Origin: Peribolospora baueri
Taxonomy: Eukaryota
Length of the DNA: 64,000 nt
Direction of reading: 5' to 3'
Assembly (NCBI GenBank): GCA_029717555.1
Contig: JAMDHS010000018.1
Coordinates: 124,001 to 188,000, forward strand
The position numbers and the translations under genes are program-made. How positions within the stretch are numbered: position 1 is the stretch's first letter; each line of letters starts with the position of its first letter. Shown piece by piece: positions 1 to 64,000 of this stretch. The notes beneath the pieces were generated by a model, which ran no database searches, was not told the DNA's origin, and worked only from the letters and a program-made list of their open reading frames with translations.

Positions 1-434
1 GCTTCATATATATATAACAATGAACGGAGGTTAGAGGACCTCGGCTTCAAGAATTCTAAGATTTTCCGGCACCCGTGTTTGACGCGAAGATACCTACACT
101 ACCCTATTCTCTCAAAGTTAGGGTTCTGCTGGAATGCGCGCCTTGACTGGACCGCCCTCCGTCCTGGTTGACAGGCTGATTTTGGCTACGTCGTTGCACG
201 TTCTCTGCACAGTTTGGATAGCATCGTAAGTAGATGTTTGTGTTTTGGTCCTGTGAAGCTCATAACGTGTTGCAGAGATCGAGCTGAACACAACACTTTC
301 CGACTGAAGGGCCGTCTGCAGTGGGAGCGCCGGTCGAGTCGTTGCGACGTAACATTCCTGTCAGCCGGCTTTTGTTCCAACGGTTTTCGCCAGCCCTTCC
401 CTCGTCCCAAAATTCGCAATCACCTACGGCCCCT

Positions 435-1717
435 ATGGATCTTTCTCCACACATCAAGGAAGGGGTCGACGAGTTTGTCAAACATTTCGATCGCTCAAAG
501 TTGCTCGCCATTGCCCTCGCAGCCAAAGGCTCCTCGGCAGCAGCGAACTGGACGGACAGCTTCGGCTATGGCAACATTCATGTTGTCATGCAGCTCCGAT
601 TTGACGACGGTGCTCGCTGGGCTGCCAAGGTGCCGTGGAACGAGAAATGGGGAAGCACGTCGGACGATATGGAAAGGGAAGCCATACTCCTTCGTCATTT
701 CGCTCAAGTCTTGCCTCATCTTCCCATACCTAGGGTCCACGCCTATGGCTTGGTCGAGGGCAGGAATGCTAACGTGGGCATTCCGTATATTTTGATGGAC
801 TGGATGCACGGGTCGCCTCTGAGGTGGACTGAAAGCCAGCCTCCGACTACAAAGGCTCGTCACAAGGTGCTCCGTCAGATTGCTGCTTTCAACGTCGAAC
901 TTCGTATGGCGTCACTACCTTCCCTCGAGAGTGCTCATATCCGTCCCCCACCGGACGACGTGACGCAGTGGCTGGTAGCCTTTGTCGATCGAAGGCTGAC
1001 CGGGATGTTGACGGGTCAAAGGAAAGGGTTTGATCTAGTCGACTTGTTTCTCCATCGACATCTCATCGAGAATCTCTGCGATCGACCGGAAGGGCCGGAA
1101 AAGGTACCCGCCTTCTTCGTTCACGATGATTTGAATAGCTCAAATGTTCTCGTCGGAAATGAGTACAAGGTCGTAGGGTAAGCTTCACATCATCCTTAGC
1201 CAGGCTGGAATCCCCGAGCGGTCGAAGGTGGACCATACTGAGGTGATGTGTATTGCACTCGCATGTCAACAGGATCCTCGACTGGAACGGGTTCAACGGC
1301 GGTCAGCTCCTCCCTTTCGTTCGCGCCATCTGTTTTCCGACCTTCCTGGACCACTCTAAAAGAGGGCCAATCTTCGATGCCGACCGAGCGGCGTACGTGG
1401 ACTTCTACCGTCAAGCAGAAGAAGAGAAAGGGGACGAGCTTTGCCAGCCGCGAGGCTGGCCACTGCTTGCGGATGATCAACTTCAAGAAGCCATGACTGC
1501 TCTGGATTGTCCCGGAGTTTTGAGAGAGATGTTCGAGGGAAGAGGACGCGGAGAGAAGGAGTGGGCTATCGCTGCGAAGCAGTTAGAGAAGTACGCCCGG
1601 ACGAAGGAAGGAATGCAGGCGGAAGTGGAGAGGTTGGATACGTTTGACCGGTTGCACGAAATGATCGCCGCGCATTCGGCGCCGGAGGAAGGGAAGGACT
1701 ACATCACCGGCGGGTAA
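435..1717 (+). CDS. Aminoglycoside-phosphotransferase (APH)/choline-kinase-like protein, 2 exons
   Basis: ATG at 435. GYGNIH...FDDGARWAAKVP, E..LLR, LPIPRVHAY, PYILMDWMHG and Brenner-type HDDLNSSNVLV. Intron 1178-1272 (GTAAGC..CAG) restores VVG-ILDW. Stop at 1717. Confidence 0.8.
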
Positions 1718-2228
1718 GTAGGGCTCGAGGCGTGGCCACTGTGATCATCGTGAACACGTCTGTCTCGCTTGGAATGATACTGGAGACAAAAGGATAAAGA
1801 AGATGGCGCAGCTACACGTCACTGTCATTCCAGAATAAGACGCTGCGTGTGATGAAGAAGCGTAGATAACGCTCCGCATGGGCCTGCAACGTCGAGTCAG
1901 CGTGGCACAATGTAAGCAATTGGGTCACGCTACCCTCGAATCGAACAGGAAACAATGACCACAGCCAATAAGACTTCAGATTGAACTTAGAATGTAGGGA
2001 GCGGCGTGGAGACGTCTTCTTATTCAACAACCAAAAGCAAGGGAGTCGCCGCCGCGGCCCAAACCAAGTGCACGGAGACGAGTGCGGGGCCACTGAGGAA
2101 GACAGCGGCGGACAAGTATGCGGCACACGCTGAAAGCATAAATAGGCGTCAAGAGCCAGGGTCGCACTCTCTCACTTCCTCATACTTGCCCTTGCTCTTC
2201 ATGGTCTCACCAGCAATCCAATCTCAAC

Positions 2229-3050
2229 ATGACAGCACAACTTCTTTCTTTCGCTACGGAGCAGTTCAACTCTCTGGGCTACCCATCAGACGCTTCGAGA
2301 AAGAAGGCGGTGGGGACTTGATTCAGACTCGATTGAGAGACATTTTCATCCGGCATGACATGTGCGACCAGTGAGTCCACAGTCAGGCAAGGTCTAGCAA
2401 AATCTCAAGGAGCTCATCAGAATGTTCACTGACGACTTCCTTCGAGCTGTCATCACAATAGCTTCGGTATTGCCCTCGTGCATAGCCATTTTCGCATGAA
2501 TGACAACGAGCGCTTAGTCGAAGTCAACGGTGTCGCTATGCCCTGGCCGGCCCACCTCGCAGCTGAGCTGGGAGGAAGCCTCGTCCCACGCACTTGGCTG
2601 TTTGCCAGGGATGGATCTGGCCTCATGCCGTTCGAGTTCGAGTTTGCTCCACCCGGTGCTTCTACGGGCGACGTCGAAAAATTGCTGGATTCGAAGCCCG
2701 ATTTTATCCAGGAACTCAGCCAGACCCTCAAGTCCCTCGGTCTCCTCGATGTGTTGGGCCTTCGTATCTATCCAGGCCCGGACTTCCCTGGGTTCGTGGA
2801 AGTAAGCCTTTCCCAAGCCAGTATTTGTTTCCCTCCTAACGTGGTAGGTCGGGCACTTCATTTCTTCCTACGCAAGTATCGTCCACAAGATTGAGTTCTG
2901 ATCACCATTGCTTTTCAGCTCTGCGCCAAAGGAACTGAAACGGCTTGGTTCTTTTCGAAGAAGGTGCCCCGCATGGGTTGTAGGTGCAGGTGCTTGGAGT
3001 ACGGTAAAACGCATGGCGGACATACGCACTACACCGCCATCGCGTGTTAG
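2229..3050 (+). CDS. Small fungal hypothetical protein with C-terminal Cys/His cluster; 3 exons, possibly frameshifted at the N-terminus
   Basis: Introns ~2371-2461 and ~2844-2918 join ...IFIRHDMCDH-FGIALVHSHF...NGVAMPW...FPPNV-LCAKGTETAWFF...GCRCRC...HGGHTH; TAG at 3048-3050. The start is ambiguous: ATG 2201 is in frame, ATG 2229 needs a frameshift near 2290. Confidence 0.6.
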
Positions 3051-4028
3051 CTACCTGTGTCCCAATATCCAGCTTGCCCGCGATGCTGAACTTCGTAATC
3101 ATGACGTCATACGGCTAGCACGAATCGTGGGAGCTTGGAAAAGCTTGCGTGAAGAAGGAAGCCTGATATTCAGGGCGAGCGGGTTCCTCGTCAACATACG
3201 CTTCTGGTAGTCAAATGCGAATCCCTGGATCCTTTGAGTTGTAGGACGAGAGCGGCTGCATCGTTCCTCGCAGCAGATTCAAACGGGTCTTGGGACCGTC
3301 GGGTCATTCCAAGGCTATCATGCAGGGGAGAGACTGGGGTGTAGGGTCAGATTGGCTCGGCTTCAGTGAGAACCCCGACTGAAGATTGCGTCTCCCCGGA
3401 ACTCACCTGCACGTCCGATTTCCGCTCTGCCTGCATCGACGAAGAAGTCGTCATCCAACACTGTGGACTGGGGTTGAGGGACGTAGCGTTCCGAGGACGC
3501 AGTCCAGTGACGAGGATGGCTTTCTCATCTCTTTCGGCTCGGAATCAACGCTGGACGAAAGAAATTGGAAGCACCCTGAAGTTGGGAGAGCCCTGAGTCG
3601 GAACTCTGAAAGATGACGCCCTATCGGCTAAGGAGGCTCCGAAGAAGGAGGACGTTCGGCGGTCGGTCGGCTCTCTGCGCGCGTGCAACGCCTTGGGCAG
3701 ACAGACGCTTGCTATCTAACACCGCGGCAGGAGCGGTCGATTCTACGAGAGTGGAGAATCGGACGGCTTCAGCTGGGGTGGTGGTCCGACCACTCACCGC
3801 AGAGGTGCCACCCGATGTCGCCCCGCCGCTTCCTTGTTCGCTAGCGCTGTCAGTTAGCTAGCTTCTCGAGGCCGCCGTATGTTCTGCGTTCATGTTAGCT
3901 GCCTAACTGTACGTACGTAAGCCGAGCTCAGAGCAAGTGATCGGCGAAGTAGGGTTAGTCGATCACTCTGAACCCATTATCGTTATCGTTACGGCCGGCT
4001 CGCATGCTGCTTCTCTACCATCCATGAC

Positions 4029-4169
4029 ATGGCTGCCCCTCCTCCGGCTCCTCGCTGGATCCTACGATGGCATGCCACGCAAGTGAATGACGTCGCATTT
4101 TCCCCCGGCTTCTCTTCAACGGGGCCCAATGTTTATCTTCTCTCGGCCGATGCTGAAGGCTACGTGAGC
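4029..4169 (+). pseudogene. 5' fragment of a WD40 gene resembling ASA1 (ASTRA complex)
   Basis: Translates MAAPPPAPRWILRWHATQVNDVAFS...LLSADAEGYVS*, matching my recollection of the fungal ASA1 N-terminus (PPxPxxILRGH...LLTGDADG). It ends abruptly next to an NTM1 fragment. Confidence 0.5.
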
Positions 4170-4180
4170 TGAGCGGCGAC

Positions 4181-4828
4181 GTACGACGTGGTGTGGGCGC
4201 AGTGGTGCCTTCAGCATCTCTCCGATCAGGACTTGGAGTCTTTCCTGAAAAGGTCGAAAAAGGCGCTCGTGGAGGATGGAGTGATCGTGGTGAAGGAGAA
4301 CGTCGTGCGTATCGCCCTTCGCTTCCCCAAGCCGCGGCCCACACGCCGTTCGCATCGCGGCTGGGTCAAGCGCTGACTTCGCTGGCGGGCCCCATCAGTT
4401 TCATTCGCCCCTCCCCCTGTGACCTCGGCATCCAGTGCCGAGATGGCGAGGACGGCGAGGAAATGATCGTATGGGACGACGAGGACCATTCCATCACTAG
4501 GTATGCGAGCATTCTCCGATTGTCCCCTGGCCCATGGACGCCGCTCATGATGTCCGCCGCCCGCGCCATCGCACCCGGTCGTCGTGTATGCGTCACCGGT
4601 CCTCGGTGATCAGGTCTGACTCCGCATGGGAACGGGTTATGAGTACCGCATCTGTTCGGACCGCCTTATCATTGTGGCACAGCACCCCGTCAGGAGGTGG
4701 AGAGCCACGCCCGCGCTCGGGATCAACACTCAGTCGAGCTTACTCTCTCCCTCGGACGCTGGTCTGGCGGCGACACGCACGCGAACGCAGTTCAAGGCCG
4801 CTGGTTTGCAGATCATCAAAAAGGAGAC
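4181..4828 (+). pseudogene. NTM1: 3' part of alpha-N-terminal protein methyltransferase (NTM1/TAE1), inverted relative to its 5' part
   Basis: Spliced pieces read YDVVWAQWCLQHLSDQDL..FL.RSK..L...GVIVVKENV / ..WDDEDHSITR / SD..W / FKAAGLQIIKKE, the NTM1 C-terminal motifs. The final residues are absent. Confidence 0.85.
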
Positions 4829-5522
4829 CGCCCCGCTCCGCCTTCATCTCCTTCCTCCTCGAGGCGCGACGCTTCGCGCGACTCTTCAGGCGACAGCGTC
4901 GTGGAAATGAGACGGGACGTCGACCAGGGGCGGCGGCCAGGGTCGAAGTCTTGTAGAGTGGAGAGGCGAAAGTTGACGGATTTCGTGGGGCCGAGATGTT
5001 TCTATCTCGGGGAGGACTTAGAGGCTTCGAGGAGGAACTGAGAGCGGGAGAAGATGGAGGAGGCCCCGCCGTGATCAAAAATAGACAACAGCGTGTCCCT
5101 CGTGACCCTGCCGACGCCAGCTCCGCAATCCAGCGCCCGCGTCTTCCGTCGCCCCTGCTCCTTTTCCTTCTCGTCTGGCCCCGCCGTCCCGGCCTCGAAG
5201 TCGGCCGTCCGTGGAGGGACGGTGGAGAGGCGGGGGAAGACGGAGAGGAGGAAGGCACGCGAGCCGAGGGCATCGATGCGAGGGAGCGTCTTCGCATGGA
5301 TGATGAGGACGACAGAAGAGGGAGAGGAGACGGCGAGAAGGGATCGATTGAGGACGAGGGAGAAGGACGACTTGGTGCCGAACGCCGGTTCGTCTTCCGA
5401 GGCTGACAAGGTCAAGCAAGGCTCACCCCGTTCCCGTAACCCCCGAGGACGTAGTTGACCGTCGCCGGCCCACTGTTCCAGAACTCCAATCCCTTCTTGA
5501 CGTCTGGATCTCTTCGAGACAT
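4829..5522 (-). pseudogene. NTM1: 5' part of NTM1/TAE1 with an in-frame stop
   Basis: MSRRDPDVKKGLEFWNSGPATVNYVLGGYG / LPRIDALGSRAFL...RALDCGAGVGRVTRDTLL (SAM motif I) ...PR*KHL...TLQDFDP. TAG at ~5002-5004; the DLVE segment appears deleted. Confidence 0.85.
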
Positions 5523-5979
5523 CGCTTCTGTCCCTTTTAGAAGAGACACGGCGATGTCATCTTCCAGGCGGAATTGGAACCAGGCTGTTCCGTACCCGAA
5601 GGGCCCTGTTTTGAAGGAGAAGGAAAAAGCGAACGTTGACGTCGGCCGGCGGCGATCTGACGGAAGAAGTGTGGGGACGTGCGAGTCGAAACAAGGAACG
5701 CACGAGTCGGGACTCGGTCGGCTCCTTGCCATCGCTGTTCGCTCTCCTCTCCTTCTCTCACCACCTCGGTCGCACGTCGCGACCACCACGCTGCTGTGCG
5801 CTCGCGACGCAGCCATACGATCCGGAAAGCGTCATGGACGCAGCTCCCTCCGCCATCCCCGCCGAGGCGTTGACGACGCTCACCCCGGAGAGCCAAGCCG
5901 CCGCCGCCGACGCCGACGCCGACGCTATATGCTCCCCGGCCAGCACATCGGCCACCGCGCCGACACCGAACGGGGTAGG

Positions 5980-6122
5980 AGCGAAAGTCGCTCAAGTTCG
6001 AGTGGGAAAGGAAGCGAGAGTCGATCAAGTTCGAGCGGGAAAGGGTTCGAGCGGGAAACGAGAAAGAGTCGATTAAGTGGGAAAGGAGAGAGAGTCGATC
6101 AGGTTCGAGCGGGAAAGGAGAA
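5980..6122 (+). repeat. Degenerate ~30-33 bp tandem repeat (GAGTCGATCAAGTTCGAGCGGGAAAGG core)
   Basis: Three near-complete and two partial units are visible. Confidence 0.8.
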
Positions 6123-6130
6123 GAGAAATA

Positions 6131-6371
6131 AAAAGAGAAGGGACGTCGACGGGAAAGAGACAGCAGGGAAGCAAACCAAAAAACAACCTTTACAATCCAG
6201 ACTCAAGCAGCACCTAGGCGAAAGCGAGCCGACCGCCCTCACCACCACCTCTCCCTCTCCCTATGCTGGGTCAGCACTCCCACCGTCTGGCCTGTCACCT
6301 TCGCCTTGTCACCCGCCCTCACATCATCCTCTGCCACTTTCCCATGAGCTTCCCGGTTCCAGACCCACCTC
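6131..6371 (+). repeat. Dispersed ~240 bp direct repeat, copy 1 (copy 2 at ~21548-21805)
   Basis: AAAGAGAAGGGACGTCGACGGGAAAGAGACAGCAGGGAAGCAAACC...CATCATCCTCTGCCACTTT aligns closely by eye with the 21.5 kb copy. Confidence 0.95.
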
Positions 6372-6489
6372 TGGCGGAGAAAAACTGTCCCAAGTCGGCC
6401 CCAATCGTCGGCTCTCTGTACAAACTCTTTCCGGTCGAATTTTGCTGACCTTCTCCTTCTTCCGTGCTTTTACCCTTCTCTCGCGATAG

Positions 6490-7308
<819 letters not shown>

Positions 7309-9949
7309 ACCTCCACCTAGAGGCGACCCAGCGTCTGGGAGCGAGGTCGCTGCCGCCGCGGCGGTTCGTCACCGGCGGTGAAGGGTTCGCCGCCCCGGTA
7401 GCGTCTCCTCCTCGTCCTCCTCCCTGAGGCGACACTTGGGCTGAGAGCGAGGTCTCTGTCGCCGCGGTGCGGGCGGTGCGGGCGGCGACCGCCTGACATG
7501 TCTTCGTCGCCGCGGCGCGGGCGGCGGCCGCCTGACGTTTGCGGTGCCACGTCTCGGTTCGCTTTGCCTCCCGGGGCGTCGCCTCGTAGATGGCCCGCGA
7601 GTCGGCGTGAGTGCCGAGCTGCATGCCTGCTCGGCGCAAGGCGGTTTTCGTTGCGGGGAAGGTCCGCAGGTCGGTGGCATCGTTCGCGCCTCGAGCTGAC
7701 TTGAGGCGGTTTCGTCTGTGCCGCCCTCGCCGACAAGACACGGGGGAGCTGCCATGAGTGCTCGTGCGGGCCCGGGGTCTCGATGGCAGCGACATGGTGG
7801 TGTGTCCCCTTGTTGTCCGTGACGCGGCAAGTGCGGGCACGGAAGGAGAGACGACAGTCGACCCGATCCAGCCATGTTGCTGTCATGGCCGCCCCGTTCG
7901 GGAGCCGGATGTCGGCGTCATCGACAGGCCGGGGTGTGACCGGTAGACGAGCGCGCTCTACACTCCTGCTTACGTAGACCCGCGACGCACGACTGTCAAG
8001 CAAGGTGCGAGCGGCCTGGTCGGCGATGGAAGCAGGCACGTAGAAGAGGTCCTGTTGGCTCTTATCACGAGCCGTGGCTAAGAGGACAGAGAGCCGTAGG
8101 TCGTCCTCGTAGCCGGTCTGCCCAATCCGCTCCTCATCGGAAGGGTAGACCGGGACTTCGAAGTCATCATCACTGAGAGACTTCGAGTCAGACGGGGGAT
8201 AGCGGCCGTCTGAGTGGCCGTGGTTCGACGACTGGTCGGACTCGCGCCGCAGGGGGGAAAGAACCGCATTGAGGCGCTCAACGTCCCTCCGGTTCTTGCA
8301 GTTGCGGTACGAGTGGTCACTCTTCCCGCACCCGTAACAAAGGCCCTCTCGCCGACACTTCGCAACCCGTGCGTCCCGCTGCTGCGGGTCACCAGGGGGT
8401 GATAACTGGCCCTTGAGGCGCCGCTCTCCTGGCGGTAGGACCGATCCCCCTGCTGGCTGCCGGAATCAGGACTCATCGGAGGGCGGTGGGTGAGTTCCTC
8501 CAACGGGGCGTGTCGGAGGTCTTGTCACGCGACCGACGATCAGACGGTTGACCGTGCAGTTCACGGTGCTGAGCACTGCTATGGAAGCTAAGAAGAGTGC
8601 GCTCCACTTGGTCCGCGTACTCCATAAACCCGTGGAGGTCCTCCGGCACCGCTCCGGGAGCCGCAAACTGGAGGCGCTCCCACACACGGTTGTGTAGGCG
8701 GCCGCCTCAAACAGGCGACGGAGTTCCTCGTCGCTGGACGGCTGGCAGCGCGCGGCGAGGCGGAGGAACTCATTTGAGCTGGTATGAAAGACCTACAGTT
8801 ACGTAGCGTAGGTGAGGGAATGCTGGTTCGTGTGGAGGACACTGATTTGCCCTCTTCTTTAAGGACGCGGCCTAGGACATCAAGACCTGTGGAGAGCTTG
8901 ACAGGAGCCCCGCGTCGTCGTCGAGGCATCCGTGATGGCTGAACAGTTTATGACCGACCCGAGGAAAGGCGCTGGCAAGAAGGGCTGTCAAAATGATATT
9001 TTTACCGCAAGGGTGAGGGTTCATGAGGGTTGCGCCGCGGAATTCTCGGACGCTGTCAATGACTGCCTGAGAGGGGCATCCTCCAGTCTTGCAGAAGGCC
9101 GTCAGGGTGGAAAACACGGAGAGACGGTCGCTCAGCGTGCCCCATGCTCGATCGATGGGGTCGGCACAAGACCGGACTGGACTGGAGCGTAACTGGGCAG
9201 CGCAACTCTATGGACACCTGCCTCTTCAAAAGCGAGTCAGTGGCAGAGCCCGCGGCCGTTCCAAGAAGACTGAGCAGCTGCGACATGGCTCTGCTCGCTC
9301 TCCTGCCCACTCCGTCGGCCTGTAACCCGTTGTCCTTCAACTGTGCACCGTGGGCCTCACCGGGACCTGGTGAACCACGCATGCAAGCGTGTGCCACCCA
9401 GCTTGGACCATTAAGACGGATGAAGGAAAGAGGAAGAAAAGCGTCACCACGAGCCGGTAACGAGTGATCGACTGTTGTCGGCGACCTCGCAAGGCATCGT
9501 GCTATGCCACATCCGACTTGTCCCTTTGTCCTCTCATGTCCCCTTGTCCTCGCTTGTTCCTTTGTCCTTCCATGAGCACTCGTGTGTATAAAGCAGGTCT
9601 CTCCCCGTCGATCTCGACACTGCGATCTCGATCTTGCCCACGTGATCTACCATTGTTGTGAGAAATCGCAGGGGGTGCCGGGGCTGCGGCAAATGCGATG
9701 GACCAGGACCGACTAGGCTTCAGGTGGACAAGGTGGTAACCGAGCATATTGGCCGACTGTGAGCTGGTAGATGGTGGTGTCTACATGGTGTTCCTCCTCA
9801 CAGGGAGTACAGACAGTAGGGTTCCCATCCTCTATATATACGTTTCTCGAGAGGAATAGGCGCTCGGAGCGTACACAAAGGGGTACGCCGAGAACAATAG
9901 AAGTGATCGACCGCCTAGGAAATAGACGGTCGTAAACGGGGTCGCGACA
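7309..9949 (-). mobile_element. Internally deleted Ty3/gypsy LTR retrotransposon (LTR-like end, degenerate gag, protease, post-integrase tail; no RT/RNaseH/integrase core)
   Basis: Gag zinc knuckle CYGCGKSDHSYRNC at ~8300-8341. Protease-like LLDSRASRVYVS at ~7970-8005. 7315-7712 is homologous to the integrase tail at 50140-50480. TG..CA LTR-like segment with TATA at 9654-9949. Confidence 0.85.
9654..9949 (-). repeat. Putative LTR (TGTCGCGACC...CACAACA) followed by PBS-like TGGTAGAT
   Basis: TG/CA ends, TATATATAG at ~9832-9840 and TGG one base after the end. No second copy or TSD in the window. An alternative boundary at 9473/9476 (TGTTGTCGGCGACC) is possible. Confidence 0.55.
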
Positions 9950-10111
9950 CGGTGATCACACACCCCCCTACCCTGACGCCAATTGTCTTCTCGATGCACG
10001 TGATCCACTACGGTCTTCCCGACGACGTATGCGGCTGTAGACCTCTCAGACGGGCGTCGGCCTGCAAAGCCAGTTCATTCACTCACTCACTCATCTCGAC
10101 GCTTCTTTACC

Positions 10112-11101
10112 ATGGCAGCAGCGGCGGCGGCGGCGGCCTCATCAACGGCTTCTCCAGCCGACACCTCTTCACCCGCGCCCGCCTCTCTCGCCGCGTCCGC
10201 AAAACCAGCTTACCGGATCGCGCTCACGGCGCTCACGCCCAACAACGTCGGCCAGCTCCGAAAGCTCAACTCGGTGCTCTTCCCTGTATCGTACAGCGAG
10301 AGGTTTTACAAGGATGTCGTGAAGGAGGAGCTCGAGGGCGTTTGCCAGCTGGGTGAGTTGATGTGGACGAGAGAGCGAGAGCGTTTTTCGAGAAGGGCAA
10401 CGAAGAAACGAAAATTGGCCCTGGCGCGTCGTTCGTGACCGCTCATTCTTCGGCTCGTCCCCGTTTTTCACCCTGGCCGTCCCGATTTGACGAAAGCTTA
10501 TCTCTCTTTTCCTTACTCTCGCCCTCGTCCCAACTCGCACTCCTCTTCATCTTCCTCCGACCCCATCCTCTCCTCCTCCTCCTTCGGCGCAGCCCTCTTC
10601 AACGACGTCCCCGTCGGCAACGTCTGCTGCAAGATCGAGGACACGCCGTCGCCTTCCTCCGGCGGCGACGCGCCGGGGTCGGGAAAGAAGCGTCGCCGAC
10701 TGTACCTAATGACGCTTGGCGTGCTCGCCCCCTACCGACGACTGGGCGTCGCTAGCGCGCTTCTCGACCACGTCCTCGAGAACGCGCGGAAGCCTCGTGT
10801 CGGTGCGCCTGAGCCTGTGGCCCCGCCGTCTGGCACCAAAGAAGGCGGGAAGGAGGAGGCGAAGAAGAAGTCGAGCGCGGGCAAGCCGGGATCGGGAAAG
10901 ACGGAGAAGGAGAGGGAGGAGGAGGAGGAGGAGGAGGAGGAAGAACCGCCGGTGGAGTCCATCTACCTGCACGTCCAGACGTCCAACGACACCGCACGGG
11001 CTTGGTACGAGAAGCGGGGTTTTACCGTCATCGAGACCGTGGGGAACTATTATAAGCGCATCGAGCCCGCCAGCGCTTGGGTGCTTGAGAGGAGGCTGTA
11101 A
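10112..11101 (+). CDS. NAA50: N-alpha-acetyltransferase 50 (NatE catalytic subunit, GNAT), 2 exons
   Basis: LTPNNVGQLRKLNSVLFPVSYSERFY; intron 10353-10592; LYLMTLGVLAPYRRLGVAS, IYLHVQTSN..A..WYEKRGF, YYKRIEP. Confidence 0.92.
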
Positions 11102-11697
11102 GCGCGGCGATGGGATTGGGTGTCTTTTGGCGGGGTGGCATGGCATGGCATGGCGGGCCGGAGGTCTGACGCAGTTGAGACGAGACGAATGGGATGATCG
11201 AAGCGGTAGAGGTACGGACGGACGAGGAGGATGTGACGCGGAGTCTCGAGGACCTTATCTTGGTCGTTCCATTCATTGGACATATCACCCTTTCGCCCGC
11301 CCGCCGACCGTTCCCTCCCTCTCTTCTCCTTACAAAACGACGTCGTCGTATCTCGTCAAGTCAAGTCGCGTCGCGTCGCGCTTCCCCGCTTGACACTCGC
11401 CGGTTCGGACTTTTTTCTTTTTTTGAATTTCTTCGCATTCTCCACTCGCACCCCTCTGCCATCCTCTTCCTTCCATGCCCGATCTAGTTCGGGCTAATGT
11501 GGGCGTACTCGCTCGTTCCCTGCACACACGCCCCTCGGCGACGGCCGAGGAGAGGGTATACAGGCGAAGGGACGAGGAAACGCAAGTGATGAAACGAAAA
11601 CGAAAAAGAAACCAAAAGCCCGCCGCGCCGCATCTTCAATGTCCGGAGAAGAGGTTCGAACATCTAGAGGTGGTCGAAGAGGGAAGGCGGGACGGCT

Positions 11698-13344
11698 TCA
11701 AAGGTTGCCCGCGGCGGGATGCGCCTTCTCCCTCTTGTTGCGGTCGTCGATGGCCTTGACGAGCGTATAGATGGTTTGGAGCACCGGAGTGGAGATGCCG
11801 AGCGCCTTGGCCTTGCGGAGGACGTTGCCGTGGATGACCTGTGGGGGGGGGCGATGGGAGAGGAAGGTCAGAGCGATCCCATTGGAACGGATCCGACCGC
11901 GGAGCGGGAAGTATGGAGACGAGGCGAGCGAGAGGCGCGGGCGGCGAACGCACCTCCACCTCGGTTTCCCTGCCCCTCTTCACGTCCTCCATCATGCTGC
12001 TCATCAGCCCCGCCGGGCCGACCACCTTCTCCTGCGCCCTGGCCCTGCGATAAAGGCGCTCCGGCAGCGCTTCGTCCAGCGGCAAGCCGAGCGCCCTGGC
12101 GACGGCCACGACCTCTGCCATTATCGCGAGGGCAACGTCGATGGAGTGCGGGGCGGAGGCGGCAAAGTAGTATCCGGTGGGGGATTGGGTGACGGCGGTG
12201 ATGCCGTTCCACGCCGCGTTCCACGCCGTCTTCTCCCACCGCTTCGCTTGCATCGCCTGCGGCTCCAGCACGGTGAAGTGTGTGCCGCCGGCGGTGAGGA
12301 GCTTGGAGAAGCGATCGAGACAGGATTGTTCGAGCGCCGTGGGCGAGAAGTGGGCGGCATCGACCGGCAGGAGACCGATTTCCATCGCCTCTTCATTTCG
12401 GTGCTGGACCCGGGCAAGTGTCAGACGAGATAGGTGAGCACGAGGCAGACGCGCAAGTCAGGCGGAAACGAGACCGTTTTGCTCGCTCACCTCGACGACA
12501 TTGTGGGACGTCTGGACGGCCAACGCCCAAGTCTGACCGACGGAGGTGATTTGGGAGATGCGAAGGCACCGTTAGCGAGGCACCGGCGTGTCCAAGTCAG
12601 ATGGATGGATCGGTTGCGAGGACGCTCACTACACAAGTGATGATGGGGTTTTTGGGCCACCTCTGGCGGTAGGGATCCTCATTGCCCACGCCGTTCTGGA
12701 TGACGACGATCGTCGTCCCCTCCTCACCGGCCTCCTCGTCGGTTTCGGTGACGAAGGGCTCGAGCATCTCCGCCGGCGAGGGCCGCGCGTCGGGCAGCGC
12801 CTTGGTCGTGACGACGACGTAGGAGAAGCGGCGTGTGGAACCGGCGAGAGGTCGGGAGGTGGAGGCTGCGGGGAAGACTGCAGATGGGGAGAGGGACAAC
12901 GGGTTCGTTAGGGGGACCGTCGAGCGTGCAGGACACGCGAAGGTTGCTCACGGTCCGCGAAAGGGACTTGATGTTCGCCGAGCCGGATCGACTTGACGGA
13001 GAGACCCTTGGTGGGAGAAAACGCGAGCCACGATCCAATCGCAGTCAGTGCCTGGGGCTCGCGAACGCGCCAGTCTAGAGTCTGGCAATTGGCAAAGAAA
13101 AAAGTGTGTGAAAGGGGGAAAGCGGCAGAGGCTCACATTGTCTTTGACGGGCTCGTAGTTGCTCCTCGCGATCGCGCTCACGTTGACGAGGCGAGAGAGG
13201 TGGAATATGAGAGCGTAGAAAGAGCCGATGCTGTGCGTTCGGAAAGAAGAAAAGTAAAATGAGTGGGGCGGTGGGGGTGGAAGACGAGAGAAGGCAACAA
13301 ACGGCAACGCACGCGCCCAGGCCGACACACAGCACCTCCTCCAT
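11698..13344 (-). CDS. 2-dehydropantoate 2-reductase (ketopantoate reductase, PanE/ApbA family), 7 exons
   Basis: VLCVGLGA/IGSFY, ARSNYE, VVVTTKALP, IQNGVGNE, WEKTAWNAAWN, SSMMEDV..GRETEVE/VIHGNVLRKA..LGISTP; stop TGA at 11698-11700. Confidence 0.9.
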
Positions 13345-14475
13345 CTTCGCTGGCCTTTTGCAGTCATCGTCGACGGGGCTCATGACCGAGTGTGCTTTCT
13401 TTCTTCTCTTCCTTGAGGCGGCGGCGTGGCGGACGACGATGGTGAGGCGAACGCGACGTGTGCTATGGAAACAGGAGGGGAGGGGAGGGAGAGGAGGGGA
13501 AGACGAAGGGGGAACGTGCGAAGGGAATAGAGGGAGGAAGGAAGGGCGGGGGTTTCAGCCGTCGGGTCGGTCTCGTCGCTCTTCTATCTGACGGCGACGG
13601 GTTACTCACTCACTCCAGCAACAGCAACAGCAACAGACTCTCAACAGCGGTCAGTCCAGCTGAAAGAAGCAGCGACGCAGCGACTCAAGCGACGACGTGT
13701 GAACGGATGGATAGTGTAGAAGGAGCGAATCGAGGAAGAAGAAAGAAGTTATCTTGATCTCCACCTCGCTTCTGTCGGTACCGACCGACCGCGGACGGAC
13801 GGACGGACGATCGGACCGAGGGACCGGAAAGACGGCAGAAAGACGCGGCGAAGCGCGTCGCGACTCTTTCCCGTTTCTTCCCGGCTGGCCTGGGCAGGGC
13901 AGGCGGATGGATGAACGAGATCATACGGTAGATGAGATGAGATGAGACGAGAGATAGTATTCATAAAAACCAGGACAGATGTAGACAGACGGGCGACAGA
14001 GAGCGGAAGGAAAAGAAAGAGAAAGGGAAAGAAAGAGGAGACGACGAGGGCGAGGGCGGGACGAGCGAGGGGAGGGGCGGTCGTGAAAAGCCACGACACG
14101 ATAGGACGATCGAGGCGAATGGAAAAAGTCCGATAGATACGAGAAGGTTGAGGGGAGGTGGTGCTGACGTAGAGGGGGGGAAGGGAAAGCCGACGTCGAT
14201 GAGCCGGTCGAGTGAGTTGGGAAGGGGAAAGAGGGAAAGAAAGAAGAAAGGAGACAAGACGAGGCACTGTCCGCGAATCGAACAACAACCGACCGAAGCC
14301 GACCCACGACCCACGACGACGGCAAACCGACAAACTACCGAACATACCAAGGCGAGAGGGAGAAAAAAAAGGAAGGAAAAAGAAAAAGAAAAAGAAAAGG
14401 AAAAACTGGATTGGGAGGATTAGGATCCATGCCGTGGTCACTGCTCACTCAACCAAGAACTTTGAGCGGCAAGGG

Positions 14476-14509
<34 letters not shown>
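14476..14509 (+). repeat. Poly(A) tract with adjacent (GAAAAA)n run at ~14376-14406
   Basis: Direct inspection. Confidence 0.9.
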
Positions 14510-14510
<1 letters not shown>

Positions 14511-14678
14511 CGAGGGAAAAAAAGGAGGGAAAAGCAAGGGGGTTCCGTGCGTATACGGTGAGCGGTAAAATGGTGGATGGTGACCTGAAATGGGGCGAAA
14601 TCATCCGTTCGACTCTTGTCGTCGTCGTCGGCACGCTGCGCCGCGGCTCTATAGCAACCCCTCTCCCCCCCTGCTTCA

Positions 14679-16590
14679 TCACAAGAGGTGCTTCTTGCCC
14701 GCCTCCTTGCATCTCGCGACGAGCTTCTTGACCTCTTGGCTCCTAGCGTGCGTCGTGACGAGAAGCGCATCGGGCGTATCGACGACGACAACGTCGTCGA
14801 CGCCGAGGAGGGCGACGACGCGCCCTGCGGCGGGGATGACGACGCCGCCAGCGACTTTCTCCGTCACCACGAGCGAGTGGTCGCCGAGGATGCGCGGCTG
14901 GTGTGGCTCGGCGGGGAGCATCTCGGCGAGCGATGTGAAATCACCCACGTCATCCCAGCCGAACGTGGCGGGCACGACGGCGACCTTGCCCTCGGCCGCC
15001 GCTGGCTCGGCGACGGCGTGGTCGATGGCGATCTTGGGCAGGTCGTGCCAGTACTTTTGGAAGGCCTCCTCCTTGGCCGCCTCGGTCGCCTTGGCGTCCT
15101 CGAGCACGTCCGCGATCTGGTTCAAGCCCCGGGCGAGGTTGGGCTCGTACTTCTCGAGGAGGTCCATGAGGACGGTGGCCTTGACGACGAACATGCCCGC
15201 ATTCCAGCGGTAGTCGCCCGTGGCGAGGTACTTTGCCGCCGTGCGCGCGTCGGGCTTCTCCTTGAACTGGAGCACGGTGCGCGCATTAGGCGACTCGTGC
15301 ATGCCCAGCTTGTCGCCCAGCTTGATGTACCCGAAACCGGTGGCGGGAGAGGAGGGGGCGATACCGATGGTCACCAGGTGGCCGGCGCGGGCGACGGCGA
15401 CGGCCTCGACGACGGCGTGCTCGAAGGCGTCCGCGCCGCTGATCATGTGGTCCGCCGCAAAGGAGCCCAGGACGGCCTCCGGGTTACGACGGGCGAGCAC
15501 AGCGGCGGCGAGGCCGATTGCGCCGGCCGATTCACGCGGTGAGGGCTCGGCGAGCAGGTTGGCCACTTGCAGCTCCGGCAGTTGGTCGCGCACGCCCGCG
15601 GCATGGCGCTGGCCGGTGACGACGACCAGGCGATCGGGGCCGGAAAGAGGGAGGAGACGGTCTAGGAAGAGAAGTCAACCATTGAGCGAACGTCCGCGTG
15701 CGCTGGTCGAGCTCTAGCAAAAGGGCCACTCACCCCACGTGTTCTGGATGAGCGTCCTGCCTCTGCCCGTGAGATCGAGCAAGAACTTGGGACACGCCTC
15801 CCTAGAGAGGGGCCACAAGCGGGTGCCGGCGCCGCCGGCGGGGACGACGGCCCAAAAGTCCTTGATGTCGTACATCTTGCGGGGCTCAATGGGGCGGGCG
15901 AAGGGGGACGAAGGGGGTTGGAGGAAGAAGGCGGGCGGTTGGGGGAGGCCGGCGACGCTGGTCCGGGGACTGGTGACGGGACTCCTGCCGACGCCGTTCA
16001 AGTTGGGAAAGCCACCAGGGCTTGGACTGTTGCTGTGGTGTTGAGAGTACTGGCCATGTGGGTGGTGTCCGCCGGGGACGCCGTAGCCGTAGCCGTTGGC
16101 ATGGCCGTTGGCGTGTCCGTTGCCGGTGCCGGCGCTGAGCGAGGACTTTACTTGGCGCTCCAAGTCGATGTTGGACTGGCGGAGGTCAGCGCACTCGTGG
16201 CGAAGGGAGGCAATGTCGAGTTGCTGTACGGCATCGAGAGGACGGGGGTGTGGTGAGCCAGGAGCTACGCAAGTAGTCGAGCAAGAAAATGGGGGGGGCT
16301 GGGATTGGGGCAGCGGGGCTCGGGCGGTGGAGACATATGCGCCTATATAGGTATCTTTCTATCTATCTATCTATCTATCTATCCTCCCACCTTCTTCCTT
16401 CTTCCGTCTTCCTTCCCCGCCTGGTCTGACCCGGATCGTCCAGATGCGAGAGCACGTCGTGGGAACAAGGGAAGAAGGTAGGCGGATGACAAGGGGAAGG
16501 GAAAGGTAAGCTCACCGACTTCTCGAGCATGGCCACGATCTGCCTGAGCATGGCGTCGGTGGAGTCGCCGGGGGCGAGGGGAGCTGCCAT
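14679..16590 (-). CDS. Mannose-1-phosphate guanylyltransferase, bacterial ManC-type, with N-terminal extension; 3 exons
   Basis: Exons 16590-16516, 16223-15734, 15661-14679. AGGAGTRLWPLSR..PKFLLDLTG, EPSPRES, ADHMI, TGFGYI, FKEKPD, WNAGMF, IDHAVAE, GWDDVG, VVDTPDALLV..QEVK. Confidence 0.93.
16358..16383 (+). repeat. (CTAT)n microsatellite in intron 1 of the ManC-type gene; (GAT)n also at ~16745-16771
   Basis: Direct inspection. Confidence 0.9.
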
Positions 16591-18196
16591 GGTGGGCGTT
16601 GTGTGGTGGGAGAAGTCCGCGAGGGGATGGCGGTGATAAGGGCTGAGCTCGTGAGGACGGGGCGGAGAGGGAGACCGGAGGGGAGGGGAGGGGAGGAAGG
16701 AGGAGGAGGAGGAAGGGCAGCGATGGGAGATGGGAGGAGGGGAGGATGATGATGATGATGATGATGATGATGGTGAGCGAACAAGAAAGAGCGCAAGCAG
16801 TCCGATGTGCGATGTCGGCTGTCAGTGTGCCGTTGACGTCGTCCGTTGTCGTCGCCGCCCTGAAGTGACAGACCAGCCTCGAGTGAGCGCGCCAGCGACG
16901 AGCCTAAGCCCGAGCCAACGAGCCGTAGCAACCGACCGTCGATCTGCACGCGCCTCCGATTTCAGCCATCATCAGCCACCCATCAGCCAACAGCAGCCAT
17001 CGGCCCCCAGCCTCGCACAGGTCGCCGCAGCAGCTGCGCAGCCGGATCATCGTCGCGTCCACCCCGGCCATTCCTTTTCTAGCTCGCCTCCAAGCCCAGC
17101 CCACTCGCATCGAACACAGCCATGCCCTCCTGAACGAGCGAGGAAGGATCGAGCGCGTGCGAGGGATCCTCCTTTTCCGGTCTTGCTTCCTGCCATCCTT
17201 CCCTTTCCTCCAACTTCCATCCCGCCCTTCCGTCGTCCTCCCGTCGCCCACAACATACCGCCGCCCTTCTCTCCTCCAGCCCCTTCTTACGTGCGAGCGA
17301 ATGAACAAACGTACTTTACTTCCCTCGGAACCCGCCCTTCTCCCTTCCATCCCTTCCTCCTCATAGCCCATCATATCAGGTCCCGCGCCTACCACCGCCC
17401 TCTTCGACGTCGACGACCTCCGCTCCGCTCCACGCAGGCAAGCCTCCGCGTCGGAAGCTAGCTAGTCTTGTATTCGTTACTTCCTCCTCACCCGCGAGCC
17501 AAGCAAAGCAAAGCAGCACACACACAGACGCCCGCGCTTCTTGAACGCTGGTCACGCACCGTGCCCTCTGCTACGCACATGCGCGGGAAGGAAAAGAGGA
17601 CAGCGCGATCGGCGGGCGAACTGAAATGCTTGCGTTCCCGGATCGCCCGTCCACCTTCCGCACAGACCTAGTGATTCGAGTACGGAGAAGACGGGAATAG
17701 CTCGACGGCGCGTGTACATGGGCAATGAGTGTGGTCACTCTCGGCAGGCCAACACGCCTGCACATCAGCGTCGCATGGCTCGGAGCGGCGAAGGGGAGAT
17801 GACACAGGTCGCCCTGCAGCGCACCGCCGCACGGGATCGTCGCGGAGATCGCCCCGAAGAGGTAAGGGTAAAGAAAGAGATGGAGGGAGGACAGCGTCCG
17901 TCTCCAGGTCGCTCGCACCGACTGCGGCTCGCCCCGATACTACCCGCGTCTGCGCGTCGATCGCCGTCTTCGCCGCTTTCTCCGCCCTCGCCCGCCGTCG
18001 TTGCGTCCAACGCACGGATCCCGATCTCTCTCCATTCGCCAGCCTATCGCGAGACCAACCCCTCCCCTCGTCTCCCTCTCCCTCTCCCTCTCCGTCTTCT
18101 GTCTTCTGTCGTCGTCTTCGGCTTCGACTTGAGTGGCCATCGACGAGTCTTTGCTTTGCCATTCGATTGGACGATCGACGACGGGCCGAGCGAGAG

Positions 18197-21006
18197 ATGG
18201 AAGAGAGCGTTTTGGTGTACGGCTTGGGAGCGTGAGCATCCGTCCCCCTTCCTTCTCCTCTCCTTTTTCGCTTTCTTTCTTTCACTCTACTGTGCGACTG
18301 TACGCTAATTCTAACTACTACGTCTCCTCCAGCGTCGGCACCTTTTACGCCTCCCTTCTCGCCCGCTCCGGCTCGGCGCGCGTGAGCGCCGTGGTGAGGA
18401 ATGACTTGGAGTACGTCAGGGCCAAGGTGCGTTGAGGCAGCCGAGGCTGCCCTTCTTCTTCAACACGACACGCATGACTGGGTTCTCTTCCTCTTACCTC
18501 TCCCTCGTACCCCATCAGGGCCTGACCATCCGGAGCAAGGCGCTTGGCGAACAACGTTTCTTCCTCGACGAAGGTGAGCCTCGCACGATGTCTTCATTAG
18601 TCGCTTCGGCTCCGCTCCGCGCCTCTCTTTCGTCTCCTTCCTTCACCTCTCATTCCCACTCGCTTTTCTTTCCCGCAATCCCACACCGCCCGTCGGCAGT
18701 CTTTTCCTTCAACCGACCTCCACCCACAACCCGCCGCTCCTTCTCCTTCATCCTTGTCACCGCCAAATCCGTCCTCGACGCATCCCCTTCCCTGCCCGAG
18801 TCGCTCGAACCTTACGTCACCGACGGGGAGACGACGATCGTACTGTTGACGAATGGGATGGGAACGGAGGAACTCATTACGGCTAGGTGGCCTAGGAACG
18901 CCGTGTTGGTCGGCTTGGTGAGTTTCAGGGACGGCGTATGCAACGACATATGCGGATGCAGGACCGTGGATGGCCGCCGCGGACATGGATCGGTCTAACG
19001 TTAGAGAACGTTGGGAGGAAAGGGCCGCTCATAAATGCGTTTAAACCCATTCATTTGGCTCCTGCAGCCGTGGGTTGTCGCTACGAAGGTAGACCCAGGT
19101 GTCTTTGAGGTGAGCGAGCGTCCTTGTCCGACCTCCCGTCCGACTTGCATTCAACCGAGGCCTCGATGTTCAAACAATCCCTTCCTGATACGCATACTCC
19201 CTCCCCCCATCTCCTTCCTCAGCACGCCAACGACCAAGGCCTCGAACTCGGCATCCTCCCTCGCCAAGGCGACGCCACTTTCGCCGCGGACGAGTCCCGC
19301 CTCCACGTCTTGGCAGCGCTGCTCCGTCGCGGCGGCGCCGAAGTTGACGTGCTCGAACCTGCGCGCCTTGCGCAGCGGAGATGGGAGAAGCTCATCTGGT
19401 GGGGCTTTCACAGATTTGCACGGATGGCTGAGGCGCCTTTCGGATGGTCCCTCCAACCGGACTGACCATTAAATTTCCTTTTCTTTCCCCCTTTTCTGCG
19501 TTCTTTCGGCCGACTGGCAGGTCCTCCACCTGGTCCGCATGTACGTCGCTCTCGATGCTCCTAACCGGATCATTTCTATCCTCCTCGCCCGAGGCACCCA
19601 GGGCTGCACTCAAGCTCATGGACGAGCTCATCTCCGTGGCGAGGGCGGCAGGTGTGTCACTCAGGGAAGGTCTGGCGGAAGACATGCTCGCGAAATGTCA
19701 GCGTGTCGGCGCGGGCTCGGCTGGTGGGGTAGGGGAAGAGGGGATGAGGACGACGATGATGGACGATGTCAGAGCGGAGAGGAGGACCGAGGTCGAGGTA
19801 AGTCGCTGCGGTCCCCGGTTCGCTACACTTCGCGCGTCCGTCTGCGTGCTGACAGCCTTACGTCTTCAATTCTCGGCATTTTAGGCACTCCTCGGGTACC
19901 CTCTTCGCAAAGCTCGCGAATTGGGTATTACCACGCCCGCGCTAGAGACGAACTATGTCCTGCTCAAGGCGATCGACGAGCGCAACGCGAGATCGCGCGA
20001 GGAACGCAAGCGCTTCCGGTCTCCGAAACGCGCCCGTCACCTGCAAGCCTACTCCTCGTCCTCCGGCGCCGCCGCCACTGCGTTTCCAAGGCCGGACCGC
20101 AGTCCCGATAAGCTTTCTATTGTTGTCGAGGGGATGACGGGAGAGAAGCGCAAGGCAATGACGCCACCGCAAACCGACCTCCGTCCTTCTTCCCGACCTC
20201 CTCCGCCGGCGAGACACTCTGACGCGGAGGGCGGAATGCCCGCCACGCCGGGCTCGGGATCCGTCTACTCCTTCCTCGGGCCTTCGCCTTCCATTGTCGG
20301 CGTCTCTCCCCATTCCCCTTCTTTACCCCTCGCCCGACCCTCCTTTGCCGCTTCCCCCACCGCCTCCATGTCCCGCGGCATCGCCGCCGCCGCTGCCCCC
20401 GCGCCCAGCTCGACCTCCTCGCCGGAGCGCAAACGCCGCCGCCGCACCACAAAGGCCGAGTCCGCGTTCCTCCTCGAAGCCTTCGCGGAGAACCCGTTCC
20501 CGGACGCGGCGCGGCGCAGCACGCTCGCTCAGGCGCTCGGCATGAGCGCGCGCGCCGTGCAGGTGTGGTTCCAGAACCGGAGGAGCGCGGAGAAGCTTCG
20601 CGCGGGGAGGTACGATCCGGCGAAGACGAAGAGGGAGGACGGAGACAGAGACGGGGACGGGGACGAGGAGCATGGCGGGTGGGGTTTGGGGGAAGGGGAG
20701 GACTGGAACGAGGAGGGGAATGGGGAGGGGGGAAGGGAGGTTCGAGAGCGTGGGAGCGCAGACGGTCATCGCGAGCTTTGGGCAGAGGCGCCCGAGCAAG
20801 GCCTACGGCGAGGCGGGCAGACACCGACGAGGGGCTCCCGCTCGCACCATCTCGCCCACGACACCGGCGGTGGCTCCGAGGACGCGAGCCGGCCCGACGC
20901 CGCAGAGTGGACAACTGGCGCGGCCGTCGCGGCGGCTGCGGTTGCAGCATCGGCATCGGCTTCCGGCGTCGAGGTTGGCTTGGCCGCGCCCATCGAGCTG
21001 TCCTGA
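18197..21006 (+). CDS. Ketopantoate-reductase-like (PanE/ApbA) domain fused to a C-terminal homeodomain, 8 exons
   Basis: MEESVLVYGLGA/VGTFY..VRND../GLTIRS../ILVTAKS..LLTNGMG../PWVVA../..WEKLIW/..TTMMDDV..RRTEVE/. The last exon 19885-21006 (ALLGYPLRKARELGITTP..KAIDERN) continues without a stop to RKRRRRTTKAESAFLLEAFAENPFPDAARRSTLAQALGMSARAVQVWFQNRR at ~20428-20600. Confidence 0.85.
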
Positions 21007-21547
21007 TGCGGGTACTTTGAGAAGAGCGTGAGGTCTCTCTCTCTCTCTCTCTCGCTGTCTCTCTTTCTTCCGTTTCGCCCTTCTTCCGTCTTCAGATCCC
21101 ATTTCGAATTCCTCCACCTCGTGTGTCCATCTCGTCGATGGCCCCTTTTCCCGCACATACCATTTTTGAGGCGGCAGGATTTGTATCGCCCACCCGCATG
21201 TGACCTATCTATACTATACGTGCGGTACGGTACGACTGCTATCACTATATACTAGTGCTCGGCCCTCCTCGTCCCCTTCCTGGCGATGCGTGACGTGATG
21301 GGCATGGAAGGGAAGAGAGAGAGGCCCAGTGAACGCTGATGCTGAAGCGGGAGGCGGAAAGAAGCGCTCTGCCGCTGGCTGGTCGGCTCAGCTCGGCGCC
21401 AGAGTCAAGAGTCAGACAGACGGCTTCAAACGAGGAGGAGCTCTTGGCCATGTTTCACCTCCCTTCCGTCGCTTGGTCTGGAAGTGAAGTGAAGTGATAT
21501 GGTGTGATGTGATTGATAGATAGAGGACACATGAGGTGGAGAGATAG

Positions 21548-21805
21548 AAAGAGAAGGGACGTCGACGGGAAAGAGACAGCAGGGAAGCAAACCAAAAAAA
21601 AGAAAAAGAAAAAGAAAAAAACCTTTACAATCCAGGCCAAGCAGCACCTAGGCGAAAGCGGGCCGACCGCCCTCACGACCACCTCTCCCTCTCCCTATGC
21701 TGGGTCAGCACTCCGACCGTCTGGCCTGTCATCTTCGCCTTGTCATCCGCCTTCACATCATCCTCTGCCACTTTCTCATGAGCTTCCGGGCTCCACACCC
21801 ACCTC
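21548..21805 (+). repeat. Dispersed ~250 bp direct repeat, copy 2 (copy 1 at ~6131-6371)
   Basis: Same sequence as copy 1, with an expanded A-rich tract. Confidence 0.95.
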
Positions 21806-23486
21806 CTCGACCTTCCTCTAGGCGCATCCTGCAAAGCTGAATGCGCAGTCTGGCCCTTGTATGCTCCGCCATTACCCTCGACACCACTGGGAGCGAACGG
21901 CGCTCCTCTGCTGCCTCTGGCTTTGGCGTTGCCAGAAGAACAGCAAGCTGGAGCCCGGAATGCTTGGGGTGCAAGTAGACGAGGCTGCTGCGCTAGCCGT
22001 CATAGCAGGCAACCGATCCTGGTCCAATTCAATCGCCATCGCATCCGGGTTGACTTGTTCCGAATCATTCGAGGCGGAGCCTTGTCGCGACTTGGAGAGG
22101 AGGGTTGAGCGGGTCGAGCGACGGAGAGCACCGGAGCGCTCAAGTGTACAGTTGCTTCGTCGAATCTGGGGTCGACTCCACGGACAGTCCCGTTCCACCT
22201 CTTCCGAACCTCCCAGCGTCGCGTTTGGTGAGCACGGTGGGTAATGTCCAAGGCGGTCAGCGACGCCACCACCTTTGAATGCTCTCCCTGGGGCACCCCC
22301 GGCCAGTACGGGGGCCGATCTTCCCACTCACCTCGGAAGTCCACCCTCCCACGTCGAATCCCCAAGGTCCTGCCCGCCCTCGCCTCCCTCTCCGGACTCG
22401 CCTTCGCCTACATTTCACCTTCCGGCCCTGAATCCCAGTACATATCCACCCTTCCATGACTATGGTCATCGCTCAAGGCGGCCTCCTACCCCCCCCCCCC
22501 GTCTGTCGACCACACCCAAGCCTACGCAGACCAGACCCCAGATGGATACCGTCGAATGTGGCTGCGCCCCAGCTGGACGTGCTTCCGCATCTGAATGCGG
22601 CAAACAGGACGGAGACATGAGTTGTAGCGCCTCCGCTCTCTCTGAGACGGCGAAAAGGGACGGGGCGACTGGCTGCATTGAGCAGGCAGACTCTGTCCAA
22701 GGGTGCTTTCCGGCTGATCGCGACAGACCACTGAGAGACGGCGGGTTGGATGAATGCGGTAAAGACGGAGAAGCGAGCAAAAGAGGACAGCGGCAATTCA
22801 GTTCTTTCGCTTCCGAGCCCTTTCGCCCGAAGCGGAACGAAGATCGCCCCGCTCACCGGTGTACCGGCTGAAAGTGCTCGCGCCGATGAAGGGGCGGATG
22901 TCCTGACCTCTGGCGTGAAAGTATACAGACTTGTCCGGCATCAGGCCTTGGCCTTGTGTGGCTCGGACGCGCTGGCATAGGTTGGTCTGCATTGCCAAGC
23001 CCCGGCCAAAGGAAGCGGGGAGAGATAAACTCGGTACAATCGCACCAGGCGGTGCTTCCTCTTGCCTTCCCAAACTTGCAGCGGGAAGAATGCAGACAGA
23101 ATTTCAGCGATGGACGACGCGCTGAACTGAATCGGCGCCGCTTCGATAGGGCGTCTCCAAAACGAGCGCTTCACCGTGCACTCCCTACGTTCCGCAGTGT
23201 AAAGCAAGATGCTAAAGTCGCTTGGCACTTCACCCGCAGATTCAGACCGAATGGGGCACGCTGTCAGAGGCGACTCACGGCTCTTGCGCCTTCGTGACCT
23301 GCGACAAGCAGAGACGTCGCTGTCGACATTGCATTCAGTCACTATCGGAGAAATTAAGGGCGGCGGGTTAGCAGCTTTTCACCCGGGATGCAAACAAGGA
23401 AAGGCATTTACTGGATTCCGTCCGCAGTGGTGGTATAATATAAGCTGATAGATGGTGGTCGTGTCGTCCCATAATGCAAGTGATGC

Positions 23487-23682
23487 GATTGATTGATTGA
23501 TTATTCTGTATAAAGTCTGTGATTACAGGCCGATATCCACCTAAAGGGACTATGAAGTAGGCAGCTAGTCTGTAAAGCCGCTTTGAGTCTTGTTGGAACC
23601 CGTCCTCTTGACAGAACAGGGTTCATCCTCCCGATCTTTGTGCAAATACCCTCGCACCGTCCCCACACCTCACACCACACCT
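23487..23682 (-). mobile_element. Short 3'-end remnant of a LINE (3' UTR stem-loop plus (AATC)4 tail)
   Basis: Minus strand AGTCCCTTTAGG..GGCCTGTA..GACTTTATACAGAA-TAATCAATCAATC mirrors the 3' end of the adjacent LINE. Confidence 0.7.
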
Positions 23683-23702
23683 CGATTGATTGATTGATTG
23701 AC

Positions 23703-23762
<60 letters not shown>

Positions 23763-25620
23763 TGGTTGGTTGGTTAGTTGTTCTGTTTAAAGTCCATATA
23801 TACAGGCCGGTTTCGGCCTAAAGGGACTCCCCCACCTCCCACCTGCCAAAACGGAGGGGAAGGCAACTGGATGCTGGCGGTAACATGCACATCCAAAGCG
23901 GGGTGAGTGAGCGATCGGCTACAAAGGTGGCGTGGTGCCGGCGTACCTAGCTGCCGTCCATCCCGTGGCGCTATCCAAGCCTTCCAAGAGCTCCCTCTCG
24001 TGTTGGCGCTTGGCGCGGCGGATGGCAGTCTTGAGGCGTCGATGCGCGACACGCAGCTCCTCGCGCGCTGCCACTTCGTACGCGGAGCCAGGCTCGAGGT
24101 GACGGAGGATGCGTTTGCACCGCTTGACTTCGCGGACGAGGGGGTTGAGCGTATCCGGATCCCACCATCGTTTAGAGTAAGCCGACCATCCTTTCTTGGG
24201 GACGTGCGCGTTGCCCGCGGTCTTCACCTCCTCCTTCCCAGCCTCAATACATAGAACAGAGGCGGGTCGGCTGTGACGGCAATCGCCCGACGAGCAGCCC
24301 TGGTTGTCGGCGCAGACACACTGGCGGAGCAAGTGGAAAGATGAGGCGCATCTGGTGCAGCGGGGAGTAACTGTACAGTGGACGGTCGTAAGAGCCACAC
24401 CGATAGCACTGGCGAACCGTCTGCCTCGCCTTCTCGACCACCTTCATTTCGCTCTCGACCGCGAGCCCGTGCAAGATAGCCCGGTTGGCCATCTCTTTGG
24501 TGCCGACGAGGACAATTAGGCTTGTCCTTGCGCGGGCGTTGGGGCCTTTGGCTCTAGTGGGAACTGCCCATCGTGCCTTGATGATGTCCCTCCTTGTAAG
24601 GCCATTGTCGGCCGCGAACTCGTCCAGGCACTCTTCGCTCTCTGGGACAAAAGTCGTCGGGACGTTGTGGATGATGACCGGGTAGAGACGGGTCTTCAGC
24701 TGGAGGTGTTCGCTGAGGTGCCCTACCCAGGCCTGGTCGGTTGAGAGGCGAGCGGCGTCCTCTTCCTTGAGGAGGTGGACGGCAATCTCTTTCGATTGAG
24801 GGCGGATCGAGAATGCAGAGATTGGAATGTCCTCTCCCCCGGTGGACTTTATCGACGACTGAATACGGTCTCTGAGCATGGTGGGAGCGAGGTCGACAAG
24901 GTCGGGTTTGCCGGGATGGCGTTGCGCCAGGATGATCGTAGGGAATGAGGTGCGGAGGGTCGTGGATTCCGTGGTGGACGTGTAGAAAGAGTACCCGCTC
25001 TTAGCAGCGTCCCCGTACGACCTTTCGCTCTTGCAGGAGGGCGTTCTCGAGCCGCCGTTGTCCTGTGGAGACGCATCGCTTCCTGTGCGCGGGCCACTCT
25101 GCTAGCGATGGTGTCCTTGACCCGGCTCATCTGGGTGTCAAGCTGTTCCAGCTTGAGCAGCATAGTTTTAAGGCCTGCCTGGATGGCTGCCGTCCTGTCG
25201 GCTGTGGCCGAATGAGCAGCTGCGACGATGGCGATCTGGTCGAGGAGCAAGTTGAGGTCGATGAGGGTCGCCTCTTCGACAGTTGCTTCCGCGTTGGCAG
25301 TCTTTTTAGATCTCTCCAAAACGGGCTGGAGGATCTGAACCGCGGTCAGGGCTAGTAAGCCAATGTCGTTGGGGTCTTGGACAAGGTGGCGCACCCTGGT
25401 GCTGGGGGTCTGAGATAAGACTGACGGGTTGGGGGCAGGGGTGGGAGTGACCTCGCGTGCTGGGCGCGCTCGCAATGAGGTCGAGATTTTCGTCGGTGCC
25501 CCGCGTAATGGCCTGGGGGCGAGGCGCTGTGGTGGCTTTGGGGGGCATACAGATGGGGCTGGGGGTCGATAGAGAGGGATAAGACGACACAGAGCTTATG
25601 GTGGGGGTCAAGCTGATGGT
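23683..25620 (-). mobile_element. Degenerate, internally deleted Tad1-like LINE: ORF1 (gag-like), fragment of ORF2, 3' UTR, (AATC)n tail
   Basis: ORF1 from ATG ~25548 with frameshifts, YPVIIHNVPT, SLIV, ANRAI..G, QCYRC and further Cys/His knuckles. ORF2 linker WWDP..L...TAIRRAKRQH...W.AARY. (GATT)n at ~23684-23760. The 5' boundary is approximate. Confidence 0.85.
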
Positions 25621-25844
25621 GGTCGTCGCAAGTGATGTAAGTCCACGGCAAGATTCGATCATCGCCGCAGCGCATCGGAGACGCCGACACCGTTCGTCGT
25701 CCCTCGACCTCTCCACTCTCCCCGGGCTGGGCCTTCTCCTTGTCTTCGCTCTCTTCGTCTTCCCGTGAGTCGAGACTCGCATCGGTCGGCACGTGGTCAT
25801 ATCGTCAGAGCAAAGCAAAGTGCGACCCGGTTCACGACGATTTC

Positions 25845-27598
25845 ATGATCCTCAAGAAGGTCACTGTGACGCTCGTCCGTCACGGTGAGAGCACGGACAA
25901 TCTTAAGCAGGTTTGTGAGTTTGAGTCGTCGAGGAGCGGTACATGCATAGGCATTGGGATGAGGGGATAATACGGGCCACGATGGGCGATGGCGCAGAAA
26001 GGAGAGCGGGGAGGCGGGGCTTCTCGTCTGGCGTCGCGCATGTTGCTTAACGCTGCTCCTCTTTCTATTTCCTCCGGCAGGGGCAGGTTGGAAGGACTCT
26101 CCGCTCTCTAACCATGGTGAATGACCCCGCGCGCTCCGTCTTTCAGCGCACGAGGAGAAGAATGGTTTTGATCTGACTCGATTTGTCGTCCTTTGCGCTC
26201 TGTGTCTTCAAACACCCCATCGGCCAACGTTAGGCATGAACGTGAGATATGCTCGACCTTCCCTTCTCTGCGGCGAAGCGCCCCCCGCGAGCCATCCTCA
26301 TCCCTCCCACTTGCCAATGTGGACTTTTGTGTATGCAGCAAGCTAAAGCCGTAGGCAAGTACTTTGCGAACACTCCCATCACCGCAATTTATGCTTCGGA
26401 CCTGAAACGAGCTGCTTGGACCGCCGCTTCGATACATGAGGTGAGGCGTTGGCGGGACGCATTGGAATCGGCAGCGCCTGACTCCTCGTGGCATGCTGTC
26501 GTCCTCCCTTCTCACTCGTTCTCTCCCACCCTCCCTTGTCGTCTCCTCTGCGTCAGTCTAACCGATTCAACCCGTCGTTAACCTATACCCCGCTATTGCG
26601 AGAGCAAAACTTTGGTGACGCGGAGGGCAAAGACTTTCTCTCAGCTGGTGGGCGGGAGGCTCCTTTCTTTATTTTCTCATGCGATACGTCCGTGTTGTAT
26701 ATTTGAACGCATAGACTGCTCATGCCTTTCTTCGCGCACCTCTCTTTTTTCCGCAGAATGGGCGAACCCAGCTTGGGAAGACGCACGACAACACCGCTTT
26801 CTGAACGGAGAGTCGCTCGAAGATGTCAACCAGCGGGTCACTCAAGCGATAAAGACGTTTGTAATGCCTCACGTGGAACGTCTGCGAACCGGATCTTCTC
26901 CCGCCGCCACAGCCAAGGACGCGGACGGGGAAGAGCATATAGTTATGGTGGCTCACGGCATTGCCATTGCAGAGCTCCTCCGCGCCTTCATGTCTATGTA
27001 CATGCCAGCGTCGGTTGCTCAGCGGGTAAGCATCGAGGACCCTTGGGGAGACCCGTGGAAAAAGTATGCCCGCGCGAGCTTGCAGAACACCGCTTGGAAC
27101 AGGATCGAGATCGGCGTCGTCGCTGCCGACTCAGCGGCAGACGGGGAGCGCAGAATGGATACAGGAACGATGGCGGGGGCAACGACCATGCCAGCCCAGC
27201 CACCACCATCACTGCCTTCCACGACGAACGCCGTGGAGAAGCCGGCCGACGAGGACAAGGACCAAGGGCAGATCCAGGAGGAGGTCGTCGAGTCCGTCGC
27301 CGCCATCTCTGAGAGCACCAACGGCAGCAGTAACTCCTCTCCATCCGCCTCTGTCGCCTCTCCCTCGCCTTCGCCTTCTTCTGCCCTGACCGCAGCGAGC
27401 CTCACCCCAACAGCGCCCATAGAGCCCTTGTTCATCCGCATCGTCGCCCAGAACCAGCACGAGCACCTCCACGGCCTGATGAGGCAGAAGGGAGGCATCG
27501 GAAGCTCGCTGTTCGACAAGAGGCAGAGGTCCATCCGCGAGTTCCTCGGAGGAGGCGGCGGGGAAGCGGGCGGGAGAGGCGGAAGTGCGCGGAGTTAG
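25845..27598 (+). CDS. Histidine phosphatase / phosphoglycerate-mutase family protein, 6 exons
   Basis: LVRHGESTDN..W/AGWKDSPLSNHG/MN/QA..IYASDLKRA../LREQNFGDAEG../GESL..IVMVAHG..N.A. Confidence 0.9.
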
Positions 27599-28173
27599 TT
27601 GGGAGCAGCCACGAGATTTGACCTGACCTGACCTAACCTGACGAAGGAAAGCGTGTCCGATTCGATTCGCAGCCTGACGTCCTGGCTAAGGGAACTTAGT
27701 TGGCTAGAGGTTCGCTTCCTTACTCCTTCCCCCACCCCTCACGTTTTCCGTCGTACGGTCGGTCACCTCTCCTCTTATCTTCTCCTTCCACCGGCAATCT
27801 CTTGAGCTGCTCTCCATCCTCGTCCTCGTCATCGTTACCGGAACGGTAGGCACCGTCTATATATGTCTATATATATATGTCCGCATGTTATGCGTCCTTA
27901 TGAAATTGATGAATTTAACCTTTTTTTGGACGGCCGGTTCGAAAATTCGATTTTCCCTTCGTGACAACGCTAAAAAAATTGGCACGTCTCATATTGCGGC
28001 GAGAACGCTCTACAGAAGCGTTGTAGGAGCGTAGTTAAAAATACATGGGGCGGGAGGGAAGCTCAGAAGAGGTATGAGTGAGGAGCGGATTCCATACGTT
28101 AGAAGGCGCAGGGGGCGGGGGCATGCGAGGACGGAGGACGAGGTAAGGCAGGCATGCGGGTCCCGCAGATCGA

Positions 28174-29451
<1,278 letters not shown>

Positions 29452-30935
29452 GGAATATGTATATGAGTCTAAGAAGTCTAGACGTCTATAGATGTAAGGG
29501 AAGTCGGTCTATGAAGAGATGTCTGGGAATATGGCAACCAGGAGGGGTGGTGGTAGGAAGAACGAGCCTCACTCGACCCTGGCTTGGGTATATATCCCCT
29601 TGCCCACCCTGGACGACATCGTTCTTCGGGTGACTGGCCCCGTACCAAAGAGGAGCTTCGGAGCGCCATGAGAGAGAGCAGAGGAGCAAAAATGATGACC
29701 AAGGGGGGGTCGAAGACGAGGTGGTTGACAAAACAGGAAGGTCGCCCGGACCGGGTCTTGGAAGGAGCGGACCTTTAGGCGGCCATATTTGGCATGACGA
29801 CAGTCTGCAGCAAGGACCAGCGGCTCCTCCTGTCTAAGAGAGGATGCACGTGTGGATATTAGATATTGAGAAGGGAAAACATGGGCTTAGAATTGGAAAG
29901 CAGCTGGAGTAGCACTGGTTGAGGTATGGGCAGGTGAGTCCTGGTGTTGATCTATTGGAGGGCGGGTGGTCCCGAATGGGGTTCTGAACGAGATTGCCTT
30001 CCCGAAAAGGAAGGTGCTCGTAGAGGGCTCGAGCAACACTGGCTATTGGAGACGTCGACTTATACTCTTTTGTATAGTCAGCAGTCGCAGTGGACGAGGG
30101 CTGGACGAACGAATTTCTTATGGTCCACTCCGAAGGGTCGGAAGGAACTTTGATGGACTGGCGGCCACAATCAGTCAGTCAATCAACCGCTCGAACCGAG
30201 CATCGTCCATTTCTCATCCCAAGCGAGCTGCACTCGCCCTCTGGAGCAACTCCGAGCGAGGGAAGAGACAATGCGCCGAGGGCGGGGGGAACGCACAGAG
30301 ATAGAATCTTTCGGCGCAAAGCCAAGCAAGATTGTCGCGTCTGTTGCGGGCGCCTCTGCTTGGCTGCGCAGGTGAAGAGAGATAAAGCCGAGATCGGACG
30401 TCATATCAGCGGAAACGTCTCACAAGCTTCCAGCTACGGAAAAGTAGCGCTGAGCAAGATGGCCAGCAAGTGGGCAGGTCAGCAGTCTGTCCACCACTAC
30501 GGATGTACGATGGAACGAGATGGAGCGACGGGGATCGCCAGCGGTATCGATCCGGTCCGGCTCGTGCCGGATCGGGCGGCGCCGGCGGCCTAAGCACGGC
30601 TGCGGCAAGCAGGCCTTCCGTTTACGTCGTCCCCGCGCGCGTCCTTGCGGCAAGGCAAGAAGAGCGAGGGCGGGACCAGGACCGAAGAAAGGACGACGGC
30701 CAGGTCGGCGCACCGCGGCACGTGCAGGAGGATGGCGGCGTGAGAACTTCGCCGTTGCCGCAGCAACCGTGTTTCGTCACCACCATCTGCAATCGACTCC
30801 ACTCCGCTCATCCTTCTCCGCATCCAACCCGACGACATTCTACCAGCCATTCAGCCATCTCGTCACCTTGTGTGTAGTCGAGCCGAGTCGGGCCGAGCCG
30901 AGGCCGCGTCGAGGCGTGGAACAGAGCCGATTGCT

Positions 30936-33900
30936 ATGTACATATATGACGAGGAACGAGAACAGATGGCGCTTGAGGAGCATCGTCGGCTTGGCCAGGC
31001 GCAGAACGGTGACCGTGACGGTGACGACGACGACGATTACGACGACGACGACACCCAGGGCCCCTTCTGCCTGTGTCGCGGGCCGGATGATAAGGAGTCG
31101 CCCATGATTTTCTGTGATGGTTGCGAGGACTGGTGAGCGTTTGTTATCCTCCCTTTTCTTTCTCTAAGGGGGACGGGACCTTGGTCTCTTCCCCCTCTTC
31201 CTTTGCAAGCCTGCGCGTGAGTGTGGGCGTGTCTTTCCCCGTGCGGCCGGCAGACCTGTCCTGACGATGTTTGTCCGTTCCTCGCTCCCAGGTTCCACTT
31301 TCGATGCATCGATCTCTCCGAAGAAGATGCGGAGACGATCGGACAGTATTACTGCCCCAATTGCACCGCGAGGACCGGGCTGAGGACCAAGAGTGAGTGT
31401 GGATGCGTTGCCAGTGGCCCGAGGGAAATTATTCGGGTGCTGATCAGACCATGCCGCTATTCCTCACTTTCTTCAATCAATCAGAAATATGGGAACTACC
31501 GCCTTCGCAAGCTGGCTCGGACTTCGATGACGCGGACGACGAAAACAGAGAGGCTGCACCATCAGCAGCCGGAGAAGACACCGAGAAGATCAATAAAGGA
31601 AAAGCGCCGGCAGCCCGCAATGCGAGCAAGGGCGTCTTAAGGAAGAGTGCAGGGACGAGCACGGCGAAAAAGGGCGTCCAGAAGAAGGCCGCCGGAGTAG
31701 CCAAGACGGGAAAGGGGAGCAAAGGCCAACGGCGTGCGCGCTCTTCAACGCCTCCGGAGGATGAGGAAAGCTCGGAGATGGAGATAGAGGAGGACGCTGA
31801 TGATATCGATGATGAGGACTATGTGGAGAAGGAGGAGAACACTGCAAAGAACGTGAGTAGACGACGACTTCCGTCAAAGCAACCGCACTCCGATGCTGAT
31901 GCGGCCAACTCCCTTTTGTCGTACGTTTTGTGCTCCTTCTAGGCACTTCCTGCACCCTCGAAATCACCTACGATCCCGTCTCCAGCGCACGTCAGCAAGA
32001 AACCGCCATCAGCGACAAAGCGAAAAGCGTCCATTCCAGCTGACGACGCGTCACGGGGGAAGAACCGTCGGACCTCAATGAGCTCACGCACTTCGGCCTC
32101 GCCTCAACACGAGCGGGAGGGTCACGGCCAGAGTCAGGACAAAGGCGCCGGGAAGGCAGGGACGTCGGATTCGGCCCATGCCGACCCTGTGCGCACACAT
32201 TGCTTGGAGCAGTTCAAGACGACGCTTAGGGCCATTTTCGCTTCCAGCGACGCAACAACCCAGGCGGAGGGGGATAATTCTGTGGTGTCTGCCTCGGAAC
32301 AAGCAGCGTTAGAGTATGCCACTTCCTTGGAAAGCGCGTTGTTTGAGCTGCACTCGACCTTGGACGCGAAGACGCGGCGGCGCGTGCCGTCGCACTTCTA
32401 CAAGGAGAAGTTCCGCTCGCTCTTTTTCAACCTGCGGGACCGGAAGAACACATTACTGCGCACGCGTATTGTCTCCAACGGACTCTCTCCCTCTGCCCTC
32501 GCCAACGCATCCAGCGCCGATCTCGCCAACGAAACACTGCGCAACATGGCGGAGAGCGTTCGAAAGGCGAGCATGGCCGATTCGATTAGGGAAAAACAGA
32601 AGGGTCCGATCACCAAGATGACCCACAAGGGCATGGTGATGATTGAGGACGGTGCGATCACGGATGGCGGCGGCTCGACGAATAGGGAGACGGAGGCGGT
32701 GGCAGAGCCAATTGAGCCCATCATCCATGGACCCGTCAAGCGTGATTCCATCTCCGGTACTCTTCAGAAGAGCCCGATTACGCCATCGAGGGAGGATTCT
32801 CTTCAATCTCCCACTATAGGCTCAGAAATGCGGTTCTCGAGAGATGAATCGCTTGACCGTGGTGGCCGTGATTCGCCTCCGCAGGCTCACGGCCGAGAGG
32901 GAGGGCGTGTTGGCTCGATCAGTATGGATCAGCGGTCTCCGGCGGCGGCGACGCATAGGGCGTCTTTCGACCTGTCTTCAGTGTGGGCATCGGTTAAGGC
33001 TCATGCACCGGCGCACGAAGAGGTAGGAGAGGCGGGGGCAGAAGCGAAAGCAGAGGGAGAGGGAGGGCATGGCTCTGCTGGAGAAGCGGCAAGTCCAGAG
33101 GGTGATATGTCGGCGGCCGATATCGAAGAGAAAGAAGAGAAGGGGAATGTGGATGAGGAGTATGATCCTTTCGATTTCGAGGGCAAGGGTCGAGGGAGCG
33201 AGATGGACGACATGGACATCGACGACATCCTCAATCCAGATGCGGTCAAGTCTAACGCTGGGGAGCAGCCAGCTGATCAGGGCGACTCTGCCGCGCCTGC
33301 CGACGCCGATGTGGCAAAAACAGCTTGCGCTGGTGCTGAAGTACCGAAAGTCGCTGAGGCACTCGCCACATCCCCTCCGCTTCCCGTCATCTGGCGAGGC
33401 AAGATCAGTCTCCCAGACGAAGGGGCCTTCCCAGCACAGGTAACGCAGGTGGGCGGACGTCCGCTGGGCGAGGCTCCGGATATCTGGAAGCATTTTTTCC
33501 CCACGGACTCGCTCACCATCGAAGGACGCGTGCCTGTCGAGCGTTCGTCTGAGTATCTCGTCCAATCTAGACTGTCTTCCAAGACCGAGCTTGTCCTCCT
33601 CGCTATTCGTCTGTCCGACGACACCCGCGCTGACGATGACGCCGCAGCCGCTGCCGCGCGACGGCAGGGAATGGAAAAAGTGCTTCACTTTCTCAAACAC
33701 CGTTCCCGCTACGGCGTCTTCCTACCGCGAAAGGAGAGCAAGGCCACGGTGAAAGATTTCTATCTAGTGCCGCTGGAGGAGGAGGACCCTCTGCCGGAGT
33801 GGGTAGAACTTCTGGAGAACCATAAGGTGCTCGAGAAGGGGAGAAGGGTGGGGGCCATGTTCCTCGGGGTAGCTGTTTTGCATAAGACGGCGTTCCAGCC

Positions 33901-35071
33901 CAACCAATCCGCACAGCCGTCGTCGTCTGCGCCGGTGAGCAACGCGCCACCGTCGTCCAGCGGCCCAGCCAAGCCTGTCGTCCTCCCTCCGGGCCCTCCG
34001 CCCAAGCCGCCGACTTTCCCCGCCCCGACCGCCGCATCGATCGCTCCTCCCGCCGTACCGGGCTACACACCGTCATCGACATCGGCGCTTGCACAGTCGC
34101 AGTGGCATTCTCAACCTGGATCCTCTCTCCCACCGGCCACGACGATGCCAGCCGCACCGCCGAATCTTTCAGCTCTTCAAGAGCTGCTCAAGACCAACCC
34201 TGATGTCCTTAAGAGCCTTCTCAACACCTCTGGCGGCGGCACGGCTTCGACTGGCGACGGTCACGGCGCATCGGCGGCTCAGGGAACCACCCACAGTCTG
34301 GGACGATCGACCGCCCTACCGTCTGCGGCTGCGTCTGCGGCTGCCCCTGCTCCCCCGGGTGCCCCGCCCGCCTTACCACCCCAGCTCGCCGCCTTGGCGG
34401 CCACCCTGGCGGCCCAAGGTGGCGGCGCCTCGGGCGGGTATGACCCTCAGCAGCGGCCGCCAGCACAGCATGGATCCTATTCCCACCCGTCTTCACTCCT
34501 CGGCGGAGGACTGGGTTCTTCCTCCCCTTACACTGGCGCATCTTATGACAGTGGCACAGGCGGCGGCGGGTACGGTCCTACGGCTTCTTCCCAAAGCAAG
34601 GGAAGTGAGGGCGACCGTTTCGGTGCCGCCGGTGGCGCCGCGCGTGGTTGGACGAACGAGCGTGGCGGAGATGTGCTTGGCGAATGGCATCGACCGAACG
34701 GGGGGTCCTATGGTGGAGGTGGAGGGGAGTATGCGCCGGGGCCGCCGGGTCCACCTCCGGCAGCGCCCGGAGGGAGGGGATACGACTACGACTACGACTA
34801 CGACTACGACTATGGGCGCGGGCCCGGCCCTGGGCGGGACTATGGGTACGGTGGAGGCTACGGTGAGAGACGAAGGCCCAAATACGATGACGGGGCACCA
34901 CCACCACCTCCCCGGGACTACGATAGGGATGGTTATGCAGACGACGGCCGTGGGGGAGGAAGTGTTGGGGGCTTCAGGAGAAGCGGTGGAGGCGGGCGAA
35001 GCGCTAGGGGAGGGCTCCGTGGAAGGCGCGGGGGCGGTTTTCGCGGCCGAGGGAGGGGCAGAGGATATTGA
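30936..35071 (+). CDS. BYE1: BYE1/DIDO-like transcription factor (PHD finger, TFIIS central domain, SPOC domain, Pro/Gly/RGG tail), 4 exons
   Basis: PHD FCLCRGPD..MIFCDGCEDW/FHFRC..YYCPNC; TFIIS_M YKEKFRSLFFNLRD.KN..LR; KMTHKG; SPOC IW.G.I..QVGG..IEGRV..VKDFYLVPL. The start codon is uncertain. Confidence 0.88.
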
Positions 35072-35627
35072 AGTTTTCAAGGGCAAGCTGTTGGTCGTCC
35101 GAGGCAGGAAGGGGCGAGGGGTCGCATCTGTTCCTGCCTTGCCCTCTATTTGCTCGTCGCCTTCCATTCTATACTGTCCAGTTTGCTTCTCTTCCTCCCC
35201 CCATCGTTCCTCTACGGCGACATTCTCGCTGTTGTCTCCTCTCCCTCTTTTAGCAGTCATGTTTCGTCTGTGCTTTCGCCGACTCGCAGTCTCCACTTCC
35301 TCGCACGCAATGGGCCTCGCTGTTCGAATGTATTATCGCACGCACGCTCTCACTTCCTTTGAGCCCACGGCGACGATGCGCTCCTTCGCCTCGAACGACA
35401 CGCGCGGCCTCGTTCGCCTGCGCGATGGCTGCTGTGCGAGCAGACCGGTTTGGATGGCGTTCAGGAACTTGAACGGAGTAGTCCGGCTGGCGAGGCGTTC
35501 AGCACCAGCTAGTTGAGCGGGCGGGCGAGCGAGCGACAGAACAGAACACACCGACGAATACATCCTGATGTACATACAAATTCACACCGTCCGAGTCAGC
35601 CTCGGTCCATGACCCTGTTCAGAATGC

Positions 35628-36993
35628 TTTTGCAGGAACGCCTTGTTCCATCTCCCGACGGACGACCGCCTGCCCTTCTCTGAACTCTCTTCGAAGGGCA
35701 CCGTTGTGCCGGTTGGCTATGAGAATCCGATTGACCCCGTGCTTAGTGATACGATCCCAGAGCGTTGCGTGGCAGCGGCAGGCTGATGACGAGTGGGGAA
35801 CGGTTTCCTCTAGCCTTTGTATTCTCGTGCACCATCATCTCCATAAACCCAACTTACACTGTCCCCATGATCAAATATTGCACAGTTCGTGAAGTTACCA
35901 TTGCGCTGCTCGTGAGCATGTTTTGTTTCGGCCACGGAGGCAAGGGTAGCACGACTCGGAGAGGCCTCCATACTCTGTGATGCAGAAATGATCCGCCGGG
36001 AGTCATGAACTGGCGCTCATTGCATGTCCACATAACCATCAGTGCCTCACGTCGTACTGCGCCCTCATCCTGTGTGCCATCGCCATCGCACGGAGCAAGC
36101 AGCACTTCTGTGGCTACCCAGCAGACTTGGCCAGCGAGCTTGCGGCGAGCATATTCTGCCTCCTCTTCACCACCTTTGTCCTCTGCAAAGGACCCAGTAG
36201 CAGAATCATCATCGAACTTGCTGGGTGGTGGATTCAAGGGCTGTGGAACCTAGGTGGGCCCCCGGCTGACTTCACTCAGAAAGGCCCCTCTTTGTGCCTA
36301 CCTATCTGCACGTAGCTCGGTATCATCGAAGCTGATGAGATAAGGCGTGGATCCTTCGCTTCTATTGTGCCCACAGCGAATGCCATCTCGACGGCTGCTC
36401 TGATGGGTAGAGGTGCGTTCCAAAGTCCTTGCCCTGGAAAAGAGCAGAGGCGAATCAAGGGTGGAAGCTGATGTAAGGCGTGCGGGGGTTGCTCCCCACG
36501 TCATGTTACATGGCAGACGTTCACCATGGCATCCCCTGCCCGACGAAGCCATACTGGCCGCACCTTGAGTACTTCAAGTGAGTATGCCAACGCGAGGGAC
36601 GGAAATCAGTGATCGTCCTGCTTTTGGCGTCCAAGGCAATGCTGAATTTCATGTCACTCTTCTGTACACACGTTCCGTCCTTCGCTGCGAAGGGCTGTGG
36701 AAAAGGCATGTGAAGGGCTTGCATGGATAATGTTCATCATCCCTGCGATCTACACCATCGTCACAGCCACTTACATCCGCATGGAGCGCCGTGCAAGGAA
36801 GGGGGACATCGGGAACATGTTGGCGTTGCAGATCCATGGGATCGCACAGAACGTGGCTTGGCTAAGGACGAGGAGTTGGGAGATAGGCATGGCGACGATG
36901 GGGGAGAGACAGCGTATGGACCTAGCGAGGCAGTATGGCGCTGAGGTAAAGAAGCAAGAAGGGTTTCTCCCGCCTCTTCAGTCTGGGGCTTGA
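35628..36993 (+). pseudogene. Possible degenerate gene for an unknown membrane protein
   Basis: The last segment GCGKACEGLAWIMFIIPAIYTIVTATYIRMERRARK.. looks like a TM helix followed by basic residues. Upstream exons could not be assembled. Confidence 0.3.
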
Positions 36994-37259
36994 ACATGTG
37001 GGTGAGCTCCAGAAGAGGTCGTTTAGAGCGCGCCAGTGAGGTAATGAGCTCGACCGTTCAAGACGACCTGGACGCTGCCTCGCCGGCCAAGTGTAGGTGC
37101 AGGTGTACTGTACGATCAGGCTCGTTGTGTGTTGAACAGAGACAAGTGCATTCCGAACGTCGTGAGCACGACGTGATGACAAAACACCTTGGGTACATGT
37201 CTGGTAGACTAAATGGTATGAGCTCCTCTCGAGAATGAAAGCAGAGTCGCATCGTGTTC

Positions 37260-39947
37260 CTAATACTTCCACAATCTCCTCTCAACCGTCCTCAGGACGG
37301 CATAAAGCGGAGCACAGAGGAAGAAGGCCGTTTCAAAGCCGATGTCGCCTCCGCCGCCGATGGCCTTGGCAATGGGTCCAACGTACCACACCTGTGTCAT
37401 GCACGGAACGACAAGGCCGCACGAGAGGACGCATGCGCCGACGGCGGCAACGCCTAGCGGCAAACGGCGCCAGTCGTTCCAGGCTGGGATGAAGTAGCGG
37501 TTGAAGTCGCCTCGGCGGAAGAGGAAGTGCTCGATGACGACGACGGAGACGTAAAGAGCGGACCACTGTGCGCGGGGCAAGAGCCGAGGGGGCGAAGAAA
37601 GAGGTCGATCAGCGATTACCTCGACGATCCATCCTGCTCAGCTCGGTATGGGCACAGTGACTCACGTAGGCAAGAAGGCCCGTAAAGTTGGAAAGGGTAT
37701 CGTAGAAAGCCGATGCGCCCACGATCGACAACGGAACGTAGCTGGTTGCCGACACAAGGGTACGAAACAGTGTAAAGAATGATGCCTAGTCAGTCGTATG
37801 AGCCTCGCTAGTGTTCCGGTCAGCCCATACGTATGCACGAACTCACATAGCGGTGGCGATGATGGCGAACAAAAACCTGGGCAAAGATGCCAAGAACGGC
37901 AGAAGCGTCTGGAAACTAAGGCCGAAGCTGTAGATCGTGGGGGTGACGTTCGCGGTGACGCTAAGAGCGAGCAGAACGGTGAGGAACCTTCCGAAGCCGC
38001 CTACTCGCTCGGACATGACCGTCTCGAGGAGGGCGCCAGGGGAGATCTGATATGCCGATTGCCAAGTCGGGAGGGAGGGGGAGGCAGCTGTGAAGGCGAA
38101 TGCCGCTCCGAGCATTTGAATGGGGCACTGTGACGAGGATGAGATTATCATGAAGAGACACATTAGCCGTTGTCCTTGGCGCAGATGAGATGAAGCGGGA
38201 AGCCATGAGAGCAAAGCGCAGGGACGCACAGTGCTGAAGAAAAAGCCAGAAAAGGCCCATACGAACATCTTGAAGCCGGAGGCATTGGGCGTCATGTAGC
38301 TGTTCGCCATAAAATGTTCAGTCAGGAGAACATGGACCCCGGACAGAGGAGATGAGTGCTGGGTGATTCCATGCCAGATGCTGTTCACCGAATACGCACC
38401 AGGAGAAGTCGCTCGCCAGGCTTCCCCAGCTGAGCACGTAACCGGTGACAATAGCTCCAAACGTGAGCACACCGGCAGCGACGGCAGCCGGAGACGAATT
38501 GTAGGAGGATGAGGGCGCGTTGGCGTATTTTTGTAGCTCAGAGCCGCCTATACCGGTCGCGATTATGAAGACTATGAGGACGGGGATGAAGGCGAAGCGC
38601 TCGTAGAGGTGGATAAAGCGAATGCCACAGAAAGAAATCTGAAAGCGGGGGAGAACGTAGTAGTGAGGCAAGTAAAACGATAAACACGGGCGCGCACGGA
38701 AATAAGTGCAAATCTTTGGCGACGATGGTGTCTCCGCCAGCTCACCAGTAGCGACACGGCGGCGATGATGGCGATGCCGACGGCAACGCTCAGGCGGCCG
38801 TCCGAGACGGAGCTGAGCGTCTGGCCCCCTACGATACAGTTGAGGATGGTGAAGCCCATCATAGTGCATACGTTGAAGAGGGAGGGAAGCATCACGCCGA
38901 AGTAGCTGGACCAACGGGACAAGGTGGGACGCCAAGACAGTTGTGGAGAGCTGTCGAAAGTGAGGACACGGCACGCATATGCTCTCACTTACCCAAACGA
39001 ATAGCGAGAAGAGACCATCTGTCGAAGGCCGAGCTTGGGACCGAAAGTGCATCTGTCGTGACCATGGAGAAGATATGAATAGAGAAGCGCTCCTCCGCCT
39101 CATGTAGAATATAACTCACAAATAAGCAGGTGGCACGCATCCGACAATGTTAAATCCTACAATGGTGAGCAGCGCATCTCGGAGGCACAGGCCAAACATC
39201 GGGGCCAGGGCGCCATTTGAGAAGGTTAGGACTGCATCACATGGAGGAGCAAGGAAGATCAGAGTCAGATGAGCTTGAAAACCGTGATTTTGGGTGCCTC
39301 GTAGACGGGGAGACATGATGTTCTCGGACACGTCACGAAGACGGTCGGCAGTGGCTAGCAGGTCACGCACGTAGATGAAAAGAACAAACGGAAAGCGTAA
39401 ACTCACTGTTACAATCACAGCTAAACCAGAGCAATCCCATGCTGAAGTAGTCTGTGTCCACCCTTTGCGCTTCGGGTACCGGGACGAGAGCCCGGGACTG
39501 AGGTGATGGACGGTGAGGACAGCGAGGAGCGGACGGCAATGGAATGTGCTTAAGTCTACTCCCCAACGCCGCTGGTCTTCGACGGCCATCCCTATAACGC
39601 ATACTACCGGGACGCCGTTTCTTACTCCTCATCTCACTTCATCTTCCGTCACTCACCTCCACCCTATACCCCCATAACCACTCGCTCAGCGCGTAAAGCC
39701 ATCCCAATCCCCTCACGCGGGCAAAGAAACCTTGCTTTTCAAGGCCCATTGCCCCTTTCGGATCGGGGGTGGAAGAGAGCGATCCGACATCGTCCAGGAA
39801 GGATTTTCGGGGGTGAGGAAGTGAAATGGGGGCGCCTTGTGCTGCGTCCTGTGCGGAGGGTTCTGAACGCAGATTCTTCTCGACGTCGTCCTCCGCCCCG
39901 CCGGGCGCGAAGATCGGGGAAGCGCAAGTGGGAGCGGTGTCGGCCAT
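37260..39947 (-). CDS. NCS1-family purine-cytosine permease (FCY2/TPN1-like), multi-exon
   Basis: GLLWFS, FGPKLGLRQMVSSRYSFG, CTMMGFTILNCIVGGQ, ASDF, N.TPTIYSFGLSFQ, EHFLFR, PCM.QVWYVGPIA..GDIGFE, LR.VERR. Confidence 0.9.
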
Positions 39948-42180
39948 GGACGAGTGGTGAGGCAAGGCGAGAGGAGATGTGGAGAAGGGTGAATGAGTGA
40001 GGAGGGGCGGAGGGCAGCTCCGCCGGAGGGCGACAGCCGTGAACCTGAAAGAAGAAGGGGATCAGGAATGGAATCAGATCGGTCGGACGAGCGCACGAAA
40101 GTGGCTGTAGATACAGTAGTTGCCGTTAACCTACGATTCTTTGGAATCTGCCTGTTTCAGTATCTATTTCCGGCTGGGGATTTTGCCGCCCTGCAGCCCC
40201 CAAGACCACGTCGAGTCCGATTCGTCCTGCAGACCGTCGACGGATCGCTGGGCGAGGGAGATAAGGGTGAAGGAAAGACCAGAAAAAGGTGCTCGAAGAA
40301 GATAAACGGCCAGCGAGGAAAAGAGGTGAGGTGTTCCGGCAAACGAGTCGAATCGTGTCCTGTGCGAAGCGGAAGAAAGAGCCGAGCTCAGGCACCGGTC
40401 GTGCGACCTAGCACAGATCAGCTGCAGAATACTGTCAACGGATATGTGCGGAGCTAGGCGCGATCAGAGTCCCGAAGGATGGGGATAGTCGCAGGGAATG
40501 GAGAACGGAAAGCGTGCGACGGGTCTTCCCCCAGTCTGCATCGTCGAGCGAAGAAAGGATCGTTTCTTTCTTGTTTTTTTTCTTGCTGCTTTATCTTCCC
40601 TCTCCATTGAAGACCGTTTCTTTTTGTTGAAGACCCTTTTCTTCTTGTTTTTCATCTCGCTAATCTCCCTCCACTTATTTTCCGACGATCCGGAGTTCGA
40701 GAAGGAGCCGTACGGCGCCCCGAAACGGCGCTCAATGTTGTCCTCTTTGGATCTCGGCGATCGTTCATCCCCACTCGCAAAGTGATCTATACCAACCTCC
40801 ATCGGGGCTCGTCGACCGAGCACATGATCAAGAAAGGTAGGGGAGTGACCTCGGATCATGATCATCGGCGATGGGGAATTAAGCAGCCGGCCGTCATCGC
40901 AGCTCATCTCCTCCCTCCTCCTCCTCCTCCTCCTCCTCCTCCTCTTCCACCGACCACCTCGTCCCCAGATCCATACAGCAGGCTACATCGTCGACGGAAA
41001 GATCGCCAATGACGCGGCGGCCCCTCCGCACGCTAGGGACAAGGCGGGTCGGTGTCGAAGTGGATCGTCTCGAAGTGGTGCGGTGATGTGTGCTTTGCTG
41101 TGCTGCGCCCGGCAAGCGCTCTCCCTTGACCGGGAGCCTCAGGGAGAGCTGGGTGGGATCAAAGTTGCCTCTCGGCGAGTAGGTGTACGGACGCGGACGA
41201 CGGAAGGCGCGACGAGGGCTGCGCCTCGGACGACGTGACAAGTACGAGTACGAGTACGTTCGGACTTTGGCAGGCGGACGAAGATGTAATACGTGATAAC
41301 CATACCCCCGCGAGACTGAACGGCGACGCGATTCACGATTCACCTGCTGCGCTGCACGCAAGCCATGTGACGTGTGGAGAGACAGCGAGCGCCCGAGCGG
41401 CGCCTAGGCCGTCGACCGCTCGCGGCCCCGCGCTATGCCATTCCATCTATGCGCCTATCCTGTCCGCAACGTCCGTCGTTTGCGAGCGAGATGGGCGGCG
41501 GTGGGAAGGGAGGGAGCAAGGGACGTGCGAAGGAGGCGGACGAGGTGGCCGGATCGACGGCCGATCATGGCGACGGCGAGCGGCGTTGTATCCTGCCGCA
41601 GCCGCTGGCGTTAGCGGTTTGTAACGACCGGTTTGTATTCCGCCCTCTTTCTTTCTTTCTTTCTTTTTCTTTTTTCCCGCGCCTGCCCTGCCCGCCTTCC
41701 GCCGCCGCCGCTTCAGTCTGTCTCTCCGCTCCGCCCGCCTGTCTCTGTCTGTCCGGCCGTACCTCGACCTCGACCTCGACGACGGACAGTCAGTGAGTCG
41801 CTCGCTCGCCGGCTCGCCCTTGGCCTCCTTCCACCATCGCCATACTTTCCACCCTTTCCTCTTTCTTGCCTTCCTTCTTGCCTCCTTCCTCCCTGTATCC
41901 CACCGCTCCTTCTTCTCTTCCTCCTCTCGCATCCCATCTCTCGCTCTCTCACTCACTCTCTCCCCTCTCGCGCCTGCGAGAAGTCCCGTCCCACCCCGCC
42001 AACAACCCTCCCTTCGGCCCTCTTCCCTTCGTCTACCGCCGCCGCGAGCCTTTGTCGTGCGCTCGTTCGCCCGCTGCATGCCGCTTGCTTCACCCTCAAC
42101 GCCCGTCCATCCCCTCAGCGCCCAGTAGTCGGCCTGCCTTCGCCCCCTTTTCTCCGCCTTAAACCCCCACCCCCCTCCCC

Positions 42181-45100
42181 ATGGCATACCCCGCAACCAT
42201 GTCCGCCTCCGCCGCCTCGGCCTCCGGCGCCGGGCCAAACGGCGTCCAGCGCCGGCTCACCACGGCCAGCGTCGCTGGCAATCGCAACACGAACAGGTAC
42301 TCGGTCACCGCGCTATATAGCATGGCCGCCGAGCAAGACGTGGAGGTGGAGGACGATTTGGCTAGAGGTGAGTGACGCCGGCGAGCGTGCGGACCTGTTC
42401 TTCTCTCTATCTCTCCTTCTCGGTCTGTCTGTCTCTCTGTCTGTCTCTCTCTGTGTGTGTGCGTGTGTGCGTGTGTGCGTGTGTGCGTGTGTGCGTTTGT
42501 GTGTGTGTCTCCATTCCTGTCTCTCTTCTCACTTCCTCTTCCCTTTTCCTCCCCTCGCATTTAGCGCAAAGACGCCTTCGCGAGCTCAAAGGCCGCATCT
42601 CGGCTCAATCCAAGAAAAACTTTGTCCTTGAGCGCGACGTCCGCTATCTGGACGGCCGTATCGCCTTGCTCATCGCCAACAGGATGGCCGCCGAAGAGGT
42701 GTGTGACGTGACGTGACGTGACGACGGGTTATGAACCGCGGCTTAGGTAGGTCCTCCGCTCACCCCTCCCCTTCTCCGGCCCGTCTTCCGTGCAGCAATC
42801 CGAAGTGGCCAGTCACTTGGAAGAGACCGATCCAATGTCCGGAACCATGCTCGACGATAGAAGGACGCAGGTACATCCTCTCTCTCCTCCTTCCGCTTTC
42901 CTCCCCCTCCCACTCACACTCTCTCTCTTTTTGTACCCACCCTCTCAGCAATACTCTAATCTCTTTTTCCTCCTTCAATCCGAGCCTCGACACGTCGCCG
43001 CTCTTTGTCGCCTCGTCAGCCTGACCGAGATCGACACCCTCCTCCAGACCGTCATGTTCACCCTCTACGGAAATCAGTACGAGAGCAGAGAGGAGCATCT
43101 TCTGCTCACCATGTTCCAGGTCAGTCCCCACGCCGCCATCGCTGCCGTCGCCTGCCGGTCGCCCCTCTTGGATGATCGTGATCTCTCGCTCATCGTCCCT
43201 TCCCCCCTCCAGTCCGTCCTCTCCGCCCAGTTCGAGACGGCCACCGAGTTCGGCTCGTTGCTCCGTGCCAACACGCCCGTGTCGCGTATGATGACCACCT
43301 ACACCCGCCGCGGTCCCGGTCAGAGCTACCTCAAGAACGTGCTCGCCGAGCGGATTAACAGCCTCATCGAGCACAAGGATCTCAACCTGGAGATCAACCC
43401 GTTGAAGGTGCGCTTTGGCCATCGACGCTTCGTCGCCGCTCGCTCCACTGACGTTCAACCTACCCCTCCTTTTCGACCGTACAGGTCTATGAGCAAATGA
43501 TCCAGCAGATCGAGGAGGATACCGGCTCGATCCCGCCGGACCTGCCTCGCGGCGTGGCCCCAGAGATGGCTGCGGAGAACGCAGACGTGCAGGCGATCAT
43601 CGCCCCGCGGCTGACGATGCTCATGGAGATCGCCAACTCGTTCCTGCTCACCATCATCAACTCGATCGATGAGGTGCCGTACGGCATTCGATGGATCTGC
43701 AAGCAGATCCGTAGCCTCACAAAGGTGAGCGACCAAGGCGACCCGCCGGTGCCCATGCGGAAAGGCCATCCGTAGCTAAGCTTCCATCCTTCTTCCTTCC
43801 CCCACGTTTCGTTCAACCTCGCCCTTCTTCCTTCCGCCACGTTCGTTCAACCCTCGCCCTTCTACCCTTCCCAGCGCAAATACCCGGACGCCACCGACTA
43901 TGCCATCTGCTCCCTCATCGGCGGATTCTTCTTCCTTCGTTTCATCAACCCGGCCGTCGTCACCCCGCAGGCGTACATGCTCGTCGATGCGCCCCCCTCT
44001 AAACACCCCCGGCGGACGTTAACCTTGATCGCCAAAATGCTCCAAAACCTGGCCAACAAGCCGTCGTACGCCAAGGAGCAGTACATGATGTCCCTCAATC
44101 CCTTCGTCGAGGCCAACAAGACGCGCATCAACCAGTTTTTGAACCAACTCTGCGAAGTCGGCGACTTTTACGAGACGCTGGAGGTGGGTTCGCTTCGATT
44201 TGGCGCTGTCCTCGTGGGGATGTCGTTGTTTGTCGCCTCGTCGCTGATCGTCTGCTTTTCGCGGCGCCGCACAGATGGATCAATACATGGCCCTCTCGAA
44301 AAAGGACTTGCGCATCTCCATCACTCACAACGAGCTGTATAACACCCACGCTCTCTTGCTTCAGCACATCGACACTCTGGTAAGAAGCCGCGAGTCTTCT
44401 TCATCTATTCACCCGGGTCATGCCCGTCGGCCACGAGTTCGCTCGACTGACACTCCCTCTCCCCCGCTCCACTCGATAGGCCCCGAACGATAAGCAACAC
44501 CTGCGCATCTTGCTTGACGAGCTCGGTGCCGCGCCCGCACAGGTGCCGCGAAAAGAGAACCAGACGATCGAATTGCCGCTGTACAGTCGATGGGAAACGC
44601 CGATTCAGGACCTGACGACAGCCCTGATGAGCGAGAACAACGTGACTCAGAGGTGGGTGATCAGGGCACGGACGGCGGCAGGAAGCTGGCGTGGCGGCTC
44701 AACCCCCCTCCGTTCCCATCTTCTGGTTCCACAGCGACATCCTCTACATGGAGACCAAGTCCATCTTCGTCCAGCTCATCCGTTCCATGCCTCAGTACGC
44801 CGAGAAGCGACCGATCAACCTGCCAGCGATCGCGGAGAAGGCGGCGACGACCAAGGACGCGACGCTGGTGCGCAAGGGGATCAAGGTCAAGGAGATGCTG
44901 CGCGAGCTCGAAGAGCTCAAGGTGGTCGACCGGAGGGACGGATACAAGCTCATGACCGACGAGGTCGCCGGCGAGCTTGTGCATCTCGGCAACATGCGGG
45001 AGAAGGTGATGGATGAGTCGCGGAGCCTGGAGGAGGTGTACAAGACCATCTGCGATCACAACAACTACCTCCGGAGCCAGCTCGAGACGTACAAGAGCTA

Positions 45101-45620
45101 CCTCCAGAACGTGCGCATGACGACCGGCGGCGTAAAGGACAAGGGCCACGCCGGCGTGGGCGTCGTGACGGTGGGAGGAAAGGAGAAGAAGCCGATGAAG
45201 TCGCAGGTGCTGGGGCCGTATCGGTTCACCCACGCCCAGATGGAGAAGGACGGCATCATCGTCGAGTCGAGCGTGCCGGAGAATCGGTGAGTAGTGCAAA
45301 GTGACCGTTGAAGGGCGATGGACGCCGGGGCGCGTCGGGATGGCCGCTGATTCACACATCGTCGACCCACGCGCGCGCGACCCGGGTGCAGACGAGCGAA
45401 CATTTTCTTCAATATCACCTCACCCTCGCCGGGCACGTTTATCATCGCACTCCACTACAAGGGGCGAGAAAAGGCGATTTTGGAGATGGATCTCAAGCTG
45501 GACGACCTGCTGGAGAAGCAAAAGGACGGAGTGAACCTGCTCGACCTGGAATACGTCCAGCTCAATGTCCAAAAGGTACTCGGCCTGCTCAACAAGACGT
45601 TTGCCAAGCGCAAGGTCTGA
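42181..45620 (+). CDS. Ras GTPase-activating protein (fungal Gap1/GapA type: RasGAP plus RasGAP_C), multi-exon
   Basis: [82 protein letters not shown] at 45618-45620. Confidence 0.95.
42452..42508 (+). repeat. (GT)n/(GCGTGTGT)n microsatellite in RasGAP intron 1
   Basis: Direct inspection. Confidence 0.9.
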
Positions 45621-46737
45621 GCGGGCGCGGGATGCCGCGGGGGGGGCGAAAAAGCGGGAAGCAGGCTTTCCCGACCCCGCCCTCGCGTGCTCGGTTCGTC
45701 TTCCTGTTCGTCTTTCCATCTTCCTTCGTCTTCTTCGTATACCACCGGCTTTCTCTGTCGTCCTCTTTGTCTGCCGCCCCGGGACCACCTTTCCATGCTC
45801 TTTTCTCTTCCTCCACTGGCCGCCGTCGTCTCGTTGGGCATATCGTCCGGTCGGTCTGGTATTCGTCTTGCTCTCTCTACGTCTTTTCTGTCCCTATTTG
45901 TTTCTCCTCTCGTCTCCACTCGCCTCTCTCGTCTCCTCTCGCTTCCTCTCGTCTCCTTTTTCTTTGTCCTCCCATCTCTCTCCCGTCCTCTTTCTCAGCA
46001 ACACCACCGGTCGGACGGCGCTGTGGTGGTGTGTGAAGCGTTCTCGCTCGCTCGCTTTTCCGACCCGCCCGCGACGTCTCTTGCTGCTCGAATGGGTTTT
46101 TCGATCCCTCCTTCCCCCGGGCTTTCGACGGATGAGGCGAGGCCTCCCTCCGCGTACTTTTATTTTTGTCGTGTTGACGTTTACGCGTGCGGGGATATGG
46201 AACGCTTTTCAACATGCAACATGGCCTGACGTGGCGTGAGCATGGTGATCGTGGGCTGTGAGAGACGTCGGGCGGGGATCGCAGCGTCGGTCATCTCTAT
46301 CCATCCATCCATCCATCCATCTGCCTCGAGGGGACTACGTGAGCGACCAGCGCTGCTACTCTATCTCGATCCTCCCTTTCCTTCTGTCTGTCTGTCTTGC
46401 TTCCTTATCTCGGCGACGCGGCGACGTCGAAGACCCCATGTGACGGAGAACCCCTTCCCCCTCGCGGAAATGGAAGGCATCGACCGTTTCGCGTTTCTGC
46501 GGCTGACGACACACTTCGGGCACGTTCGGCCGATCGACGTGGGGGACCTTCTTTTTGATCGGTTCGGACCTCGTCGAGAGAATATTCGTGGTAAGCGACG
46601 TGGCCGACGTCGGCGTCGGCGGCGGCGGCGTCGGCGGTGAGGGAGCATTCATTCGGATGGAGGGTGCGGCGCTCCTCCTCCTCCGCCTCACTCGCTCGTT
46701 CGCCTCGTCTTTGTCCGTACAATCCTACCCGACCCTC

Positions 46738-48411
46738 ATGACGGTAAGCCGAAGTCGACCACCAGAGGCACCGGCAACGACTACTGCGCACGACCCTCCG
46801 TCGTCGGCCTTCTTCGGCACGAAAACGGCGACGGTGAAGGAGGCCGACGAGGACGGGGGCCGGGCGACGAAGAGGAAGGAGAAAACGTGAAGGACGGGGA
46901 AAGGGAGAACTATGAGACGGGTAGGGATGCACGAGAGCTGCAGGGCCGGTTGGGAGACGTGGAGGAATGGAAATTCAAGCGAAGGTGGTGAGCATACGAA
47001 GACGGTAGAGACGCTCCTCCGCTTTCTCTGGTCGGGCCAGCACTTAATCGCTGGACACGACCCCCTTCCCCTCACCCATCTCCTCCCTCCCTCGTCCGCC
47101 GTGTCCTTCATTCCCCAGGTACCAAGTCTGGCTGCCCTAGAGTCCGCCGCCGCCGCTGCCGCCGCCCGAGCTCTTCTCCTCGGCCGAGACGTTCCCGGTG
47201 GCCAAGGCGAGCCTCTTCAGCATCCTCACCTACGCCTGGGTGACGCCGATCATGGTCCGCGGCTTTTCGCACCCTCTCAGCGCCACGAACCTGTGGAAGA
47301 TGGACTCGGCGAGGTAGACGGGCTACCTCTGCCGGCGCTTGATCGACGCCTGGGAGAAGGGGTGCGAGGACGCGCGGGCGTGGAACGACAGGGTGCGCGA
47401 GGAAGAGAGCCGTCTGGGCGCTCAAAGCCGCCGCCATGGCCCGGCGCGTTCGGTCCCGACCTGCGGGCGCGGAGACGGAGCACACCGATTGGCGTGCGAT
47501 GTACGAGAACTTGGCGGCTCGGTGGAGTGAGACGACCGAGAAGGAGGGAGGCGGCCTGCGGTCTCCTAGCCTCGCCTTGAGCCTTAACGACGTGTTGGGG
47601 AGGCGCTTCTGGATCGGCGGCTTCTTCAAGGTCCGTCCGTCCCTCCTCTCGGCTCCGTGTCGTCGTTCACCGCGCTCACCCATCCCATCCTACTTCCCTC
47701 TCTGTCTCGTGCCACAGGTCGCCGGAGACACGGCGCAGCTTTGCGGTCCGCTGGTATCGAAACAGATCATAAAGTTCGCCGGACGAGTCTACGCCGCCAA
47801 GCAAGCCGGACAGCCGGCCCCGGACGTGGCCGAGGAGTCGCCATGGGGATAGGCCTCTTCCTTTTGACCGTCACGGCGAGCGTCTGCCAGCACCAGTTCT
47901 TCTGGCGCTCCATGACCACCGGCGTCCTCGCCCGCGCCTCATTCATCGGCGCGATCTACGAACGCGCCATGCGCCTCTCGCCCCGCGCTCGTGCCTCGCA
48001 CACCAATTCCAGGCTCGTCAATTTCATTTCCACGGACGTCTCACGTATCATTTTTGTGCGCAATGGTGAGACTCGACTTGCTTCCCGCCGTCCGCCTTCC
48101 GGCGCTCTGTTCCTCTCGTCGGTACCGTCGTTTTTTGCGTTATTTAATTCTGCCTTTTCTTTCAACTTTTCCCCTCACTCCAGGCTCCTCGTAATCTACA
48201 CCGCGCCGATCCAGCTCTCGGTTTGCCTCATCATTCTCCTCGTCCAGATTGGACCATCAGCGCTGGCTGGTTTTGCCCTCTTCCTCGTCATCGTCCTCAT
48301 GCAGACACAGATCATGAAGTGTTCCGTATACGAAGGACGAGCATGGTTTGGACGGACCGGGCGAAGCTGACACAAGAGCTTCTTCGGGGCTATGAGGGTC
48401 ATCAAAACCTT
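46738..48411 (+). pseudogene. YOR1-like ABCC (MRP) transporter, 5' part only, disrupted
   Basis: ASLFSILTYAWVTPIM.RG..PL.ATNLWKM, FWIGGFFK/V.GD.AQL..PL, CQHQFFWRSM.TGVL.R, STDVSRI, TAPIQ..IGPSALAG. In-frame TAG at 47315-47317, frameshift near 47828, truncated by a retroelement. Confidence 0.88.
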
Positions 48412-50656
48412 TGTAATCGTCGTAAGAACTTAGCGCTCGCAGTGATGCTTCGGGCGAACTCGGCGGAAAGGGTGAGCATAGGCCGAGGTCACGCAAGACA
48501 TTCGTTGTGCAGTGGTGCTACACAACCTCTTGAAGGAAGGTGACGCCGACTTGCGCAGGAAGCGATTTCGGTCGATCCACTGGACCGCCCAGTGTGAGAG
48601 CGCCTTTCAGGACCTCAAGGCCGCACTCACTGCGGCGCTAGTCCTCGCTCTGCCTGACCTCGAGCGACCGTTCACCATCGAGACTGACGCCTCGGACCTC
48701 GCAATTGGCATGGCGCTCTTGCAGGAGTCACTCGCCGACCACAAGCTTCACCCAGTGGCCTGTGATGGCCGCAAATTAACCGCAGCCGAGCTCAACTATC
48801 CGGTCCATGAGAAGGAGTTGCTCGCTGTTAAGCATGCCCTACGGGTGTGGCGCCCATACGTCGACAACGGCTGCACCGTCACCATCCTCACCGACCACGA
48901 GAGCCTCAAATACTTGAAGTCCGTTCAGGCGCCATCCAAGCGCCTTGCGAGGTGGATAGATGAGTTCGCGGAGTACGACCTCGACATTCACTACTGGCGC
49001 GGGCACGACAATGTGGTGTCCGTTGCCATCAGTCGCCGCCCTGACTTCTTTCTAGCGATGCAGGCAACCGACTCTTTCGAGAGGTTCATCGCTACGCTAA
49101 CGGCCTACCTCACGACGGGCCAGCTCCCAGGCAAGAGCGACTCAGGCGATCAGGAACTGCGCGACGCCGCTGGTCACTATGCCATGAACGAGGTGGGAGT
49201 CCTATGCCGGAAAATCGACGACGGTGGGCTCGCGCCATACGTACCCCCGCTTTTCCGACGCGCCTTTGTCGAGAGGATGCATTCGGCTTACGGGCATCTC
49301 GGGCACCCCGGCCTTGGCGGCGAAGCGACCAGGAGCGCGAGCGGCACCAGGTCATGGCCAAGGCAGCCATTGCTCCCTTTGAGCGATGGGGCATTGATGT
49401 GGTGGGACACCTCCCCACTGGGGTCAGTGGCAACGAGTACATCATCACTGCCATTGACTATGCGACGGGATGGGTCATTGCGAAAGCGACGAAGTCCGTT
49501 AAGGCACGCGACATTGCCGACTTCCTGCATGACAAAATCGTCATGCAATTCGGCGCCCCAAGCGAGTTTGTCTCTGACCAGGCGAGAACTTCTTGGCGCC
49601 AGCTGTCGAGGCGTACATGAAGCGCCTCGAAGCAACTCATCATGCCGCGAGCGCATACCACCCGCGCACTAATGGCAAGGTGGACAGCTTTAATGGCACG
49701 TTCGGTCGCATGCTCACCAAGTAAAACCACGGGCCAGCCGTCAAGCTTTGGGACCAGTTGATCAAGCGGTCTTCGCCTGCCGTGTACGTGCACGCCACCA
49801 TGCGGTATTCGCCCTTTCACCTCGTCTACGGGTTTAAGCCTCGGTTGCCCTCGACGCTCCCGGCGCCAACCTCGGGGACGCTGACTTAGACAAGCGTCTC
49901 AAACGAGTTCACACCGACCGGCGCCTTGCCACGCGCAGCGCTCGCGGCAGCACAAACGCGGGATGAAGTTGTCCGAGAGCACACTCTGAATGTTGGCGAC
50001 ATGGTGATGGTTCGGAACGAAGCCCCGCAAAAGCTGGAATCTCTGTGGTTTGGGTTATACCGCATTACCAAGCGGCACCGCTGGGCACATATGCCCTAGT
50101 TGACCCAACCAATCGCCCCTTGCGGTTCCTCGTTCATGGAAACCGCCTCAAGCCATCTCGCGGCGCGAACGGTGCCGCCGACTTGTGGACCTCCCCCGCA
50201 AACAGAACCGGCTTGGGCCGAGCAGGGATGCGGCTTGCAACTCACGCCGACTCTCAGTCTGTCGATGCGGCGACGCTCCGGGAGGCGACCCGAGACCCGG
50301 CCCAGGACATCCTCGGAAAGCGCGCATCCGCAGGCCGCCCAGAAGCGCAGGCAGACGTGGCAAAACAAACGTCAGGCGGCCGCCGCCCACGCCGCGGCGA
50401 CGAGGACCTCGCTCCCAGACGCTGGGTCGCCTCTAGATGGAGGAGGAGGAGGCGCTACCGGAGCGAAGAACCCTTCGGCTCGACCTCGCATCCGCCTGCG
50501 CCCACACTCCTTGCTGTTTCGACCCATTTTCGCTTCTACTCCGTCGCGCGTCTTGCGCCTCACGCTCCCTACCGACTTCCGACATAGCGCTCGAATGGGC
50601 CTCATGACCCCAACGACTTACGAACAGTCACGAATCACGACGGATAGTCAGTAACA
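48412..50656 (+). mobile_element. Ty3/gypsy remnant: RT connection/RNase H plus degenerate integrase and tail
   Basis: WT..C..AF..LK.AL..ALVL.LPD..RPF.IETDASD.AIG, NYPVHEKELLA, TDHESL, RLARW; integrase H...GH, PFERWGIDVVG.LP, AIDYATGW, FGAP..VSD, YHPRTNG.V, with frameshifts and stops. The ends (TGTAA.. / ..TAACA) are tentative. Confidence 0.9.
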
Positions 50657-52036
50657 GGTGCATGATCCGGGTTAGCAGTCTTTCCGTGATTTGATTATGG
50701 CTTCAGTTGACGACCCCTTACCGCTCGACTGGTACGCGCGACTTAGGTGGAGGAGGATGTGATTTCACATACAACTTCGTAGACGGTGGCCAAACCGTGG
50801 GAATTTGGCCATACTGCGCCCCAGACCCCTATGTACTACCATTCACACTCCATCAGGAGGAATACCTTCACGATTCTTACTCACAGCTATAAGTCAAATC
50901 ACAGGTGCAGCCTATATGCGTGGTCTCCCGCGATGAAAGTCAAATGGTGATGATATGCTGCCGTGTCGGTACCGAAGTTGGGGCAATTCTTCGGCTAACT
51001 TTACTCCACAGCACACATCACTGTGTCACGACCAATCGCGATTATGTCGGCAGAAAAAATGCCTTGTGCTCTACGATCTCTCCCGCCCCGCCGACCTCTC
51101 GCCCATTATCAACTTAAATTTTCAACTCGCTTCCGACACGGAACAGGGGTGTCATCAGGTCCGTAGGCAACTGTAAGTGCCAGAGATATGAAGCGTACGC
51201 CGAATTATTCAGGTTTGAGGAGCTCTCATATGCCCTTTTTTTTTAAGTCAAAAAAAAAAATTCACGGTTATCACCTTTTCGCGCTTGTGCATCACTTAGA
51301 ACAGTGTCTTCCATAGTGCCAGGATTTCATCCCCTCGCATGCATCTGTCATAATTTTGCTTTCCTTATAGAATTGCATACGTATAAACCTAGGGAGACAC
51401 CAAACATTTTTAGTGAAACTCCGGTTCAGAATTTTCGTGCGCATATGTCTCAATTCCCAGAGTTTTTCCGTCCCCCTGAAAAAATTCTGTTACAAAACTG
51501 ATCACCACCCAAACAACTTCGATGCTCATTCATCTAACAATGGCGATATTTCTTCTGTGCCGGGGATCCATCCACCAGTAATAATTCAGGCGAATACGGC
51601 CTTTTCTGACGCGTCTTAGATGAAAGAGATCATCTCGATCACTTTGCTGCTCGAGGCAAAGATCTGACTACAGTTGACCCTGTCTGTTAGCATACGGTTG
51701 TCTTTGTATAGAGCATAGCGATCGTCAAAAGCTTGAATTCATGTCTTGATGGACGCCATCGACTGTGTCAAGAATTGCGGAAACTAGGAATAGATCACTC
51801 TGTATAGTCAGCCTCTCGCATACTGCATAGCCCTCGGGCAATAACGTGTATGCTTATAGACATGGTTGACTGTATTTTTATTGGATTTATTATGTGTATA
51901 AATGTCTCAACGCCCATCAACAAGGAGCGTCCTGTCCCAACCATGTTTCGTTCTAATGGTCTGATCCAAACAAGCCCGTCCTGAGCTGACGTCCGTTGAT
52001 ATCAGGTGAACACATTGAAAGAGGCAGCAAAATCCA

Positions 52037-54320
52037 TCACAGCTTGGCCGCCCCCCAGCGCCATATCCACCCCTTCTTCTCGACTCCTGGCAGAGGATCA
52101 GGCAGGTCCCTCTCCAACATCTTGGTGTTGAGCAGGTGAGGGCCCAGTTGATCGAGCGAGATGACGCCCAGAAGCTTGAGAGTCGTTTCAATCTCATCGC
52201 GGAGGACTGGGGGCGTCATGAGCAGGGAAGGGTTGAAAAACAAAGTTGTGTAAGTAAGAATAGACGTTCAGTAAGCTCACAGGTCGGCAAGCAGTTGAGC
52301 GTTGTGCAGCCTATGCCATTCGCACTCGCTTTTCCACGGTGATCAATCGAGTCCTCTCACCTTCGATGCCCTTCCTAACGCCTGGCTCACCCCAGGCCAA
52401 AGCATACATGAACGCCCTCCCCAACCCGACGGCCCTAGCACCCAAGCAGAGTGCTTTGACCACATCGGTGCCTCTCCACACGCCTCCGTCCAGATAAATC
52501 TCCGGGGCACGGCCCGTGCGAGAGAGGGGGGACACGCGTGTAAAGAAGGCCGGATGGTGGAGGCGGAGGGAGAGGAGGGTTGTGAGTGGGGGTGGAGCGC
52601 TGCACAGAGATGGAAGCATCTCGCTGGTGTCAGCGTGAAAATGGAAGCATCTACCTCACGCCGTGTGGAGCGGCATGTCATTCGATGAACGCACCCATCC
52701 AAAGCCCTCCCGCCGTGATTGCTGAGGTAGATGACATCACATCCCAGTTCCGCCGCCTTGAGTGCATCTTCAACGGTCTGGATGCCCTTCACCCCGACGG
52801 GGAGATCGGTAAGCTTGCGAAGCCAGGCAATGTCTTTCCAACTGTGCAGAAGACAGGCAGAAGATGGAGTAAGAGTGAGCGCGCCAAACTGTTCACGACT
52901 TGCTGATTCCTTGTCCAACCAAAGCATCACTCGACATGGAGCGGGAAAAAACACACCTCAAAGCAGGATCGATGTAAGTGCCCATGGTCCTTCCTATTCC
53001 ACCGCCCTTGGAGTCGCTTGCATACTGTGCTCCGGAGATGGATGAGGTCTTCACATGGACAACATGTGATGCCCTCCGGTCAGTGCCATCGAGTATGAGG
53101 AAATGGGCAGCGTCGCATGAATCCCGATCGTGTGCGGCAGGGAGAGTGGACGCACCATTCCCGCCAAGTCGGCCTTGCTCCTCTCATCCGCCTCTCGTTT
53201 TCCAGGTGTTGCAGCATCGACGGTGACAACGATGGCTTTGACACCTCTGCGAGCGGTGCCCGCACCATCGTCGAGTGAACACACCTTTCGAACCAGCGCC
53301 TCCGCCTTGGCACGGTCCTTGTTGACGTACAGCTGGAACAGGAATGGCGGGACAGGATCGACGGTTGTTGTGTTCGATGGAGCAAACCTTCTGGCGGAGA
53401 GGATGCTCTCGACGGTGGCGCTGGCGTTGCTTGAAATCATCATGCCCACACCCTCCACTCCGGTTGCGCGAGCGAGCGCACGTTCACCCTCGGGCTCTCC
53501 GGACATTTTGGCCATGCCGGCTGGAGCGACGAATATGGGGAGAGAGACCTTGTGGCCAAGGAGGGTGGTAGACGTGGTGACAGTGGCGACGTTGACTAGT
53601 GTGCGGGGGAGGAAGAGCACCGAGGAGAAGGAGGCGCGGTTCAAGCCAAGGGCTGAGGGACGGCATTGAAGAAGAGGCCGTCAGTCAAACATAAAGTTCT
53701 GATCACACTTGAAGGCGGGTAGGGAGCACTCACTGACTTCGTCCGTCGCACCGGACGATATGTAAGCCCAGGCTTTGAGAGTGAGCACACGAGGAGCCGC
53801 CTCCTGCTCACGGAAGTGAACGAGAGATGACACATCATGAGCACTCGAGACCAGCACCGTTCAACGACACTGACCTGTATCTGCTGGCCATCGACGCTTC
53901 CGCCAAGATGAAGGGAAGAAAGACGTGGCGCACCTCGAAATCCTTCAAAGAGATGATCTGATCCACCGGCGGCTTGACCCACTCTTCCTTTCCTCCTTTC
54001 TCCACCTTGTTCCGCGCTACTGCCACCTGTCCGCCGAGCAGCTTGGCTCCAACCCTTTCGCTCCCTGCTAGCTTCTCCCGAGCGCCCTCTACTTCACCAA
54101 GACACTCCTCCGGCTTTAGCAGCTCTTCGACGGTGCCGGGCGGATGGAAGCTGTCAAATTCGACGGTCGCATCTTTGCCCGCGTAGCGGAGGATAACGTC
54201 CTGCCCTCCGGGATGGTCGGGGAGGAAGCGGGTCACGTTCCACGCCTTTCCGTGGAGGATGATCCAGCAGTCGGAGGCGGTGTTGTGCTTGGCGACGTCG
54301 ACGAGGGCGAGGGCCGGCAT
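52037..54320 (-). CDS. Flavocytochrome b2-like L-2-hydroxyacid dehydrogenase (cyt b5 plus FMN_dh), multi-exon
   Basis: [89 protein letters not shown]. Confidence 0.92.
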
Positions 54321-54549
54321 GGCGGATCTATGAGCGTGAGGAAGTGTGAGACAGGGTCTGTTCTGCGGTGCTGGTAAAGAGATGGGTCAGTTGGTAGAGA
54401 GATGGGATGAGCGCGCTGTGACGGTCAGACAGTAGGTAGATGGATCCATTGAGCGCTTCGATGCGTTGCTTCGGATGGCCGTAAGTGAACAGCTCAGCTC
54501 AGCTCAGCTCGGCCGTCGGACCGGCCGCGTCCCCCTGGCCGACTGCGGC

Positions 54550-55080
54550 GAGTGGAGTCGTCTCCGCATTCGCCGGTGACACGTGCCCCTCCTGCCAGAG
54601 AACTCAGATTGTAGCGCACTTCCTCCTCTTCTGCCCCAGGTGGCGAGAATCATCGCCGTCGCCTTAGAGAATCCCTCGCTGCGCGCCGACTCCCCACCCA
54701 GGACCTACACACACTCCTCTTCGATCCCCTCGCCCTTCCCTTGACGGCCCGGTTCCTCAGAGACACTGGCCGCTTCCTCCCCTTTGGAGAAGGGTCAGGC
54801 GCCCGCTTCATCACCGATGCCGCCTAGGCCATACCTTCCTCGCACCGATCCCCCACTCACTCCATAGCGACCCTGCCTGCGACACCAATGCCCATTTGCG
54901 CTCCCCTGCGATCTCCATTTTGGGGTATGCTGTACAGACGTTTTGAGTCTCTGTTCCCTCCCCTTTTCTACACCCGCCGTTCGGCTGGCGACGGCTACCG
55001 CAGTTGCCCTAACCGCAGTCTGGCCTTCCCATTGTTGCGTCTCTCTATAGTCCCTCGAGGCTGTTCAGCGTCCTGGGCTC
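54550..55080 (+). mobile_element. 5'-truncated Tad1-like LINE remnant (ORF2 C-terminal CCHC plus 3' UTR)
   Basis: CPSCQRTQIVAHFLLFCPRW then, after a frameshift, RRRL...L.TLLFDP..TARFLRDTGRF. ATAGTCCCT..AGG at 55047-55060 resembles the 3' motif of the 23.5 kb LINE ends. Confidence 0.7.
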
Positions 55081-55206
55081 GTGACATACCGCAGCAGTTT
55101 TCACGTGATCTACTGCGGTAGTTGTCTTGCAGGCGGGAAGACCATCATGGATATCATCTTCACCCGGATCATCCACTCGTTCTTGTGTCCCATACGATCA
55201 GTCAAG

Positions 55207-55894
55207 ATGGCTTCTCTCCTCCCTCTCGGCCGCGGCGCGTCCTCTTCGCGTTCAAGTCGCGCGCTTGTTCTTTGCTCCTGTAGCGCCGCCACCTGTCTCT
55301 CCGCACCTCGACGACCGCTCTCCATCCTCGCCTCGTCCGCCGTCTCGTCACCACAACCCTTCACCCGTTCCATCTTCCTCCCCCTGTCCCTCTCCCTTCC
55401 CTCCATCCCAACGCCTTCAAGCCTCCTGCGAAGGTCTACAGAGTATCTCCGCGACACCCTGCTCCCGCTCCTCCCGCCCGTCCTCAAGGCCGTTCCCAAG
55501 AAGAAGGTTTCCCATTCGCGCAAGGCTATGCGCAGCGCGAATAAAGGGGTGAAGGACCGGACGAGTGAGTCCCAGAGATTATCAAGCCGTGGCGGCGGGT
55601 CGGTGTGGGCGATTTGCTCTGCGGGGTGGAGCCGACTGAGCCGTAGCTGGTTCCCGACCGTCTGACTCCTTTGATGGCGTCCGCTCAACCGTCTCCTTTC
55701 TTTCCCTTCCTTCCGCTTCTTTTCTCGCGTCTTCTCCCCCACTTTATCTCCCATCATCCGACCCAACCCCAGACTTAGTCCACTGCCCAGCCTGCGGTGC
55801 GCCCAAGCTCCAACACCACCTCTGCGCCTCGTGTTACTCCCAGATCCACCGTGAGATCAAGGCTGAGAAGAGGGCAGCAGCCGCACGAGGCTAA
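55207..55894 (+). CDS. MRPL32: Mitochondrial ribosomal protein bL32m, 2 exons
   Basis: Presequence-like N-terminus, AVPKKKVSHSRKAMRSANKG; intron 55565-55772; NLVHCPACGAPKLQHHLCASC; TAA at 55892-55894. Confidence 0.93.
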
Positions 55895-56346
55895 GAAACG
55901 CGGCGGGCATCCATCTGCCCTCGGCAGTTTGTGCGCCCGTCCGTCCGTCCGCTCGTTCGTTTGTACGCACCTCGGGTGCGATGTGCGTTGGTGGTCTCCG
56001 CCTGGCACAATGATGAGTCATTGGAATCCAATGGCGACCAGCCAGTCCATCCTTCTTCGCTTTTCGTATCCGCCTCAGCCATGGCCAGTGCTCGTCCACC
56101 AGCGCTACCCTGGTGAAAACTAGATTAGACGGGGGAAGAAAGGCATAAGAACAAGGCCTGATCGCTAGCGAGCAAGGGAGAAAATAAAGGGCGAAACCGA
56201 AAGCGTCTATGGATATGTTCATTTTGAAGAGTATGGTGATCGATGGGTAGATAGATGGATGGATCGGAAGTTGGCCTGCCCCACCACCTTTCGCTAAAAA
56301 ACAGATCGAGGGGAGTCATTCTATGCGTACACAGAACGACCAAAAT

Positions 56347-58414
56347 TCACTTGCTCCTCTTGTACACCTTGTTCAAAAAGACGCTGAACACGCCCCTCTT
56401 CAAGCCGACGCCTTTGTCGCCGACCTCGGGGACCGCGTCGATGAGGGCGCAGATGCGCTCGTAGCTCTCCTTTTCGTACGACGCGAACCGGGTCGGCAGG
56501 TCCACTTGGGGAGACGAGAAGACAGCCTTGACGCGCGCTTCGCACTCGGCCTCTTTGCGGCCATAGTTGTCCTTCCGAGCGGTTTTTTTCATCGAAGATG
56601 CCGTGTGGGGGAGAGATCGGATCAGCACGTGTCTGCCGGTAAGGTTAAAGGACACCGTCATCAAACTCACGTCCAAAATCTTCCTCTGCTCCGGCGTAGC
56701 ATGCTTCAAGGCGACGTTGATGTTCCAGGAGCACTTGTTGTCCAAGATGTCCGTCCCGATCTTGCCGATCACCTCGGGGGCGCCGTAGCAGTCGAGGTAG
56801 TCGTCCTGGACCTGGAAGTACTCGCCGAGGGGGATGAGGATGTCGAGCGCCTGCTCGTACAACGCCTCGTCCGTGATGCCGGCCATGCGCATCGCAAGGG
56901 CTACGGGGAGGTAGAAGGAGTAGAAGGCCGTCTTGTAGACGACGATTAGATGGTGCCTGGGGGAGGACAGAAAGGAGCACATCGCACAGAGAGGCGGACA
57001 GAGACGAACGTGTGAGGGACGTGACGAAGGTACAAACGACGAGCGTGCGAAACCTCACCGACACCCGGTGACACGTACTTCTCAAGCGAAAATTTGGACA
57101 GGTCCACCACGTTCTCCGGGGCGGTGAGGAGGTCGAGCAGCTGGCCGATGGTCGTTTGGAAAGTCGTCTGTGGCGATGGAGATAAAGGGAAAAAATTGCG
57201 TCAGGGCCATGGTTCGAGCTGCTTTGCGCACACCATTCACGCTCGCGACGGCGCGCGATCTTCCGCATCAGTTCGGCCCGGCCCGCGCGCTCGCTCGCTC
57301 GCTCACCTCGTGGAAGTGCTCGAGCAAGTAGACGTAGTAGCTCTCGCTGCGGAAGTGCTTGCGCAAGAGGAAGTAGATAGCCGCCTCGATCATGAACGAG
57401 TCGTTCACGGCGATGGTGCCAACGTGCTCCTGCGTTCGTGTGAGTGGACAAGGCCGTCCGTGAGCAAGGCGTTAGCAAGGCGATGGGACATTACGAACCG
57501 GCGAAAAGAAGGAAGGAGAAACAAAAAAGGAACGGACCAGGCGGTACCAGCAGGGCTGTCCTCGTCGGGTGATGGACTGGTCCATCATATCGTCCGAAAC
57601 CAAGAAGTACGCTTGGAGCTGGATTGATGGTCCGTTGGGTAAGCGAGCCAGCAAAAGGAAAGAGCAGCGACGGGAGGCAGTGGACGTGCCGAATTCACGC
57701 AAGGAAGATCGGCGAGAGTGACGTACCAGTTCGATGCACCATCCCAAAACGGCCGCACGGAAGTACTCGTCCTGCCCGAGCGGCTCACCCTTGAGGATCT
57801 CAAGCGAGTCGACGACGGACATGCCCCTGTTGAGCTTTCCTGTTGGGCGTGGGGGAGGTGTGGAAGGCGGGGCGCAGACGGACGTTAGAGGGGAGGCGAC
57901 ACGGCGACACGGACATGGGAGGGCCGGTGAGGAAACAAAGTATTCACCTCCCACGGAGTTATAGAACAGGGATTTCTTGTACCAATCCTTGGCCTCTTGG
58001 GGTACGCCCACCTTGTCGACGTAAGCCAGGACCTCGTCGGCGATGACAGGGAAGATGTCCTCGAAGCGCTTTCGTCGGGCTTGCTTGTCTGCGACGAGGA
58101 AATGGTAAAACGTCATGATGGACCAGACAATGCGATGCGATGCGAGGTCAAGGTTGAGGGCGAAGTGGGAGAGGGGAAAAAGGATGAGCCAAGTCGACAT
58201 GCGAGCCAAGCTACACCGGAAGGACGTCCTGACCCCGGAGTCCGGACCTCAGGCGAGCGGATAACAACCGATCTCGGCCGGGGCAACTGCCAGTTCATCC
58301 CCTCAACCCCAACCCAGTCCCGCCAACCCGGCCATGACAAGGACAGACATACGGCGACAGGGTGAACGCACCGTCCGCGGGAGCAGCGGCCCCGTTCGTC
58401 TGGGCAAGTGCCAT
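56347..58414 (-). CDS. ERG20: Farnesyl diphosphate synthase, multi-exon
   Basis: [91 protein letters not shown]. Confidence 0.96.
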
Positions 58415-59149
58415 CTTCGCGTGTGCTGTGCTGTGCCTGCCCTGATCGAGGAAGGAGGGAAGGATGCAAAGTCTAGGTGCGGGGTGCGCACGGAGCGTTA
58501 GAGTGGGGAGCCGGAGAAGGGGGAGATGAGAGCCGGGGAGGATGGCGATGGCGATGACCGTTCGTCGTTGTCGTTCCTTCTTTCGTCCCCCTTTGCTACG
58601 GCTTATGTTTGCAAACAAAACGCAGTCCATATCTTTGCTGCGGTAGGAGAGTTTGCCGAGCCCGGCTCGCTCGACGCCTTCCGCGGAGTTTGGGTGGCCG
58701 AAATAAATGGATCGCGTCGTTGCTCTCATCCTCACTCCGCGATATCCTTGCGCTGAGAGTAGACAGCGGATCGCGTTCTTCTCTTCCAATCTGAGCCTCC
58801 CATTTTCATATGGTCCACGCGGAGCACGTCGCAGGTGGTAACCGGTGGAAAGTACACGGAAGATAGGTCCCAGATGCCGCTGGTACCCCTCCCTCGGCTT
58901 GGCGCAAGGCGGGTGTCCTCCCCCCGTGCAGAAGAAACGGTGTCCCCCCTCCCCAAGGACGCGACCATCCTCCCCGTACAGCTCCCTCTTTATTCTCCCT
59001 CCTTCAGCCGACCAGCACAACCAAGCATTCAGAATGGCCCCTCTTTCTGTGAAGTAAAGCGCATCTTCAATGCATGACCACCGGCGCATCTGCCGACTGG
59101 CTGAACGAGCGCGCCGGCCAGCCGAACGACGGCGCCCCGCGCCCGCGAA

Positions 59150-60249
59150 TCACTGGCCTTGCCGAGCGGCCCTGGCCTCGAGTTCGACGCGACGGGCTTC
59201 GGCGGCGGCCAGACGGGCCTCAAGGGCTTGGAGCTCTGACTCTTGGCTGGAAGGAAGGCGCGAGAGGAGGAGTAGAGGCATGTCAGAACCGACGGAAGGC
59301 TTGGGCTGCGGAGGATGGAGAGCGAAGCGAAAAAGCTCACGACTGCACGCTCGATTGCCTGGAAGGTGTGCGTCAAGAGACGGGTAGAGGGAGTGGGGGT
59401 GAGGAAGAGAGGAATCAAGAGTGGATGGGGCGTCCGTACGGACGCCATTACGATCCGCCATTAGCGAAGACCGCGCGATGCCGAGGAAACCGTAGAGCCC
59501 ATTCCGAGACGCAAAAGCAGAGGCAGACGCCAAGGCGACAAGACGTGCAGACGGACTCACTTCTCCCTAAGCCTCCTTTCCATCTCCTCCGTGGAGACGT
59601 TCCCATCCTGGTTTGAGTGCCCGTGCGGGTTCTCGCCCATGCGCACGCTCGCCGCCGCGTCCATCGCGCGCTCCACCTCGGCGCGCGCGGCGTCTTGGAT
59701 CGCCCGCTCGTGCGCGTCGTGTCGCCCTTGGGCTGCGTTGAGAGAAGCCTGGAGCTGCCCTGCGGTGAGGCTGAGGGGCGGGCGCGGACAGAAGGAAGAG
59801 AGGGGTGAAAGAAAGAGGGAAGTGTGGGCGTAGAGAACGTCGAAGGAGAGGGAAGTCGTATCTGATAGCAGGAACCCCCGCGACAATAACAGGACAAGCA
59901 ACGACTTGGCGCTTCCCGAGACGACCAACAGGTCGGGCATATGGACACGTAACACGGAAAGGAAAGAACCACCGCGCAACGGACGCCGGGTACAGAGTGT
60001 ATGTAGTCCGGAGCGCCGGTCGCCGACGGTCCTACGGGCCAACCGGGGCTTATATGCGCTCGCTCGCTTTACGAGGCCGTCGCGAAACAAGGAAAACAGA
60101 GAGAGAGAAGAAGAAGAGTGGAAAAGAAGAGAGATCAGGGCTCACTTGTGACCGGGATTCGCCTCCGCCTCCCTCTCGAGCCTCTGAGCCAGGTGGGGTG
60201 GCATGCTCTCAGCCAAGCTGCGGTGCTGCTGGCCGTTGGGGTCGGACAT
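59150..60249 (-). CDS. Small coiled-coil hypothetical protein, ~3 exons
   Basis: MSDPNGQQHRSLAESMPPHLAQRLEREAE../LQASL..EEMERRLREK/ESELQALEARLAAAEARRVELE; GTGAG donors at the exon ends. Confidence 0.6.
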
Positions 60250-61660
60250 GGTATGGTGTGTAGATGGCGGGGTATGGGGGTGTGGTGGGTAGCGAGGCGA
60301 GCGCTCAATGTGCAGTCGGTTGCGTCGATGGCGATGGCGATGGAGGCCGGAGGGACCGTTGGGGGTACGCCGTGGAGGACGAAGGAAGTGGTGGGTCGGA
60401 TCTTCCTTCCCCTGACTAGTGAAGTGACCCGCAACACGCGCGGCGATTGTAAATGCGCTGCTTAGCGGCCATTTCAAATGCCTGCTTATCAGCTCGTAGT
60501 TCGTCCAGCGCCCGGAACACGTGGCACTACGTCATCTAATTACCCACTCAAACACCTCACTTGTATCGCTTGTGCCGCTTGTATGTTGTACCCCGCCGCC
60601 GTGCGCCGCTCTCCGTTTGTCATAAATAGTTGGGGGGAGCGACGACGACACACCAAGTACATATGTGACTTTACGACGACGAGTCCGCTTGCTGCAGGCT
60701 GAGCGAGCGCAGGATGTGCGTCGGACACGTTGAAACGCCACACGAGATCGCACGCAGAGTGAGTGCATGCCGCACGGCGCGGCGAGGAGGAATCGCGTGC
60801 AAGGTGCGGGCGCAGCGTGCTCGTCGAAAGAAGAGAAGAGAAGAGTCGAATCAATCCCCTGTGGACGACCGCGAAAAAAGGACGTCCCCTCTTCGTCGAG
60901 CACGGAAGGAACGGGGATCGCCGGTCCACTCCGCTCCTTTCTCCTCGCTCCACACACTCTCTCTCCTTTCGTTCGCACCGGACGCCTCGTTCACCCCGGC
61001 TCGGCCGGATGCAAGGTACGGGCTCGTGTGCGATGCGAGGCGAGTGAGCGGGCCGACTACTTCTCGAAGAGGGAGTGGGAGCAGGGCCCGACCGAATAGA
61101 GGAGACAGACAGACAGACAGACACACAAAGTCGTCCTTTCCTGGAAGCGGCAGCCGCCGCACCCGGCCGGCACCCGCACGATCGTCGATCGTCGATGCTG
61201 AACCGAGCCGAGCCGATCGGATCGGCAAAACCGTCGCTCTTGTTTGGCAAGACGGACGGACGGATTGATTTGCAAGCTAGGAGCGGAGGTTGTAGTACGA
61301 GACCGGACGGCATGTAGGTAGGTACGTAGGTACGTGAGCAGGTAGGTACGTGGGTTGGCGTGCGAGAGAGAGATGAATGAATACACATGGATGGATGGGC
61401 TGTGGGCCGGACCGGGCGAGGTCGCCGACGGCGGGAGAGAATGGGATAAGGGGGAGGGAGTGAGGCGCCCGAGAGCGGCGGAAGACCCTCCGAGCGGCCT
61501 GATCGCGTCTGACCGAGGCAGGTGGACGGACAGAGCAGGCTCGATGGGCGGGGCGACGGGTGCGACGGGCGGGGTGTGGAGAGGCCTAAGGACAACCCTT
61601 GCCTTGCCGCCACGGCGCCTTCGTGTTTCCCTCCCCGGTCCCGGTCCTCGTCATCGCAGT

Positions 61661-63322
61661 CTAAATGGGCGGCGTGGGAGGCACGGCGGACGGATCGGCC
61701 GGCTCTCCTCCAGACTCAACCATGATGCCCAAGCCGATCTTAGCCGCGTTCTGTTCGCGCGGCAAGAGAGAGGAGAGCAGAGGAGAGCAGAGGAGAGGAA
61801 AGCAGAGGAGAGCAGAGGAGAGCAGAGCGGAGGAGAGCAGAGGACGATAGGAAGCGCGGACGGATGAGGTCAGCGAGAACGGCGCATGTCAGGCGAAGAA
61901 AAGAAAATAAAGTCCGAAACCCGCTCTGACGGAACGCCGACACGACGCACCTTGAAGTGATCGATCTCCCCGGCGACCAGGAAGGCGAAAGCGGGGCTGA
62001 ACCTCTGCTCGAGCAGCGCGGACACCTTGCCGGTCGAGTCGATCTGTCCGCGGAAAGTTGACATGCGGAAGTCGTACTTGACGCCGGCCGTCGCGACGGC
62101 CTCCCTCCTCGTACTGGCCGCCAACGCCTGGAGGTCGAGCCCGACCTCGACGCGCTCGTTAAGCTTCTGCCAGTACGTGGCTTGGAGCACGTTCGAGCCC
62201 TGCACCTGGGCCGTGGCGATCCAGTCGCCCTTGTCGCCGGTGTACTTGGCCAGGTAGGACAGCGTGGCCTCCTCGATGTCCGGCGTGGGGCGCTGGTAGA
62301 GCGTCTCGACGCCGAGGGCGATGTTGCGGGAGAGAGACTGGATAAAGTTGGCGATGTAGATGCCTGTGCCGTCCGCCGGGGACGGGTTGAGCGCCTTGAT
62401 GTTCGCGCTGTGGTCTCGGCCTTGGTAGTCATGCTCCAGCTGCACCATGGACTGGCCTGGGGTGGCGGAGAGCTGTGGAGCGGCAAGGCAGGACGTGAGG
62501 AAGGCGTCGGCGAAACAAAGGCGACGACGGTCGCCGTCGGGCTCACCTGCGCCTGCATCTTGGAGATATGACCCTGCGTCCAACCTTGGTTGAATCGGGC
62601 GGTGAGGCTCCCTTCGTGGTCGATGCCGCCTTGCATGAACGTCTGAGGGAGGCAAGAGGAATGGGCGTTTGAAAGCGGGATCGCTCAGCGTCGATCGGTC
62701 GTGGACGATGGAGGGTCGACGACAAGACTCATCATCGCCCTCGAGAGCCCCGTTGCGACGGCGACGACGCCGCTTCGCCTCCTGCGCGGCCGGACTCACG
62801 TTCGCGCTGGCGAACACCGCTCCAAAGTTGTAGCTCGGTGGGGCGGACTGGGAGCCCAAGCTGAAGGAGTGGGTGACCTGGAAGGCAGGATTGAGGGAGA
62901 GGCCCTTGGTAAGGTCGGCGCGGGCGCCGTCGAAGATGTAGTTGGACAGGTGGGTCGCTGGGAGAGAAGGGGTAAGGAGGAGGAAGAGAGCCGGCCAAGA
63001 GAGGTGAGCAAGAAGGAGGCTCGCCCGTCCGTCCACTCTTTCTTCCTTTCCTTTCCTTCCTTCTTTCCTTCCTTTTCACGCGGGACGGGAGCTCACCCTT
63101 GACCTCCCTCTGCAAGTTCTCGACAGTGCCGGGGCTAGGCAGGTCGAGCTTGTCACGGGTGCTGCGTATGGTGGAGGCAAGGTCGAAGAAGGGAGAGAAG
63201 TAAGGGTAGAGGAAGTGTGGTTTGTACGACTCGGGGAACGGTTCCGGAGAGGCGGGGTTGATGGCGGACCATGACGAGGAGCCGGGGCCGCCGGACGGGG
63301 AGGCGGAGGGGTCGGAAGCCAT
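61661..63322 (-). CDS. TOM40: Mitochondrial outer-membrane translocase Tom40, multi-exon
   Basis: LDLPSPGTVENLQREVK, FDGARADLTK.LS.NPAFQVTHSF, QLEHDYQG.D, GVKYDFRMSTFRGQIDS.GKV, GEIDHFK/NAAKIGLG; TAG at 61661-61663. Confidence 0.96.
61766..61844 (+). repeat. (AGAGGAGAGC)n minisatellite in the last TOM40 intron
   Basis: About 7-8 imperfect 10-bp units. Confidence 0.85.
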
Positions 63323-64000
63323 GATGGGCGGTGGAGGAGTGTGAGTAGAAAGGTCCAAGAGAGCGGCAAGGAAGAGTTGCAAGGATGGGGGAGACGAAAG
63401 AAGGACAAGAAGATCGGGGCAGTCGGAGGCGAGATCGAGGCAAGGCAAGTCAGGTCAGGTCAGCTCGGCAGGGCTGGGCACTGAGGATGTGCTGGCGTCG
63501 CTCGGGGCGTGGACGGGTGCGTGCGGTGGAGGATGTTTGAGGGACGAGAGGAGGAGACCTCGGCGGGATGTGATGTGATGGATGGACGATGTGGTCTGGT
63601 CGGTCGTCTCTCTCGTTTCGCCTTCGTACGCTTTTTTCTTGCAGGCGATCGAGAGGCGGGTGGAAGGAAAAGGTCGGTATAACGCGTAGCATAGTAGTAT
63701 ATACGTGTACACGCTATGTGCGTACGACTAGTAGTCCATCCCGCGACGGCGAGCAGCAGCCAGGCGAGAAAGAAGACGAGGCGGCGGGGCAGAGAGCGAG
63801 AGACAGAGAGAGAGCGAGCAAGCCGGGCCGACCGACTACGACGACGACGGCGACGACCACCACCACCACCATCACCACTACCACGACCGCCCTTCACATT
63901 CTCTTCTGCCGACGTTCGTCTACATACAGTAGTGCGTATACGCGTCCAAGCACTCCCTTCACCGCCTCGGGTCCGGATTCGCCGCCCGTCCCAGGAGTGC

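Follow-up and report, generated by a model that had tools for sequence, protein, structure and literature searches.

Gene structure of the locus

The features of the locus are compiled in Table 1. On the forward strand of the window, i.e. the whole 64-kb stretch of DNA analysed, a PanE/ApbA-type reductase gene continues within its last exon into a homeobox. Joining the exons across seven GT..AG introns results in a 2019-nt CDS with zero internal stops. A stand-alone paralog of the reductase part is located at a distance of 5 kb. Rfam and tRNA scans of the 64-kb window were empty.

Table 1. Features of the fused gene and of its stand-alone paralog. Positions refer to the window.
Feature	Position	Strand	Description
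Stand-alone paralog	11698..13383	-	7 exons, 366 aa, PanE/ApbA family, own stop
Fused gene	18197-21006	+	eight exons, 672 aa; residues 1-333 PanE/ApbA-type reductase
Exon 1	18197..18231	+	start codon, then the first half of GxGxxG for nucleotide binding (MEESVLVYGLGA)
Exon 2	18333..18426	+	94 nt, as paralog exon 2; remainder of the Rossmann beta-alpha-beta element
Exon 3	18519..18573	+	55 nt, equal to paralog exon 3
Exon 4	18700..18917	+	core of the ApbA N-terminal domain, with VTAK and LLTNGMG
Exon 5	19068..19109	+	42 nt, same length as paralog exon 5
Exon 6	19223..19398	+	C-terminal RRWEKLIW with the catalytic-Lys equivalent; unusual donor GTGGGG
Exon 7	19521..19797	+	body of the ApbA_C domain; SSTWS in place of family N..N, then TTMMDD and RTEVE
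Exon 8, open reading frame	19885..21006	+	373 open codons, TTTTAG just before; first residues ALLGYPLRKARELGITTPALETNYVLLKAIDERN
Exon 8, start	19885..19986	+	final ApbA_C helices (ALLGY...AIDERN), homologous to the last exon of the paralog
Linker	19987..20427	+	147 aa, Ser/Pro/Ala-rich, predicted disordered; without stop or donor-like GT
Basic patch	19990..20040	+	RSREERKRFRSPKRARH, NLS-like as judged by eye
AT-rich patch	20101..20130	+	sole such patch inside exon 8
Pyrimidine-rich tract	20245..20424	+	C+T 0.67-0.85; resembles 5' flanks of this genome
In-frame ATG	20368..20370	+	20 codons upstream of the homeodomain; candidate start of a 212-aa product
Homeodomain	20428..20607	+	60 aa, non-TALE
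C-terminal tail	20608..21003	+	acidic Gly/Trp-rich stretch, then Ala-rich helix
First in-frame stop	21004..21006	+	TGA

The reductase part

Both family domains (PF02558 ApbA, PF08546 ApbA_C) exceed the Pfam gathering scores, whereby the scores come from single exons and not from the whole spliced protein. ApbA is matched weakly by exon 2 (E 0.13) and by exon 4 with E 1.6e-7 (31.5 bits vs a cut-off of 22.2). Exon 7 covers profile positions 15-94 of ApbA_C (E 6.6e-10, 39.9 bits vs a cut-off of 22.7), and 30/30 of its Atlas feature matches are ApbA_C clusters. TIGR00745, the equivalog model of true 2-dehydropantoate 2-reductases, is matched with E 2.1e-5 by exon 4 and with E 2.9e-7 by exon 7. Single exons reach 30.1 and 24 bits vs a cut-off of 141.35, which is meant for a whole protein.

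The dinucleotide-binding motif GxGxxG is present as GLGAVG, split between exons 1 and 2. The donor of exon 1 is GTGAGC, and the position and phase of this intron match those of the paralog. Equivalents of the catalytic triad of E. coli PanE (Lys176, Asn98, Glu256) are found as WEK, NGMG and TEVE by alignment with the paralog and the PDB motif RWQKLVWN. VTAK and LLTNGMG of exon 4 correspond to Lys72 and Asn98 when aligned to the paralog, and RTEVE of exon 7 to Glu256. RRWEKLIW of exon 6 aligns gap-free with RWEKTAWNAAWN of the paralog and RWQKLVWNIPYNG of PDB 8iwg; the intron between exons 6 and 7 is absent from the paralog at that point. As both GxGxxG and the triad residues are retained, the reductase part probably still binds NADP(H).

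Alignment to the paralog indicates that the equivalents of the substrate-contact residues Asn180 and Ser244 are not kept. The fused copy reads K-L-I-W-S-S-T-W-S vs K-T-A-W-N-A-A-W-N in the paralog, and TTM vs SSM. Residue roles in PanE catalysis and substrate contact are assigned according to PMC3478992, which also describes the use of the PanE fold for non-ketopantoate substrates in fungi. Compared to the PanE/ApbA family (E. coli PanE; PDB 8iwg and 3hn2; the fungal ketoisovalerate reductase KivR), the fused copy shares both Pfam domains, GxGxxG and the triad. It differs by Ser in place of the Asn180 equivalent and of the next conserved Asn, by Thr in place of the Ser244 equivalent, and by a 339-aa C-terminal extension with the homeodomain.

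The paralog matches PDB reductases and ends with KREKAHPAAGNL-stop. It is identical to the fused copy at 138/348 aligned positions (40%). Despite this divergence the fused copy is undisrupted across seven exons and has kept GLGAVG, VTAK, NGMG, WEK and TEVE, and in these respects it appears to be functional still. The ApbA_C match of the paralog (E 4.1e-19) reaches 69.6 bits vs 39.9 bits in the fused copy, the spans being unequal.

In an alternative that follows the sequence-only reading, the chimera would be an established and selected factor. Its reductase-like part would either dimerise or respond to NADP(H) or to a 2-oxo/2-hydroxy acid, and in this way the homeodomain would be controlled in its DNA binding or activation. 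We regard this as unlikely. A cofactor motif and catalytic triad that are kept next to a changed substrate-contact Asn would fit a role in binding rather than turnover. Relaxed constraint could explain the Asn-to-Ser changes and the Pfam score below that of the paralog equally well.

Exon 8 as one open frame

The ApbA_C match in exon 8 (aa 2-30, profile 96-124 of 125, E 0.0083) is below the cut-off when taken alone, but picks up directly where the match of exon 7 ends. Helices are predicted at exon 8 residues 7-12 and 18-44 (AF2, single sequence). A donor-like GT (GT[AG].G.) is not found in 19885-20562, nor is an in-frame ATG between the ApbA_C tail and 20134. Hence any mRNA that uses the acceptor at 19884 and reaches the homeobox encodes the chimera. 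Predicted from DNA, an enzyme-transcription-factor chimera is encoded on paper.

This agrees well with the gene structure proposed in the sequence-only reading. There the last exon was said to open with the final ApbA_C helices after TTTTAG at 19884, and to run without stop or required intron into a complete homeodomain and an acidic tail, while the stand-alone paralog was said to end about 12 codons past AIDDRN. All of this was borne out, the paralog ending 12 codons beyond AIDDRN and the Pfam scan, which had been suggested as a check, recovering ApbA, ApbA_C and Homeodomain in the exons of the fused gene.

Other gene models were considered and rejected. With the sole acceptors (sought by eye), a GC-AG intron from 20043 would either be 58 nt long or put the product out of frame. 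At 20610 (GTACGA) an intron would be followed by purine-rich sequence, unlike the gene's own introns. Antisense or alternative-frame genes across the linker (20120-21091 on the minus strand, 20223-21017 on the plus strand) match no Pfam family.

An alternative is that the locus comprises two functional units. The homeobox would then have a promoter to itself and no chimera would accumulate, the reductase-like copy having been disabled recently or the continuity being a sequencing or assembly error. We take this as a serious possibility, though one that more probably does not apply. Such a disabled copy could stem from a stop loss specific to the strain, with non-stop transcripts as the result. 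The copy, however, lacks the stop that a separate reductase gene would require, and no plausible intron provides one. As read by eye, 19986-20109 has no homopolymer longer than 3 nt. An indel error is therefore unlikely there, and this is the place which any such indel must occupy. The local assembly quality looks good, since the several exons of each reductase gene join at canonical splice sites into an undisrupted ORF. Moreover seven exons and fourteen splice sites are intact in a copy diverged to 40%, which is unlike an old pseudogene. The Ser residues at two conserved Asn positions and the score below that of the paralog speak for a disabled copy.

The linker

The basic patch RSREERKRFRSPKRARH lies immediately C-terminal to the enzyme domain and by eye resembles the nuclear localisation consensus K-K/R-x-K/R. 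As a putative nuclear localisation signal it would favour a sensing factor. In the remaining two frames stops are located near the AT-rich patch (20109-20111 and 20135-20137). One might speculate that this patch is a relic of a 3'-end region.

The pyrimidine-rich tract is to be compared with C+T contents of 0.65 in the 5' flank, 0.63 in introns and 0.51 in exons 1-7. If the homeobox forms a unit of its own, the part 20245-20365 would act as promoter and translation would start at Met 20368 or an earlier ATG. Several features of the linker point in this direction. The tract ahead of Met 20368 is like the 5' flanks of this genome, and in a MAFFT alignment Met 20368 pairs with Met1 of four Malassezia-type relatives, which makes it a candidate ancestral or alternative start for a stand-alone homeobox protein. 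GC3 steps from 0.68-0.69 to 0.92-0.95 at 20368. In the middle of the linker codon periodicity is absent (GC1/2/3 of 0.64/0.66/0.65 over 20065-20328). A T at position -3 of Met 20368 argues against this start. Linker GC3 as such (0.65-0.69) falls within the coding range of this window and is thus non-discriminating.

The linker stays open in 334/2000 composition-matched dinucleotide shuffles (17%), and the 49 codons ahead of the first ATG in 39% of shuffles. Among all 144-codon frames in the window, 8.2% are open. The domain matches exceed chance by far. By itself the openness of the linker does not, and it is weak evidence. For two separate units the 17% has to be multiplied by one third for the agreement of frame.

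Codon usage was scored as log-odds trained on 2625 Pfam-supported codons, a poorly discriminating measure (coding windows: mean 9.1, sd 15.9). Across the linker the frame of the ORF scores best with 7.9 bits vs -57.6 and -29.1. The best score for this frame is in line with one continuous coding frame and also with a sensing factor, and the strongly negative scores of the other two frames stand against two units. The critical 49 codons score 0.7 bits, which is inside the non-coding range (best-of-three mean -3 to -5, sd ~5 to 8). In the C-terminal tail the score is ambiguous at about 20677-20785. As a separate observation, aa 640-1042 of the training ORF 31943-35068 have a negative codon score and may be non-coding in that frame.

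The homeodomain and its relatives

Homeodomain (PF00046) is matched by exon 8 aa 182-237 over profile positions 1-56 of 57 (E 8.5e-16, 58 bits vs a cut-off of 22.9). The sequence RKRRRRTTKAESAFLLEAFAENPFPDAARRSTLAQALGMSARAVQVWFQNRR places 56 residues on 56 profile positions, without a 3-residue loop insertion. In the standard homeodomain numbering it carries R5, L16, F20, W48, F49, Q50, N51 and R53. Matches with E<=0.001 comprise 92 PDB sequences, DUX4 being the best (4.8e-19). Single-sequence AF2 predicts the three helices at exon residues 180-201, 208-218 and 222-239, with modest confidence (block pLDDT 62-80). Every canonical DNA-contact residue is present, and the homeodomain should bind DNA as its stand-alone relatives would.

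The nearest homeodomain relatives are Yox1-like and belong to Ustilaginomycotina; they come from Sporisorium, Violaceomyces and Malassezia and stand alone. We compared Sporisorium scitamineum SPSC_02520, Violaceomyces palustris IE53DRAFT_101006, the 'homeobox transcription factor' of Malassezia restricta and the 'Homeobox protein yox1' of Malassezia psittaci. Their homeodomains are 57-68% identical to that of the fused gene over about 40 residues. The relatives share E[KI][KR]RRRRT as N-terminal arm and AEK[LK]R[AS]GRY as C-terminal flank, which are found here as ERKRRRRT and AEKLRAGRY. In the Malassezia-type proteins the homeodomain begins ~20 residues from Met1, as it does from Met 20368. 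In contrast to the fused protein, the Yox1-like proteins are without a PanE/ApbA domain, and beyond the homeodomain and its flanks no similarity is seen.

The architecture search suggested in the sequence-only reading revealed neither a close relative nor a second reductase-homeodomain protein. A reductase domain occurs in 0/154 of the homeodomain-related proteins fetched, and the combined architecture in 0/20 of the proteins scanned with Pfam. A metagenome scan resulted in 15 loci, all homeodomain-only (both domains in 0/15). Word-indexed protein searches with exon 8 returned two distant homeodomain matches in the 'longer' and two in the 'near' search, with no fused form among them; the 'longer' search with exon 7 gave zero matches. 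In an exhaustive representative search the best 150 of 3285 matches are mostly multi-homeodomain proteins, none with a reductase. Atlas look-ups led to clusters that are either homeodomain-only or ApbA_C-only. Judged from the listings of results, literature searches brought up no description of this architecture.

As these searches yielded no relative of the same architecture, nothing points to conservation of the junction or to selection acting on it. This result (both domains in none of the 154 related proteins and 15 metagenome loci) speaks against a selected sensing factor, as does a linker resembling newly recruited non-coding DNA. That every related homeodomain protein seen stands alone favours two units. 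The sequence-only reading had named separate genes in relatives as evidence against a fusion; the comparison, made at the level of proteins, does show related homeodomain proteins without a reductase. Its proposal of an enzyme domain recruited into a homeobox factor holds as far as the encoded architecture is concerned, with no stop before 21004. The sensor or dimerisation role is unsupported, and the features suggest a young read-through of an intergenic spacer.

Proposed origin of the fusion

In our best explanation, to which we give about an even chance, a duplicated, intact PanE/ApbA-family reductase gene and a formerly neighbouring downstream Yox1-like homeobox gene have come to form one continuous frame. 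The alignment of Met 20368, the pyrimidine tract, the aperiodic middle of the linker and the 17% of open shuffles suggest that the homeobox gene was once separate. A copy of an NAD(P)H 2-oxoacid reductase that arose by duplication would have lost its terminator codon, and a former spacer of roughly 380 nt (19987-20367) would by chance have been open and in frame. Transcripts running from the reductase promoter to the 3' end of the homeobox would then yield a 672-aa chimera, in which the reductase-like domain is followed by the NLS-like patch, the linker predicted to be disordered, the homeodomain and the acidic tail. In addition, an internal promoter may still give rise to a short product that starts at Met 20368 and comprises the homeobox part only. 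Should the old poly(A) site still be used, the reductase mRNA would be stop-less and degraded and the chimera would not accumulate. The fusion appears to be young and lineage-specific. Any influence of the reductase module on the transcription factor, be it by cofactor sensing, by dimerisation or as a tethered enzyme, is a matter of conjecture.

Comparison with known systems

Homeodomains are combined with a small-molecule-binding domain in one chain in the plant HD-ZIP III/IV homeodomain-START factors (e.g. PDF2, PDB 9lpe, one of the PDB matches to the homeodomain), to our knowledge the nearest known idea of a ligand-controlled homeobox factor. They differ from the fused protein in having a START fold, which is not Rossmann/6PGD_C-like, and another domain order. 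Moreover they are ancient and conserved, and their ligand domain is not derived from an enzyme. In CtBP, NmrA, Gal80 and bacterial Rex transcription is coupled to the redox or metabolic state by an NAD(P)(H)-binding module of the Rossmann type. The sequence-only reading proposed such a mechanism, and the same behaviour is conjectural here. Most of these dehydrogenase-fold regulators act as co-regulators and lack a DNA-binding domain, while Rex has a winged helix. We know of none among CtBP, NmrA, Gal80 and Rex that is fused to a homeodomain.

It seems improbable that a nuclear reductase module binding NADP(H) or a 2-oxoacid gates the Yox1-like homeodomain in an expressed and selected chimera. 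If so, a single chain would link coenzyme A/pantothenate or redox metabolism to cell-cycle or developmental transcription, and, the plant HD-START factors aside, it would represent the first homeodomain fused to an enzyme-fold ligand domain. If the chimera is not made, the locus is a practical warning for gene prediction in unannotated fungal genomes, where open GC- and CT-rich spacers can give the false appearance of domain fusions. If it is made, the locus represents a natural experiment in the gain of sensor domains by transcription factors and a tractable test of a metabolic enzyme fold regulating a homeodomain. It would be seen at an early stage, with the ancestral start codon of the downstream gene and a promoter-like tract still visible within the linker.

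Gene model and domain architecture

The stop-to-stop frame listing (17600-21600 read) contains a 373-codon open frame on the plus strand (19885-21006). Using frame continuity and GT..AG boundaries we built a model of eight exons for the gene that reads from a PanE/ApbA-type reductase into a homeodomain. Its donors are, in order, GTGAGC, GTGCGT, GTGAGC, GTGAGT, GTGAGC, GTGGGG and GTAAGT; six introns end in CAG and one in TAG. The CDS of 2019 nt encodes 672 aa without internal stop; as far as the DNA goes, no terminator precedes 21004 in the reductase-like gene.

Exon 4 matches ApbA in Pfam (E 1.6e-7, 31.5 bits vs a cut-off of 22.2) and exon 7 ApbA_C (profile positions 15-94, E 6.6e-10), which is continued at the start of exon 8 (positions 96-124, E 0.008). 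Residues 182-237 of exon 8 represent a full homeodomain (profile positions 1-56 of 57, E 8.5e-16). NCBIfam places the reductase pieces in the apbA_panE family (TIGR00745), and 92 homeodomain sequences of the PDB match at E<=0.001, DUX4 being the top hit (4.8e-19). For exon 8, AF2 run on the single sequence (mean pLDDT 51.7) predicts the tail helices and three homeodomain helices, with residues 55-179 modelled as disordered. Apart from the substrate-contact residues of the reductase, both domains are ordinary family members. The sequence-only reading had described an open frame, a continuation of ApbA_C and a full homeodomain in exon 8, and by Pfam, NCBIfam and PDB this observation is correct in every detail.

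Features of the fused gene and other genes in the window
Feature	Position	Strand	Basis
Fused gene exon 1	18197-18231	+	GT..AG + frame model
Fused gene exon 2	18333-18426	+	GT..AG + frame model
Fused gene exon 3	18519-18573	+	GT..AG + frame model
Fused gene exon 4	18700-18917	+	GT..AG + frame model
Fused gene exon 5	19068-19109	+	GT..AG + frame model
Fused gene exon 6	19223-19398	+	GT..AG + frame model
Fused gene exon 7	19521-19797	+	GT..AG + frame model
Fused gene exon 8	19885-21006	+	GT..AG + frame model
APH-family kinase gene	288-1178	+	domain match
GNAT acetyltransferase gene	10439-11098	+	domain match
GDP-mannose pyrophosphorylase-like gene	14682-15674	-	domain match
Aldo/keto reductase gene	28798-29508	-	domain match
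1042-codon open frame, TFIIS_M + SPOC, Bye1/PHF3-like architecture	31943-35068	+	domain matches
RasGAP + RasGAP_C over three ORFs	42751-45287	+	domain matches
RT_RNaseH (E 4.6e-32) + integrase core (E 1.8e-6) ORFs	48482-49669 and 49045-49617	+	domain matches
Cyt-b5 + FMN_dh pieces, successive ORFs	52346-54386	-	domain matches
Polyprenyl synthase gene	56350-58248	-	domain match
Eukaryotic porin gene	61873-63075	-	domain match

A stand-alone paralog and the state of the reductase domain

A tblastn of the fused model against the window revealed another PanE-like gene, encoded on the minus strand (13383-11698, seven exons, 366 aa). It lies in divergent orientation to the fused copy, with ~4.8 kb between them. 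Its C-terminus KREKAHPAAGNL is followed by a stop 12 codons past the AIDDRN motif, in agreement with the earlier estimate of about 12. Three exons (94, 55 and 42 nt) have the same length in both copies and the intron positions are common, except for one extra intron in the fused copy (19399-19520) with the unusual donor GTGGGG. Since only 138 of 348 aligned positions are identical (40%), the reductase duplication is old.

Despite this divergence the fused copy is free of any disruption. It keeps the nucleotide-binding motif GLGAVG as well as VTAK, NGMG, WEK and TEVE, the equivalents of E. coli PanE Lys72, Asn98, Lys176 and Glu256 (roles according to PMC3478992), whereby equivalence was anchored on an alignment of the paralog to PDB 8iwg. 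The positions equivalent to Asn180 and to the conserved Asn that follows are occupied by Ser, and the one equivalent to Ser244 by Thr. Judged by these residues, the domain looks able to bind its cofactor, and the substrate pocket has changed.

The linker and the homeodomain start

The claim that no stop or required intron separates the domains holds: 19885-20562 contains no GT fitting even a loose donor pattern, and the first such GT (20563) lies inside the homeodomain recognition helix. No in-frame ATG occurs from the ApbA_C tail to 20134. In the linker, the stretch of exon 8 between both domains (19987-20427), stops interrupt both alternative frames, at 20109-20111 and 20135-20137, and codon usage scores +7.9 bits in the ORF frame vs -57.6 and -29.1 in the others.

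Several observations suggest that the linker was formerly a spacer separating two genes. Over 20065-20328 G+C is equal at the three codon positions (0.64/0.66/0.65), compared to 0.62/0.50/0.75 in the reductase part and 0.68/0.57/0.92 in the homeodomain. Third-position G+C rises from 0.68-0.69 in the linker to 0.92-0.95 from 20368 onward, the position of an in-frame ATG. Upstream of it a ~120-nt tract holds 0.67-0.85 pyrimidines (windows 20245 and 20305), resembling the 5' flank (0.65) and introns (0.63) and unlike exons 1-7 (0.51). The sole AT-rich patch of exon 8 is 20101-20130.

The closest single-homeodomain relatives, among the best 150 of 3285 representative matches, are Ustilaginomycotina (Sporisorium scitamineum, Violaceomyces palustris and several Malassezia species, one labelled yox1). 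As the alignment shows a common basic arm and a common flank AEK[LK]R[AS]GRY, we take the window homeodomain as a putative member of the same family. MAFFT places Met 20368 on Met1 of four Malassezia-type proteins, in which the homeodomain begins ~20 residues further on. Translation may also start internally at Met 20368. A rival explanation, possible though less likely than not in our view, is that the homeobox product alone is of importance, or that the frame is continuous through an error or through a disabling mutation of very recent date. Regarding the former, the Met1 alignment and the compositional change at 20368 are to be considered; regarding an error, an assembly indel between the domains is unlikely because no homopolymer in 19986-20109 (read by eye) exceeds 3 nt and both assembled reductase genes carry zero frameshifts.

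On the best-supported account the locus is a lineage-specific fusion, probably young, that arose by read-through. The PanE-like gene, itself a duplicate, would have lost its stop, and reading would then continue through a ~380-nt former spacer into the Yox1-like homeobox gene. Of 2000 dinucleotide shuffles, 334 leave the linker open and 787 the 49 codons preceding the first ATG; across the whole window, 8.2% of all 144-codon frames are open. After stop loss, the chance of running on in frame into the neighbouring gene would therefore be a few percent, rare but not extraordinary. That the 672-aa chimera is actually produced we consider an even bet.

On their sense strand, genes are flanked by CT dinucleotide and CT-rich tracts (21030-21060 and 18040-18130). 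Most frames remain open through these tracts, which can make ORFs of this genome look longer than they are.

Search for further fused proteins

Among the sources inspected the combination of reductase and homeodomain was found nowhere else. The architecture check suggested by the sequence-only reading brought up no second fused protein: a reductase part is absent from 20 proteins scanned with Pfam and from 154 related proteins compared by blastp (of 3285 representative matches the best 150 were inspected), and none of 15 metagenome loci holds both domains. Protein searches with exon 8 gave two unrelated matches among longer proteins and two in the 'near' search, none of them fused; exon 7 gave no matches among longer proteins. 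Atlas clusters are homeodomain-only or ApbA_C-only, and a listing-level literature search did not retrieve the architecture.

We rate the locus as a transcription factor gaining an enzyme-derived domain through fusion with a neighbouring gene. Conceptually it is similar to plant HD-START factors and to the dehydrogenase-fold regulators CtBP, NmrA, Gal80 and Rex, without being a member of either. An NLS-like patch is presumably present, going by the nuclear localisation consensus. The reductase module may have a regulatory role; that it has turned into a cofactor or metabolite sensor, as initially proposed, seems improbable.

Other genes in the window

The housekeeping genes (APH-family kinase, GNAT acetyltransferase, GDP-mannose pyrophosphorylase-like, aldo/keto reductase, polyprenyl synthase and porin) show that the window is fungal; third-position G+C among the six varies widely (0.59 to 0.93). 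The 64 kb contain no tRNA, and no Rfam family reaches the gathering score. The Cyt-b5/FMN_dh pieces look like an intron-split cytochrome b2-type L-lactate dehydrogenase gene, the RasGAP ORFs like an IQGAP-like gene. The 1042-codon frame may conceal an intron or a change of frame, because its last ~400 codons score negative for codon usage and it is overlapped by a frame of 525 codons (33939-35513). The RT_RNaseH and integrase ORFs probably represent part of a broken LTR retroelement of the Ty3/gypsy type.
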